Shown: piece after piece, positions 1 through 64,000 of the stretch
How the letters are laid out: every line of letters starts with the position of its first letter
How positions within the stretch are numbered: position 1 is the stretch's first letter
Assembly (NCBI GenBank): GCA_965203175.1
Contig: OZ241867.1
Span: forward strand, 384,001 to 448,000
Direction of reading: 5' to 3'
Source of the DNA: Candidatus Latescibacterota bacterium
Lineage (GTDB): Bacteria; Latescibacterota; UBA2968; UBA8231
DNA: 64,000 nucleotides
The notes under the pieces: generated by a model
Told to the model about the DNA's origin: nothing
Databases searched by the model: none
Seen by the model: the letters and a program-made list of their open reading frames with translations, nothing else
Translations under genes and position numbers: made by a program

Positions 1-90
1 GGCCGCTACAGCAACGCCAAGGCCCGACGCCTGCTGGGCTGGGTGCCGCAAGACCTGTTAGAGGGCTACTGGCGCAAGCCGCAAGGCTAG
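1..90 (+). CDS. 3' end of a probable NAD-dependent epimerase/dehydratase (partial)
   Basis: Frame 1 reads GRYSNAKARRLLGWVPQDLLEGYWRKPQG*, resembling the KARRLLGWxP C-terminus of extended SDRs. Confidence 0.55.
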   Translation, partial: GRYSNAKARRLLGWVPQDLLEGYWRKPQG

Positions 91-93
91 CCT

Positions 94-1119
94 ATGCCCA
101 CGGCCTGCGCACAGGTATTCGACGGCCTAGACCATCCGCTGCGCTGCGAAAGTCTGCCACTGCCCGATTCCCTCGCGCCCGGTGAAGTGCTCGTCGAGAT
201 CGGCCTAGCCACGATCTGCGGCTCCGACCTCCACACGCTGTCCGGCCTGCGCACGGAGCCCACGCCACTGATCCTCGGCCACGAAGCCGTCGGTCGCATC
301 GTCGCCTCGCAGCGCCCCGACTTCTCGCTGGGCGACCGCGTAAGCTGGAGTATTGCCGACAGTTGCGGTACTTGCGTGCCCTGCACAGAACATCGCTTGC
401 CGGAAAAATGCGACGCGCTCTTCAAATACGGCCACGCCACCCTCACCGACGGCAGCGGACTCAACGGTTGTTACGCCACGCATCTGCTCATTAGACCCGG
501 CACCCACATCGTCAACGTGGACGACTGCTTGCCCGACTCCGCAGTCGCCCCGGCCAACTGCGCTTTGGCCACTGCGGTCAACGCCATCGCAGTGCTGCCC
601 ACCCACTGCCACAGGGTTCTGGTCCAAGGAGCCGGTCTGCTCGGCCTCTATACGTGCGCCCTGCTCGCCGAGCGCGGTATCGAGCAAATCTACTGTACCG
701 ACATCGACGCAGACCGCCTAGCGCTGTCCAGCGAATTTGGCGCTATACCCGTGACTGATCCGCCACCGGAAGGACTCGACGCCGTTTTTGAAGTCGCCGG
801 CAACGCGGACTTGATCCCCTCGGGGGTCGCGGCCCTGCGCCCGGGCGGCAGCTACGTCTTCGTCGGCATGGTCCATCCCAACACCCGGCTAGAGTTGACC
901 GGCGAACAGATCATTCGCAAGTGCCTGACGATCCGCGGCGTCCACAACTACAGCCCGCACCATCTCGACGAGGCGCTCGCCTTTCTCGCCCGCACCGCCG
1001 ATCGCTACCCGTACTCATCGCTGGTCAGCGCCCCCTTTGCCCTCGCCGAGCTAGCGCAAGCCATCGCCTTGGCCGAAACCCGCCAGCACATCCGCGTCGC
1101 CGTTGATCCCAGCGCATGA
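94..1119 (+). CDS. Zn-dependent alcohol dehydrogenase, phosphonate-catabolism-associated type
   Basis: ICGSDLH and GHE motifs, structural Zn CxxCxxC...C, GAGLLG Rossmann motif; overlaps phnA start. Confidence 0.85.
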   Translation: MPTACAQVFDGLDHPLRCESLPLPDSLAPGEVLVEIGLATICGSDLHTLSGLRTEPTPLILGHEAVGRIVASQRPDFSLGDRVSWSIADSCGTCVPCTEHRLPEKCDALFKYGHATLTDGSGLNGCYATHLLIRPGTHIVNVDDCLPDSAVAPANCALATAVNAIAVLPTHCHRVLVQGAGLLGLYTCALLAERGIEQIYCTDIDADRLALSSEFGAIPVTDPPPEGLDAVFEVAGNADLIPSGVAALRPGGSYVFVGMVHPNTRLELTGEQIIRKCLTIRGVHNYSPHHLDEALAFLARTADRYPYSSLVSAPFALAELAQAIALAETRQHIRVAVDPSA

Positions 1120-2333
1120 TTCAAGTCAATGACCGGGGCTATCGCCCGCGCGAAAAAGCCATTGTCGGCATCTGCCTCGACGGCTGCTCTCAGGCCTACC
1201 TCGACGAAGCTGCTGCTCAGATGCCCAATCTCCGTTCGATCATCGAGCGCGGCGTCCACGGCCAAGTCCACACCGTCATTCCCTCTTTCACCAATCCCAA
1301 CAACGTTGCCATCATCACGGGTGCGCCGCCGGCCATAAACGGCATTCCCGGCAATTTCTACTACGATCTAGACGCCGAGGCGGAAGTGATGATGAACGAC
1401 CCCTGCTTCCTGCGCGCCCCCTCGATCCTCGCCGCCTTCCATCAAGCCGGCCAACAAGTAGCTGCCATCACCACCAAAGACAAGCTGCGCCTGCTTTTGG
1501 CCCACGGCTGGCACGGCATCAATTTTTCTGTCGAAAAAGCGCACGAAGCCGCGCCGTCCACCCACGGCATCGCCGATGTCCTCGACCTAGTCGGCCGGGA
1601 AAACCCCGGCATCTACGATCCCGAAGCCAGCGTGTACTGCATCGAGGCTGGCGCGCGTCTGCTCGAGCGCTACGACCTCGACCTGCTCTACCTTTCGACG
1701 ACCGATTTCGTCCAGCACAAGTGGGCACCCGGCGAGCCGGAGGCCAATGCCTTCTACGCGCGCCTCGACCGCTTTATCGGCGCGCTCGACGCCCAAGACA
1801 TTATCTTGGGCATTACCGCCGACCACGGCATGAACGCCAAAACCAAGGCCGACGGTTCGCCCAAGGTGCAGTTTATCGAGACCCAACTCGTCGCCGCCGG
1901 CATCGCCGAAGCTAGGGTCATTCTGCCCATCACCGACCCCTATGTGGTCCACCATGGCGCGCTAGGCTCCTACGCCACCGTCTATATCGACGACGCGCAC
2001 ACCGAACGAGCCACCGCGGTTCTCCGCGCCATTCCCGGCGTCGAACAGGTACTCAGCCGCGAGCAAGCGGTCGCCACCTATCAACTCCCCCCTGACCGCA
2101 TCGGCGAACTGGTCGTACTCGCCGACCAAGACACCGTCCTCGGCCGCACTCCCGACTGGCACGAACTCGCCGATGTCGCCGAGGGCCTGCGCTCGCACGG
2201 CGGTCTGCACGAAGGCGTGGTGCCCATGATCTGCAATAGACCGCTGACAGATGAATACGCCGAGTTGTTGGCCTCGGGCCGAGCACGCAACTGGGATCTT
2301 TTTGACTTTCTTTGCAATGGAGTCCTAGCCTGA
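1116..2333 (+). CDS. phnA: Phosphonoacetate hydrolase
   Basis: ICLDGC, PSFTNPNN, YLSTTDFVQHK, TADHGM, DPYVVHHG and LRSHGG motifs of PhnA. Confidence 0.93.
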   Translation: MIQVNDRGYRPREKAIVGICLDGCSQAYLDEAAAQMPNLRSIIERGVHGQVHTVIPSFTNPNNVAIITGAPPAINGIPGNFYYDLDAEAEVMMNDPCFLRAPSILAAFHQAGQQVAAITTKDKLRLLLAHGWHGINFSVEKAHEAAPSTHGIADVLDLVGRENPGIYDPEASVYCIEAGARLLERYDLDLLYLSTTDFVQHKWAPGEPEANAFYARLDRFIGALDAQDIILGITADHGMNAKTKADGSPKVQFIETQLVAAGIAEARVILPITDPYVVHHGALGSYATVYIDDAHTERATAVLRAIPGVEQVLSREQAVATYQLPPDRIGELVVLADQDTVLGRTPDWHELADVAEGLRSHGGLHEGVVPMICNRPLTDEYAELLASGRARNWDLFDFLCNGVLA

Positions 2334-2376
2334 TGCGTCCTCTTCGCGCCTTGCACAACTACCGCCATCACCTACC

Positions 2377-3510
2377 ATGCCCGACCTCAAAGCGGATATC
2401 GCCGTAGTCGGCGCTGGCATCGTCGGGTTGGCCCACGCTCTTGCCGCGGCCAAGCGCGGCCACCGCGTCGTCCTCTTCGAGCGCACTCCCCAAGCCCAAG
2501 GGGCCTCTATCCGCAACTTCGGCATGATCTGGCCCATCGGCCAAGCCCCCGGCACCATTCATCAACGCGCCCTCCACACGCGCCAAATATGGCTGGACCT
2601 CGCCCCCAAAGCGGGCATCTGGAGCGCCCAGACCGGCTCCTTGCACTTGGCTTATGCCGACGACGAGAGCGCCGTGCTGGCGGAGTTTGCCGACCGCGCC
2701 CCAGCCCTCGGCTACGCAGTCGAGTTGCTCGATCGGGACGCCGTACTCGCGCGCAGCCACGCCGTGCAGCCCACTGGACTCAAAGGCGGCCTCTGGAGCG
2801 CGGCCGAACTCTGCGTCGATCCTCGCGAAGCCATCGCCAAGCTGCCAGATTACCTAGCGCGCGAGTATGGCATCACCTTCCGCTTCTCCACCCCAGTCCA
2901 CCACATCGACCTACCCCTGATCCACACGCCAGCGGAAACTTGGTCCGTTGACCGCGCCATCGTCTGCAGCGGTGCCGACTTTGAATCGCTCTACCCCCAA
3001 GTATTTGCCAGCAGCGGACTCACCCGCTGCAAGTTGCAGATGATGCGCACCGCGCCCCAGCCCGGTAACTGGCGTCTCGGGCCGATGCTCGCCGCCGGAC
3101 TTACGCTGCGCCATTACCCGGCCTTCCAGTGCTGCCAAACACTGGCCGCCTACACCCAGCGAATTGCCGCCGAGCGCCCCGAATTCGACCGCTGGGGCAT
3201 CCACGTCATGGCCTCGCAAAACGGCCTCGGCGAGATCACCATCGGCGACTCGCACGAGTACGACTGGGTCGTCAACCCGTTTGACAACCCCGCAATCGAC
3301 CAGCTAATCCTCGACTACCTCCAGACCTTCCTCGCCGCTCCAGCCCTGCACATCGCCCAGCGCTGGCACGGCATCTACGCCAAACACCCCGACCAAGCCA
3401 CTTTCATCGCCGAGCCAGCGCGCGGCGTAACCATCGTCAACGGCATCGGCGGCAACGGCATGACCACTGCTTTCGGGCTGGCCGAGGAAGTCTTCGCCGA
3501 GTGGGAGTGA
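2377..3510 (+). CDS. FAD-dependent oxidoreductase (TIGR03364/PbfC-like, DAO fold)
   Basis: GAGIVG, GASIRNFG, IGDSHEY and GGNGMT motifs; adjacent to phnA. Confidence 0.85.
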   Translation: MPDLKADIAVVGAGIVGLAHALAAAKRGHRVVLFERTPQAQGASIRNFGMIWPIGQAPGTIHQRALHTRQIWLDLAPKAGIWSAQTGSLHLAYADDESAVLAEFADRAPALGYAVELLDRDAVLARSHAVQPTGLKGGLWSAAELCVDPREAIAKLPDYLAREYGITFRFSTPVHHIDLPLIHTPAETWSVDRAIVCSGADFESLYPQVFASSGLTRCKLQMMRTAPQPGNWRLGPMLAAGLTLRHYPAFQCCQTLAAYTQRIAAERPEFDRWGIHVMASQNGLGEITIGDSHEYDWVVNPFDNPAIDQLILDYLQTFLAAPALHIAQRWHGIYAKHPDQATFIAEPARGVTIVNGIGGNGMTTAFGLAEEVFAEWE

Positions 3511-3514
3511 GCCA

Positions 3515-4306
3515 ATGAGCCTCAGAGAGCGCGTCTATCACTTTATTGAGCCAGACCACGAGCCGGGGCGCATCGTCGATGTAGCCATCATCGTCCTGAT
3601 CCTGCTCAACATCGTCGCCCTGATCCTCGAAACCGTCGAGCCTATCTACAACCTCAATCGCGCAGCCTTTGAACTTTTTGAGGATTTCTCACTAACCGTG
3701 TTCGCGATTGAATACCTAGTACGCTTGTGGGCCATTACCGCCAATCCGCGGTTTTCGCATCCCGTGACCGGGCGCATTCGCTTTGTCTTGACGCCCCTCG
3801 CCATCATCGACTTCCTCGCTATCCTCCCCTTGTTCCTGCCGCCCCCGACTGTAGATGCGCGCTTTATCCGCGTAATCCGCGTAATCCGCATCTTCCGCGT
3901 CCTCAAACTGGTGCGCTACTTCCGCGCCCTGCGCTTGCTCGGCCACGTCATTGCCGATCGCAAAGAAGAGCTCGTCAGCATCTTCTTAGTGCTCCTGATC
4001 CTGTTGGCCCTCTCCTCGTCGCTGATGTATCTCGTCGAGCACGAAGACCAACCCGAGGTCTTTACCAGCATTCCGGCCACCATGTGGTGGAGCATCGTCA
4101 CCTTGACCACGGTCGGCTACGGCGACACCTATCCGATCACCGCCCTCGGCCAGACCATCGCCGCGGTCATCGCCATCTTGGGGATCGGCATGTTCGCGCT
4201 GCCGGCCGGCCTGCTCGGCGCAGGATTTGTCGACGCTCTAGCGGCTCATCGGTCAGAAGACTCAGAGCGCCGTTGCCCGCACTGCGGCGAGCCACTCGAC
4301 AAATAA
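3515..4306 (+). CDS. Voltage-gated K+ channel-like ion transporter
   Basis: S4 segment RFIRVIRVIRIFRVLK, TTVGYG filter, C-terminal CPHC. Confidence 0.92.
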   Translation: MSLRERVYHFIEPDHEPGRIVDVAIIVLILLNIVALILETVEPIYNLNRAAFELFEDFSLTVFAIEYLVRLWAITANPRFSHPVTGRIRFVLTPLAIIDFLAILPLFLPPPTVDARFIRVIRVIRIFRVLKLVRYFRALRLLGHVIADRKEELVSIFLVLLILLALSSSLMYLVEHEDQPEVFTSIPATMWWSIVTLTTVGYGDTYPITALGQTIAAVIAILGIGMFALPAGLLGAGFVDALAAHRSEDSERRCPHCGEPLDK

Positions 4307-4340
4307 AGAAGCGGCCGAGGCAAAAGCCCCGGCCGCTTCT
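4307..4340. terminator. Hairpin between convergent genes, probable terminator
   Basis: AGAAGCGGCCG...CGGCCGCTTCT inverted repeat just after the stop codon. Confidence 0.65.
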
Positions 4341-4361
4341 CTACGCTCATTTTTTGCGTCA

Positions 4362-5387
4362 TCAATCGAGCGGCAGTTCCACTCGCCGCCCTTCGGCCAT
4401 GCTGATCTGCACGGCCTCGGTAAATTCCATGTACTTAACCCCGTCGGCAAAGCTGGTATGCGTAACGGACCGACCATCGCGAATGGCATCGACAAAGTCC
4501 TCTTCTACCTGCCAGCCATCGCGCGGATGCTCGGGGATGTCGAAGGACTGGTACTCGTCGTCGCCCTCGCCAGCTATCCATATCCCACTCTCGTCCATCT
4601 TAAACGAGCCTTTGGTGCCGTAAAAGGCAAAGCCAAAGGAAGGGCCTAAGCGCGCGACGCTGCTCAAGTGATAGACCGCGGTCGCGCCGCTTTCCAACTC
4701 GGCGACAATGCCCAAGCTCTCCGGCACATCGGCCGGCGCTCTTTGCCCGGTCTCCTCGTCGAGCCGCTCGGTCGTAAACGTCTTGCCGTAGGCTATCACG
4801 GCCTTTTCGTGCCCGGCATAGCGCCGCACCGTCTCGTTGCCAATGCCCATCGCCATGATGTTGTTGCCCGACAGATCGCGGCGCTGCCGCCAGTGCAAAG
4901 GCGCGTCCGGAGCGTAGCCGCCAGAGAGGCCAGTGAAGTGAATTTCCAACAAGTCGCCGAAAAAACCGCTGTGCAGCTTGTCGAGCAAAAGCGGCTCGGC
5001 CGACAAGTAGAAGGGTGCCGGCACGATCATCGCCACCTTGTCCGTTTGCTGCGAGGCCGCGTACATCTGCCGCGCCTCGGCCAAATTCATGCACATCCGC
5101 GCCTCGGTCAGCACGTGCTTGCCCGCTTCGAGCCCGGCCAGCGTCATCGGACAGTGCATATAGGGCCACGTGCCGATGCAGATTGCATCTACATCATCGC
5201 TTGCAATCAGCGCCCGCCAGTCCTCAAAGACCTGTGGGATCCCGTACTCGTCGGCGATCCGTTGGCCCGATTCGCGCGAGCGGTTGCAGACCGAGGTTAT
5301 TTCGACCCCGTCAATGCCTTGAAAACCGGGAATGTGCTGCAAGCGGGTATTGGCCCCCGCGCCTATTAGTCCTATGCGAAGTGTCAC
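4362..5387 (-). CDS. Gfo/Idh/MocA family oxidoreductase
   Basis: IGLIGAG Rossmann motif, GKHVLTE. Confidence 0.88.
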   Translation of the reverse strand: MTLRIGLIGAGANTRLQHIPGFQGIDGVEITSVCNRSRESGQRIADEYGIPQVFEDWRALIASDDVDAICIGTWPYMHCPMTLAGLEAGKHVLTEARMCMNLAEARQMYAASQQTDKVAMIVPAPFYLSAEPLLLDKLHSGFFGDLLEIHFTGLSGGYAPDAPLHWRQRRDLSGNNIMAMGIGNETVRRYAGHEKAVIAYGKTFTTERLDEETGQRAPADVPESLGIVAELESGATAVYHLSSVARLGPSFGFAFYGTKGSFKMDESGIWIAGEGDDEYQSFDIPEHPRDGWQVEEDFVDAIRDGRSVTHTSFADGVKYMEFTEAVQISMAEGRRVELPLD

Positions 5388-5461
5388 AGCCGTTTTCCTC
5401 CTGTGTTTGTAGTCCTAGTCGTGGATTGGCTGGCCTAAGCTAGCCGCCCCCTTCGCGCCTG

Positions 5462-6922
5462 TCAACGCCATTCATAAAGCGACTTCCGCGCTAGTCGGTA
5501 CTCATCGGCAGGCCGGTCAATCGCCGTCGCCCCGCCCGAGGCCACCTCGATTAGACGACCGCACACCGGCTCGTAAGCCGCTCTAGGTGCCACCGCGCCT
5601 TTGGCCACCAAGATGCGCTGGTGCTCGGGCTGAATCCCCGCGCAGGTAATCTGGTGGATGCTGTTGGGACAGGACCGCTCGCTGTTGAGCAAGAGCAATC
5701 CTTTGCTACCGGCTTGTTCGACTTGTACAACCGCGGTCGGCCCCTGATTGAAATAGCGGCCTCCACCGTGCCGACGCTCGCGCTCTTCGTACGAGCCATC
5801 GTGTAGCGTCCGCACCCGACCGGCGATTTCCAAAGTTGGCCCGTGCATGTCGTCGGTCTTGCCGCCCACGCGGAGCTGAACTTGCCCGCCGACGCCAGCG
5901 GCAAAACACGCCTGCGCGCTTTCGATATCCCAGACCGATACCACCCATCCGTCCGCCCCCTGCGCGAGCAATTGCTCCAACACAAACGTCGAGTCGCCTG
6001 ACGAGCCGCCGCCGATGTTGTCGCCCATGTCGAGCAGGCACACGGGCGTCTCCTCGCTCGCCAACGCTAACCGCACGGCCTCGGCTGGACCGGGCACCGA
6101 GTGCTTTAGCTGGTCGCGGCTGGCCCACATCTGCTCGCCCAACCGCTCAGCCTCGCGCCTCGCCCTTTCTTCGTCCCCATCGGCAATCACCACAATCGCC
6201 GGCCCCATATAGGGCACGTCCGCGTATTGGTAGCCTCCGGCGATGCTGCACCCGAGGATCCCCGCCTGAGACTCCAACTCAATCACCGCCTGCATCAGCG
6301 GCTGCATGGGCGCGACGCTCGTGTTGTGGAAGTAGATGTTGAAGAGCACTTCCGGCTTGACCAGCGCCATCTCGGGCTGGATCTCACCGCGAATCTGCCG
6401 CGTCAAAATAGACGCGGCCTGCAAGCCTCGTTCCCGCTGGTCAATGTGGGGATTGGTCTTGTAGATGATCAAGGAATCGGCTGCGTCCACCAGCTCCGGG
6501 GGCACGTTGGCGTGGTAGTCGTGGGTCACGGCGATGGGCAAGTCGCCCACCAGCGCGCGCACCCGGCGCACGGTCTCGCCGTCGGCTTGGGGGAACTCTT
6601 CGGCGACCATGGCCCCGTGCAGTGCCAACAGCACCCCGTCGAGCTTGGGGGCCGCCTCAAGCCCGCTGAGGATGCGCCCGACAAAGTGCTCGTATGTGTC
6701 CAGAGTCACCGGACCGCCCGGCATCGCCGACGTCGCCAAGAGCGGATAGAGTTCATAGCTAAACTCCTCGGCCCCGGCGACATAGCCAGCAATCTCGTGG
6801 AAGGTTCCCGCGTACTGGTCGATCACGTCTGTACCTTCGCAGACCCCGAAATCCTCCAACTGCGTCGGCTGCGAATAGAACGAATTCGACTCGTGGGAAA
6901 AACTCGCTGTTGCAATGCGCAT
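5462..6922 (-). CDS. M81 family metallopeptidase (MlrC-like)
   Basis: HESNSF, LALHGAM, DYHAN, NPHID and DNIGGG motifs. Confidence 0.88.
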   Translation of the reverse strand: MRIATASFSHESNSFYSQPTQLEDFGVCEGTDVIDQYAGTFHEIAGYVAGAEEFSYELYPLLATSAMPGGPVTLDTYEHFVGRILSGLEAAPKLDGVLLALHGAMVAEEFPQADGETVRRVRALVGDLPIAVTHDYHANVPPELVDAADSLIIYKTNPHIDQRERGLQAASILTRQIRGEIQPEMALVKPEVLFNIYFHNTSVAPMQPLMQAVIELESQAGILGCSIAGGYQYADVPYMGPAIVVIADGDEERARREAERLGEQMWASRDQLKHSVPGPAEAVRLALASEETPVCLLDMGDNIGGGSSGDSTFVLEQLLAQGADGWVVSVWDIESAQACFAAGVGGQVQLRVGGKTDDMHGPTLEIAGRVRTLHDGSYEERERRHGGGRYFNQGPTAVVQVEQAGSKGLLLLNSERSCPNSIHQITCAGIQPEHQRILVAKGAVAPRAAYEPVCGRLIEVASGGATAIDRPADEYRLARKSLYEWR

Positions 6923-7002
6923 TCGGTATCACCTTTCTAGCGAACAGATCGCTTTGTTGCCTCGCTTGTCATGGAATATAATGCTATCTTTCCCAAACGC
7001 TT

Positions 7003-8064
7003 ATGAATCGTTGGCAAAAGATATTCACGTATAAAAAGACCAAGCGCCTGACGCAAATGGTCGCCTGCGGCGGCTGAGCTTCCAAGCTGCGCCCCGACCA
7101 GTTGCGGCGCGCCCTGGCAGGTCTGCCAGCAAACAGCGATCCCAACCTGCTCGTCGGCTTCAACCTCGCCGACGATGCCGGCGTCTATCGCCTCAACGAG
7201 CGCGAGGCCCTCGTGCAAACCGTCGATTTTTTCACCCCCATTGTCGACGATCCCTATACCTTCGGGGCCATTGCCGCGGCCAATTCGCTCAGCGACGTGT
7301 ACGCCATGGGTGGCAAGCCGCTTACCGCGCTCAACATCGCGGGTTTTCCCGCCAGCGATCTCGATCCCGAAGTGTTCAACGAGATTCTGCGCGGCGGCCA
7401 AGCCAAAGCGGCCGAAGCCGGCTGCACGCTCGTCGGCGGACACACTGTGCAAGACCCAGAGCTCAAGTACGGCCTCGCCGTCACCGGCCTCGTCCACCCC
7501 GACCGCATCTACACCAATGCTGGTGCCCAGCCCGGTGACCGCCTCATCCTCAGCAAAAAACTGGGCACCGGGCTGATCGCCAACGCCTTCAAGGCCGGTC
7601 ACCTCACCGAAACCGACCTCGCCGAGGCCGTGGAATCCATGCTCGCGCTCAACAAGGCAGGTGCCGAAATCCTGCCGGACTTCGCCGTCCATGCCTGCAC
7701 TGATATCACCGGCTTCGGCCTTTTGGGGCACGCCGCAGAAATGGCCGAGGGCAGCCAAGTGGGGATAATTTTTTACGCAGCCCAAGTTCCAGCTTTAGCA
7801 CACAGCCTAGCACTAGCCGCCAAGGGCCTCGAAGGCGGCTCCCGCGACAACCAGCTTTTCTTGGAATCCAAAGTCACCGTCGCCGACGGCGTCGATTCAG
7901 CCCGCGCCAATCTCCTCTTCGACGCCCAGACCTCCGGCGGCCTGCTCATCGCCGTGGCCGCAACCGAGGCCGAGGCCCTCCTCCACGCCCTCCAACTAGA
8001 CGCCGCCGCGCTCGTCGGCGAGGTAACCAAAGAAAACCCCGGCCGCATCCTCGTCGAGCCGTAA
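7003..8064 (+). CDS. selD: Selenophosphate synthetase, selenoprotein form (in-frame TGA 7075-7077 read as Sec)
   Basis: ATG7003...RLTQMVACGG-TGA-ASKLRP is in frame with the 7102 ORF; DDAGVY, QTVDFFTP, ANSLSDVYAMGG, GGHT and DAQTSGGLL motifs; exact start uncertain. Confidence 0.92.
7114..7129 (+). promoter_or_regulatory. Candidate bacterial SECIS hairpin
   Basis: CTGGCA-GGTC-TGCCAG stem-loop downstream of the UGA; contains GCAGGTCTGC as in the E. coli fdhF SECIS apex. Confidence 0.65.
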
Positions 8065-8072
8065 CCGCACCT

Positions 8073-9167
8073 GTGCCAAACCATCACCCGCGCATCCTCT
8101 TCCTCGCCCGCCGCTACCCACCCACCATCGGCGGCATCCAAACCCACTGTCACGCGCTCTATACCCGGCTGGTCAACCAGGCCCAAGTCCACCTCGTCGC
8201 GCTGGGCCGCCAATCGCTTTTGCACCTGACTTGGTTCCTCCCCTATTGCTTTGTGGTCGCCTTGTGGGCCGTGCTCTTTCGCCGCGTCGATGCCGTGTAC
8301 TTCGCCGACGGAGTCGCCGCGGTGCTGGCTCCGCTCTTGCGCCCTTTGGGTCCAGCGCGCTTCATCACCACCGTCTACGGCCTCGAAATGACCTACAAAA
8401 ATCCCCTCGCACGCGCGCTGATGCACTGGGGAGTCCGCGCCTGCGACAAGGTCGTCGTCATCAGCGAAAACAGCCACCGCATTACCGCGGCAAGCGGCGT
8501 TCCAGACACCAAGTTGGAGATCATCTACTTAGGAGTCGAACCGCTGGAGTTGACACCAGACGAGTTGGCAGCGGTCCGAGCGCGCTTTGCGGAAGAACAC
8601 GGGCTGCGCTTTGGCCAAGACCGCATCCTGCTGCTTTTCGGCCGCCAGGTCCCCCGCAAGGGCATGGTCGAATTTCTGGAAAAGGGAATGCCCCTGCTCG
8701 ACGCGGATATTCGCCTCCTGATCTGCGGTCCCCTCGGCAGCGCAACCGCGCGCTTGCAGGCGCTCCGTTGCGAACAGAGCTTAGAGGACCGCGTCGTCCT
8801 GCTCGGGCCAGTCCCCGACGATGTGCTGGCCATGCTGCGCACCAGTTGCGATCTTTTCCTAATGCCCAACATTCACATACCCGGCGATGTCGAAGGCTTC
8901 GGCCAAACTCAACTCGAATGTATGTACGCCGGCACCCCGGCCGTGGCCTTTGCCGTCGATGCCCTTACCGAGAGCGTGCGCGAAGGCGGATTCCTCGTTG
9001 ACCCAGAGGACTACCCAGCCTTCGTCGAACAAATTCACCGCTTCTTCGCCCTCAGTCCAACGGAACGCGCCGATCTAGGCCGCCAGTGCCGCGCCTACGT
9101 CCAGCGCGAATACGCTCAAAAAAAAATCGCCAGCCAATACATGGACCTTTTTACTGGAAAGGCCTAA
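8073..9167 (+). CDS. Glycosyltransferase family 4
   Basis: YPPTIGG, GRQVPRKG and EGFG...E motifs. Confidence 0.88.
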   Translation: MPNHHPRILFLARRYPPTIGGIQTHCHALYTRLVNQAQVHLVALGRQSLLHLTWFLPYCFVVALWAVLFRRVDAVYFADGVAAVLAPLLRPLGPARFITTVYGLEMTYKNPLARALMHWGVRACDKVVVISENSHRITAASGVPDTKLEIIYLGVEPLELTPDELAAVRARFAEEHGLRFGQDRILLLFGRQVPRKGMVEFLEKGMPLLDADIRLLICGPLGSATARLQALRCEQSLEDRVVLLGPVPDDVLAMLRTSCDLFLMPNIHIPGDVEGFGQTQLECMYAGTPAVAFAVDALTESVREGGFLVDPEDYPAFVEQIHRFFALSPTERADLGRQCRAYVQREYAQKKIASQYMDLFTGKA

Positions 9168-9172
9168 ACGCC

Positions 9173-10222
9173 ATGCACTTTACCGAACTCGACACCCCCG
9201 CCCTCTGCGTCGATCTCGACGTACTAGAAAAGAACATCCGCGACTTGCAAAACGCCTGCGACCAGCTCGAAATCGGCCTGCGCGTCCATACCAAAACCCA
9301 CAAGACACCGGCCATTGCGCGCCTGCAAATCGCCGCAGGAGCCATTGGCATCGTCAGCCAGAAGTTAGGCGAGGCCGAGGCCATGGCTGACGGAGGCATC
9401 CAAGACATCCTGATTCCCTACAACATCGTCGGCCAGCCCAAGCTAGCCCGTCTGACGCGCCTGATTCAAAGCGGCAAGAGCACCCTAACGGTCGCCTCCG
9501 ATTCCAAGACCACCGTTGACGGACTCTCGCAAGCTGCCACGGCCGCTGGTTGCCGCATCCGCGTGATCGTCGAAATGGACACCGGCGGCGGCCGCGTCGG
9601 CACCCAATCGCCCGCCGACACCCTCGCGCTGGCTCAGCACATCGACCAGCTACCGGGGCTGGACTTCACCGGCGTGATGACCTATCCCAGCAGCGAGCGC
9701 GCCCGTCCCTTCCTCGACGAAGTGCGCGAAGGAGCGCACAAGAGCGGCCTACCGCTGCACATCATCAGCGGCGGCGGCACTGGCAGCGAAACCATCTCCA
9801 AATCCCTCGGCTGCACCGAGACCCGCATCGGCTCGTACGCCTATGAGGGCATGACCCGCGTGGGCAAGCGCGAAGACCTCGACCCTACCCGTTGTCCGTT
9901 GCGCTTGGTCGTCACCGTGGTCAGCACCTCCCGGCCGGGGCAAGCGATCGTCGATGCCGGCCAGAAGGCCTTCACCAGCTACCCGCCGACCCCTTATGGC
10001 TACTGCATCGAACAGCCTGAGCTTTTTCTTAAAGGCATGTCCGTCGAACACGGCCACGTCGATACCACTGCCGCAGACCGTCCAGTCAACGTCGGCGATA
10101 TCCTCTCTTTCATCCCCCTGCACGGCGGAATGACCACCAACCTCCACGATCGCCTCTTCGCCCTCCGCAACGGCGAGGTCGTCGAAGAATGGGCAGTCGC
10201 CGGCCGCGGCCGCGCCCAGTAG
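9173..10222 (+). CDS. DSD1/D-threonine aldolase family PLP enzyme
   Basis: LDTPAL, RVHTKTHK PLP lysine, DAGQKA, SVEHG; start taken at ATG 9173. Confidence 0.85.
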   Translation: MHFTELDTPALCVDLDVLEKNIRDLQNACDQLEIGLRVHTKTHKTPAIARLQIAAGAIGIVSQKLGEAEAMADGGIQDILIPYNIVGQPKLARLTRLIQSGKSTLTVASDSKTTVDGLSQAATAAGCRIRVIVEMDTGGGRVGTQSPADTLALAQHIDQLPGLDFTGVMTYPSSERARPFLDEVREGAHKSGLPLHIISGGGTGSETISKSLGCTETRIGSYAYEGMTRVGKREDLDPTRCPLRLVVTVVSTSRPGQAIVDAGQKAFTSYPPTPYGYCIEQPELFLKGMSVEHGHVDTTAADRPVNVGDILSFIPLHGGMTTNLHDRLFALRNGEVVEEWAVAGRGRAQ

Positions 10223-10260
10223 AGCCGACATATCCCCCTTTTCCACTCCAGAAGGACGCC

Positions 10261-11139
10261 ATGGAAATCCAACCCCAACCGCAGATATTCGACGTCGATG
10301 AGCAAAACTTTGAAGAGCTGGTCCTCCAAGGCTCGCAGGAACGCGTCATCGTCGTCGATTTTTGGGCCCCTTGGTGCGGCCCTTGCAAGACCTTAGGTCC
10401 GATCCTCGAAGACGTCGTCGCGGCGCTCGGCCCCGGCGTGGCCCTAGCCAAGGTCAACGTCGATGAAAACCAGCGGCTCGCCATGGCCTTTCGGGTCCAA
10501 GGCATCCCCGCGGTCAAAATCGTCAAGAACGGCCAGCTAGCCCAGGAATTCACCGGCGCGCTGCCCAGAGAGCAAATCGAAGCCATTCTCCGTCCTTTGG
10601 TCGCCGATGCCCCCATCCCCGAAGAAGCCCAAGTGATTGACCAAGCTGACGACTTAGCGGCTACCGGCGATCTCGACGAGGCCGCGCGCCAGTACGAGCA
10701 GGCGCTTGAGGAAAATCCCACCGACGGCCCCGCCCTCCTCGGCCTGGCGAAGATCCACCTGCAGCAGGGCCGCTTTGAGACCGTGCAAGAGCTGGTCAAT
10801 CTCGTCGAATCGGACGCCCCCGAATACCCACAGGCCCAAGCACTGCTCACCCAGATCGAGTTTGCCCACCAGTGCCAGCAGGCTGGGGGACGCGCCGCCT
10901 GCGCCCAGCGAGTACTCAGTCAGCCAGACGACCAAGAAGCCCGCTACTTACTCGCCTGTTGTGCAGCCTCCGAGAGTGACTACGAAACCGCGTTGCAGGA
11001 ATGGCTACACATCGTGGGGAAAAAAGCGAACGGCGACCAAGCCGCCAAGGACGCCATGGTCGCCGTCTTCCACCTACTCGGCCGCGACAATCCGCTGGTG
11101 GCCGACTACCAGCGCAAACTCTACCAAGCCCTGTACTGA
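10261..11139 (+). CDS. cnoX: Thioredoxin-TPR chaperedoxin (YbbN/CnoX-like)
   Basis: DFWAPWCGPC, TPR helices, C-terminal YQRKLYQALY. Confidence 0.85.
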   Translation: MEIQPQPQIFDVDEQNFEELVLQGSQERVIVVDFWAPWCGPCKTLGPILEDVVAALGPGVALAKVNVDENQRLAMAFRVQGIPAVKIVKNGQLAQEFTGALPREQIEAILRPLVADAPIPEEAQVIDQADDLAATGDLDEAARQYEQALEENPTDGPALLGLAKIHLQQGRFETVQELVNLVESDAPEYPQAQALLTQIEFAHQCQQAGGRAACAQRVLSQPDDQEARYLLACCAASESDYETALQEWLHIVGKKANGDQAAKDAMVAVFHLLGRDNPLVADYQRKLYQALY

Positions 11140-11146
11140 GCACGCC

Positions 11147-12202
11147 GTGCAGATTACCCGCCTCGAACGCACCGTCTGTTGCGTGCCCTTCCTCCCGGGC
11201 ATCCTACCCCCGCCCGAGTACGACGAGCCCTCGCCCGGCTATCCCGAGCCGCTCTCGGCCCGACGCCAAGACATCCTCAGGATCCACACCGACCAAGGAC
11301 TGACCGGCCTCGGCATGAGCGGACCGTACTACGGCGACCGCACAGAACAACCACCCGACCTGATCGGCAAAGACCCCAACACCTTTGAGCCACGCGCCTT
11401 GCGCGGCGGTGGCTGGGACATCGCCCTCCTCGATCTGATCGGCAAAATGATCGGCTGGCCGCTGTGCCGCATTTTCGGCGGCAAGCTGCAGGACAAGGTG
11501 CTGGTTGACTACTGGATCAGTCGGATGAGCGCCGCGGATACCGCCCGCGCGGCCCAACGCGCCGCCGAGCTGGGTTTCCACGGCATCAAGATGAAGTGCA
11601 AGTGGGAAGATGCCAACATGGAGGACCGAGTCCGCGCCGCCCTCGAAGTCGCGCCGCACCTGCGAGTAGTCCTAGACCCCAACGAGCGCTTCTACAATCT
11701 CGAAAACGCCCTCGACCTAGCCCGCCGCCTCGACGGACTCGACGTGGTCTTTGAAGATCCCTTCCCCAAAACCGATCTCAACGAATATCGCCGCCTCAAG
11801 GAAGAGACCAGCGTCCTCGTCGCCCCGCACTTCCAAAACCCCCGCCAGATCATCGACGCAGTGCATCTCGAAGCGGTTGACGCCTTCAACGTCGCGCCCT
11901 CGGATTGGGATTTTCTCGACATGGCGCGCATCGCCGCAAGCGCGGACATCCCCGTGTGGCAAGCCTCCAATGTCGATCTGGGGATTTTCGACGCCTTCCG
12001 CCTCCACGCCTCGGCCGCCGCGCCCAACTGCACCTTTGGCTCAGACCTCTGCGGCAACTTCGCGCACGAGCACAGCCTGCTCAAAGAGCCACTGGTCCAA
12101 GACGGCTACGCCATCGTGCCCACCGGCCCAGGTTTGGGCGTGGAATTGGACGAGAACGCCGTCGCCCGCTACGCAGTCTCCGCGCAGCAGTGGCCCGGCT
12201 AG
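11147..12202 (+). CDS. Mandelate racemase/muconate lactonizing enzyme family (enolase superfamily)
   Basis: DIALLDLIGK, KMK, DPNE, EDP and PTGPGLGVELD; GTG start at 11147. Confidence 0.85.
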   Translation: MQITRLERTVCCVPFLPGILPPPEYDEPSPGYPEPLSARRQDILRIHTDQGLTGLGMSGPYYGDRTEQPPDLIGKDPNTFEPRALRGGGWDIALLDLIGKMIGWPLCRIFGGKLQDKVLVDYWISRMSAADTARAAQRAAELGFHGIKMKCKWEDANMEDRVRAALEVAPHLRVVLDPNERFYNLENALDLARRLDGLDVVFEDPFPKTDLNEYRRLKEETSVLVAPHFQNPRQIIDAVHLEAVDAFNVAPSDWDFLDMARIAASADIPVWQASNVDLGIFDAFRLHASAAAPNCTFGSDLCGNFAHEHSLLKEPLVQDGYAIVPTGPGLGVELDENAVARYAVSAQQWPG

Positions 12203-12240
12203 GCCGGGATCAGCGCCTCTGCGCCAAAGATCATCGGATA
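11945..12240 (+). repeat. Direct repeat copy 1 (296 bp) spanning the enolase 3' end and the phyH 3' end
   Basis: Matches 16083-16315 joined to 17611-17673 with about 11 mismatches by manual alignment. Confidence 0.95.
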
Positions 12241-12310
12241 ATAAACCTTTAATATCAGAGAATTGGGAGCAAGGAACTCATTCGGCAGGGCTACTATGCG
12301 CTTGATACGT

Positions 12311-12339
12311 TTGACAGGTTTCAGTATGTGAAGTAAGGT
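12311..12339 (+). promoter_or_regulatory. Candidate sigma70 promoter for the STAND gene
   Basis: TTGACA-17 bp-TAAGGT in the AT-rich island leader. Confidence 0.4.
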
Positions 12340-12505
12340 ATCAATCTCTTCGCATTCTCCTGACTAATTGCTAAAAAATGCAGAAGATGAAGGGGTGCGA
12401 AAAAATAATCAGGCAAATCTCGCTCCGGTACCCTTAGCCTAGATATGTTTCGTTTCTGCTAGCGTAAAGGAGATAAGACAGATTTGTCGTTTAATAAAAT
12501 TCTTA

Positions 12506-13436
12506 GAAGCCGTCTGAAAACTATATTTTTCCCTTGATCCGTTTGAGTATCAAGTGGATCATGGCAATCTGAATCAAGGCTTCACTATGGCGGGTCAACA
12601 CCTCATAATATCTCGCATGACGACGAAAATTCATCAACCACGCAAACGTACGCTCAACGACCCAACGCCGTTTGAGTACGGTAAATCCACCGCCTTGTTT
12701 GGCGACGACTTCCAAGTCAATCTTGTGCGTCTTTTTTAGGTCGGCTACCCACGTTCGGATGGCCTGACCTTGGTAGCCGCCATCGACCCACAGTTTGCGC
12801 AAGCGGGGTACGTCGGGGGTACTATAGCGGGTCAACACCTGCTTGAGGCCGTCGCGATCATCGACATCGGCGGCGGTAACCACCACCTGTCTAAGCAAGC
12901 CCGAGGTATCAACCAACAGATGCCGTTTGCGGCCTTGAATCTTTTTACCGGCGTCATATCCGGTTGTTTTACCTTGGGTTGCCGTCTTAATCGTCTGACT
13001 GTCGATACAGCCTGCCGACGGCTGAGATACCCGGCCTTGTCGGCGACGCTCTCGTTGGGTGAGTTGATCCAACACCCGGGGCCAGACCCCTTGCAGACTC
13101 CAGCGACGAAAGGAATCATACACGGTTTTCCACGGCCCAAAACAACAAGGCAACAAAGCCCAAGGACACCCAGTCTTAGTCAAATACAAAAGGCCGTTGA
13201 CGATCTGGCGTCGATCCCGCGGGGGCCGACCCGGACCGTTCGGCCACCACCGCGAAGGCGGCAGCAACGGTTGAATCTGCTGCCATTGCGCATCGGTTAC
13301 ATCGGTAGCATATTGGCCATCAGGCGTACTCATCATGCAAGCCTTTCTATTCAGACTTTTGTAGCGAAACCTGAATATGGCCCGATGAGTACGCCGTTTC
13401 AAATGCAGACCACATCAAGGGTTTTCAGACGGCTTC
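12506..13436 (-). mobile_element. IS5 family element (IS1031-like)
   Basis: TIRs GAAGCCGTCTGAAAAC/GTTTTCAGACGGCTTC; TTA target duplication at 12503-12505 and 13437-13439. Confidence 0.92.
12521..13336 (-). CDS. IS5 family transposase
   Basis: YATDVTDAQW, TGCPW, IDSQT, GRKRHLLVD, VDGGY and RWVVERTFAW motifs. Confidence 0.92.
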   Translation of the reverse strand: MMSTPDGQYATDVTDAQWQQIQPLLPPSRWWPNGPGRPPRDRRQIVNGLLYLTKTGCPWALLPCCFGPWKTVYDSFRRWSLQGVWPRVLDQLTQRERRRQGRVSQPSAGCIDSQTIKTATQGKTTGYDAGKKIQGRKRHLLVDTSGLLRQVVVTAADVDDRDGLKQVLTRYSTPDVPRLRKLWVDGGYQGQAIRTWVADLKKTHKIDLEVVAKQGGGFTVLKRRWVVERTFAWLMNFRRHARYYEVLTRHSEALIQIAMIHLILKRIKGKI

Positions 13437-13468
13437 TTATGCGGATACGTAACGAAACGGAATCGAGT

Positions 13469-16072
13469 ATGAAACACCAACTCCTCTTCGAAAAAATCGA
13501 TAATCGTATTGTTCGCGACAAGGAGGAGGGCGACTACGCCTATTTTCACGCGTTGACTTTGAAATTGGAGTACGTCACAAAACTCGTGACCGCGGGTGTA
13601 GTTGCTTGCATCGGTGATGACGCGGACCGGAATAGGTACTCACTTGAGCACAAACTTGTCCGCGCCAATTCAGTCGGCGACTGGGTAGCAAACCTCAACA
13701 GTGCGCTGGTAGGACCACCAGCAGGCTCCCTAGATTCCAACGCACGCAACCTAGCTCGTGATTTGACGGAGCGGGTCAATTCTACAGATTGGCGGTATCA
13801 TGCTGTAATCGCTTTGAACCAAGCCGCAGAAGAGATCGGCGCTGTGGAGAAGCTGGGCACAAAAGTTGCGCTTCGCCAGTTTTTCGATATCGGGACAAGG
13901 CTCCGGAATCGGAGTCGAGGTCATGGTGCTCCTACCAACGAACAATGCAGTAAGGCTTGTCCGTTCCTCGACAAGGCCCTGAAGGAGGTCGTGTATAAAC
14001 TCAAACTATTTCAGATTCCGTGGGTATATTTGCACCGGAATCTAAGTGGGAAGTACCGAGTATCTCCGCTTTGGGGTGATGCTTCGTGTTTCGAGTATCT
14101 CAAGAGCGAGCGCAATGTGCGCCTTCCTGATAATGGAGTTTTTCTTTATCTCGATCTCCCAGTGTATGTTCCCTTGGTCTTTAGCGATACCGATGTGCTC
14201 GATATCTCTCTTCCCAATGGAAACCACCGTGGTAATACCTTTGAGGCCCTTTCGTATGTTACTAATCAGACAAAGAACGTAGACGGATCGACATGGTCAG
14301 ACCCACCAGCGCGCCTTCCTCGTAGCGAGACCGAGGGGGATACTATACTTGAACCACTGGGCAATACCTTTGCCAATTTGCCTCCCAAACCTAGCGGCTA
14401 CATTCTGCGGCGTGATCTCGAAAAGCGCCTAAAGGAAGAACTTCTGAAGACTGATAGGCATCCCATAGTTTCACTTACTGGTCCGGGGGGGATCGGCAAG
14501 ACGACCATCGCCATCGCGTCAATCGAAGATATCGCTCAACTCAAGCCAGTGCCTTATCAAGTGGTTTTGTGGATCAGTGCTCGAGATATTGACTTGCTTG
14601 AGTCAGGTCCGAAGTCTGTTTCACCTCGAGTGATTACCCAGCAGGACATCTCGCGCGCCGCCGTTGAATTACTTGAACCCGCGGATAAGTCATCGAACGA
14701 TTTTGACCCAGATACCTATTTCCAGAAATGTCTTGCTGAAGGTGCGGCTGGCACGACACTATTTGTGCTTGACAATTTTGAGACAGTGAAGAGCCCGGCG
14801 GATGTCTTCAGTTGGATTGACACCTATGTCAGGCCCCCAAACAAAGTCCTAATTACAACGAGATTTCGTGACTTCGCTGGCGATTACCCAATCGAGATTG
14901 GGGGTATGACAGATGAAGAAGCCAGTAGTCTTATCGACCAACATGCAAGATTCCTTAAAATTGGATCTCTACTGAATCCAACTTACAAAAGTGAGCTGAT
15001 TCGCGAATCTGACGGCCATCCTTATGTCATGAAAGTCCTCTTAGGGCAGGTGGTAAAAGAGCAGCGTGCTGTCAAACCGCAACGTATTATGGCCAGTGCG
15101 GATCACCTGCTGAAGGCTCTATTTGAGAGGACATACGGTGCTCTTAGCCCGGCAGGACAGCGGGTTTTTTTGCTGCTTTGTAGTTGGAGGGTATTTGTCC
15201 CCGAGGTCGCTGTAGAGGCTGTGTCAATCCGTCCTAGGAGTGAGCGATTTGGGGTTACAGAAGCTCTGGAAGAACTACGTCGGTTTTCGCTTGTTGAGCA
15301 GATTGTTTCAAAAAAAGAAGATGAACTCTTTGTGGGAGTGCCGCTGGCGGCGGCAATGTACGGACAACAGAAACTGGAGACCAGTCCCTTTAAGAGCGTG
15401 GTCGGAGAAGATCGAAAGCTTCTGATGGAGTTCGGGGCTGGTAAGCGAGAGGATGTCCATAGGGGTGTCCTCCCACGAATCGAGCGCCTCGTTCAAACTG
15501 TGGCGGTACGAGCAAGTGCTAGCCCGACAACGTTAGAGGAGAACCTACCAGTATTGGAATACCTAGCGGCAAGAGTGCCAAAGGCATATCTACAACTCGC
15601 CGATTTGGTATTGGAAGCCAGTGAGTTGGCTGACTCCACAGAGCGTGCAAAAGGGTACATTCGGAGTTTCTTGGAGAACGCGGACGCTCCTGATCGACAG
15701 GAGGCATGGCTGAAGCTTGCAGACCTGTGTCAGGTGAGTCAGGACCTAGTAGGTGAAATTCACGCGCTCAGTGAGGCCGCGCTACTACCGACAACAGATC
15801 AGGAAGATCTCGGGCGGTTTGCGAATCGTCTAAACAATCGTATGCGAGACTTCAGAGGTGAACCAGAAGAAGTGCGGGGATTTCTTGAGCTGGTCATAAC
15901 GGCGATGGAAAGGCGTTTGAAAGATCTATCAGCCACGAATTGCTCTAGACTAGCTTGGCTTCACTTAAACGTTAAGAACCCGCAACGCGCGCTAGATGTG
16001 GCGAAGATTGGAATTAAGCTCGATTCGAGTAACGATCACTGCCAAAACCTGATCCGGATACTAGATACCTGA
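13469..16072 (+). CDS. NB-ARC/STAND NTPase with N-terminal HEPN-like RxxxxxH region and C-terminal helical/TPR region
   Basis: GPGGIGKT Walker A, VLDNFE Walker B, VLITTR, GHP; RNRSRGH at 13904-13924; alternative start at 13439. Confidence 0.8.
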   Translation: MKHQLLFEKIDNRIVRDKEEGDYAYFHALTLKLEYVTKLVTAGVVACIGDDADRNRYSLEHKLVRANSVGDWVANLNSALVGPPAGSLDSNARNLARDLTERVNSTDWRYHAVIALNQAAEEIGAVEKLGTKVALRQFFDIGTRLRNRSRGHGAPTNEQCSKACPFLDKALKEVVYKLKLFQIPWVYLHRNLSGKYRVSPLWGDASCFEYLKSERNVRLPDNGVFLYLDLPVYVPLVFSDTDVLDISLPNGNHRGNTFEALSYVTNQTKNVDGSTWSDPPARLPRSETEGDTILEPLGNTFANLPPKPSGYILRRDLEKRLKEELLKTDRHPIVSLTGPGGIGKTTIAIASIEDIAQLKPVPYQVVLWISARDIDLLESGPKSVSPRVITQQDISRAAVELLEPADKSSNDFDPDTYFQKCLAEGAAGTTLFVLDNFETVKSPADVFSWIDTYVRPPNKVLITTRFRDFAGDYPIEIGGMTDEEASSLIDQHARFLKIGSLLNPTYKSELIRESDGHPYVMKVLLGQVVKEQRAVKPQRIMASADHLLKALFERTYGALSPAGQRVFLLLCSWRVFVPEVAVEAVSIRPRSERFGVTEALEELRRFSLVEQIVSKKEDELFVGVPLAAAMYGQQKLETSPFKSVVGEDRKLLMEFGAGKREDVHRGVLPRIERLVQTVAVRASASPTTLEENLPVLEYLAARVPKAYLQLADLVLEASELADSTERAKGYIRSFLENADAPDRQEAWLKLADLCQVSQDLVGEIHALSEAALLPTTDQEDLGRFANRLNNRMRDFRGEPEEVRGFLELVITAMERRLKDLSATNCSRLAWLHLNVKNPQRALDVAKIGIKLDSSNDHCQNLIRILDT

Positions 16073-16082
16073 GCTAAGCAAT

Positions 16083-16315
16083 GACATCCCCGTGTGGCAA
16101 GCCTCCAATGTCGATCTGGGAATTTTCGACGCCTTCCGCCTCCACGCCTCGGCCGCCGCGCCCAACTGCACCTTTGGCTCAGACCTCTGCGGCAACTTCG
16201 CGCACGAGCACAGCCTGCTCAAAGAGCCGCTGGTCCAAGACGGCTACGCAATCGTACCCACCGGCCCGGGTTTGGGCGTGGAATTGGACGAGGAGGCCGT
16301 CGCCCGCTATGCCCT
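16083..16315 (+). pseudogene. Direct repeat copy 2, left part: duplicated enolase 3' fragment interrupted by the TnpB element
   Basis: Near-identical to 11945-12177. Confidence 0.93.
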
Positions 16316-17610
16316 AAGAAATCACCGTGGGACTGACGGCTTTGCGCCGGTTCAGGGGGATAAGTGCAGCCTGCACGAGGGGGCCGCAGGCTCCCTGAGT
16401 GCAGGCTGATATAGCTTGACACGGTCCTGCCACATGGTCATATGTACTATTGTGAAACGGGTGATACAAATCAAGCTCCTTCCGACAGCGGAGCAGGCGG
16501 ATGCGCTGGAGCAGACGATGCGCCGCTTCAATGCCGCGTGCAACTGGGTAGCCCAAAAGGCTTTTGAGCGCCGTCTGGCCAACAGCTATGCCCTGCATAA
16601 GCTGCACTACTATGCGGTGCGCGAGCGCTTTGACCTTCCTGCTGACATCGCCATCCTAACGTTTGCCCAAGTGGCGGCCTGCTACAAGCGCGATAAGAGC
16701 AAGCACGTATCGTTTCGTCCGCTGGCGTCGATTCCCTATCGCAAAGGCGCGTTCCGCTACAAGAGCCTAACGGCTGTCAACATCAAGACGGCCGATGGCA
16801 ACCGCCACGACATCCCGATGATTATGGGCGACTACCAGGCCGAGCAGTTTGGCCATGTCAAGCTATTTGCCGAGCTGGTGCGTCGCAAGGACGGCAAATG
16901 GTTCCTGATGGCTACCGTCGAACACGACCCCGAGCCGCCGTGCGAGCCCGACGATTTCCTCGGCGTCGATCTCGGGATGGAGAACCTCGTCACGGATTCT
17001 GATGGCACGATCCACCCCGGCGGCGACGTTGAAGCGGTGCGCATCAAATGCCAGATACTCAAACAGACTCTTCAATCGGCCGCCGACAAAGCAGCCAATC
17101 ACAGACGACGTAAGCGTATTCGTAAGAAGCTCAAGCGCACCGCCGAGCGCGAGTCTCGCTTTCGTCGCAATACGAACCATGTCCTCTCCAAGCGTATCGT
17201 TGGGAAGGCCAAAGACACCGGCCGCGGCATCGCTCTTGAAGACCTCAGAGGCATCCGCGACCGGATACGGTTTCGCAAGCCCCAACGTAACCGCATAGGT
17301 AGCTGGGGGTTCGACCAGCTCAGGCAGTTTGTCGCCTACAAGGCCGAACAGGCCGGGGTGATGCTCAAGCTGATTGATCCAGCGTACACCTCTCAGACCT
17401 GTTCGTCCTGTGGACATGTCGAGCGCGGTAATCGCCCCTCTCAATCCCGGTTTTGTTGCAAGCAGTGTGGGCATCAAGCCCATGCCGATTGCAATGCCGC
17501 CCGGAATATCCGGGCAAGGGCTCTCGTCAACGAGCCTATAGTTTCGGCCTATTCCGCCGCGGCGGGGTGAGCCAGGGACAAGCTGACTGCTTTAGCTGTC
17601 AGGGGTTGAC
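16316..17610 (+). mobile_element. IS200/IS605 family tnpB-only (IS1341-like) element
   Basis: Removing it restores the 296-bp repeat length; LE hairpin 16333-16355 and RE hairpin 17583-17602 share CTGAC.GCTTT; ends in TGAC; no TSD; no tnpA. Confidence 0.9.
16452..17570 (+). CDS. tnpB: RNA-guided endonuclease TnpB
   Basis: RuvC motifs GVDLG, IALEDL and HADCNAARNI; Zn finger CSSC/CKQC; GTG start. Confidence 0.93.
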   Translation: MKRVIQIKLLPTAEQADALEQTMRRFNAACNWVAQKAFERRLANSYALHKLHYYAVRERFDLPADIAILTFAQVAACYKRDKSKHVSFRPLASIPYRKGAFRYKSLTAVNIKTADGNRHDIPMIMGDYQAEQFGHVKLFAELVRRKDGKWFLMATVEHDPEPPCEPDDFLGVDLGMENLVTDSDGTIHPGGDVEAVRIKCQILKQTLQSAADKAANHRRRKRIRKKLKRTAERESRFRRNTNHVLSKRIVGKAKDTGRGIALEDLRGIRDRIRFRKPQRNRIGSWGFDQLRQFVAYKAEQAGVMLKLIDPAYTSQTCSSCGHVERGNRPSQSRFCCKQCGHQAHADCNAARNIRARALVNEPIVSAYSAAAG

Positions 17611-17673
17611 CTCCGCGCAGCAGTGGCCCGGCTAGGCCGGGACCAGCGCCTCTGCGCCAAAGATCATCGGATA
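17611..17673 (+). repeat. Direct repeat copy 2, right part
   Basis: Matches 12178-12240 with one mismatch. Confidence 0.93.
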
Positions 17674-18402
17674 GCCTTCGCCCGTGCGCACGGAACGCGA
17701 GGCCCCGTCCATATAGGCAATGCTAAAGGCGCGGCGCGACTGACCCGTCGGATTGATCCCCGAGCGGTGCAGCAGCAGATTGTTGAGCAAAATCGCCTCG
17801 CCCGCCTCGGCTTCAAGGTCGATTTCCGCGCCCGGCGGCGCGTATTCGGCTAGCTGCTCTTCTGAAGGAAAGTGCCCTTCGGTGATCACCCCGTGCTTGT
17901 GGCTGCCGGGCACCACCTGCATACAGCCGTTTGCCACCGTCGCCGGATCGATCGCAGTCCACACCGTGGTCGTCGGATTGTAATCCACGCCCCAGCCCAC
18001 GCCCACGTCTTGGTGCCAGGGCAGGATCGTGCCCTTTTCCGCCGGCTTGTTCATAAACATCGCCCGGAAAATCGACACGTCCTCGCCGATATAGCGCCGG
18101 GTGATCTGGCGGAAAAAAGGGTGCTGCATGTAGGCGAGATAGACGGGGTCCTGCTCCAAGCCCATGATCTTGCGGTACTGGAGTGTGGTACCCTTGTGGC
18201 CAGCAGAGACGGTGGGCATCTTCGCGTAGTCGGCGTCCTCCCCGTCGAGCTGAAACTCCATCTCCGGGTAGAGGATCTCGCCGAGCATGATCGCGTCAAT
18301 GCGCTGCTGTAGTTCGGCCAATCCCGCGTAGTCGAGGACCTTGCCGAGCCGCACGTACCCGTGCTCTTCAAAGTGGGCGTGCTGTTCGTCGCTGTATTGC
18401 AT
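17632..18402 (-). CDS. Phytanoyl-CoA dioxygenase family Fe(II)/2OG enzyme
   Basis: WHQD, NGCM..VPGSH, LLHRS...N...RR. Confidence 0.9.
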   Translation of the reverse strand: MQYSDEQHAHFEEHGYVRLGKVLDYAGLAELQQRIDAIMLGEILYPEMEFQLDGEDADYAKMPTVSAGHKGTTLQYRKIMGLEQDPVYLAYMQHPFFRQITRRYIGEDVSIFRAMFMNKPAEKGTILPWHQDVGVGWGVDYNPTTTVWTAIDPATVANGCMQVVPGSHKHGVITEGHFPSEEQLAEYAPPGAEIDLEAEAGEAILLNNLLLHRSGINPTGQSRRAFSIAYMDGASRSVRTGEGYPMIFGAEALVPA

Positions 18403-18438
18403 TAGCTGCTTCCCTCCGTTTCCCCTAGAAATGAGCAA

Positions 18439-18558
18439 TGTTCTGGGACTTATATACATGACTAATCACGTATACCTTTCTATGAAGTAGGATCGTCTCT
18501 ACGGACCGATCCTGATGGTATATATCCTCCCTTCATCTCGGCGATAATCCCCGCCGAG
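18439..18558 (-). ncRNA. Candidate omegaRNA scaffold of the second tnpB
   Basis: Three consecutive hairpins at 18537-18558, 18489-18513 and 18453-18474 overlapping and following the tnpB 3' end. Confidence 0.5.
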
Positions 18559-19628
18559 TCAGAGGTTAGTCCTCTGTGAAGGATATTGACCGCAGCATTG
18601 ACGTCTCGGTCTAAGACCATACCACAGGCATAACAGTGATACATCCTCTGGTCTAGTCCTATTTTGTCTCGGGGTATGCTACCACACCCTGAGCACTGCT
18701 GCGTCGTATTGCGGGGATCTACTTTGATAACCCACCCACCAGCACTCTCAGCCTTGTAGGTCAGGCATTGCACAAAGAATCCCCATTGTTGCTCCAGTAT
18801 GGATCGGGATAGGTGTCTATTCTTCACCATATTGGGTATCTTCAGGTCTTCTACTATAAACCGGCAGCCGAACTCTTTGAGCAAAGCGCTAGTGAGCTCA
18901 TGTACTTTGCCCTGCTCGCGCTCTGTAACACGCTGCCATGCCTTAGCCAACCACCGCCGCTTCTTCTCCCTGTTGTTCGAGCCCTTCTTTGCCCTCGATA
19001 GGATACGTTGGCGGCGCTTGAGCTCTGTCCTGTCGACGACGTTCTTGGGCATTTTATGACCATTGGACAAAACAGCTCTATCCTTGATGCCTAAGTCGAT
19101 GCCCACAGGAGGACGTATGTCCAGCACGTCCGGCTCGGCGACCTCCATGACAAACTGGAGCTTAACGCGTCTCGGTGTGCGAACGACACGCACCACCTTG
19201 ACTTTGCCATCAGGAAGAGTTTCCCTAAAACGCAGACGACCGATGCCTTTGATAGAGAATGAGTAATACTTGCCCGACGATTTGATCTTCGCAGGCGTAG
19301 GATCCTCAAAGGAGTGGATGCCGGTGCGCCAGCTCTTGAAACGAGGATAACCGCCGCGCCTAAAGAAAGACTGATAAGCACGGTCTAAACGACGAAGGAT
19401 AGAGCGTTGTATCCTAGCAGGAAACCGACTCCATTGTGGCTCTTTACGGCGTTCCGTCAGCTTGGCTTGCTGCTGCAAGTACGTAACAGACCGCTCCTCT
19501 GTCTCCCAAGCCTGCTTGCGCTCAGCCAAGCTCTCATTATACAGCCAGCGAGACTGATTGAGAAAATCAGCCAAGTTAGCATGAGCACCACGGCTTAGGT
19601 AGGCTTTTCTAGTATAGGTGCGTAGCAC
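18480..19628 (-). CDS. tnpB: RNA-guided endonuclease TnpB (second, divergent)
   Basis: GYPRFK, GIDLG, IVEDL, CSGC/CYAC, DRDVNAAVNI. Confidence 0.93.
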   Translation of the reverse strand: MLRTYTRKAYLSRGAHANLADFLNQSRWLYNESLAERKQAWETEERSVTYLQQQAKLTERRKEPQWSRFPARIQRSILRRLDRAYQSFFRRGGYPRFKSWRTGIHSFEDPTPAKIKSSGKYYSFSIKGIGRLRFRETLPDGKVKVVRVVRTPRRVKLQFVMEVAEPDVLDIRPPVGIDLGIKDRAVLSNGHKMPKNVVDRTELKRRQRILSRAKKGSNNREKKRRWLAKAWQRVTEREQGKVHELTSALLKEFGCRFIVEDLKIPNMVKNRHLSRSILEQQWGFFVQCLTYKAESAGGWVIKVDPRNTTQQCSGCGSIPRDKIGLDQRMYHCYACGMVLDRDVNAAVNILHRGLTSDSAGIIAEMKGGYIPSGSVRRDDPTS

Positions 19629-19648
19629 GCTCTATCCTTGCTTAGTTA

Positions 19649-20128
19649 ACGTGAGTTCGGTATAAGGTGAGGGACTCCTTTTTGGCTAAATTTAGGTATG
19701 CCGTTCCTAAAACCCAGCCATCGAGGAGCCCTCGTGATGAATTTAGTTGAATTGTTTTGCCACGTCGATGATTTTTGCCAAGCCTTTGAAGTCGACTGGA
19801 TACGCCACCAGTTAACGACCGGCCATCGCCGGCGGCGGCGGACCGGTCGGCTGTGCCTGAGCGAGATTATGACACTGTTGATTTGGTTTCATCAGTCGCA
19901 CTACCGCACGTTCAAAGCCTTCTACCAGCACCATGTATGTATCCACCTACGCGGTGCGTTTCCGGGGTTGGTTAGCTATGGGCGCTTTGTCGAGCTAATC
20001 GAGCACACAAGGCATCGCAGCCTCGTCAACTTTATGGTCAATATCCTACGTGGACTGATTGCCTATTGTCATCAGCCTAAAAATCCAGCAACCGCTCCGA
20101 TTGCAAGCGGCTTAACCCGAACTCACGT
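19649..20128 (+). mobile_element. Internally deleted IS982 family element
   Basis: TIRs ACGTGAGTTCGG/CCGAACTCACGT; TAGTTA duplicated at 19643-19648 and 20129-20134; ORF fuses LFCHVDDFC...SYGRFVEL to IEHTRHRS, so the DDE core is missing. Confidence 0.88.
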
Positions 20129-20205
20129 TAGTTACGAATATAAGACCCCAAATTTTCCTACCTTTCTCCCGGCTCGTCCGCTCCGTTCCAAACGAGGAAT
20201 CCACC

Positions 20206-21042
20206 ATGTCCACAGATAGTACTCCCTTCCCCGCGTTGACCCCATCCCAACGCCTGCACCTCGAAATCTATGGCTACGTCATCCTCGAAAAACTCCTGAC
20301 CGAGGCCGAAATCGCCTCGCTCTTAGAGGTTATCTACCAGATTGAAGCCGACTTCCAGCGCACGGGCCAACTCCCCGGAGCAAACTGCCATTTGTCCAGT
20401 TCAACCCAGGAATTTTTCCGCATCGACAATCTCCCTCATCTATCCCCGTGTTTCTACGAATATCTAACCCATCCTAGAATTCTGGGAATGGCCGAGGAGA
20501 TCGTCGGCGGCACCGTCCGCCTGGAGCAGTCAGACGCCCACATCCGGCGTCCGGGTGGAGAGCAGAAGTATGGCTTCCATCGGGGCATCAATCCCGCATA
20601 TTCCCACACCGGCAACGGCCTCTATCACTTCTCCTTCGTCAAGGCCCTCACCAATCTCACCGATCTCGGCCCCGACGACGGCGGCACCACCGTCATCCCC
20701 GGAACGCACAAAATCCCCCAAGAAGTGGATCGCCAAGCGATCATCGACGCGGCCTTAGCCGACCCCGCGCTCGTTCACCAAGTCGAAGCACCGGCTGGAT
20801 CGACGCTGCTCTTTTACGAATCGCTGATGCACTCTTCCGGCATCATCCGCTCGCAGCGGGACCGCGTCTTAATTCTCGGCGGCTACACCCCGACGATGTT
20901 CCAAGCGTGGAACGGCTACGACCCCGATCCCGAATTCGTCGCCGGCTTACCCGCAGAACGGGCCGCCTTGCTCACCGGCGGGGACAAATACGGCTGGCAA
21001 CGCAAACTGCGCGATTTAGCCACACCCGCGGAGACCGTTTAA
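20206..21042 (+). CDS. Phytanoyl-CoA dioxygenase family protein (HxG variant)
   Basis: YGYVILE, LTD...GGTTVIPGTHK, AGSTLLF..LMH; FHRG in place of HxD. Confidence 0.85.
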   Translation: MSTDSTPFPALTPSQRLHLEIYGYVILEKLLTEAEIASLLEVIYQIEADFQRTGQLPGANCHLSSSTQEFFRIDNLPHLSPCFYEYLTHPRILGMAEEIVGGTVRLEQSDAHIRRPGGEQKYGFHRGINPAYSHTGNGLYHFSFVKALTNLTDLGPDDGGTTVIPGTHKIPQEVDRQAIIDAALADPALVHQVEAPAGSTLLFYESLMHSSGIIRSQRDRVLILGGYTPTMFQAWNGYDPDPEFVAGLPAERAALLTGGDKYGWQRKLRDLATPAETV

Positions 21043-22809
21043 ATGCCGAATAAATTGCCCATGCGATACGCAAGCCAAATGCGGATTTGGTTTTCTTGGC
21101 TTTGTTGCGCTTTGCTCCTAGCGTGCGGTGGCGCTGAAGACCAAGCGGAACAAGAGCCAAGTGTGCGGCAAGTCCCCCGCGACCGGACGCTGATCCTCGG
21201 GTTGACCCAGATGCTGGACTACGACGCCTTCAACCCCTTTATCCCCGGCATGGTATCCTCGACGGGATCCAATTTTCTCTTTGAGCCGCTCTATTACTAC
21301 AATGCCTATAGCGAAGAAAACAATCTCATCCCCTGGATCGCGGAAAGCCACCAATACAACGAGGATTACACCGAAGTCACCATCAAAATCCGCGACGGAG
21401 TCCAGTGGAGCGACGGCATGCCGTGGACGGCGCGCGACTTGGTCTTCACCATCAACATGCTCAAGGCCAACGCGCCGGAACTGCTGCTGTCCACCGATAT
21501 GCAAACTTGGGTCGCCGAGGCGGTGGCCGTGGACGAGTGGACGGCGCGCATCACATTGAAGGCATCCAATCCAAGATTTCTGTTTTCGTACTTCACCGAT
21601 TGTTTCGGCAATGGAGTCCGCATCGTCCCCGAGCACATCTGGCAAGACCAAGACGCCAAGACCTTCAAGAATCTCGACCTAGCCAAAGGCTGGCCGGTGG
21701 TCAGCGGGCCTTATCGCCTGGTGATTGCCGCTCCCGAACAGCGAGTTTGGGACCTGCGGCCGGACTGGTGGGCGGCCGGATTGGGATTCCAGCGGCTCCC
21801 CAAGGTGGAGCGCATCATCTACCTGCCCTTCGGCAGTGAAGCCAAGTGGTCCCAGCAACTCTTGGCCAACGAAATCGATTCGAGCATTGACTTGCGCCCC
21901 GTCAATATCAAGACCGTTCTCGAACAAAACCCCAACATCTCCACCTGGACGGGCAGGGAATCACCCTACGGCTATCTGGATTGGTGGCCGCTGTCCCTCG
22001 GTTTCAACAATCTCGAAGAGCCTTTCAGCGATCCGGAGATCCGCTGGGCCATCAACTATGCGATCAATCGCGCCCAAGTAGTTGACGTCGGTTGGCAGGG
22101 AGCGGGCAAGTTCACGCTCTATCCCTATCCCGAGTTTCCCCCGCTAATGCGCTACATCGACCAGATCCAAGATCTTCTCGCGCAATATCAGCTAAATACC
22201 TACGATCCGGCCCGCACGGCAGAGATCATGGAGCGCAAAGGATGGCACAAGGACGAAGATGGGTTTTGGAGCAAGAACGGGACGCGCTTCAAGATAGTGG
22301 TCGATGTTTTCCCCAACCTCTTCCAGGACTTCACGCCGGTGCTGATCGAACAATTGCGCCAGGCCGGTTTTGACGCCAGCTTCCGCGCCACCAACGACGC
22401 CTATACCCGCATGACCCAAGGCACGGCCCGGACCTTTGTGATCGGACACGCAGCTTCAGTGCGAGACCCTTATTTCACCCTGCGCCTCTACCACAGTCGC
22501 TTCGTACAGCCGACGGGGACGGCGGCCGAGTACTTCTGGCGTTGGAAAAATGAGGAATTCGACGCGATCGTCGACCGCATGGCCGAGGTCGCGCCAGACG
22601 ACCCCGAGCTAGTCGAGCTCTTCCGCCAGGCAATGGATATCTGGTTCCGCGAGCTGCCTTCGATCCCGCTGATCCAGTGGTATCACCGAATCCCCCACAA
22701 CGAAACCTATTGGAAAAACTGGCCCACGGCCGAAAACCCCTACGTCAACAGCGCCTACTGGCACCGCACTTGGCTGCTCGTTTTACTCAATTTGGAACCC
22801 ACGCGATAG
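21043..22809 (+). CDS. ABC transporter substrate-binding lipoprotein, family 5
   Basis: LLLAC lipobox, IRDGVQWSDG.PWTARD, SGPY, IRWAINYAINR; start may be 21079. Confidence 0.9.
   Translation: MPNKLPMRYASQMRIWFSWLCCALLLACGGAEDQAEQEPSVRQVPRDRTLILGLTQMLDYDAFNPFIPGMVSSTGSNFLFEPLYYYNAYSEENNLIPWIAESHQYNEDYTEVTIKIRDGVQWSDGMPWTARDLVFTINMLKANAPELLLSTDMQTWVAEAVAVDEWTARITLKASNPRFLFSYFTDCFGNGVRIVPEHIWQDQDAKTFKNLDLAKGWPVVSGPYRLVIAAPEQRVWDLRPDWWAAGLGFQRLPKVERIIYLPFGSEAKWSQQLLANEIDSSIDLRPVNIKTVLEQNPNISTWTGRESPYGYLDWWPLSLGFNNLEEPFSDPEIRWAINYAINRAQVVDVGWQGAGKFTLYPYPEFPPLMRYIDQIQDLLAQYQLNTYDPARTAEIMERKGWHKDEDGFWSKNGTRFKIVVDVFPNLFQDFTPVLIEQLRQAGFDASFRATNDAYTRMTQGTARTFVIGHAASVRDPYFTLRLYHSRFVQPTGTAAEYFWRWKNEEFDAIVDRMAEVAPDDPELVELFRQAMDIWFRELPSIPLIQWYHRIPHNETYWKNWPTAENPYVNSAYWHRTWLLVLLNLEPTR
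22746..22809 (+). repeat. Left copy of a 64-bp imperfect direct repeat (functional 3' end of the SBP gene)
   Basis: First 24 bp identical to 24794-24817; the rest differs mostly at synonymous positions. Confidence 0.9.
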
Positions 22810-22948
22810 GGGTTGGATGTTCAGCATTGTCTTACCTAGCGACCATTACCCGAACCAATTTTTGGGTACAAGCAGTTAAGTGCAATCGCAGATTTTCCCA
22901 TCCCAAGGCGGCCCGTCCTAGTCCGCCCATGAAACTGGAACTTCCATT

Positions 22949-24766
22949 ATGATTATTGGCCGTAGATTTCAAAGCTATTTCCGCGTACTCAAGTTAGTGT
23001 GGGAAGCCAAGCCTTCGTATATGGTTCTCGCGATTCTTCTTACTGTGATCAGTGCGGCTGTGCTGCCTGCTCAGATTTGGTTATCGAAAGTCATTGTCGA
23101 TCGCATAAGTGAAATTCTTCAAGTATCCTCACAAGCTCGGGTGGTCGATTGGTATGCGCTTCTCGTTCCCATAGGTGCTATTTTCATTGTATGGGCAGTG
23201 GGAGGAACGTGTCAATCATTGAGTACCGAAGCAAGCATGTTTGTCAGCCTGCATTTCCGAAATTATGCGGAGTTTCTTGTCCTCAAGAAGGCTACAGAAC
23301 TGGATGTCGCCTTCTTTGAGACGCCGATGTTTTACGATAAAATGGAGAATGCCCTCAAAAACATTCCAAAGGCTCACAACTTGGCGTGGAGTTCCCTGAG
23401 CTTCTTGGGGTCTCTTCTTTCTTTAAGTGCTGTTCTCGCCCTCCTGCTCAAGCTGCATCCATTAGCAATTGTCGTTCTCCTTCTCACCTCTGCTCCACAA
23501 GCTATCGTCTTGGCTTATTATGCAAACCGGTGGTACCGTATAGAGAACAGCCGTGTGCCGGCAAGACGGATGGCTGCGTATCTTTCGAGTCTGCTGAAAT
23601 CCCGGGATGCCGTAAAAGAAATCCGTGTGTTCGGCCTTGGTAAACCCTTTCTGAGGCGCTTCCGAGAGTTCTGGCAGCAATACTTCGCCGCAGAAAAACG
23701 GGTACGGCTTTCAAAGGAACGCGCGAATGCTTTTTTAGGTCTCGCATCCAGCGCTGGAACCGCGGGTATTTGGATATATGCAGTGGTACAGGCTATCTGG
23801 AGGACTATCACCATTGGAGACGTCGTATTGGTTTTTCAGGCTGCGGAGCGGAGCCGAAGCATGTTGGAGTCCTTTTTCCGGACGACAGGCCGTCTCTACG
23901 AGGACACGCTTTTCGCAGAAAATCTTCTATCCTTTTTGGATCTGTCGCCGGATTCGGTGGAAGGTGCTTTGTCGCGAGGGAATCGATCGCAGCTTCGCGT
24001 TCCAAGGCCAATCCAGCAAGGCATTGAGTTTCGGAATGTCTCATTTCATTATCCACGCTCAGACCGACTTGTCCTTAAAAATCTATCCTTTACACTCAGG
24101 CCAGAAGAGACAATAGCTGTGGTAGGTGAAAACGGTGCGGGAAAAACGACATTGGTAAAACTTCTATCTCGTTTTTACGATCCATCTGAAGGAGTTATCC
24201 TTCTCGATGGAAAGGAGTTGCGCGAATACGATCTGGAGGATTTGCGGCGTCAAATTGGAGTAATCTTCCAAGATTTCATACGCTACGATCTCACGGTAAA
24301 AGAGAATATTGGTTTGGGCCAGATCGAGCATGTAGATAATATGAATCGCATTGTCTGCGCCTCTGAACAGGGAGGAACTAGGTCCATTATTGCTGGACTA
24401 CCCAAAGGATTCGACACCGTTTTGGGACGCACCTTTGAGGAAGGGGTGGATCTATCCGGCGGGGAGTGGCAAAGATTAGCTTTGAGCAGAGCGTTTATGC
24501 GGGATGCGCAGATTCTGATTCTTGATGAGCCAACCGCTGCGTTGGATGCTTTCGCAGAGTATGATATCTACGAACGATTTGCAGAACTTACCGTCGGGAA
24601 AATGACTATTTTTATTTCTCATCGATTCTCAGCAGTTCGCATGGCAAGTCATATTCTCGTCCTGCAAAATGGAGAATTGATAGAAGAAGGCTCTCACGAT
24701 GGACTGATGCGCGAAGATGGCCAATATGCCCGAATGTTCAATACACAGGCAGAACGATACAGATAG
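22949..24766 (+). CDS. ABC exporter, fused TMD-NBD, lower GC
   Basis: N-terminal TM helices, GENGAGKT, LSGGEWQR, LILDEPT, ISHR. Confidence 0.92.
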   Translation: MIIGRRFQSYFRVLKLVWEAKPSYMVLAILLTVISAAVLPAQIWLSKVIVDRISEILQVSSQARVVDWYALLVPIGAIFIVWAVGGTCQSLSTEASMFVSLHFRNYAEFLVLKKATELDVAFFETPMFYDKMENALKNIPKAHNLAWSSLSFLGSLLSLSAVLALLLKLHPLAIVVLLLTSAPQAIVLAYYANRWYRIENSRVPARRMAAYLSSLLKSRDAVKEIRVFGLGKPFLRRFREFWQQYFAAEKRVRLSKERANAFLGLASSAGTAGIWIYAVVQAIWRTITIGDVVLVFQAAERSRSMLESFFRTTGRLYEDTLFAENLLSFLDLSPDSVEGALSRGNRSQLRVPRPIQQGIEFRNVSFHYPRSDRLVLKNLSFTLRPEETIAVVGENGAGKTTLVKLLSRFYDPSEGVILLDGKELREYDLEDLRRQIGVIFQDFIRYDLTVKENIGLGQIEHVDNMNRIVCASEQGGTRSIIAGLPKGFDTVLGRTFEEGVDLSGGEWQRLALSRAFMRDAQILILDEPTAALDAFAEYDIYERFAELTVGKMTIFISHRFSAVRMASHILVLQNGELIEEGSHDGLMREDGQYARMFNTQAERYR

Positions 24767-24793
24767 GATTGACAAGAAAAGCCTTCCTATCTG

Positions 24794-24857
24794 CAACAGC
24801 GCCTACTGGCACCGCACCTAGCTACTTGTCTTACGCAACCTAGAACCCACATAATAA
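24794..24857 (+). pseudogene. Displaced, decayed 3' end of the SBP gene (right repeat copy)
   Basis: Translates NSAYWHRT*LLVLRNLEPT** versus NSAYWHRTWLLVLLNLEPTR*. Confidence 0.9.
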
Positions 24858-24899
24858 AGGATCGCAAATTCGACTCCACACCAACGAAAGGAATCACCC

Positions 24900-25970
24900 A
24901 TGCAGAAATCCGATCCATTTGAACAAGGTCTCGCAGCCGGTGAGGCCGCGGCTTCTGCCGCCGGAGACGCATCACAAACATCGGCCAACGGCGGGCGCAT
25001 GTACGTGCGCACCCAGAGTTTTGGATCAACCGATGCCGAGTTGCGCTTTTTGCAGCGCTGTGGCGTGCGCCACAAGGCCGCCAACTTTCCCTTCCACCCC
25101 GACCGTGGCTGGGATCTCGACGAGTTGATCCAGGAAAGAGAGCACCACGAGACCTTCGGGCTGACACTGGATATGAGCCTGCTACCCATATATCAGCACT
25201 TGCCCAACATCATCTATTTTGGCAAAAGCCCAGAGCGCGACCGGGAAATTGACCTCGTGTGCGAAATGATCCGTACCGCCTCGCGCGCCGGCATCGATTC
25301 TCTGCGCTATAACACCTGCATTCTGCCCATCGACCGCACTGAACGAGAAGAAGGCCGCGGCGGCTACGTCCACACGGCGTTCCGCCTCGACAAGGTCCCG
25401 GCAGAAGAACAGGCCAAGCTGACCGAAGCCGGGCGCGTCACCGCGGACATGCACTGGGAGCGCATTGAGTATCTGCTCGAACGCATGATTCCGGTGGCAG
25501 AAGAATTCAAGGTTCGCATGGGCAATTCCCAGGAAGACCCTGCCACACCCCCCGGTTATAAGGGCGTTGACAAAGTCCTCAATGACTTTGAGGGCATGAA
25601 GCGTTTCATCGAGATTCAGCGCAGTCCGTGTAACGGCTGGAACTTCTGCGTCGGCTCCATCGCCGAAGGGCTCGAAGATCCGGCTAGTGAAATCTACCCC
25701 ATCATAGAATACTTTGGCAGCCGCAATACGATCTTCCTCGTTCACTATCGCAACCTCCTCGGGGGGCTCTACAGCTTCCGCGAGGCGCTGCCCGACGAAG
25801 GCGATATGGACTTTCACCGGGTATTAAAGGGCCTTAAGGACACCGGCTACTGTTACGGCATTGATCCCGACCACGTCCCGCGCACCGACGACGATCCGAA
25901 GGGCCATTATCAGTCCTATGCGTACTGCTTCGGCTACATCAATGCCATGATTCAGGCGGTCTACGGTTAA
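24900..25970 (+). CDS. uxuA: Mannonate dehydratase-like protein, copy 1
   Basis: RDREID, GRGG, IPVAEEFKVRM, NFCVGS, VHYRN, PDEGDMD, PDHVP, GYINAM. Confidence 0.75.
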   Translation: MQKSDPFEQGLAAGEAAASAAGDASQTSANGGRMYVRTQSFGSTDAELRFLQRCGVRHKAANFPFHPDRGWDLDELIQEREHHETFGLTLDMSLLPIYQHLPNIIYFGKSPERDREIDLVCEMIRTASRAGIDSLRYNTCILPIDRTEREEGRGGYVHTAFRLDKVPAEEQAKLTEAGRVTADMHWERIEYLLERMIPVAEEFKVRMGNSQEDPATPPGYKGVDKVLNDFEGMKRFIEIQRSPCNGWNFCVGSIAEGLEDPASEIYPIIEYFGSRNTIFLVHYRNLLGGLYSFREALPDEGDMDFHRVLKGLKDTGYCYGIDPDHVPRTDDDPKGHYQSYAYCFGYINAMIQAVYG

Positions 25971-25993
25971 TCCATATTGTAAAGGAATCACCC

Positions 25994-27064
25994 ATGAAGA
26001 CATCCGATCCATTTGAAAAGGGCCTCGCAGCCGGTGAGGCCGCGGCTTCTGCCGCCGGAGGCGCATCGCAAACATCAGCCAACGGCGGGCGCATGTACGT
26101 GCGCACACAGAATTTTGGATCAACCGATGCCGAGTTGCGCTTTTTGCAGCGCTGTGGCGTGCGCCACAAAGCCGCCAACTTTCCCTTCCACCCCGACCGC
26201 GGCTGGGATCTCGACGAGTTGATCCAGGAAAGAGAGCACCACGAGGCCTTCGGCCTGACACTGGATATGAGCTCGCTACCCATATATGAGCAATTTCCCA
26301 ACATCATCTATTTTGGCAAAAGCCCAGAGCGCGACCGGGAAATTGACCTCGTGTGCGAAATGATCCGCACCGCTGCGCGCGCCGGCATCGATTCTCTGCG
26401 CTATAACACCTGCATCCTGCCCATCGACCGCACCGAAGAAGAAGAAGGCCGCGGCGGCTACGTCCACACGGCGTTCCGCCTCGACAAGGTCCCGGCAGAA
26501 GAACAGGCCAAGCTGACCGAAGCCGGGCGCGTCACCGCCGACATGCACTGGGAGCGCATCGAGTATCTGCTCGAACGCATGATTCCAGTGGCAGAAGAAT
26601 TCAAGGTTCGCATGGGCAATTCCCAGGAAGACCCTGCCACACCCCCCGGTTATAAGGGCGTTGACAAAGTCCTCAATGACTTTGAGGGCATGAAGCGTTT
26701 CATCGAGATTCAGCGCAGTCCGTATAACGGCTGGAACTTCTGCGTCGGCTCCATCGCCGAAGGACTTGAAGATTCGGCCAGTGAAATCTACCCCATCATA
26801 GAATACTTTGGCAGCCGCGATACGATCTTCCTGGTTCACTATCGCAACCTCCTCGGGGGGCTCTACAGCTTCCGCGAGGCGCTGCCCGATGAAGGCGATA
26901 TGGACTTCCACCGGGTATTAAAGGCCCTCAAGGACACCGGCTACTGTTACGGCATTGATCCCGACCACGTCCCGCACACCGACGACGATCCAATGGGCGA
27001 CTATCAGTCCTATGCTTACTGCTTCGGCTACATCAATGCCATGATTCAGGCGGTCTACGGTTAA
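25994..27064 (+). CDS. uxuA: Mannonate dehydratase-like protein, copy 2 (tandem, about 95% aa identical)
   Basis: Same motifs and same RBS AAAGGAATCACCC as copy 1. Confidence 0.75.
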   Translation: MKTSDPFEKGLAAGEAAASAAGGASQTSANGGRMYVRTQNFGSTDAELRFLQRCGVRHKAANFPFHPDRGWDLDELIQEREHHEAFGLTLDMSSLPIYEQFPNIIYFGKSPERDREIDLVCEMIRTAARAGIDSLRYNTCILPIDRTEEEEGRGGYVHTAFRLDKVPAEEQAKLTEAGRVTADMHWERIEYLLERMIPVAEEFKVRMGNSQEDPATPPGYKGVDKVLNDFEGMKRFIEIQRSPYNGWNFCVGSIAEGLEDSASEIYPIIEYFGSRDTIFLVHYRNLLGGLYSFREALPDEGDMDFHRVLKALKDTGYCYGIDPDHVPHTDDDPMGDYQSYAYCFGYINAMIQAVYG

Positions 27065-27107
27065 TCCATATGTAACGCGCAGGCAACTTCAGGAGGAGGT
27101 CACTCGC

Positions 27108-27938
27108 ATGGCAAAGGACGACAGCAGCAAGCACGATCTGCCCGAAGGATTCGCAGCGCAGACCATTGTCCGACTTCTGCAACAGGGCAAGAGGGATCGA
27201 TTGTACATGAGGATGGATGACGCACGCGCCCGCTTCAGGGAAGCACTGGAGATGTCCCCGGACCATCCTGAAGCATTGATGGAGTTCGGACGGACCTATG
27301 ACCCAATCAAGGGCCCATCCGAGGAAGAGACAGCAACCCTTCAACGAGCCGCCAAAGCGGCCCCAGATTCCATAGATGTCGCGCTTGAGCTTACCGTTGT
27401 GTGGGCGAGCGACCAAAAAAAGAAAGCCACAGCAATCGAGAAATGCCTAGAGCTGTGCAGTCTTCGGCTTGCGAAGGCCCCCAATGACCTAGTTGCCCTC
27501 ACTGCCCAAGCGCAGATGCTTTTGTGGAAAGGGGACTTTGAAGCGATGGAAGAGGTTGCCCGCCATGCGGCCACCTTGGCCCCAAAAAACCAGCAGTGCC
27601 TGAATTATCTTGCTTTGTCACTCGCCCGGCAGGACCGGTGGGATGAGGCCTATCCGGTGTATGAGACGATATATGGACTAGACAAAAAGACCGTATGGGC
27701 CTACGTTGCACTTCGGCAAATGGGGTCGTGCTTGGCATTCCACAGAGGTGATTGGGACGGGGCTGTGGGCATGCAGGAGAAGGTGTGGAACCTTACCGGG
27801 AGACCAAACGAGGCTAGCAACCTCATCTACTTTTATGGACAAGCCGGATTGGTGGAAAAGGCAAAAGCGCTGTTCAAGGAAGTCAAAGATCACCGCCATC
27901 CAGCGAGGGTTTACGAGATCGTTGGGAAAAATGAGTGA
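27108..27938 (+). CDS. TPR-repeat protein
   Basis: Repeated A...ALEMSPDHPEA / APNDLVAL / APKNQQ helical units; GGAGG RBS. Confidence 0.7.
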   Translation: MAKDDSSKHDLPEGFAAQTIVRLLQQGKRDRLYMRMDDARARFREALEMSPDHPEALMEFGRTYDPIKGPSEEETATLQRAAKAAPDSIDVALELTVVWASDQKKKATAIEKCLELCSLRLAKAPNDLVALTAQAQMLLWKGDFEAMEEVARHAATLAPKNQQCLNYLALSLARQDRWDEAYPVYETIYGLDKKTVWAYVALRQMGSCLAFHRGDWDGAVGMQEKVWNLTGRPNEASNLIYFYGQAGLVEKAKALFKEVKDHRHPARVYEIVGKNE

Positions 27939-27967
27939 CATATTTCGGATGTGGGAGTAAGGCCCGG

Positions 27968-29386
27968 ATGTTCAAAACTATGACAGTATGTATCGCGGCG
28001 AGTGTGCTAGGTGTACTATCCTGTGGGAAAGAAAAAATGGCCGACGCACAAACGGGAGCAAATACGAATGAAATGCGTACCGGTGTCATCGCGACTCACT
28101 ACGAGCCCGACGCAAGCATCTTTCCCAACCCCGAACGAGGATTTTACATATATACTAATTTGCACAAACTTGACCCCGCGATTGGCAAGAGGCGTGACGA
28201 GGGGCATACGTTACTCCGGGGACGGATCTTCATGGAGGACTATCGCGAGGTCCCGTTCTTGCCGGAATCGTTCCTCGCCGCAGTAGAAAACGGGTTCGCC
28301 ATCGCCCGGGACCAGGGAATGAAAGTCATCGTCCGGGGATCTTACGGTTTCAAAGGTCCAGACGGCGACTACAGATCGTACGAGGATCCGCCAAAGCCGA
28401 ACGTCAAAAACCACATCGCGCAGCTATCTCCCATTTTCGCCGCCAACGAGGATGTCATCGCCCTCTTCGAGGCGGGGTTTATCGGTCCGTGGGGAGAGTG
28501 GCACACGACAGCGATCGCAAACGACTACGATCTGGGTCGGGAGATGCTGTTCCACATCCTCGACCATACTCCCACCGACCGCTTAGTCTTGGTCCGCTAT
28601 CCTTACCTGAAACAGCAGATTTTCAAAAGATCTGGCGGCGGTTTCGCCACAGTGGATGCCAATAATGCCTATAGCGGCGAGCATGTCGCCCGTGTCGGCC
28701 ATCACAACGACTGTTTCCTCTCCTCACCGATCGACGTCGGCACGTACGAGCGGGGAGAAATGACACGCGAGGAGGAAGTGGCCTATCTTGCAAACGAGAC
28801 CCTCTACACCGCGTTCGGCGGGGAGACCTGCCGAACGCATGTACTCAACGATTGCGAGCGGACCATTACCGAACTGGAAACCCTTAAAGGCAGCTATCTC
28901 AATAGCAGCTATCACCCCGCGGTACTCGACAAGTGGGCCGCACAGGGTTGTTTCGACGAGGTAAAGAGGAGGCTGGGAGCGCGGTTCGTCTTGACTCAGA
29001 GCCGCATCGCGGCCACTGCCACCCCCGGTGGGCAACTCGCAGTGGAAATCGACCTAGACAATCGCGGTTTCGCCCCGCTTTACAACAGGCGCGATGTGGA
29101 GATCGTCTTAGAAAACGAAGAGAGCGGAGCGGTCCAAGCCTTTGTGGTCGATGTCGATCCGCGCACTTGGAAGCCGGGGGCATCCCACGTGCTTTCCGCC
29201 GTGGTTCCACTATCCTCCACTATGGCACCGGGCGAGTATATCGCGTACTTGCACTTGCCCGATCCCAGTCCCAGGCTCGTTGGCGATCCACGCTACGCAT
29301 ATCGGATCGCCAACGAGGGGGTTTGGGACGAGAAGCGCGGCTATAACAAACTGGCCAGAGGCATTGTCATCCAAGCTACAGAATGA
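27968..29386 (+). CDS. DUF4874/DUF4832 GH-like lipoprotein
   Basis: VLSC lipobox, NPERGFY, AGFIGPWGEWH, GHHNDCFLSS, GGETC, NRGFAPLYN. Confidence 0.8.
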   Translation: MFKTMTVCIAASVLGVLSCGKEKMADAQTGANTNEMRTGVIATHYEPDASIFPNPERGFYIYTNLHKLDPAIGKRRDEGHTLLRGRIFMEDYREVPFLPESFLAAVENGFAIARDQGMKVIVRGSYGFKGPDGDYRSYEDPPKPNVKNHIAQLSPIFAANEDVIALFEAGFIGPWGEWHTTAIANDYDLGREMLFHILDHTPTDRLVLVRYPYLKQQIFKRSGGGFATVDANNAYSGEHVARVGHHNDCFLSSPIDVGTYERGEMTREEEVAYLANETLYTAFGGETCRTHVLNDCERTITELETLKGSYLNSSYHPAVLDKWAAQGCFDEVKRRLGARFVLTQSRIAATATPGGQLAVEIDLDNRGFAPLYNRRDVEIVLENEESGAVQAFVVDVDPRTWKPGASHVLSAVVPLSSTMAPGEYIAYLHLPDPSPRLVGDPRYAYRIANEGVWDEKRGYNKLARGIVIQATE

Positions 29387-29484
29387 GGAAAACGGCCGCC
29401 CCTACGCGTTAGGCCGGTAGGCGGACATTGAAAAGATCCCGCGACCAGCAAAAACCAACCTTTAGTTCAGGAATAGGCCAGGCA

Positions 29485-30864
29485 ATGAATCGACCCAACA
29501 TCGTCTTTATCCTCAGCGACGACCAAGGCCCTTGGGCGGCCGGCTGTTACGGCAACGCGGAGATCCGCACCCCGGCGATCGACCGCATCGCCCAAACCGG
29601 CATGCGCTTTGACAATTTCTTCGTCGCAACGCCGGTCTGCTCGCCCAGCCGCGCAACCTTTTTGACCGGTCGCATCCCCTCGCAGCACGGAGTCCACGAC
29701 TGGATCAGAGAGGGCAACGTCGGCGAGTCCGCAGCCGCTTATCTCGCCGGCGAGGTGGCTTATACCGACATCCTCGCTGACAATGGCTGGGTCTGCGGCC
29801 TGAGCGGCAAGTGGCACTTGGGGCACAGCCAACTCGCGCAGCACGGTTTTTCGCATTGGTTCGTGCATCAGCAGGGCGGCGGCCCGTACAATGACGCGCC
29901 CATGATCCGCGACGGCGAGCTGATCACCGAACCGGGCTACGTGACCACAGCAATCACCAACGACGCGCTAGCATTCATCGACCGGCACGGCGACGGCGAC
30001 GCGCCTTTTTACCTAGGCGTACACTACACCGCGCCGCACAGCCCGTGGACTGGCCACCCACAGGAAATCGTCGATTCCTACGACAACTGCGCGTTCGACT
30101 CCTGTCCGCAGGAAGCGATCCACCCCTGGGCGGTGGGACACGGGCTAAGCGAGAATTGTCTGGGCAACCGCGAGATGCTCAAGGGCTATTTCGCTGCGGT
30201 GACGGCCATGGACCGCGACATTGGACGAATCCTCGACAAGCTGGAGGAAAAGGGGCTGCGCGAGAACACGCTGGTAGTCTTCACCAGCGACAACGGCTTT
30301 AGCTGCGGCCACCACGGTTTCTGGGGCAAGGGCAACGGCACCTATCCGCCGAACATGTACGAGAATTCGATCAAGGTGCCTTTCGTCGCCAGCCACCCCG
30401 ACCGCATCCCTGCGGAGAGCGTCCAAGAGGGCATGGTCAGCGCCTACGATTTTATGCCGACCCTGCTCGACTACCTAGGACTGCCACTACCCGAAGGCCC
30501 CAATTTGCCCGGACAAAGCGCGCTGCCACTATTGTTGGGAAAGGACGACACCGGTCGGCAGGAAGTAGTCATCTACGACGAGTACGGGACGACGCGGATG
30601 ATGCGCACCGAGGCGTGGAAATACGTCCACCGCTATCCAGATGGGCCGTGCGAACTCTACGACCTAGCCAACGATCCGGACGAGCGCGCCAATCTGGCGG
30701 ACGATTCCAGCCAAACCGAGCGGATCGGCGATCTAAAGCAGCGGCTGGAGGCGTGGTACCAACGCTACGTGGTACCCGAGCGCGACGGCCGCAATTTCGC
30801 GGTGACGGGCAAGGGCCAGCTCAGACCAGTGGGCGACGGCACCCAACCGTTCGCGGAGGAGTAG
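29485..30864 (+). CDS. Sulfatase (S1)
   Basis: PNIVFILSDD, CSPSR, GKWHLG, FTSDNG. Confidence 0.93.
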   Translation: MNRPNIVFILSDDQGPWAAGCYGNAEIRTPAIDRIAQTGMRFDNFFVATPVCSPSRATFLTGRIPSQHGVHDWIREGNVGESAAAYLAGEVAYTDILADNGWVCGLSGKWHLGHSQLAQHGFSHWFVHQQGGGPYNDAPMIRDGELITEPGYVTTAITNDALAFIDRHGDGDAPFYLGVHYTAPHSPWTGHPQEIVDSYDNCAFDSCPQEAIHPWAVGHGLSENCLGNREMLKGYFAAVTAMDRDIGRILDKLEEKGLRENTLVVFTSDNGFSCGHHGFWGKGNGTYPPNMYENSIKVPFVASHPDRIPAESVQEGMVSAYDFMPTLLDYLGLPLPEGPNLPGQSALPLLLGKDDTGRQEVVIYDEYGTTRMMRTEAWKYVHRYPDGPCELYDLANDPDERANLADDSSQTERIGDLKQRLEAWYQRYVVPERDGRNFAVTGKGQLRPVGDGTQPFAEE

Positions 30865-30881
30865 CCATCCGCATCGCGCGC

Positions 30882-31727
30882 TTACTCCGGCAACACACTC
30901 CGCGCCGGCACAAACCCCAACTCCGCTTCAATCCGCGTAATATCGTACACCGGATCCCGCTCGTGCCCCGCCTGCTCGTAACGCGCCATGTCGATCTTCT
31001 CCGCATCCGCCCCATACCAAATCCGCATCAACTCCGGCACCGTACAGGCCACACAGGCCTGCGTCCCCACCGCGTTCAAAATCCGCACCCCCGCCTTATG
31101 CGCGCGCTCCGCTGCCAGCCGGAAGCACCGCACCGCATCGCTCAAATACATACACGAAATCGCCCCCATCCCCCACGGTCCCACCGGCCCCAGTTGTCGT
31201 GGCGCAGGCACTCGATCCTCGGGCCAAATCGAAGCCAGCCTAATATTGATGAAGTCTAGGTCCTCCCGCTGCCGCGCCAGATAGCGGGTCGTCTCCTCCA
31301 TCATGTATTTGGAAAAACCGTAACCGTCGCGGTCGAAACACGGATGCTCGTCCGACATCGGCAGTTCGAGCGGCCGAAAATGCACCGATTGCATCCCAAC
31401 CGCGGCGATCGACGAGGCCAATGCAAACTTGCTGCAACCCCGATCGATCAAATAGCGCAACAAGCCGTAGGTCCCCATGACATTGACCCGCATCAGATCC
31501 GCTTCAGCGCCCGCGCCCGTCACCGCCCCCAGATGGACCAGCGCGTCGAAATCCCACCGATCCAACCGGTGCAGATCCTCCCCCCGCGTAAAATCTCCAA
31601 CCACCACCTCCACCCCCGCAACCTCCGTCGGCTGGCGCGACAGACAAACCACCTCGTGGTCTGCCGTCATATCCGCGGCCAACGCCCGACCGATAAAACC
31701 GCTAGTTCCCGTAATCAATACGCGCAT
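30882..31727 (-). CDS. NAD-dependent epimerase/dehydratase
   Basis: MRVLITGTSGFIG, YGFSK. Confidence 0.9.
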   Translation of the reverse strand: MRVLITGTSGFIGRALAADMTADHEVVCLSRQPTEVAGVEVVVGDFTRGEDLHRLDRWDFDALVHLGAVTGAGAEADLMRVNVMGTYGLLRYLIDRGCSKFALASSIAAVGMQSVHFRPLELPMSDEHPCFDRDGYGFSKYMMEETTRYLARQREDLDFINIRLASIWPEDRVPAPRQLGPVGPWGMGAISCMYLSDAVRCFRLAAERAHKAGVRILNAVGTQACVACTVPELMRIWYGADAEKIDMARYEQAGHERDPVYDITRIEAELGFVPARSVLPE

Positions 31728-31728
31728 C

Positions 31729-33300
31729 TCAACCTCCCGGCGGAGCAATCCGCTCCAGCACCAAACCTTCGGGACGCACAAAGTCCTTGTAGCGAACCAA
31801 GATTTCCGCTCCATTGATGCTGCGGACAAATCCTGCCCGCGCCTCCAGTTTCTTTACTTCGATCTCGATCCGATTGGCCCCGCGCCTTACCTCCTCCGGT
31901 GCCAAGCGAAAGCGGAACCAGTGCGCCGAAAAACCCAACGGGGCTTGCACCGCCATACCCCCAGCGAGCTGTACGGGAATGGTCAACGCGCGCTCGTCGC
32001 TAATTTCAGCCTCAGCGCGGGACAGAACCCGGCCATTAAAGCGCATTTCGATCTCGTCCTCAATGCAGAAAAAGGAAAATCGCAGCGTCAAAATGGCTGG
32101 TCGCATCTCGCCGTCGCCGCGGGCGCTCTCCACATCGTCGGCCACCCAAATGTCGAGCGCAATCGTCTCGCCCTCCAAGAGCTGTTCCGGCACTTGGCGC
32201 TCCGGCGTAGAAGTCTCTTCCCCGATGACCCCCTCGCGCGGCTGTAACAAGTAGCGCTTGTCGCGCCGAGTGTGTACCTGCGGATAGGCGACCTCGCGCA
32301 GGATCTGGTATTCGCGCTCGGCAAGGGGCCAAGGCATATAGCCCAAGTACATCCCAGCGTAGCCCTGCCAAGCGAGGGTCTGACTGAGGGCGCGGTACAT
32401 CTCAATGCTCGGCAATCCCACCCGCTCGTCGTAGATCCGGCGCGGCGGCCGATAATACGCGGCAGCCCCCGCATTCTCGGCCACCTCGGCCATCCACGGT
32501 GCCTGAATGCCTGGATCAACCAGCACGTTCGCGTCCTGACCGACGACCCAGTCGAGGCTGCCAGCCCTCAGCCACGCTTCCACGTCCAGCCCCACCGCGA
32601 GGTTGTCTTCCTCGTGCAGGTGTACCCGCGCCATAAGCGGAATTTTGCGGCCCTGCCGCGCGCCGATTTCCTCGGCCAACGCCCGCACCTTGGCCACAAA
32701 CTCGGTCATCAGCGGCGCGTTTTCCTGGATCACGTCCTTTTTGAAATAGAAGTTGTCAAAACAAAAATCCAGTTCTAACCCATCGGGCTGGTAGCCTTCC
32801 AGCATTTCGCCGATGAGAGCCAGCTTGTACTCCTGCACGGCCTCTTGCGCGTAGTCGTAACACCACTCGGCCCGGCCCGCGTCGCCAATACACACCGCAG
32901 CTCCGTGCTGTTCCTTAAGCCGCCCGAAGCGCTCACGCCCCGGACTGGTAGAGTCCTGAAGCTTGAGGCTGGGGAAGACCTTCAGCCCAGTCTCTCGACC
33001 GCGCTCAATGACGGCCCGTACCTGGTCGGTGCCCAGTTCCTTGGCTACCTCAACCATCCGCATGATCCGCCAGTCGATGTAGTTTTCCCACACCTCCTTT
33101 CCCTGCCCCACCACGCGGCCGATCTTGCTCTGGTGGAAGAAGACGTCGCTATAACCCAATCCCAAAACCAACAGATCCACGCCCGTACCCAACACCTCAT
33201 CTACTGGCCAGTTCAGGAGGTGGCTGCTGGCCGGTGGTTCGAGTCGCTTGGCGTGGAAGTGGTGTGCGTCGTTGTAGTGAATTAAACGGGGTCGGTCCAT
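31729..33300 (-). CDS. Hypothetical glycoside-hydrolase-like TIM-barrel protein
   Basis: IHYND, YDYA, DGLELDF and GLDVEAW motifs typical of DUF187/GH-like barrels. Confidence 0.55.
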   Translation of the reverse strand: MDRPRLIHYNDAHHFHAKRLEPPASSHLLNWPVDEVLGTGVDLLVLGLGYSDVFFHQSKIGRVVGQGKEVWENYIDWRIMRMVEVAKELGTDQVRAVIERGRETGLKVFPSLKLQDSTSPGRERFGRLKEQHGAAVCIGDAGRAEWCYDYAQEAVQEYKLALIGEMLEGYQPDGLELDFCFDNFYFKKDVIQENAPLMTEFVAKVRALAEEIGARQGRKIPLMARVHLHEEDNLAVGLDVEAWLRAGSLDWVVGQDANVLVDPGIQAPWMAEVAENAGAAAYYRPPRRIYDERVGLPSIEMYRALSQTLAWQGYAGMYLGYMPWPLAEREYQILREVAYPQVHTRRDKRYLLQPREGVIGEETSTPERQVPEQLLEGETIALDIWVADDVESARGDGEMRPAILTLRFSFFCIEDEIEMRFNGRVLSRAEAEISDERALTIPVQLAGGMAVQAPLGFSAHWFRFRLAPEEVRRGANRIEIEVKKLEARAGFVRSINGAEILVRYKDFVRPEGLVLERIAPPGG

Positions 33301-33333
33301 GGCTAAGCTCCTATTTCTCGGCGCAGTGGCCTC

Positions 33334-34458
33334 TTAGTCCTTCTTTTGGGACAAAACCTGATCCATGTATTTTTCGCGGCCGTAGATCGGCTTTTTGTTG
33401 TACATCCGCCCAGGGCGGGGCACCATGCGCAGGCTGCGGTCGGCCAGCGGTAGCGCCACGGGCGCACAGCCCTGCCGATGCGACTCGCGCACCGCGATGG
33501 CCATTTCGAGGACCTTGACGCCGTTCTCGCCGCTGCCGGGCGGGTCCTCGCCCCGCTCCAGCGCGTCGATAATAGCCTTGCAACTAGCCCTGTTGCGATC
33601 CCCAAGACAGCGCCAGCCCTCGGCGTCGTACCCGCGCTCTTCGCCGTAAACGCCGTAAATCGGCCCTTCCGGCAAGACGCCCTCGATCTTTTCCAACTTC
33701 TCCCAACTCGCCCCATCGCCTTCGACGTACCGGTACAAGCCTGCGAGATTGTCGTCTGAGTAGAAGACTCCCTCCTCACAGACCACCTCGTAGCCGCGGC
33801 CTCGCGCGTCCTTGTCCCGGTAGATAAACGACTCGATTCCATTGGCAAAGCGCACGTACCCAGCCCCGCCTTGGTCGTGTTCGCTCAGAGGATCGTCACT
33901 GACCCAGCCCGACACCCACGCCACCTCGTCGCAGCCAGCAAAGTGGCGCATCAGCGTAAAGCGCTGGCAGCCGCCACCCGACATCTCCGTGCCCGACCCG
34001 CCGAGCAACGCGATGCGCTTGACCGCCCCCAACTCGCCCGCACCAATGAACTCCAAGGCCTTTTGGTAGGCCGGCAGATTGACGTCCAAGTCCCCCGCGC
34101 CAAAGGGGATGCGCCGGTTCTTGCACTCGGCGACCATGCGGTCGGCCTCTTCGAGTGAGGCCGCGATCGGCTTTTCGCAGAGGATGGCCTTGACCCCAGC
34201 TTGCGCGCAGGCGATGACGACCTCCGGGTTGACGCCGACTGGCAAAATCGGCGCGGCAATGTCGAGCGCCTCTTTTTCTAGCATCTGGCGATAGTCGGCA
34301 TAACCAGGCACGCCCGTGCGCTTTTGAAACAGCGCCAAATTCTCCGGATCTCCATCGGCCACGGCCACCAACTCCGTGCGCTCGTCGAGCATATAGGCGC
34401 GCGCGTGCTGCGTGCCTTTGCGCCCAGCCCCGATCAACCCCACGCGATATTTAGCCAT
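33334..34458 (-). CDS. Gfo/Idh/MocA family oxidoreductase
   Basis: VGLIGAG, CEKP. Confidence 0.88.
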   Translation of the reverse strand: MAKYRVGLIGAGRKGTQHARAYMLDERTELVAVADGDPENLALFQKRTGVPGYADYRQMLEKEALDIAAPILPVGVNPEVVIACAQAGVKAILCEKPIAASLEEADRMVAECKNRRIPFGAGDLDVNLPAYQKALEFIGAGELGAVKRIALLGGSGTEMSGGGCQRFTLMRHFAGCDEVAWVSGWVSDDPLSEHDQGGAGYVRFANGIESFIYRDKDARGRGYEVVCEEGVFYSDDNLAGLYRYVEGDGASWEKLEKIEGVLPEGPIYGVYGEERGYDAEGWRCLGDRNRASCKAIIDALERGEDPPGSGENGVKVLEMAIAVRESHRQGCAPVALPLADRSLRMVPRPGRMYNKKPIYGREKYMDQVLSQKKD

Positions 34459-34489
34459 CTCGAAACCCTCCTTAGATATAGTCCACTTC

Positions 34490-35653
34490 TTAGCCGCTCC
34501 GGCCCGCCCGCGCCCACAACAGCCCTAGCACCACCGCCACCGCCACCAAAAAGGGCACCGCCAAGTGATTGAGCCTGTCCCAGCCCAGCATACCCTCCAA
34601 AGGTGCCGCCCCAAAACTGGTCAACACGATCAGGCCAAAGACCAGAAAGTCATTGCAGGATTGCACCCGCGCCTTTTCCTCGGGCCGGTGCGTCATCGCC
34701 AACAGCGACGTTGACCCTACGAAAAGAAAATTCCACCCCACGCCCAATAGCGCCAACCCGATCGTGTAGTAATAGAGCCCGATGCCGCTCAAATTGACCG
34801 CGATGGAACACCCCAGCAACGCGAGGCCGGCGAACATGATCCGGTGCTCGCCCCAACGCGAGATCAGGTGCCCAGTAAAAAAAGACGGCACGTACATGCC
34901 CAGCACATGCCACTGAATCACCCAAGCCGTATCGGCAAAGGAGTGCAAATGCCGCTTCATCGCCAGCGGCGTGGCATTCATCAACAGCGACATTAGCCCC
35001 CAAGCAGCCACCCCCCCAATCACCGCCAGTGCGAAATCCGCCTGCCGGGCGATCTCCCTGAGCGAACGCCCACCCGCCCGCTGCTCCTCGGCGCTAGGCA
35101 CGGGAAAGGAGACAAAGCAGAGCACCGGCAAAACCAGCGCATGAACCGCGGCAATCCCCAAAAAAGAGCCAGCGAATAGATAGTCGGGAAACCACTCCCG
35201 CGACCACGCCGCCAGATTGGAGCCCGAAATCGCGGCAATGACGCCCCCGGCCATCACCAGCGAAATAGCGCGACTGCGAAAATCCTCGGCGACCACCTCG
35301 CCAGCGGCAAAGCGATAATAAGTGGCAAAGCCATTGACCGCACCAATGCCCAACCCACCCAAGCAAAGCAGCGCGAAATTGCCCTGGTACACAGCTAGAC
35401 ACCCCACCGCGCCCCCGACGACGCCCAACGCAGCACCTATGGCAAAACCTATCTTGCGGCCCCGCCGCTGCATTAGCTGCGCTGCGGGCACCGTCATTAT
35501 CATCGTGGCCACCGGTGCCAGTGCCAGCGGCAGGGTCGCCAGCGCGGGATTCGGCGTCAACCGCTGGCCGATGAGCGCCATGCTCGAGAGCATGACGAGA
35601 CTAGCGGTGCGCGAGAGGGCCTCGCACAAAAAGAGCAGTGAAAGATTTTTCAC
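34490..35653 (-). CDS. MFS transporter
   Basis: About 12 TM segments, YRFAAGE, HVLGMYVPSFFTG, GVGWNF. Confidence 0.88.
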   Translation of the reverse strand: MKNLSLLFLCEALSRTASLVMLSSMALIGQRLTPNPALATLPLALAPVATMIMTVPAAQLMQRRGRKIGFAIGAALGVVGGAVGCLAVYQGNFALLCLGGLGIGAVNGFATYYRFAAGEVVAEDFRSRAISLVMAGGVIAAISGSNLAAWSREWFPDYLFAGSFLGIAAVHALVLPVLCFVSFPVPSAEEQRAGGRSLREIARQADFALAVIGGVAAWGLMSLLMNATPLAMKRHLHSFADTAWVIQWHVLGMYVPSFFTGHLISRWGEHRIMFAGLALLGCSIAVNLSGIGLYYYTIGLALLGVGWNFLFVGSTSLLAMTHRPEEKARVQSCNDFLVFGLIVLTSFGAAPLEGMLGWDRLNHLAVPFLVAVAVVLGLLWARAGRSG

Positions 35654-35683
35654 GCTAACTAGGCCGGTCGGCCTCGTCGCTGG

Positions 35684-36742
35684 TTATTTTTCCCGCTGCG
35701 TCCGCACCGCCGCAGCCAACTCTTCCAACACCCCCACCGTATCCTTCCACCCAATACAGGCATCCGTAATGCTCTGCCCATAAACCAATTCACTACCCGC
35801 CTGCTGTTTCTGATTGCCCTCGATTAGGTGGCTTTCCAGCATCACCCCAAAAACATCCTGCGCTCCCTCCGCCACCTGTGCGGCAATCGCGCGTGCAACA
35901 GCCGGCTGGCGCTTGTGATCCTTGGCGCTGTTGCCGTGGCTGCAATCGATCATCACGCGATGCGGCAAACCCACCTCCTTGAGCTGGGCCGCAGCCGCGC
36001 CAACGCTGGCGTGATCGTAGTTAGTACCGTCGCTGCCACCGCGCAAAATCAGATGACAACTCGCATTGCCCGAAGTCCCGACAATCGCCGCAATGCCCTG
36101 CTTGGTCACCGAGAGAAAGTGATGCGGGTGCCGGGCAGCGCCGATGGCGTCGAGGGCAATCTGCACATTGCCCGCGGTCCCATTCTTGAAGCCAACCGGC
36201 ATCGACAGACCCGAAGCCAATTCGCGGTGAACCTGACTTTCCGTGGTGCGAGCACCAATGGCCCCCCAAGCAATCAAGTCGGCGATAAACTGCGGCGTGA
36301 TGGTATCGAGGAATTCGGAACCAGTCGGCAAGCCCATATCCCCCAACTGCACCAGCAAGCCGCGCGCGGCGCGCAAACCGCTGTTGATATCGAAGCTGTC
36401 GTCCAAGTGCGGATCGTTGATCAATCCTTTCCAGCCGACGGTCGTGCGCGGCTTCTCAAAATACACGCGCATCACCACGTACAACTCGTCGCTTAGGGCC
36501 GCGGCCTTTCCCTTGAGCCGGTCCGCGTATTCAAGCGCGGCTTGGGGGTCGTGGATCGAACACGGGCCGACGACCACCACTAGCCGGTCGTCCTCTCCGG
36601 CCAGTATGGCGTCCAATGCGCGCCGAGCTGCGGCCACGGTATGGGAAGCCTCTTCCGAAATAGGCAATTCTTCCATCAGAATCGCCGGTGGGATCAAGGG
36701 TTTGAGTTGGTCAATGCGCAGATCGTCAGTTGATTCGAACAA
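35684..36742 (-). CDS. aroG: DAHP synthase class I-alpha (AroG/F/H type)
   Basis: GPCSIHD, RVYFEKPRT, IGARTTESQ.HRE, DCSHGN, YGQSITDAC; the feedback isoenzyme cannot be determined. Confidence 0.92.
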   Translation of the reverse strand: MFESTDDLRIDQLKPLIPPAILMEELPISEEASHTVAAARRALDAILAGEDDRLVVVVGPCSIHDPQAALEYADRLKGKAAALSDELYVVMRVYFEKPRTTVGWKGLINDPHLDDSFDINSGLRAARGLLVQLGDMGLPTGSEFLDTITPQFIADLIAWGAIGARTTESQVHRELASGLSMPVGFKNGTAGNVQIALDAIGAARHPHHFLSVTKQGIAAIVGTSGNASCHLILRGGSDGTNYDHASVGAAAAQLKEVGLPHRVMIDCSHGNSAKDHKRQPAVARAIAAQVAEGAQDVFGVMLESHLIEGNQKQQAGSELVYGQSITDACIGWKDTVGVLEELAAAVRTQREK

Positions 36743-36794
36743 GTCTTTCTACTCCTTTAGTAGCGGTTGTAAATTCTCATCGTCTAAACACTAT

Positions 36795-38021
36795 TCACTC
36801 GCCTCCCGGCACCCAACCCAAGGCCGCAAAATTCTTGCCGGTGAGACTCCGCATAAAGCGCATCCGCTCGCGAGCTTCCTCTAGCTCCTCGCGCAAATCC
36901 TCCGGCCGATGCGCCCGGCCCTGGCGCACGGTCAATACCGGCTCAATTTTGCGATCGCCCTGCTCGCGCCGGCCGCGCACATCCTGGAACTCAAACGTCC
37001 CCTCCAACACTTCAAACGCCGCCAGATCCGCCACCGTACCCTCCCGCAGAGTACCCAACTCCTCGCCGCGCCCGATAGCGTCGGCCGCCGCAGCCGTACT
37101 CTGTTGTACGACGCGTTCAAGCGGCACGCCCAAGTTGAGCAATTTCGACGCAGTCTCCGGCATACTCTCGATCGGACTGTCCCAACTATGCGCGTGTAAA
37201 TCCGTGCTAATCACATCGGCGACAAAGCCGTCGGCCAACGCTTGTATTGCGATCCCGTAGTCGAAACTGCCGCCGCCGTGCCCCACGTCGAAGAGCACGC
37301 CCCGCTCTCGCGCTTCCCACACCTGCGGCACCACCGTCCCCGCATCGTCCACCACGCAGTCTCCCGTGCCCTGATAACAATGGGTCACCACATCGCCGGG
37401 CCGCAGCAGGGCGAGTATCTCCACAATCGGCACCCCCCGGGCGATGTGTACCATCACCGGCACCCCCGCCCATTCGCCCGCCTGCACCGCCAACTGCAAG
37501 GGCTTGGTCCCATTCTCGCCAACTTGGAAACCGCCCTGCCGCACCTTAATGCCGACGCAGTGCTCCTGCCAGTGGTGGGCCACAAACGCCGTGCGCTCTG
37601 GATCGCCGTACTGCAAATCGACCATCTCCCCCACCGGCCCACAGGTCAGGCCAATCGCCGAAATATGCACGTACGCCAAAACTTGGGTCCGCGCTGGCTC
37701 GACGACGTAATCGACAAATCCCTGGAAGTTGGCCCACCCCGCGCTTCCAGCATCGACGATCGTCGTCACGCCCGTGGCTAAGCACAGTACATCGCCGCGA
37801 ATGCCCCAAGTCGTGCATCCCGCGTAGAGGTGCGCGTGGATATCGATCCACCCCGGCGTCAGAATCTTACCGGACAGGTCAATCGTCTCCGCCGCCGGAG
37901 CCGTTATTTCCTCGGCCACTTCGGCAATCTTCTCCCCGACTATCCCAATGTCGCGAATCCCATCCACGCCCTGCGCTGGGTCCATCACTCGCGCCCCTTT
38001 TAACAACAGATCGTAGGACAT
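36795..38021 (-). CDS. Amidohydrolase/deacetylase family metallohydrolase
   Basis: PGWIDIHAH, DAGSAG, GIKVR, MVH, THC, DVGHG, ISTDLH. Confidence 0.88.
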   Translation of the reverse strand: MSYDLLLKGARVMDPAQGVDGIRDIGIVGEKIAEVAEEITAPAAETIDLSGKILTPGWIDIHAHLYAGCTTWGIRGDVLCLATGVTTIVDAGSAGWANFQGFVDYVVEPARTQVLAYVHISAIGLTCGPVGEMVDLQYGDPERTAFVAHHWQEHCVGIKVRQGGFQVGENGTKPLQLAVQAGEWAGVPVMVHIARGVPIVEILALLRPGDVVTHCYQGTGDCVVDDAGTVVPQVWEARERGVLFDVGHGGGSFDYGIAIQALADGFVADVISTDLHAHSWDSPIESMPETASKLLNLGVPLERVVQQSTAAAADAIGRGEELGTLREGTVADLAAFEVLEGTFEFQDVRGRREQGDRKIEPVLTVRQGRAHRPEDLREELEEARERMRFMRSLTGKNFAALGWVPGGE

Positions 38022-38125
38022 TTCCCTTACTCCATTATCCTATTACAAGCCTCTGCGGCTTCTTGACACGCCTAAGCCTAAGCCCGTATATAATTCGCTT
38101 TTTTTACTTCAACCAGAGAGCCATC

Positions 38126-39127
38126 ATGGGAAACACTCCACCTGCCGAAGGCATCCGCATCCCAGCCCCTGTCCTGCGCCAACTCACCGCCGACCTCTTC
38201 CAAGAAGCCGGCACCAACTCGGCGGACGCCCAGTTCCTCGCCGACCTCTTGACTGCCACTGACCTGCGCGGCGTCCACAGCCACGGCACCTGGCAGATCC
38301 ACGGGTACGCGCATATGATGCTCGAAGGCCGCGTCAATCCCCGCCCTAATATAAAGGTGACCAGTTCAACCACCACTGCCCGCGTCTATGACGGCGATGG
38401 CGGCATGGGTCACTTTCCCTGCCATCAGGCCATGACTTGGGTAGCTGAGACGGCCGCGGAGTACGGCACAGCCGCAGCGACCACCCGCAATCACTTTCAC
38501 TTCGGCAGCGCCGGCAAGTACTCGCGGATCGCCGCCGCGACTGGCTGCGTGGGGATCGCCGTCTCCTCGCACCGCTACGACCTGCCGCCGGAATCGATAA
38601 TCAAAGGCGTCAACGCCACGTCGCCGATCAGCATCGCCTTTCCCAATGGAGAGCAACCGCCCCTCGTGCTCGACATGGGCGCGCACATGCTGCCCTGGGG
38701 CGAGGAACTCTTCGCGCAGATCCCCTTCGCCTTCTTCAAGGAACTGGGCATCGGCGCAGTAAACCGGGCGCTGGGCGGCGTGCTGGCCGGGATTTACCTG
38801 CCGCAATTTATCCCACCGACATCACCGTGGGAATCCAATCAAGGATCCTTCCTCGCGGCCTTTGACGTGCGCGCGTTTATGCCTTTAGAGGAATTCCAAG
38901 CGCATATGGACGACTTCGTCGCCGCCGCCCGCAACATGCAGCCCTTCCCCGGCCAGGACCGCGCCGAACTGCCCGGCAATCTGGAGTGGCAACGGGAGCG
39001 CGAATACGCCCGCGACGGCGTGCCCATCAGCCCCCAACACCAGCAGCACCTTCAGGAACTAGCCGACGAGCTGGGAGTGACCACTCCTTTCGCCGACTAC
39101 GAACACACCCGCTTTACCGCCCAATAA
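38126..39127 (+). CDS. Ldh_2 family oxidoreductase
   Basis: DLRGVHSHG, DGDGGMG, HFG, LDM. Confidence 0.85.
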   Translation: MGNTPPAEGIRIPAPVLRQLTADLFQEAGTNSADAQFLADLLTATDLRGVHSHGTWQIHGYAHMMLEGRVNPRPNIKVTSSTTTARVYDGDGGMGHFPCHQAMTWVAETAAEYGTAAATTRNHFHFGSAGKYSRIAAATGCVGIAVSSHRYDLPPESIIKGVNATSPISIAFPNGEQPPLVLDMGAHMLPWGEELFAQIPFAFFKELGIGAVNRALGGVLAGIYLPQFIPPTSPWESNQGSFLAAFDVRAFMPLEEFQAHMDDFVAAARNMQPFPGQDRAELPGNLEWQREREYARDGVPISPQHQQHLQELADELGVTTPFADYEHTRFTAQ

Positions 39128-39140
39128 AAAAGAGGAAGAG

Positions 39141-40139
39141 ATGACCCAATCCCGCATCCTGTCCAGCGTCGAGATCGAGTTTCAAGGCCAAAGCCAAGCC
39201 CGCGAGCTTATTGAACGCGCCGGTTTCGCCATTGAGGTCCGGCACCCCCAACCCGGCTGGCCCGACGAGGAAACGCGCGCTAAGCTGGACGGCTTCGACG
39301 CCCTACTGGCCGGCGGCGAAAACCTCAACGCCGCCACCATGGACCAAGCGGCCAACCTCAAGATCATCGCCCGCAACGGCGTCGGCTTCGACAAGGTCGA
39401 CCTCGATTACTGCACCCAGCGCGGCATCGTCGTCACCAATACCCCCGGTGCCATGGCCGACGCAGTGGCCGACCTGACCTTCGCCCTACTCCTCGGAATG
39501 GTGCGCTCGCTCAAGTTAGGCGACCATCGGGTCAAAACGGCAGACGCCTACGACGTTCCGGTCGGCGAAGACCTCTGCGCCATGACCTTGGGGCTGGTCG
39601 GCTGTGGCCGCATCGGCGCCGAAGTCGTGCGCCGCGCCCGCGGCTTCAAGATGCGAGTCCTCGTCCACGACCCCTGGATCGACGACGCGCAAATCCGCGC
39701 CCTCGGTGCCGAGCCTGCCGACCGCGCCGCCCTTTTGTCCCAAGCCGACGCCGTTACCTTGCATCTGCCGCTGACCGAGGACAACCACCACCTCGTCAAT
39801 GCCGAGTTCCTCGGCCTTATGAAAGAGGGAGCCTACCTGATTAACACCGCCCGCGGCGGCTTAGTTGACGAAGCCGCCCTGATCGCCGCGCTCGACAGCG
39901 GCCACTTAGGCGGCGCGGGCCTCGACTGCCAAGCCACCGAGCCGCCGCAAGGCCAGTCCCTCGAACTGGTCCGCCGCGACAAGGTGCTGGCCCTGCCCCA
40001 CACCGGCTCTAGAACCCTAACCGCCCGCAAACGCATGGCCTTCGTCGCCGCGCAGAGCATCGTCGCGCTATTGCAGGGCAAAGTCCCCGATCACGTGGTC
40101 AATAAGGAAGTACTGGATAGGTTGGATTTGGCGGGGTAG
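39141..40139 (+). CDS. D-2-hydroxyacid/phosphoglycerate dehydrogenase family
   Basis: GVGFDKVD, GCGRIG, LINTARGG, LPH. Confidence 0.9.
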   Translation: MTQSRILSSVEIEFQGQSQARELIERAGFAIEVRHPQPGWPDEETRAKLDGFDALLAGGENLNAATMDQAANLKIIARNGVGFDKVDLDYCTQRGIVVTNTPGAMADAVADLTFALLLGMVRSLKLGDHRVKTADAYDVPVGEDLCAMTLGLVGCGRIGAEVVRRARGFKMRVLVHDPWIDDAQIRALGAEPADRAALLSQADAVTLHLPLTEDNHHLVNAEFLGLMKEGAYLINTARGGLVDEAALIAALDSGHLGGAGLDCQATEPPQGQSLELVRRDKVLALPHTGSRTLTARKRMAFVAAQSIVALLQGKVPDHVVNKEVLDRLDLAG

Positions 40140-40198
40140 TGGGCTGACGTAATCTTCTAACCCAGTGTCACAGTGAACTAGAAAAGGATGAAAAAAAG

Positions 40199-40483
40199 AT
40201 GATCTGCTCAACCCTAGATCAATATCTGGACGAAGACCGTGTACCAGCAAAGGAAATCCATGATAAAGTCAGAGAACGCCACGGTGAGTACTATCTAAGC
40301 ACCGGTTATTACCTCCGTCTGTATCGCCAGCGTGCGGAACTGACTCAAGCGACTCTTGCCAAGCGGAGCGGCATCCGTCAACATCATCTATCTGAAATGG
40401 AAAACAATAAACGGGTGTTAGGAAAAGTGAATGCCAAGAAACTAGCGGAGATACTAGACTGTGATTATCGGAAACTGCTATAG
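40199..40483 (+). CDS. XRE-family HTH protein (HigA-like), possibly 5' truncated
   Basis: LRLYRQRAELTQATLAKRSGI.QHHLSEMEN; the frame stays open upstream to 40148 without a start codon. Confidence 0.7.
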   Translation: MICSTLDQYLDEDRVPAKEIHDKVRERHGEYYLSTGYYLRLYRQRAELTQATLAKRSGIRQHHLSEMENNKRVLGKVNAKKLAEILDCDYRKLL

Positions 40484-40498
40484 CGTCGAGTCGAAATA

Positions 40499-41758
40499 TC
40501 ACTCGCCGGCCGCGTAAATCGTCAGCAGCAGTTCCGCATCGTCGAGCAACCGGTATTCCGGTTCCTTGCCGGACAGTCTTTCGCTGTTGCTCAAGATAAT
40601 GGGCACTCCCTCGCCGCGTTTGTCCATCAGGGTCCGGCGCTCTGTGGTCAGCCAAGGCGCGTCGGGCACCGCACACTTGGTCAGCAAGCTGCAAACTGCC
40701 TCATTCCGCGCTGACTGGCGAAATGCCAAGCTCTCGATGGTGATGGTATTCGGGAGTGTCCCTGGCGAATACAACTCTAGTCGGTTCCCAAATAGACGTA
40801 GCCTGATCTTGGAGCCGTATATCGAATAGTCTCGATGCGAGACTGCATTGACGACCGCCTCAAACACCGCCGTCAGGTCGAATTGTGGCACATCTCGCCG
40901 GCCTTGGTCTTTGAAGGCCGCGGTCTTCATGTTTCTGGCAACGAACCGGCAAGCTTCCTCAACCTGACTGTCGAGTGGACCCGCGATGTCGGCCGCGTCG
41001 AGCTGGTACCCGCCGGGCGCGTCTGACTGGATTTGGTCGCCGCGGTAAGCAACGGCCTGGATGTAGGCATTGGGGAGCCAACGACGAGGATCAGCCGAGG
41101 CCATCAACACACCGGCAACCGTCGGTCTGATCGTGCCATCGTCATCCGCACTCGCGATGCCCAGCTTGCGGAGCAATACTTCGCGGTCATCGTCTGAGCG
41201 CGGCGTGCGAAATCGCTCCCAGAGATCTGGCGATAAATCATCCAACCCGGCCATTGATACGGGTTGTTCGTCGAAACGAATAAGGCGCGTCTGGCTGCGC
41301 TGCTGAAACAGTCGGGCGAGGTATTCGGACGACATCGGCCGCTTTGCATTCGCCGTGCGGTGTAGGAACCCACCGGGGCTTCTATGCACGAATAGACTGC
41401 GCGGAACCTCCACCTTGATAACGGCCAACTCCTCCCCAGTGCTTGTGGGCAACCACAAGCGATCGAGGACAACGCTCTCAATAGGCGGGTCAATGGAGTC
41501 TATGCACACCTCTCGAACGAAATCCACCACCGCATCAAGGCGGTCCGTGGGGATGCCGACGACTTCGTGGGTCTGATCCTCAACCCCAAGGACGAACACT
41601 CCCCCGCGGCTATTTGCAAAGGCGGCGAATCCATCGGCGAGCGAATTCCGGTTAGGACCTTTGATCTTTCCACCGGCAAAACGCACCTCCTTGAATTCGA
41701 GGAACGTACTCTCACCCAGCCGAATTTTGTCGAGGAGTTCTTGCGGATTATCAAACAT
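40499..41758 (-). CDS. Schlafen/AlbA_2 domain + HATPase_c_4 protein
   Basis: GESTFLEFK, AFANSRGG...GVED, EAVVNAVSHRDY, SPG, RN. Confidence 0.85.
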   Translation of the reverse strand: MFDNPQELLDKIRLGESTFLEFKEVRFAGGKIKGPNRNSLADGFAAFANSRGGVFVLGVEDQTHEVVGIPTDRLDAVVDFVREVCIDSIDPPIESVVLDRLWLPTSTGEELAVIKVEVPRSLFVHRSPGGFLHRTANAKRPMSSEYLARLFQQRSQTRLIRFDEQPVSMAGLDDLSPDLWERFRTPRSDDDREVLLRKLGIASADDDGTIRPTVAGVLMASADPRRWLPNAYIQAVAYRGDQIQSDAPGGYQLDAADIAGPLDSQVEEACRFVARNMKTAAFKDQGRRDVPQFDLTAVFEAVVNAVSHRDYSIYGSKIRLRLFGNRLELYSPGTLPNTITIESLAFRQSARNEAVCSLLTKCAVPDAPWLTTERRTLMDKRGEGVPIILSNSERLSGKEPEYRLLDDAELLLTIYAAGE

Positions 41759-41769
41759 GATTTATGCCG

Positions 41770-42894
41770 TTAGAAGTAGAGTCCCTGATAAGTCCATTCG
41801 GACTGAAACCCCTGCCGTTTTGCAGTTGACATCAGAGGGTTCAACGTTTCGTGATAGGCGGATTTTAATTTACCACGATCCAGCAAATCCCCTAGCTGCT
41901 CAATATGCAGACCCGTAATGTAAGACTCGACTACCTTTTTCCACTTGTCATTGCTATACCTATTCTGGACTATGGACAGAGCAGTATGCTGAGTTTCAGC
42001 TAAGCGATCAATGTATTTTTTATCGGGAAGTTGATCACTCTTGGAACTATTTGCACCGGGATCAACGGGAATTAGATTCCACAACTGATCGTGGGCAACA
42101 AAACGCCAAGGTAAGAAATGATCTAATTCATAATCGCCACAGATCTTTCTGTCTGTGTATATGCATCGGATCTCTCCCTGATCAATTACAGAGTTCCAGA
42201 ACTTCCGCTGTGCATTAAGAGATTCTCTCTGATCGGGAGGAAACAATTTCTGCGTCACAGCAGGGATATTAGGATTGCGTCGCTGCATATAATCGGCCCA
42301 GTGCCACAGTGCCCAACCCTCAATAATTGCTTGGTGCCGCTCCAAATAAGCGATCCAATCTATATGCAGAAAGATGCGTTCCTTAGATTCGTCAAAATAG
42401 AACAATGGGCATCGTTCCAGAAACTGTTTAGCAGCAAGTTCGGGAATTTTTTGGTCTACCAAGTAATCCGGCATACCTTTGGTTTCGCGGACAAAAAACG
42501 GCCGCAAAATTCGGTTGGGGACATAGCGCATGAAGTTGTAAGTCTGCACTTTCTCATAAGAATCAACAACGATGTGATTGCGCAACGTCTGGCGTCCACT
42601 TTTCGACAGAACGTTTCGATCGTTGTCAGTATCTTGTATCTGTTTCAAAGCCAAAGAAATTTTATCCTGAGTACCAAAAGACAGTTTAAAAAATACATTT
42701 GGATACCAAGCGGTAACCAGCATCTCACTCTCTATATCTCGCAACAGAATACCTTTATCAATAGAGAAGCTTCTTTCCTTTATCAAAGTCAAAAGCGAGA
42801 GAAAAAAGAGATATTTATACGAATTTGTCGTATTCCTAAACAATCCACTCAGTGCTGCGATATCAAGTCGATCTGAATCAGGTAAATAGGACAT
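41770..42894 (-). CDS. HNH endonuclease domain protein, low GC
   Basis: CIYT, DHFLPW, WNLIP and ANSSKSD HNH motifs; N-terminal TTNSYKY. Confidence 0.85.
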   Translation of the reverse strand: MSYLPDSDRLDIAALSGLFRNTTNSYKYLFFLSLLTLIKERSFSIDKGILLRDIESEMLVTAWYPNVFFKLSFGTQDKISLALKQIQDTDNDRNVLSKSGRQTLRNHIVVDSYEKVQTYNFMRYVPNRILRPFFVRETKGMPDYLVDQKIPELAAKQFLERCPLFYFDESKERIFLHIDWIAYLERHQAIIEGWALWHWADYMQRRNPNIPAVTQKLFPPDQRESLNAQRKFWNSVIDQGEIRCIYTDRKICGDYELDHFLPWRFVAHDQLWNLIPVDPGANSSKSDQLPDKKYIDRLAETQHTALSIVQNRYSNDKWKKVVESYITGLHIEQLGDLLDRGKLKSAYHETLNPLMSTAKRQGFQSEWTYQGLYF

Positions 42895-42965
42895 GAGATT
42901 GATTTAGCTATCTTTTTTTTATTGCGATAAGCGCAGTATACGCTGCACCACGCTGGCCAATGCAT

Positions 42966-43739
42966 CTAAGAATCCAGCCCTACCCCCGGCGGCATAAAAA
43001 ATTCGTACTGCTCTGGCGTGCCGTAGCCTTCCATCTCCGTCAGCCGCACCCCCGTGCTGTTGAGCGCCGCCTCGACGATCCGCTTGTTGAAGGAGCTGAC
43101 GTTTTCATCGGCCAGATAGTCGGCCACCGGCATCCACAGACACTCGGCGATCTCGTCCTCTTGGATGCGAATCTCCGTGCTCAGCGGGCGCAGGCGGCAA
43201 ACGAAGTAAATATCCGACTTGCCGAATCGGTAGCCGTGCCAGTGGCGGAAGCAGACCAGCGCGTCGAACTCCGTCTCGACCCCGGTCTCTTCAACAACTT
43301 CGCGCACCACAGCTTCGGCCAAGTGCTCGCCCGCGTGCAACGCGCCGCCGGGCAATTTGTAGCGCGGCGGTCCAGACGCACGCCGATGGTACTTCTCGCT
43401 GACCACCAACAGCTCCCGCGCCTCGTTGAGCACCACCCCACCCGCGCCGATGTAGTGCGAGGCGTGGGCCGGCACATAAGCGCCTTCTTCCAGTTGCAAG
43501 GTCATCATTAGATAGCCATCGGTACTGTGGTGGAATGTAAACCCGGCTTCCACCGCTACGGGGATCAACGCCGCCTTGGCAATCGGAACCTCCAGCCAGA
43601 CGACCCGGTAGCCTTCGTCCTTCCAAGCCGCTAGCGAAATGCGCAGCCGCTCGGTAAAGGCCGTTGGATCTGGCTCAAGAGCCTCTGGTTTGGGAATGAT
43701 GCCGCCGAATGGATTAGTCGTTGCTGCAATGGGTTCCAT
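42966..43739 (-). CDS. NUDIX hydrolase with N-terminal extension
   Basis: PGG...GE...AVVREVVEETG Nudix box. Confidence 0.9.
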   Translation of the reverse strand: MEPIAATTNPFGGIIPKPEALEPDPTAFTERLRISLAAWKDEGYRVVWLEVPIAKAALIPVAVEAGFTFHHSTDGYLMMTLQLEEGAYVPAHASHYIGAGGVVLNEARELLVVSEKYHRRASGPPRYKLPGGALHAGEHLAEAVVREVVEETGVETEFDALVCFRHWHGYRFGKSDIYFVCRLRPLSTEIRIQEDEIAECLWMPVADYLADENVSSFNKRIVEAALNSTGVRLTEMEGYGTPEQYEFFMPPGVGLDS

Positions 43740-43865
43740 ATCCCGCCTCCCTCAATGGCCGCTAGTGATAGCAAACCCCACTGGGCGTGTCAACCCGTCT
43801 AACTTGGCTCGCTGCCAAGCCGTACCCTATACTATCGCCCAACGCAAAAATACGAGGACTAGCCC

Positions 43866-45704
43866 ATGCAACGCACACTGCACAGAAAGCTCATCGGCCC
43901 CAAGGCCCATCGCCAACTCCTCGCCTTCCTCGGCGAGCACCTACCCCACTTCACGCCCCCCACGTCGGCTGCGGCTTGGCGCAAACAAATCCCAACCCTG
44001 CGCGCCCAAGTCCTCGACCTGTTCTTCCGCGGGCACCCCAAGGGTCTCCTCACAGAACAGCCGCAAGTCCACTGGGGCGACCGCATCAAAACCAGTGCCG
44101 GCTACACCATCCGCAAGCTGCGCTACGAGGGCTATCCCGGCCTCTGGGTCCCGGCCCTGCTCTACGAGCCGGACCAACTCGGAGAAAAAGCCCCCGCCGT
44201 CCTCAATCCCAACGGCCACCACGCCGGCGGCAAGGCCATGGACTACAAACAGGCCCGCTGCATCAACCTCGCCAAGCGCGGGATGCTGGCGCTCAATACC
44301 GAATTTCTGGGGATGGGCGAACTACGCGCCGATCTCGACCACAACCGCATCGCTCACCTCGACCTGTGCGGCGTCGCCGGCATCGGCGTGTTCTACCTCT
44401 TGATGAAACGCGGCCTCGACGTGCTGCTCGCCCACCCCAAGGCCGATCCCGAGCGCATAGGGATGACCGGCCTGTCGGGCGGCGGCTGGCAAACGGCTCT
44501 GCTCTCGGCCCTCGACGAGCGCGTCAAAGTCATAGTCCCGGTCGCCGGTCATTCAGCCGTCTGGCAGCGCCGAGGCTGCATCGAGGACATTGGCGATCAA
44601 GAGCAATGCCCAGCCGACCTCTGCACGATTGCCGACTACGACGTGCTCTCCGCGCTCTTTGCTCCGCGTCCGACCTTGCTCATATACAACCGCCACGACG
44701 ACTGCTGCTTCCAGACGCGGCGGGCGCGCAAATCCATCTACGAACCCATCCGACCGGTCTTCGCGCTCCTCGGCGCTCGCGACAACGTCGCCCTCCACGA
44801 CAACACCGACCCCGGCACCCACAACTACGAGCGCGACAACCGCCGCCAACTCTACAAATTCCTCAATCAACACTGGGGATTGGAAACACCAGACGACGAC
44901 CTACCTTACCGCGACGAATTGCAAACCGAAGAAGCCCTAGCCGTCGGCCTGCCCCCCGACAACGCCACCCTGATTTCCATCGCGCAGGCAGCTCTTGGCA
45001 AGATCAGAAAGCGCAAAAGAAAAGCGCGCCCTCCAGCGGCCGCGCGCAAAACACTCGCCTCATTACTCAAGCTGCCGCAGTGGAAGAATCGATCCCTGCA
45101 AAAAGTCGGCACCGCACAAAAGCGCAAAGACGTCACCATCCAACACTACCTACTGCACCTCGACGATACCTGGACTCTGCCGCTAACCGAATACACGCCC
45201 CCACGCCCCCGAGGCACTGAGCTGCTCATCGCCGATGCCGGTCGCAGCGTGCTCGCCGCCCCGCTAGCCACCGCTCTCGCGCAAGGCCGCCGTGTACTCG
45301 TCGCCGACATCTTCGCTACCGGTGAACTCCGCACCGACCCGCGCCACCAGATGCTAGTCGCCACCGCTGGCCAGCGCCCGCTCGGCATCCAAGTCGGCCA
45401 AGTACTCGTGCTGCTGGCAACGGCAAGCCAAAAGAGCCGTGTACTACACCTGACGGCTCACGGCCGTATCTGCCCGATCGTCGCGCTAATCGCCGCCGCG
45501 CTCAAACCCCAAGCCCTCGCCTCGCTGACGACCAACGCCCTCATCGACTCCCTCGGCCGCCTCATCGACTGGCCGCTGGCCTACGACGGTGCCCCGTCCC
45601 TTTACTGCTTTGGCCTGCTAGCCGAATTCGACATCCCCGACCTAATTGCCCTCTCAGCACCCGTGCCGCTCGCCGATCCCCATCGCGGACCGTTGCGCCT
45701 CTGA
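43866..45704 (+). CDS. Alpha/beta hydrolase (acetylxylan esterase-like)
   Basis: NGH, GMTGLSGGG nucleophile elbow, APRP, H. Confidence 0.8.
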   Translation: MQRTLHRKLIGPKAHRQLLAFLGEHLPHFTPPTSAAAWRKQIPTLRAQVLDLFFRGHPKGLLTEQPQVHWGDRIKTSAGYTIRKLRYEGYPGLWVPALLYEPDQLGEKAPAVLNPNGHHAGGKAMDYKQARCINLAKRGMLALNTEFLGMGELRADLDHNRIAHLDLCGVAGIGVFYLLMKRGLDVLLAHPKADPERIGMTGLSGGGWQTALLSALDERVKVIVPVAGHSAVWQRRGCIEDIGDQEQCPADLCTIADYDVLSALFAPRPTLLIYNRHDDCCFQTRRARKSIYEPIRPVFALLGARDNVALHDNTDPGTHNYERDNRRQLYKFLNQHWGLETPDDDLPYRDELQTEEALAVGLPPDNATLISIAQAALGKIRKRKRKARPPAAARKTLASLLKLPQWKNRSLQKVGTAQKRKDVTIQHYLLHLDDTWTLPLTEYTPPRPRGTELLIADAGRSVLAAPLATALAQGRRVLVADIFATGELRTDPRHQMLVATAGQRPLGIQVGQVLVLLATASQKSRVLHLTAHGRICPIVALIAAALKPQALASLTTNALIDSLGRLIDWPLAYDGAPSLYCFGLLAEFDIPDLIALSAPVPLADPHRGPLRL

Positions 45705-45714
45705 AGTACAACCC

Positions 45715-46791
45715 CTATCCATATTTTTCCCGCAGGTACCGCGCCGCCTCCACCTCGTTTTTGAGCTTGGTATAAACCTCGTCGATATCGACCTTCGCCG
45801 CCGATCCGGGAGCGAATCCGCAGTCCGGGTTGAGCACCACCCGCTCGGGTGCCAAGAACTCCAACGCCTGCTCCACCCGCCCGACGATCGTCTCCGGCTC
45901 GTCGACCTCGCCCGGATGCACCCCTACACAACCCAAGCCGATCTCCAAATCCTCGCGCAGCGCCTTAAACACCTCCGCATCCCCTGTGCCCGGACTAGTA
46001 AATTCCATAGTCAGATGGTGTACCTTCAGGCGATTGAGATAGGGGATGATCGGGCCATAGTCGCCGGTGTGACATGCCTCGCCCCGGACCCGGGCACCCG
46101 CGCGGCGGCACAAATGCACGGCCAGGCGCACCCCTGTGGCTCCCTCCACCACCGCATTGGTCATCGCCACCGCAAAGTCGGCTTCGGCCTCGGGGTCGTC
46201 ATATCCGGCTCGCACCTCGTCATCGACGAGCAGACATAGATGCGGATCGTCGATCTGCACGATATCAGCACCAGCCTCACACAATAGCGCCAACTCGCGG
46301 CGCAGAATCGGTACACAAGCCTCGACGAATTCATTGCGGGTCGGATAGGCTCCGCGCGATTGTTCCGCATCCCACATCCGCTCGCCCAATAGCGCTGGCG
46401 CCGGCAAGGTGGCCTTGATTTTGCGCGAGCTAACCCGCTTGAGAAATTCTATTTCCCGCGCGATAAACCCCTCGTCTTTCGGCACCAATTCGCCCGTGAC
46501 AATGGTCCACGGCCTGCCGTCCGCATTCCGGCCCAGCTCAAAGCCATGCGCCAATTCGGCGATCACGCCGATGTACGAGGCGCGCCGCCATTCGCCATCG
46601 GTGATCACGTCCAACCCCGCCGCCTCCTGCAACGCCACCGCATAGGCCACCGCCGCATCCATCACCTGCCCCAACCGTTTGGCGTCCATTGGCCGCTCAC
46701 CCGTCACCGCCTCGCGCACAAAATCTGGTCGCGGCAGCGAGCCGACCACCGCCGCCGGAAAGAGCGTCTCGTAGTGTTGACGCGTCGACAT
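45715..46791 (-). CDS. Cobalamin-independent methionine synthase II family (single-barrel MetE-like)
   Basis: VGSLPRP, TDGEWRR, QIDDP, HLC, E and NPDCG zinc ligands. Confidence 0.88.
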   Translation of the reverse strand: MSTRQHYETLFPAAVVGSLPRPDFVREAVTGERPMDAKRLGQVMDAAVAYAVALQEAAGLDVITDGEWRRASYIGVIAELAHGFELGRNADGRPWTIVTGELVPKDEGFIAREIEFLKRVSSRKIKATLPAPALLGERMWDAEQSRGAYPTRNEFVEACVPILRRELALLCEAGADIVQIDDPHLCLLVDDEVRAGYDDPEAEADFAVAMTNAVVEGATGVRLAVHLCRRAGARVRGEACHTGDYGPIIPYLNRLKVHHLTMEFTSPGTGDAEVFKALREDLEIGLGCVGVHPGEVDEPETIVGRVEQALEFLAPERVVLNPDCGFAPGSAAKVDIDEVYTKLKNEVEAARYLREKYG

Positions 46792-46792
46792 A

Positions 46793-47557
46793 TCAGCCTC
46801 CGTATTCGTCTGACCAGCGCGCATTGGCTAGCGCGACGTCCTCTTCGGTGTCGATTTCCATATACTCGCCATCGGTAGTCACCATGTGCAAGACCGATCC
46901 CGCGTCTATCATTTCCTCGAAGAGATGAATCAGATACGCCTTTTCGAATGGCGTGCCGTCCCTCCAGGTCTGCCCGGCGTACTTTGCCTTCACCCGCTGA
47001 TAATGCGCCCGCAAAGACCGCGCCCCGGCCGCGCCAAACCGCGCCACGCCGATATACTCGCCGCTGGCCGCTGACCCAGGCATAGCGCGGTTGATCGACA
47101 CGACCCGATCGCCCTCGGCCACGACCTTTTCGGCATCGTCTTCGGGGTGCTGGCTGCGATCTACATAGCGCGTACGCCAATCCGTATCAACGCAGAGCGC
47201 GATATCGCCCTCGTGCTCCAGCGCGCGACGCACAACCGCAGGACGGTAGAGGATATCGGAATAGGAACAGACAAAACCATCGGCCATATACTCCTCGGCG
47301 CAAAAGAGCGAAGCCAAGATATTATTGTGCTGCCAGTCGGCGTTGTGGCAATAAGTCAGATGCGGGTAGTCGGCCTGGATCTGCTCGATGCGATAGCCGC
47401 CGACAAAGACCGGCGTCTCTAACCCGACCGCGGCCAGCGCCTCGAGCATCCAGTCGAGAATCCGCCGCCCGCCGATGCGCACATAACACTTGGGCTGCCC
47501 GTCGGTCAGGGCGTTGAGCCGGCTGCCGCGGCCGGCACCGATGATGATGGGGCGCAC
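46793..47557 (-). CDS. NTP transferase (LicC/PntC-like cytidylyltransferase)
   Basis: AGRGSRL...PK, YSDI, GEYIG, EIDTEED; AAGGAG RBS. Confidence 0.82.
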   Translation of the reverse strand: MRPIIIGAGRGSRLNALTDGQPKCYVRIGGRRILDWMLEALAAVGLETPVFVGGYRIEQIQADYPHLTYCHNADWQHNNILASLFCAEEYMADGFVCSYSDILYRPAVVRRALEHEGDIALCVDTDWRTRYVDRSQHPEDDAEKVVAEGDRVVSINRAMPGSAASGEYIGVARFGAAGARSLRAHYQRVKAKYAGQTWRDGTPFEKAYLIHLFEEMIDAGSVLHMVTTDGEYMEIDTEEDVALANARWSDEYGG

Positions 47558-47647
47558 TAGCTCTCCTTTTGTTTTTATGCTTAGACCGGTACGCACAAAA
47601 CGGCCTGCTGATTTCCAGCAGGCCGCTACGTATTCTTACTTACAGCA

Positions 47648-48199
47648 CTAAGCGAATAACGCCGCGACCGCTACCTTCCATCCCGGCACCACCTCCCCAC
47701 CCTCCAACACATCGCCTTCTCTCAATACATCCACAGCATCCGGAGTCCGATGCACCGCCACCGTCCGCTGCTGCGGCTCGACGACAATCACCATCTGCGT
47801 CCCTGCCGCCAACCAATCGGCTACCTTTTCCGCGACCTCCCCGTAGCGGTCCCCCGGCGAAACCACCTCCACCACCAAATCGGGCGCTCCCGGCCAATAG
47901 CCCACCACCCCGCCGACCGCATCCAACCGCGCTTGGCACACGAAAGCTGCATCCGGTGCCCGCACCGTATCCGGGTCCGACGCCAGCCGGAACCCCGTTT
48001 CCGCCGCATAGACCGCTCCCAGTCGGTTCGCCAGCACGTGCTGGCCCAACGATACGGTCACCAACGCGGCAATCTTTCCGTGTTCATTGCCCGCAGGCGT
48101 CATCTTACGCACCTCCCCGCGCACTAGTTCGTAGCGAAACCCGTCGTCCGGTAGTCGCTCTAAGTCCGCCGCTGTGGCAATATGTTCGATAATTGTCAT
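47648..48199 (-). CDS. Uma2 family endonuclease-fold protein
   Basis: YELVRG, RAPDAAFV, APDLVVEVVSP, K..WL..G. Confidence 0.9.
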   Translation of the reverse strand: MTIIEHIATAADLERLPDDGFRYELVRGEVRKMTPAGNEHGKIAALVTVSLGQHVLANRLGAVYAAETGFRLASDPDTVRAPDAAFVCQARLDAVGGVVGYWPGAPDLVVEVVSPGDRYGEVAEKVADWLAAGTQMVIVVEPQQRTVAVHRTPDAVDVLREGDVLEGGEVVPGWKVAVAALFA

Positions 48200-48335
48200 G
48201 GGCTATCGTCCTCACCCCTACGGCTTCAGATGCGAAATACTATACGGAATATACCTGCCGCCTTTTACTGCCACAACCTCAAGTGGAGAGCATTGCCCTA
48301 GCACCTTATATTGAACTATTGCTATCATAGAAAGG

Positions 48336-49613
48336 ATGAATATGTCCGAAAAACTGCCCCTTGCCATCGTCGGTTGCGGCGGCATGGGCCACCGCCATCT
48401 CTACGGTCTCGCCGAGTTGCAAAACGCCGGCCTGTCGCCCTTTGAACTGGTAGGTGCCTGCGACCCCAATCTCGACAACGCCCACTCGCTCGCCGACCAA
48501 GCCGAGGAGCGGCTGGGCACGCGCCCTCAACCGGTCAAAGATCTCGCCGAACTAGCTTCCGTCGCTCCTGTCCAAGCCGTCGATATCACCACCCTACCGG
48601 CCCATCACCACACCGTGGCCATCGAGGCCATGGAGCGCGGCTGGCACGCCATGTGCGAAAAACCTATGGGGCTTACGGCCCGCGCCTGCAAACAAATGAT
48701 CGCCAAGGCCCAAGAGACTGGGTGCGTCCTCTCAGTGGCTGAAAATTACCGCCGCGACCCAGTAAATCGCCTCGCCAAGGCCCTGATCGACGCCGGTGTC
48801 ATTGGGCGTCCGCGCCTGATGCAGCAAATTGCCATAGGCGGCGGCGACGGCATGCTCATTTCAGTGTGGCGGCACCAGAAAAACGCCAGCGGCGTCCTCC
48901 TCGACGTGGGCGTTCACTTTGCCGACATCATGGAGTACTTCCTCGGCGAGGCCGACACGGCTTACGCTCAGACGCGCCTGCACGAACCAATCCGCAAAAA
49001 CCCCGTCGCCGGCCGCGCAGACGCCAGCAGCGGCTCGCCAGGCGGGGTGTACGAACGCTGGCAAAAAGACATGCCAGCCGAGTTCGAGGCCACCGCGGAC
49101 GACGCGGCCTACGCCACCATCCTCTTCAAAAGCGGCGCAGTCGCCCAATACATCGAAGACCACGCAGCCCACGGCCAAAACCAGCGGCAGCGCTCTATCC
49201 ACGGCAGCCTCGGCTCGCTGGACTTGCCCGGCGACCGCTCGGGCAACCGCCTCACACTCCACCTCGACGGCGCAGACCCCATAGACGACCAAGCCCTGCT
49301 CGACCTCGTGCCCGATCACCGCCTCGACGAAGTTACGACCGCGCTCTTTGGCGGCGACCGGCTTTTCGAGTACCACTGTCCCTTTCCCGAGACCGACCGC
49401 AAGCTAATCGCCGTCGAATACCACGAACTCGGCACCTGCATCCAACAGGGGCAACAGCCCGAAGTCGATGCCCGGCAAGGCGCTCGCTCTGTGGGCCTGT
49501 CCTACAGCCTGCTGGAGTCGCAAGTCGCCGGCCGCGCGCTTTCGGTCGATGCGGTCTGCGACGACCAGATCAACGCCTACCAAGCCGAGATCAACGAGCA
49601 TCTGGGAATCTAA
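48336..49613 (+). CDS. Gfo/Idh/MocA family oxidoreductase
   Basis: VGCGGMG, CEKPM, DVGVH. Confidence 0.88.
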   Translation: MNMSEKLPLAIVGCGGMGHRHLYGLAELQNAGLSPFELVGACDPNLDNAHSLADQAEERLGTRPQPVKDLAELASVAPVQAVDITTLPAHHHTVAIEAMERGWHAMCEKPMGLTARACKQMIAKAQETGCVLSVAENYRRDPVNRLAKALIDAGVIGRPRLMQQIAIGGGDGMLISVWRHQKNASGVLLDVGVHFADIMEYFLGEADTAYAQTRLHEPIRKNPVAGRADASSGSPGGVYERWQKDMPAEFEATADDAAYATILFKSGAVAQYIEDHAAHGQNQRQRSIHGSLGSLDLPGDRSGNRLTLHLDGADPIDDQALLDLVPDHRLDEVTTALFGGDRLFEYHCPFPETDRKLIAVEYHELGTCIQQGQQPEVDARQGARSVGLSYSLLESQVAGRALSVDAVCDDQINAYQAEINEHLGI

Positions 49614-49616
49614 ACT

Positions 49617-50417
49617 ATGGCCGCTATCCTCTGCCCTCGCTGCCACAAGATCGTCAGTTCCGACGCCGAAACCTGCCCCCATTGCGGCCAGCGCAAACCC
49701 GGACTGTGGGGCGCGACGGCCACCATCCGCAAGCTCGGCCTACAGCTAAATTTCCCGCACTTAATCACCGTGTTCTGCGGCGTGCTCTACCTGCTCGCGT
49801 TGGCTCTGGAGCCATCGGCGATTTTTCAGACGCACAGCTTGATGCACATTCTCTCACCCAGTAACCTAGCCAGCTTCAAACTCGGCGCCTCCGGCACCGT
49901 GCCCATCTTCACTTATGAATTCTGGTGGACGCCGATCACCGCCATCTACCTACACGGCAGCCTGCTGCACATCTTCTTCAACATGATGTGGGTGCGCCAA
50001 CTTGGTCCGGTTGTAGAAGAACTCTTCGGCCCCTTCCGCCTCTTTGCGATCTTCACGATCGCCGGCTTCACCGGTTTCCTAGCCTCGACCCTAGCGGGCC
50101 ACGAACTCACGCTAGGTGCCTCCGGCTCGATCTTCGGCCTCTTGGCCGCAGCCATCGCCTACGGTCGGCGCGCCGGTTCCCAGCTCTTTACCCGGCAGTT
50201 TCTCCAGTGGGCGGTCTTGCTTTTCATCATGGGATTTGTGATGCCTGGCGTCGATAACTGGGCGCATGGCGGCGGCTTCGTCGGTGGCTATGCAGCGGCG
50301 TATGTCTTCAGCCGCAGTTCGGAGCGCGAGGGCTTGGGAGCTTATCTGGCCGGTGGTTTGTGCCTGCTGGCCACGGTCGGCGCATTCTTCTTGCAGTTCA
50401 TCGCCGTGTTTCTCTAG
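49617..50417 (+). CDS. Rhomboid intramembrane protease with N-terminal Zn ribbon
   Basis: CPRC/CPHC, HIFFNM, GASG, AHGGG. Confidence 0.9.
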   Translation: MAAILCPRCHKIVSSDAETCPHCGQRKPGLWGATATIRKLGLQLNFPHLITVFCGVLYLLALALEPSAIFQTHSLMHILSPSNLASFKLGASGTVPIFTYEFWWTPITAIYLHGSLLHIFFNMMWVRQLGPVVEELFGPFRLFAIFTIAGFTGFLASTLAGHELTLGASGSIFGLLAAAIAYGRRAGSQLFTRQFLQWAVLLFIMGFVMPGVDNWAHGGGFVGGYAAAYVFSRSSEREGLGAYLAGGLCLLATVGAFFLQFIAVFL

Positions 50418-50425
50418 CCTGCTTC

Positions 50426-51085
50426 ATGCCCGACGAACTCATCGCGCTCTTCAATGGCCAAGGCCGTCCCATAGGCAGCAAAAGTCGCGCGGCTGCGTAT
50501 GGCGACGGCGACCGCGTCGGCTTGGTCTTCGTCTGGGCGGCTTGGCGCACGTCCTCCGGCGTTGCCCGCACCCTCTTGCAGACCCGCTCGCGCCCCGGCG
50601 ATCCCTATCTCGGCAGCCTCGACGCGCCAGCCGGCGGCCACATCCGGGCCGGAGAAACGCCCACAGTAGCGGCGCACCGCGAATTTGCCGAGGAAGTCGG
50701 CATCGCACTGACACCCGCCGAATTGATCTTCCTCGGACGGCAACCCCTCCAATACACCGGGCGCTCTGCCATGCAGTTTTTCTATCTCTGCACGCGGCCT
50801 ATATCACTGGGGGAAACTGTATTCAACGAAGAAGTAGGGGCTTTCGTCGAAGTCGCCCTCGACGATTTCGATGCCTTGGTTTGCGAACGAACTGCGTCGA
50901 TCAAAGGCCAAACCCGCTACAGGGAAGCACCAAACGAAATGAGGCCACGGGAAATTACGCCCGCAGCCTTTGCCGCCTACTCCGAGCCGATCATGGACGC
51001 CATCCGCCGCTCAGCTAGCGCGGTCCGCATCTATCTCAATACTGAGCAGATCGACGCGACTATCTGGCCGCCTGCGACCGGCTGA
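50426..51085 (+). CDS. NUDIX hydrolase (IDI-like)
   Basis: AGGHIRAGE...AHREFAEEVGI. Confidence 0.8.
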   Translation: MPDELIALFNGQGRPIGSKSRAAAYGDGDRVGLVFVWAAWRTSSGVARTLLQTRSRPGDPYLGSLDAPAGGHIRAGETPTVAAHREFAEEVGIALTPAELIFLGRQPLQYTGRSAMQFFYLCTRPISLGETVFNEEVGAFVEVALDDFDALVCERTASIKGQTRYREAPNEMRPREITPAAFAAYSEPIMDAIRRSASAVRIYLNTEQIDATIWPPATG

Positions 51086-52514
51086 TGTAGCGCTCCAGAT
51101 GCGCCAATGCCCGGCCGCTGTCGATGGCCTCTCGCGCCTCGGCCAATCCCTCTTCAGCATTCGCACTTAGACCCAAATAGTAGTCGGTCAGGCCGGCGTT
51201 GAGTACTATGCGGTCGTAAACAGGCCCCCGTTCGCCCTTGAGTGCCGCCAGCCCCATATCGGCAAAAGTCCGCGCACTCACTTCCGCAGGACGCGGACTT
51301 TGCTCGTAGAAAAAGCCGTATTCCCTCGGATCCACGTCGCAGGCGACTGTCGTCAGTTCACCGCAGACGCGGCGGAATCCCTGCACGTAGTTGATGGCCT
51401 TGCGCCGAGCGTCCGAGGGCTTCCCCAATCGCAACCCGTAGTGGCTGCTCCCTTCCTCACCTTTGATCACTAGCCCCGCGTCCAACCCGCGCGCCTGCAT
51501 CAACCCCAACAGCTTGTCCTCGTAGCCAGCGTGGTAAAATCCCGCGATCATGCCGTTCCAAGCCGAGCCAGCAAACAACTGCTGTGCCTTCTCCGTAGTA
51601 GCCCAAGGCGGGCGTTTGGCAATGTGAGCGCGCAAATGGCGCAACGCATACGCGCGGGGAGCGTACTCGCGCTGACTCGCGTATGCGAACCCAACGGCCG
51701 GGTCTTCGATGCAACGGGCCGCCGTCGCCAGCGACACATCGACTCGCGCACCCAAGGCTGCTAGCACCCCTTCCTCGGTCACTCCGCGCTTGGGCGGCAT
51801 TTCGGCGACGCCGTGTAGCACAGTCGCCCGTCCCAAGGCCGCGCGCACAGCAGCTACGAACAGCGTCGGGCGAAAGAAGCGCGCTGCGCCATCAAAGGGC
51901 TGGCCAAAATGCGTCAGCGCCTCTACTTGCAGCGCGGACACCTGCTCTGAGGGAAGCACGGCGTCGAGATGAGCGCGAACTTCTTCCTCATTTTCGATGT
52001 TCATCCGCTGGCCGATCAAAAACGCAGCCATCAGCGCAGGACGCACTTCGCCCGCTAACATGGCCCCAAGCGCACCGAATACCTCCTCGTAGCACAAGTG
52101 CCCGCCCTGCAAAACCGAGCGCAGCGCTTCAACCACCCCCGCTTCGCCCGCATCGCAACCGGCGAAATCAGGTGCCATCCCCAACAGGAAGCGCAAATCA
52201 TCGGGCATCTCGCTGAGCGCATCCCCATAGCGGTCAAACGCCTCGACCTCGGCCGTGCTCCAACCGGTCTGCGCGCCGAAGGTGCGGCGGATGGACATCG
52301 CCGCGAAAAACGCGCCCATCTGGGCTGGAGAAACTTGCTCTGCGCGGGGTAAAGTCCCCTTGACCGAAGCGAGAATCAGTTCGAGGATCCGCCCAGGATC
52401 TGGATCGCCCTCTTTTTTGCCCAGCGGACGGCTCTGGTGCGGCCCGGTACAGACGCGTGTTTGCACCTCGAGTACTTCCTCATTAGGGCCGGGATAGGGG
52501 TCGGCTTCAGACAC
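51060..52514 (-). CDS. Anthranilate phosphoribosyltransferase-like protein (TrpD/YbiB fold)
   Basis: GAFF, FDG, LHG...PPKRG, KRPP.AT.EK, G.YH, KGEEG, LNAG. Confidence 0.65.
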   Translation of the reverse strand: MSEADPYPGPNEEVLEVQTRVCTGPHQSRPLGKKEGDPDPGRILELILASVKGTLPRAEQVSPAQMGAFFAAMSIRRTFGAQTGWSTAEVEAFDRYGDALSEMPDDLRFLLGMAPDFAGCDAGEAGVVEALRSVLQGGHLCYEEVFGALGAMLAGEVRPALMAAFLIGQRMNIENEEEVRAHLDAVLPSEQVSALQVEALTHFGQPFDGAARFFRPTLFVAAVRAALGRATVLHGVAEMPPKRGVTEEGVLAALGARVDVSLATAARCIEDPAVGFAYASQREYAPRAYALRHLRAHIAKRPPWATTEKAQQLFAGSAWNGMIAGFYHAGYEDKLLGLMQARGLDAGLVIKGEEGSSHYGLRLGKPSDARRKAINYVQGFRRVCGELTTVACDVDPREYGFFYEQSPRPAEVSARTFADMGLAALKGERGPVYDRIVLNAGLTDYYLGLSANAEEGLAEAREAIDSGRALAHLERYISRSQAAR

Positions 52515-52564
52515 GATTTTGCTTTCTTGATGAGCTAATGTTCCACATAGACCCCTGGGGTATA

Positions 52565-52652
52565 AGATGCTTCGCTTCGCTCAGCATGACACTGGGAACC
52601 GAAGTGCCAGCACCTGTCATGCTGAGCGGAGCAAAGCGGAGTCGAAGCATCT
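52565..52652. repeat. REP-like extragenic inverted repeat
   Basis: AGATGCTTCG...CGCTCAGCATGACA and TGTCATGCTGAGCG...CGAAGCATCT form a long hairpin. Confidence 0.8.
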
Positions 52653-52829
52653 CTATGGCTACCAGCTCCTAGCACACTGGCAAGACAATGAATAATGTCA
52701 GTTAAAAAATATACGATCCCCAGCCAATGCGCGCCCGACCTTGGCGCGGAAAATCCAACGGTGCCGATTGCGCGAAATACAGGTTCAACGCAATTTTTAC
52801 ACACCCTTTTCCGCGAGGAGGAATCTCCC

Positions 52830-53237
52830 ATGCGCTATCTATCTTTTCTGTTTCTCATCACAATCGCAGCCTGTGGCTCGTCCGACCAAGCTCCTCCGGC
52901 GCTGCTCCACTACGTCGCGGCCCAAGAAGCCTTGGCCGCCGACGATCTAGACCAAGCACGCCAAGCCCTGCAAGACTTGGTGCAAAGCGCCAACCCAACG
53001 CTCAAGCCGCTGGCGGAAAAAGCCGCAAGCGGTGCCGATCTCGCTGCGGTGCGCGTTGCATTCAAGCCGCTATCCGAACAAGTGCGGAAGGGCCAAATAC
53101 CCGAGGGCTATGTCGTGGCGTACTGCCCAATGGCCGACGGCGACAAAGGGGCGCATTGGGTCCAGAAGGGCCAGGACCAAATCGCCAATCCCTATTTCGG
53201 CGCTTCCATGCTCCGCTGCGGCGAATTCAAGGAGTAG
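52830..53237 (+). CDS. DUF3347-like metal-binding lipoprotein
   Basis: IAAC lipobox, YCPMA, NPYFGASMLRCG; GGAGG RBS. Confidence 0.82.
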   Translation: MRYLSFLFLITIAACGSSDQAPPALLHYVAAQEALAADDLDQARQALQDLVQSANPTLKPLAEKAASGADLAAVRVAFKPLSEQVRKGQIPEGYVVAYCPMADGDKGAHWVQKGQDQIANPYFGASMLRCGEFKE

Positions 53238-53249
53238 CTGCACCCGCAC

Positions 53250-53987
53250 ATGATCCGCGTAGAATCCGCTACCCGCTGCTATGGCTTTTTGACCGCAGTT
53301 GACGAAGTCAGCTTTGCCGTTGACCAAGGCGAGATCGTCGGCTTTGTCGGCCCCAATGGCGCTGGCAAGAGCACCATGCTCAAGATGCTCTCCACCTTTA
53401 TCCACCCCACGGCCGGCACCATCTCCATCGACGGGCTCGACGTGGTGGAGCATCCGCTCGCCGTGCGCCGCCGCATTGGCTACCTGTCGGGCGACACCCC
53501 GCTCTACCAAGAGATGCGCGTCGATAAGTTCCTCCGCTTCATCGCCCGGGCCCGCGGACTCGAAGGCGACGCCCTGCAGCAGGGCCTAGGGCGCGCAGTC
53601 GAACTCTGCGGAATCAAAGACGTGCTCACCCAGCGCGTCAAGGAGTGCTCCACCGGGTTCCGCCAGCGCATCGGCCTTGCTACCGCCATGGTCCACGATC
53701 CGCCGGTCTTGCTCCTCGACGAGCCAACTCACGGTTTCGACCCCTTGCAGGTCCTGGCCTTCCGCGACACCTTACGCGAGCTCAGCCCGGGCCGAGCGAT
53801 CCTCTTTAGCACCCACATCATCGGCGACGTTGAAGCCATTGCCGACCGCGTGTTGATCATCCACCAAGGGCGCTTGCTCGGCGATGGCCGCGTCGAACAG
53901 CTGGCCGCAGACGCTGGCATCCCCGAGGCCGGTCTCGAAGCGGTCTTCGCCCACCTAGTCCGCACCACAACCCCTGCCCATGTCTGA
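53250..53987 (+). CDS. ABC ATPase, GldA-like
   Basis: GPNGAGKS, STGFRQR, LDEPT, STH. Confidence 0.88.
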   Translation: MIRVESATRCYGFLTAVDEVSFAVDQGEIVGFVGPNGAGKSTMLKMLSTFIHPTAGTISIDGLDVVEHPLAVRRRIGYLSGDTPLYQEMRVDKFLRFIARARGLEGDALQQGLGRAVELCGIKDVLTQRVKECSTGFRQRIGLATAMVHDPPVLLLDEPTHGFDPLQVLAFRDTLRELSPGRAILFSTHIIGDVEAIADRVLIIHQGRLLGDGRVEQLAADAGIPEAGLEAVFAHLVRTTTPAHV

Positions 53988-54747
53988 CGCGCAACGCCTG
54001 TCTGCTGCCGAGTGCCTGCGCGGCGCGCGCATCGTCTTCGACCGCGAGCTAGAGGCGTACTTCGACTCGCCCATTGCCTATGCGTACGCCGCAGTCTTCT
54101 TAGTGCTGTCTTGCACCACCTTTATGAATTCCTTTTTCCTCGACGGGGTCGTCGATATGGGGCCGTACTTCACCGCCCTGCCCTTCCTGCTGATCCCTTT
54201 CGTCCCAGCCATAACCATGCGAGCTTGGGCCGAGGAACGCGCCCAGCACACCTTCGAACTGCTGATGACCCTGCCGTTGCACTCCTTGCAGGTCGTACTG
54301 GGCAAGTATCTCGCGGCCCTTTGCTTCTACGCCATCGTCCTCGCTGGTAGCCTGCCCATCGTGCTAATGCTCCTCTTCCTCGGCGGCCCCGACCTCGGGC
54401 GCATCTGTGCGAGCTATCTCGGCGCGCTGCTGTTGGGTGCTTTCTTCCTGTCCTTCGGCCTGTTTGCCTCCGGCCTGACTCGCGACCAGATCGTAGCTTT
54501 TGTGCTCTCAGCGCTCTTCGGCTTTTTCTTCGTGCTCAGCGGGCACGAAAAAGTTGTCGAAGTCCTCGATGGACTAGCGCCAGCTTATCAGGCGGGCACG
54601 TGGCTGTACGAGACCATATCGGTCCTGCCTCACTACGAGGCTTTTGGCCGCGGCGTAATCGCCCTTGCCGACCTGCTGTACTTCGCATTGATGAGCGGCT
54701 TTTTCGTCTCGATGAACTATCTCAGCCTCCAGAGATCCAAGTATTGA
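53980..54747 (+). CDS. ABC permease, GldF-like
   Basis: YFDSPIAY, PAITMR.WAEE, ELLMTLP, GKYLA, DQIVAF. Confidence 0.85.
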   Translation: MSDAQRLSAAECLRGARIVFDRELEAYFDSPIAYAYAAVFLVLSCTTFMNSFFLDGVVDMGPYFTALPFLLIPFVPAITMRAWAEERAQHTFELLMTLPLHSLQVVLGKYLAALCFYAIVLAGSLPIVLMLLFLGGPDLGRICASYLGALLLGAFFLSFGLFASGLTRDQIVAFVLSALFGFFFVLSGHEKVVEVLDGLAPAYQAGTWLYETISVLPHYEAFGRGVIALADLLYFALMSGFFVSMNYLSLQRSKY

Positions 54748-57700
54748 AGCGGCACTTCTTGCTCCAAACTGCGCTGGCTTTCGCGCTGCTGTTGGGCATC
54801 GTCGCGTACGCCGGCCGCCTCCTGAACCTGACGGGAAGTTGGACCCTAGACCTAGCAGGGGACGACATCGCCACGCTCGCGCCGGCGACCAAGCGCTACC
54901 TCCGCTCCTTAGAAACCCCACTCTCCATCACCTATTTTGCCACCGCCCGCGAAAACATGCCAGCGCACCTCAAAGACCTCGAGCCCCAAGTCCGCCGGCT
55001 CCTGTCGGCTCTGCGCGACCAAGCGCCTGGCCGCATCGACTATCGGGTCATCGACCCGGACCAGAGCGGGCGCGCTGGCATCGGCTATGCCGCGAGCAAA
55101 AGGGCCTCCTCCTTCAGCGTGCGGAGGGTGTTGCACGACGAGCATTCCGAGCAAAAAATCTGGTCCTCGCTGGTAATCGCGCGCGCCAACGCGCCCGAAG
55201 TGCTCGTCCAAAGCATCGAGCCAGAGCACCTGCCTTATCTAGAAGAGTACGTCATCGCCCAACTACAGGCCGGACGAGCGCCTCCACAACCGACCTTTGG
55301 CGTCTCAGCACCGCCGCCCTTCCAGCTTTTGGCGGCCTTTCTCAACGAGGCCGGGCCGGTCGTCGAACTAGACCTCAATAGCAATCCCACCATTCCCCCG
55401 GAAATCGACGTGCTGTTCTGGATCCAGCCCGAAGTCGCCACGCCCGAGCACGTGCGGCAGTTGCTCGCCTTCCTAGAATCCGGCCGCAGTGCCGTACTCG
55501 CCGGCAGCACCTACCAGATCGGCTATTCCCCACAGGAGGACGCGATTTCCTATTGGGTACACCACGCGCCGCCTGCTTGGGGACAACTGCTCCAGCCCTT
55601 TGGCATTCGGCCGGTGCCGGACCTGCTCGTCGATAAAAATACCGGGCCGGTCGCACTCGACATGGGCGAAATCGTCGCGCCCTTTCACCTTCGGGTGCTG
55701 CCCGCTTTTTACAACATGAAGAGCTTTGCCGCGCCAGGTCGCGGCGGACTTAACTTTGTCGCCGCTAGCGCACTCGAAGTCGATCCGCAGGCCGTCCAAA
55801 CCAAGGGCTTCCACGCGGAAATCGTCGGCACCACCACCGAAAGCCCTCGCGTCCTGCCCCTGCCCGCAGATCCTTTCACCGACGCTGACTTAACCGGCGG
55901 CTTGCCCGTGCCCAAACAAAATTTGCTGGTCCTGCTCAAGCCGGACGATCCTTGGCAGGGGCAGCTATTTGTCTTGGCCAGCGCGTCGCCTTTCCAAGAC
56001 GGCATCATCAACCAGCCCGGCTATGCCCACCGCGTCTTCCTGCAAAACCTCATCCGCACCTATGGACAACCAGAGCGCGTATTGCGGGGGCGCGTGGAAA
56101 AGGGCGGGCCACAGCGACTGGTCCCGCCCGGCGCACTCGCCCGTTTCTTCTGGCGGTTCTTTGCGGTCTTTTTGGTGCCGCTGGCGTTTGTGGGTCTCGG
56201 CGTTAGGCACTACCTCCGCTACAGCCGCCCGAACTGGCCGACCGGCCGTTGGGGCCGCCAACTCGGCTTCGCTTGCTTGGTGCTCCTCGTTGGTGCGCTC
56301 ATCTGGCGCGGCCGCGGCCCCTATCTCGACCTGACAGCCGACCAACTCAACACGCCCTCCCCGCTTTTGGGCCGCTTGTTGCAGGGCACGTCCCTATCCG
56401 CCGAGCTGATCGCCACGCACCGGGCCTCCATGCCCCGGCAGCTCAAAGACGCCGAAGACCGCATCCGCACCTTGCTCGCCGACTGCAACATTCCCCTGCG
56501 CGTAATCCGGCCCGACGCGCTGACTCCCGACCAGCAACAGGCGCTCGCCGCCGAGGGACTGACACCCTTCCCAGTCGAAAGAGTCCTTCACGACACGCTC
56601 GCCACCCAATACGTATGGAGTGGCCTGCGCCTACTAAGCGATGAGCGCAGCATTGCCGTGCCGCGACTCGACCAGCGCGTCCTGCGCCACCTCGAATTCC
56701 TCTTGGCCGCAGCCGCCCACAGCCTGCAACAGGGGCGCAAAGTGCGCGTGGCCGTCATCTCCGACTTGCCGCGCCTCTCGCCAGCCGAAGCCCTCGAAGA
56801 CTACCAGAAGAAGGGCCTCATCGCCCCGGGCGGCACCGACGTGTACAGCGACTTGAAAGCCCTGCTCGCCGACTATCTCTACGACATCCACTACATCAAC
56901 CCCCGCACGCCGAGTATGCCCTCAGACGTAGATGTCTTGTTGTGGATGCAACCGCGCCGCGACTCGGGTCCGATCCTGCTGTTGCTGAGCCAGCATCTCG
57001 CGCGAGGGGGCAAGGCCATCGTCGCCATGCAGCACTTCAACATCCAGCAACGCCAGTACCGCGGCTCCGGGTTTCAGACCGTATACTGGCCTCAGCCCCA
57101 ATTCCAAGACCTCGACCGCTACCTCCAACTCTTCGGCGTTGAACAACTCCGCGAGGTACTCTTCGACCGCACCCAGTCCCACCTCGACTTAGAAACCCAA
57201 GTCAACCGCACGGCCGTGCGCGAGTACGACCCGCAAAAGGTCGCCTTGCCTTTCTTAATCCGCGCCGTCGGCCAGCACTACGACCCCACCTCGGCGATCA
57301 CCCGGCACCTCGGCGATCAGCTCTTTATCTGGGGGAATCGCTTTGCCCTGAACCCGGCAGAGCTAAGCAGTGCCGGCATAACGGCCCAAACCCTGATCTC
57401 CACCTCGCCCCAAGCCTGGGCGTACCCATGGCAGGGTGGTTGGCTGCCACCAGAGGTTTTCGCCCCGCAGACGTATCTGCCCGGCCCTCAACCTCTAGCC
57501 GCGCTGCTTACCGGGCCTTTTCCCGAGGTCTCCTTCACTGAAGGCGAAGATGGCCGCGCCACGCTCCAGCGCTTGGGCGAACGTCCGCGACAAACGGGAA
57601 CCCTACTCTTGATCGGCTCTTCGGAAATGTTCAAGAACGAGCATCTGTTGGTCCCGGGCTTTCAGCACGATCAATTCTTGCTCAATGCCGTGGCGTACAA

Positions 57701-57866
57701 TGCTTATGGCGAGGAGCTAGCCACCTTGCAGGCGCGGCAGCCGACTCCGCGCGGCTTCCCCTTCCAGAGCACCGAGGCCAAGCGTCTGTGGCGCGTGTTC
57801 GTGGTGGGTGCGGGACCGTTGCTGTTTTTGGGCTATGCCCTCTATCGCCGCACGAGGCGCACGTGA
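54744..57866 (+). CDS. GldG-like ABC auxiliary protein with two tandem GldG-like modules
   Basis: Two DL...L/TM-thioredoxin-like-IP..DVL.W.QP modules separated by TM helices; TTG start overlaps the upstream stop. Confidence 0.7.
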   Translation: MKRHFLLQTALAFALLLGIVAYAGRLLNLTGSWTLDLAGDDIATLAPATKRYLRSLETPLSITYFATARENMPAHLKDLEPQVRRLLSALRDQAPGRIDYRVIDPDQSGRAGIGYAASKRASSFSVRRVLHDEHSEQKIWSSLVIARANAPEVLVQSIEPEHLPYLEEYVIAQLQAGRAPPQPTFGVSAPPPFQLLAAFLNEAGPVVELDLNSNPTIPPEIDVLFWIQPEVATPEHVRQLLAFLESGRSAVLAGSTYQIGYSPQEDAISYWVHHAPPAWGQLLQPFGIRPVPDLLVDKNTGPVALDMGEIVAPFHLRVLPAFYNMKSFAAPGRGGLNFVAASALEVDPQAVQTKGFHAEIVGTTTESPRVLPLPADPFTDADLTGGLPVPKQNLLVLLKPDDPWQGQLFVLASASPFQDGIINQPGYAHRVFLQNLIRTYGQPERVLRGRVEKGGPQRLVPPGALARFFWRFFAVFLVPLAFVGLGVRHYLRYSRPNWPTGRWGRQLGFACLVLLVGALIWRGRGPYLDLTADQLNTPSPLLGRLLQGTSLSAELIATHRASMPRQLKDAEDRIRTLLADCNIPLRVIRPDALTPDQQQALAAEGLTPFPVERVLHDTLATQYVWSGLRLLSDERSIAVPRLDQRVLRHLEFLLAAAAHSLQQGRKVRVAVISDLPRLSPAEALEDYQKKGLIAPGGTDVYSDLKALLADYLYDIHYINPRTPSMPSDVDVLLWMQPRRDSGPILLLLSQHLARGGKAIVAMQHFNIQQRQYRGSGFQTVYWPQPQFQDLDRYLQLFGVEQLREVLFDRTQSHLDLETQVNRTAVREYDPQKVALPFLIRAVGQHYDPTSAITRHLGDQLFIWGNRFALNPAELSSAGITAQTLISTSPQAWAYPWQGGWLPPEVFAPQTYLPGPQPLAALLTGPFPEVSFTEGEDGRATLQRLGERPRQTGTLLLIGSSEMFKNEHLLVPGFQHDQFLLNAVAYNAYGEELATLQARQPTPRGFPFQSTEAKRLWRVFVVGAGPLLFLGYALYRRTRRT

Positions 57867-58870
57867 TCCGCTTCCTCTGCGCCCTAGGGGCCTTGCTAGT
57901 CCTGCTCGTCCTCGGGGAGAGCGCGCTGCGCGAGCATCAGCGCACGGTGCGCCGCACCGCCGGGGCTTTGCGCCTCCTGGCACCCGAACCGGCCTCAGCA
58001 GTCAATCAAATTGAGGTCCATGTCGCCGGACGCCGTTGGCACTACGTCCGGCGCGGGAACACTTGGTATTTCCCTGCGTACCACCGCGCCTTTGTCCTCA
58101 ACCGCCGCGTCGAACACCTGCTCCAGAGTCTGCTCGCCACCCCGGTGACCTTCGTCTCGACCGAGCCTGGGGACTTGGCCCGCTATGGCCTCGGTCCAGG
58201 TAGTGTCCGCATCCACCTGCTCGACCAACAGGGGCGTCCCTTGCTGGAAGTACGCCAAGGACGTGGAGCACCTGGGGCACGTGCGGGAGAATCGTATGTC
58301 CAGCGCATTGGTGCCGACAGCATCTTCCATCTCCACGCCCATCCCGTCCACGCCCTCGACACCGCACCGCCCGCTCCGATGCTCGACCGCCGCGTCCTGC
58401 CCCAAGCCTTGCAGCGCAAGGGCCTCCGGCGCATCGCCTTCGCCGGCGACCCCTCCTACCCGGTGCAATCCCTCAGCCGTCAACTAAAAGCCATGACGGC
58501 ACCGGGCCCTATGATGCCGACCTATGAGTGGATCGCCTCGTCTGCGACCGGTGTAGAGACCTGCCTCTCCGCGAATGTAGAAGCCTACGCCGACTTCCTC
58601 AAACGCCTGACGTGGTCGGCTTTGCACGATCCGGGCCGCACCGCTGCCTTTGCCCGAGCCCGCTATCTCTATCTCGAAGACGAAGAGGGCACAATAGACA
58701 CCCTCGCCATTGGCGCAGCCGACGACCGCGGCCGCTACCTCCGCCTCCACACCACTGGACACGTCTTCTCCATAATGCCTGAAAAAGCCCAACTCCTCTT
58801 TCCCACTCGCTCCGTCCTTCTCGACACGCTCTCCCAACCCTCGCCCTACCGCCAAGCCGAGCCGTTCTAG
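57863..58870 (+). CDS. DUF4340-like protein
   Basis: N-terminal TM, LARYGL motif, position after the GldG-like gene. Confidence 0.6.
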   Translation: MIRFLCALGALLVLLVLGESALREHQRTVRRTAGALRLLAPEPASAVNQIEVHVAGRRWHYVRRGNTWYFPAYHRAFVLNRRVEHLLQSLLATPVTFVSTEPGDLARYGLGPGSVRIHLLDQQGRPLLEVRQGRGAPGARAGESYVQRIGADSIFHLHAHPVHALDTAPPAPMLDRRVLPQALQRKGLRRIAFAGDPSYPVQSLSRQLKAMTAPGPMMPTYEWIASSATGVETCLSANVEAYADFLKRLTWSALHDPGRTAAFARARYLYLEDEEGTIDTLAIGAADDRGRYLRLHTTGHVFSIMPEKAQLLFPTRSVLLDTLSQPSPYRQAEPF

Positions 58871-58880
58871 GCCACTAGCC

Positions 58881-60365
58881 ATGCTCTATCGCAACCTGCT
58901 GCGCCACCAGTGGAAGGAGTTCATCCGCAACCCCTCTTGGAGTGGCATAAGCGTCGCCTACGCCATTTTTCTAGTTCTGCTAGCGCTGTACTTCCTGCTC
59001 GTCCTCGCCCTCTCGGGTGCCATGATCGGTCGTCTGCTAACTAGCCAAGATCCCGCAGCCGATGTCGTCCGCGTAGTCCATCAACACTTATTGAGCGGCT
59101 TCTTGCTCTTGTTCCTAGGCCGCTTACTCTTCCAAAACACGCCGCAGATAGCAATGGGTCCCTATCTTCACTTACCCATTCCCCGGCCCGCTCTAGTGCG
59201 ATTTTTCTCTTTCGCGGCCCTGTTCCACCTGCACAACCTATTGCCGCTGGCCTTCTTCATTCCGTTCTGGATAGTCAATCTAGCGCTAGATTACTCTGCT
59301 TTTACATCCCTGTCTTGGTTGGCGGCTATCGTGGCGGTTCTCGGTCTGTCCAACTACTTGGTCATCTGCGTCCGCTTAGTCTTGGCCAGACGCGCCTTGC
59401 CAGTCTGGATCTTGGGCGGTGGTACCTGCGGTCTAATCGCGTTGGATTCTTGGCAGCAATGGGGCTATACGGGCGCACTATCGAGCGCGGTATTCGACTC
59501 GTTACTGGGACCGGGCGGCCCTGTGTTGGCAGTGGCCTTGCTGGTGGCGACCGGCCTGCTCTTTGGCTTGACCTGTCGCTTGTTAAAGGACCATTTGCAC
59601 GACGAAGCCCCGTCTGAAAAAGGCTCTACTGCTCGGTCTCAAAGTCTACTTGACCGGCTAGCCGGTTTAGGTCCGGTGGGCCGACTGATGGCGCTAGAAA
59701 TTAAACTCGCGATCCGCAACAAGCGGCCCCGACAAATCCTGTGGTCTTCCCTGATGTTTGTGCCAATGGGGTTGATAAACCTCATGCTTTATACCCGTGG
59801 TTCATCCGACTCCACATTCCTCTACTATCTTTGGGGGTTCTTTCTCACTAGTGGTTTCGCGCTCAACTACGGTCAGCTCATGTTCGGTTGGGAGAGTCTT
59901 TATTTTGACGGCCATCTGGCCCGTCCGGTCCGTTTCCGCCACTTGCTATGGGCCAAACTATTGCTGCTGCAAGTTTCCTGCCCGGTATTGGCGCTAGTGT
60001 GCCTACCGTTCTTGCTGATCTTGACCCCCGAATCGCTCGTCACGTACAGCGTCTTTTTGCTCTACAATATTGGTTTCAGCACTGCTTGTATGCTGTTCTT
60101 CGCCACCATGAACCGCAAACGCCTTTATATCTCCCGTTCTTCATTTTTTAACCAGCAGGGCACCTCCCTGCACCATCTACTAGTCATCATTCCTTTGATG
60201 GCCCCGCCCTTAATCCTGATACTGACGACCGACTTTGGCCCGTTGGCTCTGGCTGTCGGCGGCCTGCTGTGCTGGGCACTCAGTCCTGTTTGGGTCCGCT
60301 TGTTGGCCTATCGGCTGCAAAAGTGCAAGTACCGCATGGCCGTCGGTTTTAGAGGGAGATCCTGA
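58881..60365 (+). CDS. DUF5687-like membrane protein (ABC permease)
   Basis: HQWK..RNP, YLHLPI, LEIKL..RNKR, YGQLMFGWES.YFDG. Confidence 0.75.
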   Translation: MLYRNLLRHQWKEFIRNPSWSGISVAYAIFLVLLALYFLLVLALSGAMIGRLLTSQDPAADVVRVVHQHLLSGFLLLFLGRLLFQNTPQIAMGPYLHLPIPRPALVRFFSFAALFHLHNLLPLAFFIPFWIVNLALDYSAFTSLSWLAAIVAVLGLSNYLVICVRLVLARRALPVWILGGGTCGLIALDSWQQWGYTGALSSAVFDSLLGPGGPVLAVALLVATGLLFGLTCRLLKDHLHDEAPSEKGSTARSQSLLDRLAGLGPVGRLMALEIKLAIRNKRPRQILWSSLMFVPMGLINLMLYTRGSSDSTFLYYLWGFFLTSGFALNYGQLMFGWESLYFDGHLARPVRFRHLLWAKLLLLQVSCPVLALVCLPFLLILTPESLVTYSVFLLYNIGFSTACMLFFATMNRKRLYISRSSFFNQQGTSLHHLLVIIPLMAPPLILILTTDFGPLALAVGGLLCWALSPVWVRLLAYRLQKCKYRMAVGFRGRS

Positions 60366-60367
60366 AC

Positions 60368-61075
60368 ATGCACCTACAAGTCCAAAATTTGCAAAAGCGC
60401 TACGGCTTGGCGACGGTCCTCGACCTGCCCGAACTCGATATCGACAGTAGTGCCAGCTTCGGCTTGGTGGGCAACAACGGCGCTGGCAAGACCACCTTTT
60501 TGCGCCTCGTCCTCGATCTGATCCGCCCAAGCGAGGGCCAGGTACTGCTCAACGGGCAAAACGTGGCCCAAGACGACGCTTGGAAGACCTGCACGGGGTC
60601 CTACCTAGACCCTAACTTCCTAATCGACTACCTGACGCCCGTGGAATACATCCACTTCGTCGGCAGTCTGTACGACATGAGCCCGATCCAGATAGACGAA
60701 AAGTGGGACCACTACCGCCCCTTTTTCGGCGATCAACCGCTCGACGGGAGCGAGTATATCCGCAATTTATCCGAGGGCAACAAGAAAAAAGTAGGGCTTG
60801 TCGCGACCTTGATGGTCGAGCCGCAGCTACTGGTACTGGACGAGCCTTTCGCCAATCTCGATCCGACGAGCCAAATCCGCCTCAAGGACATGCTGAAAAC
60901 CCTCGACCAAACCACCCATACTACGCTCGTCATCTCCAGCCACGATCTCAACCATATCACCGAAGTCTGCCGCCGGATTGCCGTCATTGAGCGCGGCGTC
61001 ATCGTGCGCGATATCAGCACGGCCCCGGATACGCTGCGGGAATTGGAGCACTACTTTGCCGTCGAGGAAACGTAA
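60368..61075 (+). CDS. ABC ATPase
   Basis: GNNGAGKT, LSEGNKKK, LDEPF, SSH. Confidence 0.9.
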   Translation: MHLQVQNLQKRYGLATVLDLPELDIDSSASFGLVGNNGAGKTTFLRLVLDLIRPSEGQVLLNGQNVAQDDAWKTCTGSYLDPNFLIDYLTPVEYIHFVGSLYDMSPIQIDEKWDHYRPFFGDQPLDGSEYIRNLSEGNKKKVGLVATLMVEPQLLVLDEPFANLDPTSQIRLKDMLKTLDQTTHTTLVISSHDLNHITEVCRRIAVIERGVIVRDISTAPDTLRELEHYFAVEET

Positions 61076-61107
61076 AAGGTGCAGTCGCCCTACTTCGCTG
61101 ATAAACA

Positions 61108-61140
61108 CAAAAAGGGACCTCGATTTGAGGTCCCTTTTTG
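61108..61140. terminator. Bidirectional intrinsic terminator
   Basis: CAAAAAGGGACCTC-GATTT-GAGGTCCCTTTTTG between convergent genes. Confidence 0.85.
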
Positions 61141-61162
61141 CTAACGCGCTGTTTAGTGGTTG

Positions 61163-64000
61163 CTACTTCAGCAGTAGCATCTTCTTGACTTCGCGGAACT
61201 CGCCGCCGGCCTGCAAGCGATAGAAATACATCCCCGACGACAAGCTGTGCCCACTGTCGTTGGTCGCGTCCCACTCCACCGCGTAGCGACCCGCACTCTG
61301 ATGCTCGGCAACCAGCGTCCGCACCGGCTGACCGAGGACGTTATACACAGCCAGCTCCACGTCCGCCGCCTGCGGCAACGCATACTGGATCGTCGTCGTT
61401 GGGTTGAACGGGTTCGGGAAATTGTCCACCAAGGCGAATGCTTCAGGCCGCGTCTGAATCACTGCCTTCGCCGCTCCTCCTGGGTCGCTCAGCGTGATCT
61501 CTACCTCGTCCCCGTCCAGCCCGTCAATCGTCCCGATCAGCCTGATGACCTCGTCGCCCTCCTCCAAGTTGTCGGCGACTGGGAGGAGGAGAAACCTTAC
61601 CGTCCCCGTTATCGAGCCGGCCGGAATCTCAATCCTAGGAGTAAATAGCGCGGCATAGTCCAAATCGCGCGTCGCCGTGGACTCGTTATCAATGGCCAAG
61701 CGCACGGTCGCGTCCTCATCCAACGCCTTGCCATCCAACGTGGCGGTCAACGCAATCGTGGTCAAAGAGGCATTTTCGTTTAACGCGTTCGGGTCCGCCG
61801 ACAGCCTAATGGACGTACTCGGCGCTTCGTCGTCCCTGATCTCGATGTCCGTCGATAGGGCCTCGCCTGTTGATACGAGCGTACCCTGCACACCCAAGGT
61901 CTTTAGGCCATCTTCATCATCGTTGTTGGTGGGAGTTATAGTCAGCGTTGTCGTCCCCTCGGTAGCACCGGCCGGAATGGTGATAAGCGCCTCCATTGTT
62001 GCCGTGTAGTCCACATCGCGCACCGCTTCCGTGCCACCACTTGGAGCCACAATAGTGAACCACACGTTCTCGTCAACTGTTACGGCGGCTTCCAAGATAA
62101 ACGTCAGCGAGATTTTCGTCGCCGCAGCGTCCTCGCGGATCACCGCAGGTGCCGCCGTCAACTCAGCGGCCATAACTCCAGATGCCTCAGCAGGATTGAC
62201 CGTGATGGAGAAAGTCAGCGTGGCCGTGACGCTGTTAGCGTCCGTCACTGTGTAAGTGATTCCAACCGCACCGTCGGTCGTTTCCGTCGGCGTGCCCCCA
62301 AGCATCCGCGTGGCCGCGTCAAATTCCAAGCCCACCGGCAACGCCGAGACGCTATACGTCAACTCGCCGGCACCGCCCGATGCCTCCGGCAGCATCCAAT
62401 CGGCTATCGCCGCATCAACCACGTACGTCTGGTCGTTGATCGAAGCACCTACTGCGAAGACCGGCACCGTTCCTGCCGCGGCTATGGTAATGGAGAAGGT
62501 CAGCGCGGCTGTGTCGTCGTCGTCGTCCGTCGCTGTGTAGGTGATTTCAACCGCACCGTCGGTCGTTTCCGTCGGCGTGCCCCCAAGCATCCGCGTGGCC
62601 GCGTCAAATTCCAAGCCCGCCGGCAACGCCGAGACGCTATACGTCAACTCGCCGTCGCCACCTAATGCCTCCGGCAGCATCCAATCGGCTATCGCCCTCC
62701 CAACCACATGTGTCTGGTCGGCGATGGCCGCGTCCGCAGCAAAGGAAGGCGCGCCACCCGCGCCGGTGTCTTGTAGCACTATATCCACAATGCCGACCGT
62801 CACCTTGGCTTCATCCCCGTCAGCATATCGGGTGATGATTTGATTGTTGGCGTACGGTACGGTCAGTCTGATGGTCTCGTCGGCCTCCACATTCTTGTCG
62901 TCAACAGGAGTGATGGTGATCGTCGTCGTCGCCGACACCGAGCCGGCCAGAATGATCAGGGGAGGGACTGTTGCCGTGTAATCTACATCGCGCGTCGCCG
63001 CCGCATCGTCATCATTCACCGCGCCGTCGCCATTAATATCCGCATCAATGGTCAAGAACACGACCACGTTATTGTCGAACACCTTCCCGTCCAACGTTCC
63101 GGTCACTGTCATAGAGGTCGTACCAGCCCCTTCGCTTATCGCGGTCGGCTCCGCCGTCAGCGAGATATTCATGCTATTCGTGTCGTCGTCGGCGATCGCG
63201 ATCGTTCTAGTCGCCAATACAGCACCGACCGTAATCTGTATATATATCGCCCCTCGCTGAGCCGCATCGGTGTCGTTCGTGGGGGTGATGGTGAACGTAG
63301 TCGTCCCCTCGGTAGCACCGGCTGGAATGGTGAGCGTCGGACCAAAGGCCAGCGTGTAATGCTCATCGCGCAGCGGAGTCTCCGTCACCGTATCGCCAGA
63401 CGGCAAAACCGCGCCAGTTGACAAAATCGTGAGATTCACCGTCTCGTCCTTGGCCGAGGCATCCGTCAAGGTAACTTTCAGCTCGATTGTCGTCTCACCA
63501 GCATCCTCGCGGATACTCTCTTGACTGAGCGTAATGGCATCGGCCGTGGCAACGATCCCCTTCTTTAGTGCTATATCCACAGGGTTGATCGTTAGCCCAT
63601 CGTCTGCAATCTGTATTCCCGGAGCGTCCGTATCAAAATCAAGAGATTCTACCCGAATCGTGCCAGGCAACTGGTTTTGGGGGGTGATGGTAATCGTCAC
63701 CATCCCCGACACCGCATTTCTTGGAATCGTCAGCGTCGCCAGTGTCACCGCGTAGTCCATATCGCGCTGCGCCTCGCGATTGTCCTCGGTCGCATCCGTT
63801 TGGTCGATATCACCATCGCCATCGGTATCAGTGTTGGGAACTTGCGTCAAGTCGGGATGATCGCCAATGACCAAGGCAAAACTCGTATCCTCGTTTAGAA
63901 CCTTTCCATCCAAGGTTGCCGTCACTGTGATATCGGTCTCATCATCGAACCTAGTTAGCTCGGCAATATCCACCGACAGCTTGATGTTTTGGCTAGCCTT
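61163..64000 (-). CDS. Large secreted/surface protein (5' partial) with Calx-beta/Ig-like repeats and a FlgD-Ig/T9SS-A-type C-terminus
   Basis: NFPNPFNP...SSGMYFYRL...KKMLLLK C-terminus; repeated ATRDxDY...IPAG modules; DxDGDG loops; frame open to the window edge. Confidence 0.85.
62256..62696 (-). repeat. Intragenic near-identical repeat (62256-62411 vs 62541-62696), putative Ig modules
   Basis: About 156 bp copies with a few mismatches, 285-bp period. Confidence 0.9.

Follow-up and report, generated by a model that had tools for sequence, protein, structure and literature searches.

How single genes of foreign composition come to lie with the working end of a host gene on one side and a superfluous duplicate of it on the other is the question raised by a 64,000-nucleotide window (the whole stretch of DNA analysed) from an uncultured, sponge-associated bacterium of a Latescibacterota-labelled group. 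An earlier note on this DNA had described two lower-GC cargo genes bracketed by direct repeats of host gene ends. Both the repeats (repeat comparison and BLAST) and the compositional shift are real, GC being 0.47-0.55 within both inserts and 0.58-0.65 outside in the profile across the window. The reading frames of the host genes at both cassettes are still intact, as had been claimed (Table 1).

Table 1 Features of the two cassettes and their surroundings, in window coordinates.
Feature	Position	Strand	Evidence or remark
Host gene 1, enolase-superfamily MR_MLE	10706..12202	+	Pfam MR_MLE_C, E 1.6e-32
H1, first target copy	11938..12240	+	Final 265 nt of MR_MLE, then 38 nt from the PhyH 3' end
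Lower-GC STAND leader, interrupted by an IS	12241..13468	+	Non-IS part unmatched at the DNA level in 30 further genomes of the genus
IS5-family IS in the STAND leader	12503..13439	-	Transposase 12521-13402, Pfam DDE_Tnp_1 and DUF4096
Cargo 1, STAND NTPase (NB-ARC), 867 aa	13469..16072	+	Pfam NB-ARC
H2a, second MR_MLE end, dead fragment	16076..16312	+	Repeat comparison, BLAST
TnpB-only IS200/IS605-type element within H2	16313..17610	+	ORF 16416-17570; Pfam OrfB_IS605 and Cas12f1-like_TNB
H2b, remainder of second copy, runs on into native PhyH	17611..17673	+	63 nt, 1 mismatch to 12178-12240
PhyH-family dioxygenase	17632..18459	-	Pfam PhyH; convergent with MR_MLE, overlapping stop codons
Second TnpB (18480-19628) and IS982-like transposase fragment, insertion in this genome only	18445..20148	-	Pfam
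Host gene 2, family-5 solute-binding protein (SBP)	21043..22809	+	Pfam SBP_bac_5, E 5.7e-48
H1', working SBP end	22746..22802	+	Repeat comparison, BLAST
Leader region	22803..22948	+	'Long' native tail to ~22841; element end 22841-22878; remaining leader
Cargo 2, lower-GC ABC exporter half-transporter of 605 aa	22949..24766	+	Pfam ABC_membrane and ABC_tran
Terminator-like hairpin, 9-bp stem, CAGATAGGA / TCCTATCTG	24760..24793	+	End of cargo 2, read from sequence
H2', dead SBP end, premature stop, then 'short'-type tail	24794..24857	+	Tail as in empty genome G013
Tandem uxuA pair, 1094-bp units	24887..27074	+	Genes 24900-25970 and 25994-27064, both intact, 95.5% identical

In the first cassette, the repeated sequence H measures 303 bp and surrounds an insert of 3.8 kb, or 5.4 kb counting the TnpB element. 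Positions 11938-12174 recur in direct orientation at 16076-16312 (237 nt at 95%; by BLAST 230 nt at 96.5% with 8 mismatches), and the repeat resumes as 12178-12240 and 17611-17673 (63 nt, 1 mismatch). The copies stop at the identical base, and BLAST finds only these two in the whole genome. H is not the MR_MLE end alone but includes about 38-41 nt of the convergent PhyH 3' end, so that its duplication leaves two genes whole. The second copy, described earlier as 296 bp long, is present but divided by a 1298-bp TnpB element, and the STAND leader houses an IS5-family IS. The true start of the MR_MLE gene is probably near 11144, the listed ORF starting at 10706, and a 1100-aa 'ORF' for the STAND gene was rejected as an artefact. 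The nearest relatives of the STAND protein are 66-39% identical and belong to records of Binatia, Chromohalobacter, Fibrobacteraceae and Verrucomicrobia; no PADLOC family matched it. The insert was found in this genome alone when leader and STAND DNA were compared with 30 other genomes of the genus.

The claim that integrases and recombinases are missing holds for integrases, none of which was found by Pfam in or beside either cassette, but the first cassette does contain an IS5 transposase and a TnpB. Both look like self-contained secondary insertions. The IS5-family IS has inverted repeats GAAGCCGTCTGAAAAC at 12506-12521 and 13421-13436 with TTA flanking each side, two further copies in the genome at 94%, and many in relatives. 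The TnpB element in H2 has copies elsewhere in the genome at 73-80% (BLAST), and a contig from a relative omits exactly 16313-17612. Relatives likewise connect 18444 straight to 20149, skipping the second TnpB and the fragment whose IS982 assignment is an NCBIfam match below cut-off. We infer that all four, namely the IS5 copy, both TnpB elements and the fragment of IS982 type, arrived independently and after the cassette had formed. No bracketing IS copies or inverted repeats were seen at the cassette ends, the lone IS5 sitting in the leader with its own 3-bp duplication, and the STAND cassette does not have the structure of a composite or IS-mobilised transposon. The ABC cassette contains no mobile element (Pfam).

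In this second cassette, 22746-22802 matches 24794-24850 over 57 nt at 84%, around 2.0 kb. H1' is followed by 36 nt of a 'long-type' native tail and H2' by a G013-like 'short-type' tail. Positions 22841-22878 correspond to the last ~40 nt of a ~170-nt element conserved genus-wide (nhmmer match; G005, G007, G006 and G041 compared), which at the SBP|uxuA site is found ahead of differing cargo, in three arrangements. Host gene 2 was also considered as an exporter partner and rejected in that role, its Pfam match being to a solute-binding protein.

The bracketing copies differ mainly at synonymous positions, in agreement with the earlier note. H1 and H2 are distinguished by six synonymous single changes and one 2-nt codon change (Asn/Glu), H1' and H2' by seven synonymous differences, one missense and one nonsense (frame read by eye). 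About 7 of the roughly 11 H1-H2 differences match states present in relatives, and H2 with its tail differs from the relative G001 at 6 of 293 positions, compared with 8 of 230 between H1 and H2. Since the differences fall mainly on sites that vary among relatives, the copies are allelic in origin and not decayed.

Comparison with related genomes revealed empty sites for both cassettes. Of 15 loci from relatives, 14 have PhyH immediately after MR_MLE, and in 14 of the 15 the joint is spanned by the alignment to a model built for the intact MR_MLE|PhyH junction; left- and right-flank matches overlap by 63 bp in relatives. G004 and G009 are without 11143-12240 entirely. At the ABC site, uxuA comes straight after SBP in G001, G013, G008, G005 and G007, the flank matches overlapping by 57-78 bp in three of these (G013, G008 and G001), and the ABC insert is common to six other species at the same site (G011, G010, G012, G002, G014 and G003). 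These empty sites identify both inserts as real insertions. Further empty sites were found for a restriction-modification (RM) cassette of NgoMIV type at MgtE (G013), a PstI-type RM cassette (G011), the AspRS/Abi site (G013, 101-bp overlap of matches) and the AKR/MR_MLE site (G001, 68-bp overlap).

That the STAND cassette and the uxuA tandem arose in a metagenome-assembled chromosome by placing two haplotypes in series is extremely improbable. The divergence of the copies is about at the between-species level, the relatives are MAGs by their record titles, and depth in the runs X23 and X24 is mostly ~50 to over 100 in the flanks and ~17-27 in the insert, indicating that several relatives are present in the sample; one X24 contig is the empty site. 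Against such a chimera, independent though short k-mer contigs from X23 and X24 cross the STAND cassette at either edge of its cargo, with 0 mismatches and at the depth of the insert strain. An X23 Logan contig (12180-12555) joins the leader to H1, where it has the H1-specific T at 12210, and contigs of X23 and X24 (13410/13407-16112) extend from STAND 37 nt into H2. In addition, the ABC cassette occurs with its dead end in six other assemblies, and the RM cassettes are also present in G012 or G001.

A genome-wide survey was made of unique two-copy local repeats of 45-400 bp at a spacing of 0.7-12 kb, direct versus inverted. Within these limits it counted 74 direct repeats, which take in some motifs shared by tandem paralogues, against 0 inverted; all unique two-copy local repeats amounted to 105 direct and 5 inverted. 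The subset with lower-GC cargo comprised 26 direct rows (25 loci) and 0 inverted, and the architecture thus recurs genome-wide, as the earlier note had anticipated. Scars of this type, in which the functional end of a gene and its left-over duplicate enclose foreign genes, are very common in this genome. H' is missing from the survey because it is also similar to the ends of SBP paralogues. The bracketed lower-GC cargo includes RM, Abi and toxin-antitoxin genes as well as enzymes, with R and M genes together at two loci (L165 and L172) and RM examples of NgoMIV type at MgtE and of PstI type. Copy 1 of the MgtE/RM cassette continues into ~50 nt of native-type tail that do not recur behind copy 2. 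IS copies or a TnpB fragment lie in or touch 3 of 20 scanned loci.

Elements that enter gene 3' ends and bring a substitute end are well known, for example phage 21 and e14 at icd, and integrase-borne islands of this kind have integrase-less derivatives, the cis-mobilisable elements. As in such islands, the working end here lies next to the insert and the displaced, diverged end at its far side, and the IS debris marks a region under reshaping. It is nevertheless highly improbable that the cassettes are remnants of integrase-borne islands that lost the integrase and kept the att repeats, or that a site-specific recombinase made them in trans. Unlike those islands, the two cassettes show neither an integrase gene nor a conserved att core, and integrase or resolvase families numbered 0 among 107 ORFs at 20 other loci. 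The repeats are locus-specific, use many targets and cover 5' as well as 3' gene ends; a shared core motif, which the earlier note had proposed to look for, was absent from the 27 listed junction sets. The whole genome contains four tyrosine and no serine recombinases, none of the four in the window, and with no junction core and so few recombinases a trans-acting enzyme is unlikely. No larger parent island was found at the two sites in the relatives compared.

A pattern with this anatomy, 'insertion with long target duplication', reportedly goes back to Nobusato et al. 2000. It was published under that name by Furuta, Abe and Kobayashi in 2010 (PMC2853133), so that the route once called little-described is little-studied, but its pattern was already in print. 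In the cases set out there, the insert is under 20 kb and missing from a related genome, has atypical GC, and has no other mobile element responsible for it; the direct repeats are longer than 30 bp (46 to about 420 bp), correspond to a target present once and often lie over a gene 3' end. Both cassettes have an empty site with a single target, repeats above 30 bp and an insert below 20 kb, H is in addition genome-unique, and RM examples of the published kind occur here too. With middling confidence, we assign both inserts and about two dozen more in this genome to this class, in which foreign cargo lies where gene ends meet, flanked by two unequal target copies, and probably owes its entry to no mobility gene that it carries.

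The cases described here differ in several respects from the class as presented in that report. RM cargo was part of the definition of its screen, whereas the cargo here is mostly non-RM (STAND, ABC exporter, Abi, toxin-antitoxin, enzymes); R and M genes, a requirement of the screen and not of the rearrangement, are absent from the STAND and ABC cassettes. The published copies are near-identical and those here allelic, two cassettes here have an unrepeated native tail, and the published lineages contrast with the uncultured Latescibacterota-labelled group studied here. Furuta et al. proposed double-strand breaks made by RM systems as the cause, the mechanism being left open and tied to restriction enzymes in their account (PMC2853133). 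Mostly non-RM cargo, allelic copies and the two unrepeated tails lead away from an RM-specific cause, and these features point towards one-ended homologous recombination of close relatives' DNA.

The likeliest cause, to which we give an even chance on the strength of these sequence comparisons, would be the host's own recombination acting on DNA of a related lineage by homology-facilitated illegitimate recombination (defined in PMC3240628), in which one homologous anchor and one illegitimate joint insert non-homologous DNA. Incoming DNA would carry the cargo adjoining a homologous gene end; one side would be joined by homologous recombination and the other illegitimately, slightly 'too early' in the resident sequence. 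An intact, partly imported gene end would thereby remain beside the cargo, while the resident end, pushed to the opposite side, would persist as a dead duplicate. Survivors would be those products that leave both neighbour genes intact, so that the repeats would come to cover gene ends. Once present, a cassette may spread among relatives by ordinary recombination in its flanks and be lost via recombination between its own repeats.

The same process has been proposed for displaced effector ends and orphan immunity genes at Vibrio T6SS and Rhs loci (PMC5361080), where, as here, the old downstream part is displaced outward and kept as an orphan piece. Its experimental basis comes from a few competent species and E. 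coli conjugation, whereas here we infer from anatomy the one-ended recombination itself, the uptake route and the identity of the imported copy. Set against 11 relatives, the flanks favoured neither copy as the import. In experiments with other bacteria it is orders of magnitude rarer than ordinary recombination (PMC5361080). ComEC is present in the genome; it was also matched in 10 of 14 control genomes and so alone proves nothing on competence. Ku was not found in the genome. The usual experimental outcome of homology-facilitated illegitimate recombination is deletion of recipient DNA, not duplication.

The unrepeated tails of the ABC and MgtE/RM cassettes represent a geometry beyond simple target duplication and suggest that the incoming DNA had a homologous arm. 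The proposal that cargo arrived with a homologous gene end accordingly fits the ABC and one RM cassette, although the circle that was to carry it is not supported. The STAND cassette, in which the two copies share their last base, is explained equally well by a simple staggered-cut duplication and by a circle.

The tandem uxuA pair, raised earlier as a possible third product, retains that standing. The tandem occurs in this genome only, a single copy being present in each of 14 relatives' fetched loci; its copies differ from each other as much as from other species' single copies, and for 31 of the 49 positions that separate them, relatives show both alternatives.

According to the earlier note, a small circle bearing the cargo and one allelic gene end was inserted by a single RecA-type crossover and could leave by the same route. 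The identical product results from a linear fragment joined homologously at one end and illegitimately at the other, and we regard the circle as somewhat unlikely. It would yield exactly what is seen in each of the three structures, the uxuA tandem requiring a circle free of cargo, it would account for the allelic copies, and the long- and short-type tails of the ABC cassette suit a donor circle entering a short-type recipient. However, the expected circle joint was absent among the 15 joints listed out of 18, in contigs, which drop rare forms; a prior repeat-flanked copy would be needed, so that the circle accounts for spread and not for origin; and the homology available at several loci, 46-68 bp, is short for RecA. 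DNA imported by transformation is linear and single-stranded, which also counts against it. For calling hybrid H copies, H1 and H2 offer few informative sites against relatives.

Duplication in place, in which non-homologous cargo would be ligated into a staggered double-strand break, the long overhangs filled to yield two identical copies and the working one later overwritten by relatives' alleles, the dead one persisting as a fossil, is unlikely. The shared end base of the STAND copies would be expected under it, as would the empty-site overlaps at AspRS/Abi and AKR/MR_MLE, which equal the exact repeat length, and recombination in the genus is heavy, both in the shared states of uxuA and in cargo genes 98% identical between species with flanks 92-94% identical. 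In published cases, moreover, the two copies often resemble one another more closely than they do the target in the other strain (PMC2853133). Such a duplication nevertheless does not fit the ABC and MgtE/RM cassettes with their unrepeated native tails, fully identical (100%) copies occur in just 1 of the 105 listed direct pairs, and an extra step would be required at each locus.

It is improbable that a dedicated trans-acting activity of the lineage cuts gene-end junctions and so seeds the insertions, and that gene capture from sponge co-residents is programmed; a TnpB-type RNA-guided nuclease, or a factor tied to the ~170-nt element, would be the candidate cutter under that same improbable reading.

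One complete genome yields about 25 cases, mostly with non-RM cargo, and the value of the finding lies in case numbers and mechanistic hints rather than in a new kind of element. If one-ended recombination of relatives' DNA is indeed the cause, much of the gain of accessory and defence genes in this lineage would proceed without any mobile element, and the dead gene ends would be dated fossils of each capture.

The layout of bases 384001-448000 of the complete 6.58-Mb chromosome was established by Pfam searches and by reading the sequence. Around the STAND cassette, a working copy (H1) and a dead copy (H2, split into H2a and H2b) of the MR_MLE gene end together with the PhyH 3' end share 230-237 nt at 95-96.5% identity plus 63 nt at 98%, and around the ABC exporter cassette, the working (H1') and dead (H2') copies of the solute-binding-protein (SBP) gene end share 57 nt at 84%. 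The adjacent uxuA unit is repeated over 1096 nt with 95.7% identity, and GC falls from about 0.60 outside to about 0.50 within both inserts. These measurements confirm the repeats and the lower GC reported in an earlier note based on the sequence alone, which had overlooked the IS5 element, the TnpB element splitting H2, the PhyH 3' end contained in the repeat, and the nature of the second host gene. Because the repeat also spans the PhyH 3' end, the duplication leaves two overlapping convergent genes whole. The STAND gene matched no PADLOC family, and its sole NCBIfam match, FxSxx_TPR, was far under the cut-off. In relatives and in contigs of other sequencing runs, 9-30 other letters separate 18444 from 20149.

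Features of the two cassettes and the uxuA pair (window coordinates)
Feature	Position	Strand	Remark
MR_MLE (enolase-superfamily) gene	end at 12202		
H1	11938-12240		
STAND cassette leader	3' of H1		lower GC; interrupted by IS5-family IS
IS5-family IS	12503-13439	minus	own TTA duplication
STAND/NB-ARC gene	13469-16072		
H2a	16076-16312		three bases past STAND gene
TnpB-only element	16313-17610		splits second copy H2
H2b	17611-17673		continuous into convergent PhyH
PhyH gene	17632-18459		convergent
Second TnpB and IS982-like transposase fragment	18445-20148	minus (TnpB)	block found only in this genome
Further PhyH gene	between the 18445-20148 block and SBP gene		
Family-5 SBP gene	21043-22809		last 57 nt are H1'
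ABC exporter gene	22949-24766		lower GC; preceded by 139-nt leader
Hairpin	between ABC exporter gene and H2'		
H2'	24794-24850		
Two tandem uxuA genes	right of H2'		

TnpB-type elements take their guide from the position right of the element end. The 20 nt to the right of the TnpB element within H2 are also present in working H1, and the 5 nt just upstream in H1 (window 12170-12200) read GCAGT, as against GCCAT in most relatives; that this change could protect H1 from TnpB cleavage is pure speculation.

The earlier note had proposed that related genomes be compared for empty sites and alternative cargo, and a search of same-genus genomes with window 9500-29400 revealed empty sites for both cassettes and other cargo at the SBP site. 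The MR_MLE end is followed directly by PhyH in every syntenic same-genus genome, the two matches overlapping by the repeat's 63 bp. A model of the uninterrupted junction aligned over the joint in 14 of the 15 loci from relatives and ended at the gene's end in the remaining one (G018). For the STAND gene with its leader, the 30 remaining genus genomes yielded no matching DNA except in the IS part, and the closest STAND proteins, 66-39% identical, come from unrelated phyla. The ABC cassette, including its dead end, was found in six relatives (G011, G010, G012, G002, G014, and G003), is missing from five in which SBP adjoins uxuA (G001, G013, G008, G005, and G007), and is replaced by different cargo in G006 and G041. 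Each locus fetched from 14 relatives holds a single uxuA copy. Both window cassettes are insertions.

Presence/absence genes make the whole 20-kb stretch a mosaic. Comparison with window 11143-12240 revealed no MR_MLE gene in G009 and G004 (loci L017 and L018), where the upstream gene end abuts the PhyH end, so that the gene hosting the STAND cassette likewise varies in presence among relatives. The second PhyH gene (20201-21052) is missing from G013 and G007, and a TPR gene (27108-27938; region 27192-27958) is missing in G011, G014, G003, and G006 and present in G012, G008, and G007.

An assembly artefact would be one explanation for structures found only in this genome, and sequencing runs bear on it. 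Sponge or marine metagenomes make up most of the runs in which the stretch occurs in whole or in part, and the close relatives are metagenome-assembled genomes labelled 'Candidatus Latescibacterota' and, in some cases, 'Gemmatimonadota'. Two runs (X23 and X24) contain 0.82 and 0.78 of the sampled words, the remaining runs (X1-X22) a small share each; the two may be the source sample, and their evidence is thus independent of the assembler and not of the sample. Against an artefact, contigs bridge both STAND junctions: one contig (12180-12555) runs from H1 into the leader with no mismatch and with the H1-specific T at 12210, and others run from the STAND gene 37 nt into H2, up to 16112, all at a depth of about 17-27, which equals that of the entire insert. 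The ABC cassette, moreover, is present in six other assemblies. Flank depth in the two runs was mostly about 50 to more than 100, with some lower bins, indicating that several relatives share the sample, and one X24 contig displays the empty site. The tandem uxuA pair, which the earlier note had considered a possible third product, is known in this genome from the assembly alone, and its joint is absent from the contig joints listed. The circle joints anticipated for the STAND cassette did not appear, either as circle or as tandem, among the 15 contig joints listed out of 18, although contigs show presence and not absence.

The whole genome was compared with itself in 60-kb pieces, which yielded 1732 direct pairs. 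After filtering (45-3000 bp, identity of at least 78%, gap 0.3-40 kb, exactly two genome copies), 105 direct pairs survived, and the opposite-strand control fell from 143 pairs to 5. Restricting repeat length to 45-400 bp and spacing to 0.7-12 kb left 74 direct and 0 inverted pairs, and an interior GC at least 0.035 under that of the flanks was found in 26 direct rows and in no inverted pair. The 26 rows represent 25 loci, since the STAND locus was counted twice; one of the 25 is a pair of paralogues. The survey errs low, because the copy-number filter removed the ABC pair itself. At about 19 of the 25 loci, as judged by eye from the ORF map, one copy covers an end, 3' or 5', of an intact gene. 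The proposal that the architecture recurs across the genome is supported.

Pfam analysis of 107 ORFs from 20 lower-GC loci identified as cargo an NgoMIV-type RM pair, a PstI-type RM pair, a lone methylase, Abi_C, a SLATT/TIR/QueC block, RES, a PIN-type toxin pair, two MR_MLE genes, and TonB receptors, among others. No integrase or resolvase family was matched among these ORFs, and one ORF matched a TnpB fragment. Three family-less ORFs of 361 aa, two flanking the cassette at one locus and one within the insert at another, were considered as a hidden recombinase given their 100% identity; the ORF turned out to be read antisense to an IS5-type transposase (DDE_Tnp_1_5, 348 aa), over which the longest-ORF picker prefers it, so the loci concerned hold or touch IS copies. 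This IS is present in several copies (L171, 2109-3194, where it splits a PhyH gene; L159, 137-1222 and 5570-6655; L069; L070), two of which, when compared, give 100% identical products.

Seven other loci were compared with five relatives. An empty site fitting the repeat was found at four (MgtE/RM, PstI-RM, AspRS/Abi, and AKR/MR_MLE), and the EamA/MR_MLE locus had an inexact one. L163 (genome 1826000-1831500) is built like the STAND locus: an aldo-keto-reductase gene and a gene for 787 aa converge on an MR_MLE gene that is flanked by 68-bp copies of 98.5% identity; the empty form occurs in G001, and G010 and G012 have the cargo and lack the reductase. The cargo MR_MLE is 98% identical across species, while the flanks are 92-94% identical and leader and trailer differ (L173/L190 of G012; L163/L191 of G013), which points to a recent exchange limited to the cargo gene at these loci and shows that whole or partial cassettes are still passing between relatives.

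The copies differ as alleles do, mostly at synonymous positions, as the earlier note had stated. H1 and H2 have 8 differences in 230 nt, six synonymous single changes and two within one codon (Asn/Glu), a pattern that fits divergence in a working gene rather than decay of a fragment. Between H1' and H2', seven changes are synonymous, one is missense, and one is nonsense. Counting the tail and the TnpB-joint bases, about 7 of some 11 H1/H2 differences are states also found in relatives, H1 sharing states with G006 and H2 with G001 and G010. Against G001, H2 including its tail shows 6 differences in 293 positions, and the adjoining PhyH genes of G001 and G000 show 74 in 771. When the flanks and both copies were compared with 11 relatives, no clear partner emerged that would mark either copy as foreign. 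The uxuA copies match each other at 95.5% identity, and either one matches the single copy of the relatives at 90.6-95.6%. They differ at 49 sites: at 31 of these, relatives show both variants, and each copy has nine private ones.

The earlier note had interpreted each cassette as a small DNA carrying a homologous gene end and integrated by a single crossover, RecA-type or through a trans-acting recombinase. The recombinase route found no support: the genome encodes four tyrosine recombinases, none within the window, and no serine recombinases, which makes site-specific recombination unlikely, and no shared junction core was present across 27 junction sets. ComEC is encoded in the genome, and Ku was not found in it. 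The homologous arm, together with recurrence and allelic copies, did find support. H1' continues into 36 nt of the 'long-type' native tail that G005, G007, G006, and G041 carry, and H2' into the 'short-type' tail of G013; similarly, the MgtE cassette has about 50 nt of native-type tail after copy 1 that are unrepeated after copy 2. As read from these tails, the geometry of the ABC and MgtE cassettes is not that given by plain target duplication, and indicates that the incoming DNA extended leftwards into homologous sequence. One-ended (homology-facilitated illegitimate) recombination of linear DNA would give this geometry, as would a circle with a single crossover. We rank the linear version first, since it would need no pre-existing circle and would explain both origin and spread. 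The STAND cassette alone cannot discriminate between mechanisms, because its two copies have the same end point.

A conserved element of about 170 nt, ending sharply at ...TTACCCGAACCAATTGTTCGGGTACAAGCAGTTA and containing an 8-bp palindromic stem, is represented in the window at 22841-22878, at other loci (L034-L063), and in this genome at 1802958, 1809686, 1999495, 2006332, 3561582, 3565860, and other positions. Its 34-nt end motif gave 38 matches with at most 3 mismatches in 16 of 31 genus genomes and none with a reversed-pattern control, and an nhmmer profile of the whole element detected about 10 copies, complete or partial, in G000; an exact-motif genome scan allowing up to 9 substitutions returned the window copy only, the others being found by BLAST, pattern search, and nhmmer. 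The element often occurs in same-strand arrays, 2-7 kb apart, within co-directional small accessory genes (GNAT, NUDIX, APH, glyoxalase), and precedes three different cargos at the SBP/uxuA site (the G000-type ABC exporter and those of G006 and G041). An integron reading was considered for these arrays, but the element recurs every 4-7 kb and does not follow each gene. Nine loci gave no Rfam match at E up to 0.1, and RNAalifold of 11 copies returned -8.8 kcal/mol with covariation support absent. The element could be a promoter/operator or a recombination landmark. In run X1, from another study, a contig of a relative joins 24857 back to 22842 (a step of 2016), from an H2'-like end to the start of the element in the ABC leader. 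The joint could come from a circular or tandem form of the ABC cassette, or equally from a relative with an H2'-like SBP end followed by a full element; a loose contig end at 22845 displays such a full element.

Overall, the observation in the earlier note is real once corrected, and its interpretation is supported in part. The window cassettes are cases of 'insertion with long target duplication', which, in the sections of Furuta, Abe, and Kobayashi (PMC2853133) drawn on here, is described as involving no other mobile element, as having repeats frequently on the 3' end of a gene, and as coming mostly from competent species, with double-strand breaks made by RM systems suggested as the common cause. 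One-ended recombination is defined in the abstract of PMC3240628 and is proposed, in a passage of PMC5361080, for displaced effector ends in Vibrio and for Rhs loci. In contrast to the RM-based cause suggested in those sections of PMC2853133, the cargo in this genome is predominantly non-RM. The class is already known and little studied, and the cassettes described here are a new set of members, notable for how many cases a single genome contains, for cargo that is mostly non-RM, for copies that are allelic, and for tails that are unrepeated.

Follow-up and report, generated by a model that had tools for sequence, protein, structure and literature searches.

A HEPN-like, NB-ARC and TPR-like protein in a repeat-bracketed cassette as a candidate single-gene NLR-like anti-phage receptor

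Results

Gene and cassette

The window, by which we mean the whole stretch of 64,000 nucleotides analysed here, contains on its plus strand an open reading frame at 13469-16072 whose product of 867 amino acids (P0001) reads as a HEPN-like, beta-domain, NB-ARC STAND, winged-helix and TPR-like protein; an initial annotation had placed a protein of about this length at the same position, and the frame is indeed there. The start at 13469 falls in the same register in 104 of 121 aligned sequences, the query counted. A longer frame of 1100 amino acids from 12770 was rejected, because it is open upstream merely by crossing an IS5-family element and because the starts of homologues correspond to 13469. 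Contigs from two public runs of one study span 13407-16112 and 13410-16112 with zero differences; these runs possibly represent the source sample and so are not independent of it. The GC content of the gene is 0.504, against 0.59 for the genome, and its GC3 is 0.50, against 0.81 in the neighbouring enolase-family gene.

A full-length AlphaFold2 model has a mean pLDDT of 94.4, and a model of residues 1-290 has one of 96.2. The modelled layout runs from all-helical residues 1-183 through a beta-rich stretch (184-295) to a STAND nucleotide-binding domain, a helical domain with the GHP motif, a winged-helix-like element and a helical tail. The succession of HEPN-like effector, NB-ARC domain and TPR sensor proposed in the initial annotation agrees with the HEPN features in sequence and secondary structure, the NB-ARC match and the TPR-like tail described below, but its N-terminal region of about 280 residues is two domains rather than one. 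PADLOC and NCBIfam models give only weak cross-hits to the protein.

The gene lies in an insert (12241-16082) made up of a 265-bp AT-rich leader, an IS5-family element and the gene itself, without an integrase. The leader (12241-12505, no strand assigned; GC 0.39) is presumed to be the promoter region; no sigma-70 consensus was found on the plus strand of 12241-12505. The IS5-family element (12506-13436, minus strand; transposase 12521-13402) has perfect terminal inverted repeats with TTA on both sides, and two further full-length copies (94%) are present in the genome. It terminates 32 nt ahead of the ATG of the gene and may alter the gene's expression. The description of the gene as the only cargo of a low-GC cassette thus stands for the low GC and for the single protein cargo, except that the cassette also holds this element.

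A long target duplication brackets the insert. Copy 1 (11945-12240, plus strand, 296 bp) comprises the 3′ end of an enolase-superfamily gene and bases downstream of it. Copy 2 is split: its first part (16083-16312, plus strand) is 96.5% identical to copy 1, and its last 63 bp (17611-17673, plus strand) lead into the sequence that relatives have after their single copy. The element that splits it, a TnpB-only member of the IS200/IS605 family (16313-17610, plus strand), is a later, separate insertion, and a contig from run X3 joins 16313 to 17612. The first 230 bp of the duplication differ at eight sites, and neither copy is clearly closer to the relatives. In 30 congeners searched, the flanking gene is matched over its full length at 25 loci, and all 25 have the empty site, with one copy and no insert. 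In one run, the filled site is present together with a contig that links 12177 to 17611; this contig represents the empty site and comes either from a co-resident strain or from excision.

This structure fits an 'insertion with long target duplication'. Furuta et al. 2010 (PMC2853133, in part; here and below, 'in part' marks a source of which a portion was available) describe restriction-modification (R-M) genes that insert with such a duplication, the repeats being about 46 to 420 bp long. The cassette resembles those insertions in its low-GC gene, long imperfect direct repeat and lack of an integrase; unlike the insertions described there (in part), which concern R-M genes, the cargo here is a STAND gene.

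Across the whole genome (G000:C1), there are 109 nearby direct-repeat pairs of 80-1500 bp, several of which bracket lower-GC cargo of one or two genes (for example 2327919-2330135, 4084134-4085446, 2185626-2188787 and 3141739-3143710). In the window, the next gene is flanked by two different TnpB-only IS200/IS605 elements (16313-17610 and 18480-19628), both absent there in congener loci. Beyond them, a short element at 19640-20140, with 20-bp inverted repeats (19647-19666 and 20111-20130) around a 173-aa ORF that has no Pfam match, is present in a single copy in the genome and is probably an IS remnant.

An intact STAND switch and a TPR-like tail

The STAND nucleotide-binding domain is encoded at 14366-14908 (plus strand), with Walker A at 14480-14503, Walker B at about 14759-14782 and the sensor-1 motif ITTR at 14852-14863; the Walker A sequence GPGGIGKT is where the initial annotation had put it, and its VLDNFE, ITTR and GHP are likewise in the protein. 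Helical domain 1, with GHP at 15014-15022, and a winged-helix domain assigned from its helix-helix-helix-hairpin pattern follow at 14909-15388 (plus strand). Pfam NB-ARC matches residues 319-533 above its cut-off (E 2.5e-10, 40.5 bits), whereas the NACHT profile reaches 18 bits against a cut-off of 26.7. In all 104 full-length members, G338, G340, G341, G343, K344, T345, D435, E438, T463 and R465 are invariant, as is the H-P-Y of the GHP motif; this invariance of Walker A and B, sensor-1 and H-P-Y indicates that the NTPase switch is under selection. The protein thus has the features by which STAND NTPases of the NB-ARC/AP-ATPase type are recognised (Walker A, Walker B, sensor-1 T-x-R, GxP and winged helix), and the proposal of a STAND NTPase is borne out by the Pfam match, the model match and the conservation of the motifs in 104 of 104 members. 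The full AlphaFold2 model is closest to STAND proteins, namely PH0952, CED-4, Avs3, Apaf-1 and plant resistosomes.

The remainder of the protein (15389-16069, plus strand) is a helical arm and a short TPR-like putative sensor. It is the least conserved region, with a mean pairwise identity of 0.31 against 0.48 for the NTPase, and the whole stretch C-terminal of the nucleotide-binding domain is about 390 aa or less. A profile of the family matches consensus TPR proteins over residues 689-776 or so (E 1.2e-8) and also matches the AfsR and PH0952 STANDs, in keeping with the TPR sensor first suggested for the helical C-terminus, although the sensor role is putative.

The HEPN-like domain

Residues 1-183 (13469-14017, plus strand), all helical in the AlphaFold2 model, form a HEPN-like domain. 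At the end of its third helix (residues 136-148) lies R146-N147-x4-H152, an R-x5-H motif and predicted RNase active site (13904-13924, plus strand). The initial annotation had read LRNRSRGH over these coordinates; RNRSRGH occupies them, whereas the leading L lies outside the span, at 13901-13903. The second HEPN motif, E34-x3-K38 (13568-13582, plus strand), is in helix 2, both residues falling within the modelled helix 22-46. The conservation of the R/H pair, on which the initial annotation had made its reading depend, is nearly complete: among distant representatives, R146 is kept in 147/147, N147 in 146/147 (D in the other one) and H152 in 145/146, and in a second aligned set the motif is kept in 80/80 members. 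E34-x3-K38 is likewise invariant in 80/80, with E in 144/145 and K in 145/147. These counts matter because, in 5000 shuffles of residues 1-290, R-x4-6-H arises in 79% and R[NDH]-x3-5-H in 20%; the motif in a single sequence is not beyond chance, and only its conservation in the family makes it real. The family therefore has the marks of a HEPN domain: a conserved R-x4-6-H, a polar N/D/H after the R, and E-x3-[KR] in helix 2.

A fold search against 48,161 chains placed HEPN-domain proteins in 11 of the top 17 VIA-align rows. Seven of these 11 structures were identified as HEPN-domain proteins by their titles or through the 2013 HEPN paper (PMC3710099), and the other four belong to proteins known to have such a domain. 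The match to a HEPN fold, which the initial annotation had proposed to look for at the N-terminus, is weak taken alone. Pfam gives no match for residues 1-290 of the window protein, and its HEPN families give none in 80 family members. The profile of the Swt1-like HEPN family, PF18731, finds nothing in the window's genome, and hhalign against Swt1-like HEPN gives 0.7%, a value within the controls and obtained with a shallow comparison set of 30 sequences. Overall, the assignment of the N-terminus to HEPN is supported by motif conservation and predicted secondary structure.

One alternative is that this is a defence gene whose N-terminus is a four-helix bundle that resembles HEPN and binds RNA, a nucleotide or a host protein rather than cutting RNA. 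The weak fold scores and the absence of any connection, by sequence or by profile, to curated HEPN families would suit such a domain, but if there were no catalysis it would be hard to account for E-x3-K and RN-x4-H motifs that are nearly invariant and lie where expected on the helices, and non-catalytic HEPN domains tend to lose the motif. We consider this alternative very unlikely and treat the domain below as a predicted RNase.

Swt1-like HEPN proteins themselves (L153-L182), most of them about 1110 aa long, are present in 49 of 168 genomes from the phylum, the window's genome not among them.

A portable HEPN and beta module

Between the HEPN-like and STAND domains lies a beta-rich domain with a linker (residues 184-295; 14018-14353, plus strand) that has no Pfam family, accompanies the HEPN domain and was barely probed by the fold searches. 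Together, the two domains, with E, K, R, N and H intact, also head proteins of other architecture (P0129, P0131, P0210, P0123 and P0146), in which the partners are a NERD-type/UvrD-like helicase, a PDC-S02 N-terminal domain, an FGE-sulfatase domain and two unknown tails. This variety of partners is the behaviour expected of an exchangeable effector, and these five proteins are candidates for further single-gene defence systems. The reverse combination, a STAND and TPR half with a different effector, was not found in searches that ranked by full-length score and were poorly suited to reveal it. A further homologue, P0270, carries a 400-aa C-terminal extension beyond the TPR-like region, and beyond NB-ARC it has no Pfam match at 1e-5.

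Distribution and genomic surroundings of the family

One search scored 8000 candidates, of which 2267 were relatives, the best 120 being 828-897 aa long and 60-94% identical; searching with the first 280 residues yielded 500 representatives at the 50% level. Among the best 150 of these 500, the complete five-part architecture is present in 82, most of the others are fragments, and five have a different C-terminus. Carriers include Binatia, Chromohalobacter, Fibrobacteraceae, Deltaproteobacteria, Prosthecobacter, another verrucomicrobium, Ralstonia and E. coli, and nine IMG/VR contigs carry a member (two further weak matches were left out). The family was not found in 40 relatives or in 167 other genomes of the phylum, and in the class of the Chromohalobacter locus the seed genome is the sole carrier among 400 genomes. 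By these sequence searches, the family is a rare, laterally moving accessory gene with scattered carriers. Some homologues are broken by insertion sequences or split (L007:6013-10760; NZ_CP155589.1 and NZ_CP155592.1), as expected of a costly accessory gene.

We collected the neighbours of 98 homologue loci, for which clustering of 736 ORFs revealed no recurring partner gene, the largest cluster being type I R-M in eight loci; the view of the gene as a stand-alone system agrees with this. Within 5 kb, the neighbours comprised 335 non-redundant ORFs with a length of 150 aa or more, of which the 126 nearest were scanned with Pfam and 106 chosen ones with PADLOC, alongside a Pfam scan of 43 locus ORFs that partly repeats these and includes the L093 homologue; the remainder was covered by BLAST clustering only. 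A known defence gene lies within 5 kb in 18 of 85 non-redundant loci, in 12 of the 35 with at least 6 kb of flank, and in 27 of 85 when looser matches are counted. This hand count took in R-M types I-IV, BrxL, LmuB, AbiEii, S_4TM and PDC-S06, and left out L007, L097 and L098 as broken or remote. The background value used by Lee et al. 2026 (PMC13581612, in part), 0.0153, counts complete systems within 5 kb, a stricter measure than our hand count, so that the two are a comparison and not a test. Distant homologues supply 16 of the 18 loci and the nearer subclade supplies L008 and L025; the nearest subclade has a weaker defence context. A type I R-M operon encloses the gene in L032 and L082.

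Two locations are the most informative. An E. coli homologue, WP_122987424, aligns over the full length with 34% identity in 868 columns and has intact motifs; in a P4-like satellite at tRNA-Leu, it alone occupies the interval from psu to int. In L093, an IMG/VR provirus, the gene comes after P2 gpA and before the portal and terminase genes. The P4 psu-int and P2 sites are the two hotspots of antiviral genes described by Rousset et al. 2022 (PMC9122126, in part). Homologues thus occupy defence hotspots, and the defence-associated context that characterises Avs proteins is found here in the P4 and P2 hotspots and in R-M islands.

These surroundings bear on whether the gene is phage defence at all, rather than a selfish toxin of the addiction or stress-response kind, or a STAND used in signalling, that collects in mobile regions. 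Such a gene might well use an insertion with long target duplication, which is typical of selfish R-M genes (PMC2853133, in part), and might well lack a recognised defence neighbour, as most loci do; among STANDs, moreover, defence and non-defence clades are interspersed (PMC13581612, in part). However, the loci share no conserved antitoxin or partner; Pfam and NCBIfam find no DNA-binding output domain; and the P2 and P4 hotspots are occupied. We judge a role outside phage defence quite unlikely, and the family very probably antiphage.

Proposed mechanism

The best explanation, and in our view a likely one, is that the gene encodes a single-gene NLR-like (Avs-type) anti-phage receptor with an RNase effector. 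This reading joins the computed domain order, intact ATP-binding and HEPN motifs, absence of a partner gene and patchy mobile distribution in defence hotspots to a trigger, oligomer, substrate and protection taken by analogy from Avs proteins (PMC13581612, in part) and HEPN RNases. The resting protein would be a nucleotide-bound, self-inhibited monomer, in which the beta domain, more speculatively, probably restrains the HEPN domain until activation. Binding of a phage product, most likely a conserved phage protein, by the TPR-like tail would lead the STAND module to exchange nucleotide and oligomerise, and the oligomer would pair HEPN domains so that the R-x5-H active site forms. Paired HEPN domains would then cut host and/or phage RNA (tRNA, rRNA or mRNA), which would stop translation and abort the infection.

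An anti-phage STAND could also respond to something other than a phage protein, with the tail or beta domain sensing a nucleic acid, a nucleotide or the inhibition of a host protein; in the guard version, the inhibited host protein would be, for example, the R-M system often found alongside, as with PrrC or PARIS. The repeated position of the gene in or beside type I R-M operons fits this idea, but the copies in the window, in P4 and in P2 have no adjacent R-M gene. The region after the nucleotide-binding domain, at only about 390 aa, is below the sensors of at least 400 aa of Lee et al. 2026 (PMC13581612, in part), one homologue has an extra 400-aa C-terminal extension, and in another protein the HEPN and beta module is paired with a helicase, all of which could point to a different kind of trigger. 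Against this, the tail is the most variable part, as in protein-binding sensors, and phage proteins are what is bound by those characterised Avs families whose triggers are known (PMC13581612, in part). We regard a trigger other than a phage protein as rather unlikely, and a receptor for a phage protein as the preferred reading.

Relation to known systems

The Avs (AVAST) family of STAND receptors was reportedly described by Gao et al. in 2022. The window protein has the tripartite Avs layout of effector, STAND and TPR in a single protein, and shares with Avs1-24 (Lee et al. 2026, PMC13581612, in part) this one-gene arrangement, intact NTPase motifs and a defence-island or prophage location. 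No Avs model of PADLOC 2.0 matches the window protein, 57 N-terminal fragments or three full-length homologues. The suggestion that the protein lies outside the named Avs types stands insofar as PADLOC, one of the checks named with it, has no model that names the protein; Avs7, 8 and 10-21 were compared through the effector-mutant list alone. In that list (PMC13581612, in part), the 15 constructs are Q/E-x-K, D, C or deletion mutants, with no R/H pair, and the receptors listed kill through enzymes of DNase type or with a single aspartate. The family here probably has an RNase output, which none of the effector-mutant-tested STAND receptors compared shows. Lee et al. clustered only sensors of at least 400 aa (PMC13581612, in part), and since the region after the NTPase domain is about 390 aa or less, the family may have fallen under this cut. 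The family motifs are absent from seven supplementary files of that paper (in part), which are apparently mostly source data; a match in Avs22-24 or in its sequence tables would remove most of the novelty. We describe the protein as working like an Avs/NLR-like receptor, and not as a member of a named type.

The architecture itself is not new. Table 1 of the 2013 HEPN paper (PMC3710099) already lists Swt1-like HEPN fused to STAND-ATPase, TPR and S1, predicted to be active. The predicted architecture here is the same, but without S1/OB, with an extra beta domain and with no detectable Swt1-like similarity, so that the two are set apart by description. Judged by sequence, this is an unnamed, widespread HEPN-like/NB-ARC/TPR family that is new as a variant of an architecture in print since 2013. 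HEPN is also among the predicted effectors of bacterial NLR-related NACHT proteins (Kibby et al., bioRxiv 2022.07.19.500537, in part), in contrast to which the NTPase here scores as NB-ARC, with NACHT under its cut-off. Phage-activated HEPN RNases (RnlA/LsoA, Csm6, HepS and DS-11) are likewise sensor-gated, and HEPN RNase structures are among the fold matches; they are gated by an antitoxin, a cyclic nucleotide or a small binding domain, whereas the predicted RNase here has a STAND switch. The available portions of PMC13092281, PMC8195603, PMC13586616 and bioRxiv 2024.07.02.601686 describe no defence test of a HEPN-STAND-TPR protein, and in the literature searched, an RNase output of bacterial STAND receptors has been predicted since 2013 with no test found.

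Beyond this, we tentatively propose, as a possibility that we hold short of conviction, an unnamed NLR-like clade that couples recognition to RNA cleavage and so to translation shut-off, with a new HEPN subfamily, an unclassified beta domain, a portable effector and a new class of target or ligand. If this is true, the HEPN and beta module is an effector plug found also on helicase, PDC-S02-type and FGE-sulfatase sensors, the short sensor let the clade escape the largest STAND survey, and the clade may recognise a phage target or ligand class seen by no characterised Avs. With a single gene, evident catalytic residues and an E. coli homologue carried by a P4 satellite, this potential protein-triggered RNase lends itself to direct testing; it could show how STAND oligomerisation controls an active site formed by a HEPN dimer, and might reveal a new phage pattern. 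It extends and does not overturn the Avs/NLR picture, and the concept itself is unsurprising.

Rousset et al. 2022 describe NLR-like proteins, including TIR-NLR, from the P4 and P2 hotspots, with TIR, SIR2 and DNases as effectors (PMC9122126, in part). WP_122987424 appears twice in their Table S1A as 'NB-ARC' for the P4 hotspot, without an assigned effector there; the NB-ARC rows of the curated Table S1B do not include it, and among the supplements searched the accession is in S1A only (in part). System 63 of Table S1B (PMC9122126, in part) is an 808-aa 'NB-ARC/NACHT/TPR_MalT' protein, found 13 times in the P4 hotspot and without an assigned effector, in which we see by eye an RN-x4-H-G at a similar distance ahead of the NTPase. 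By this resemblance in sequence, it is possibly a sister HEPN-STAND family.
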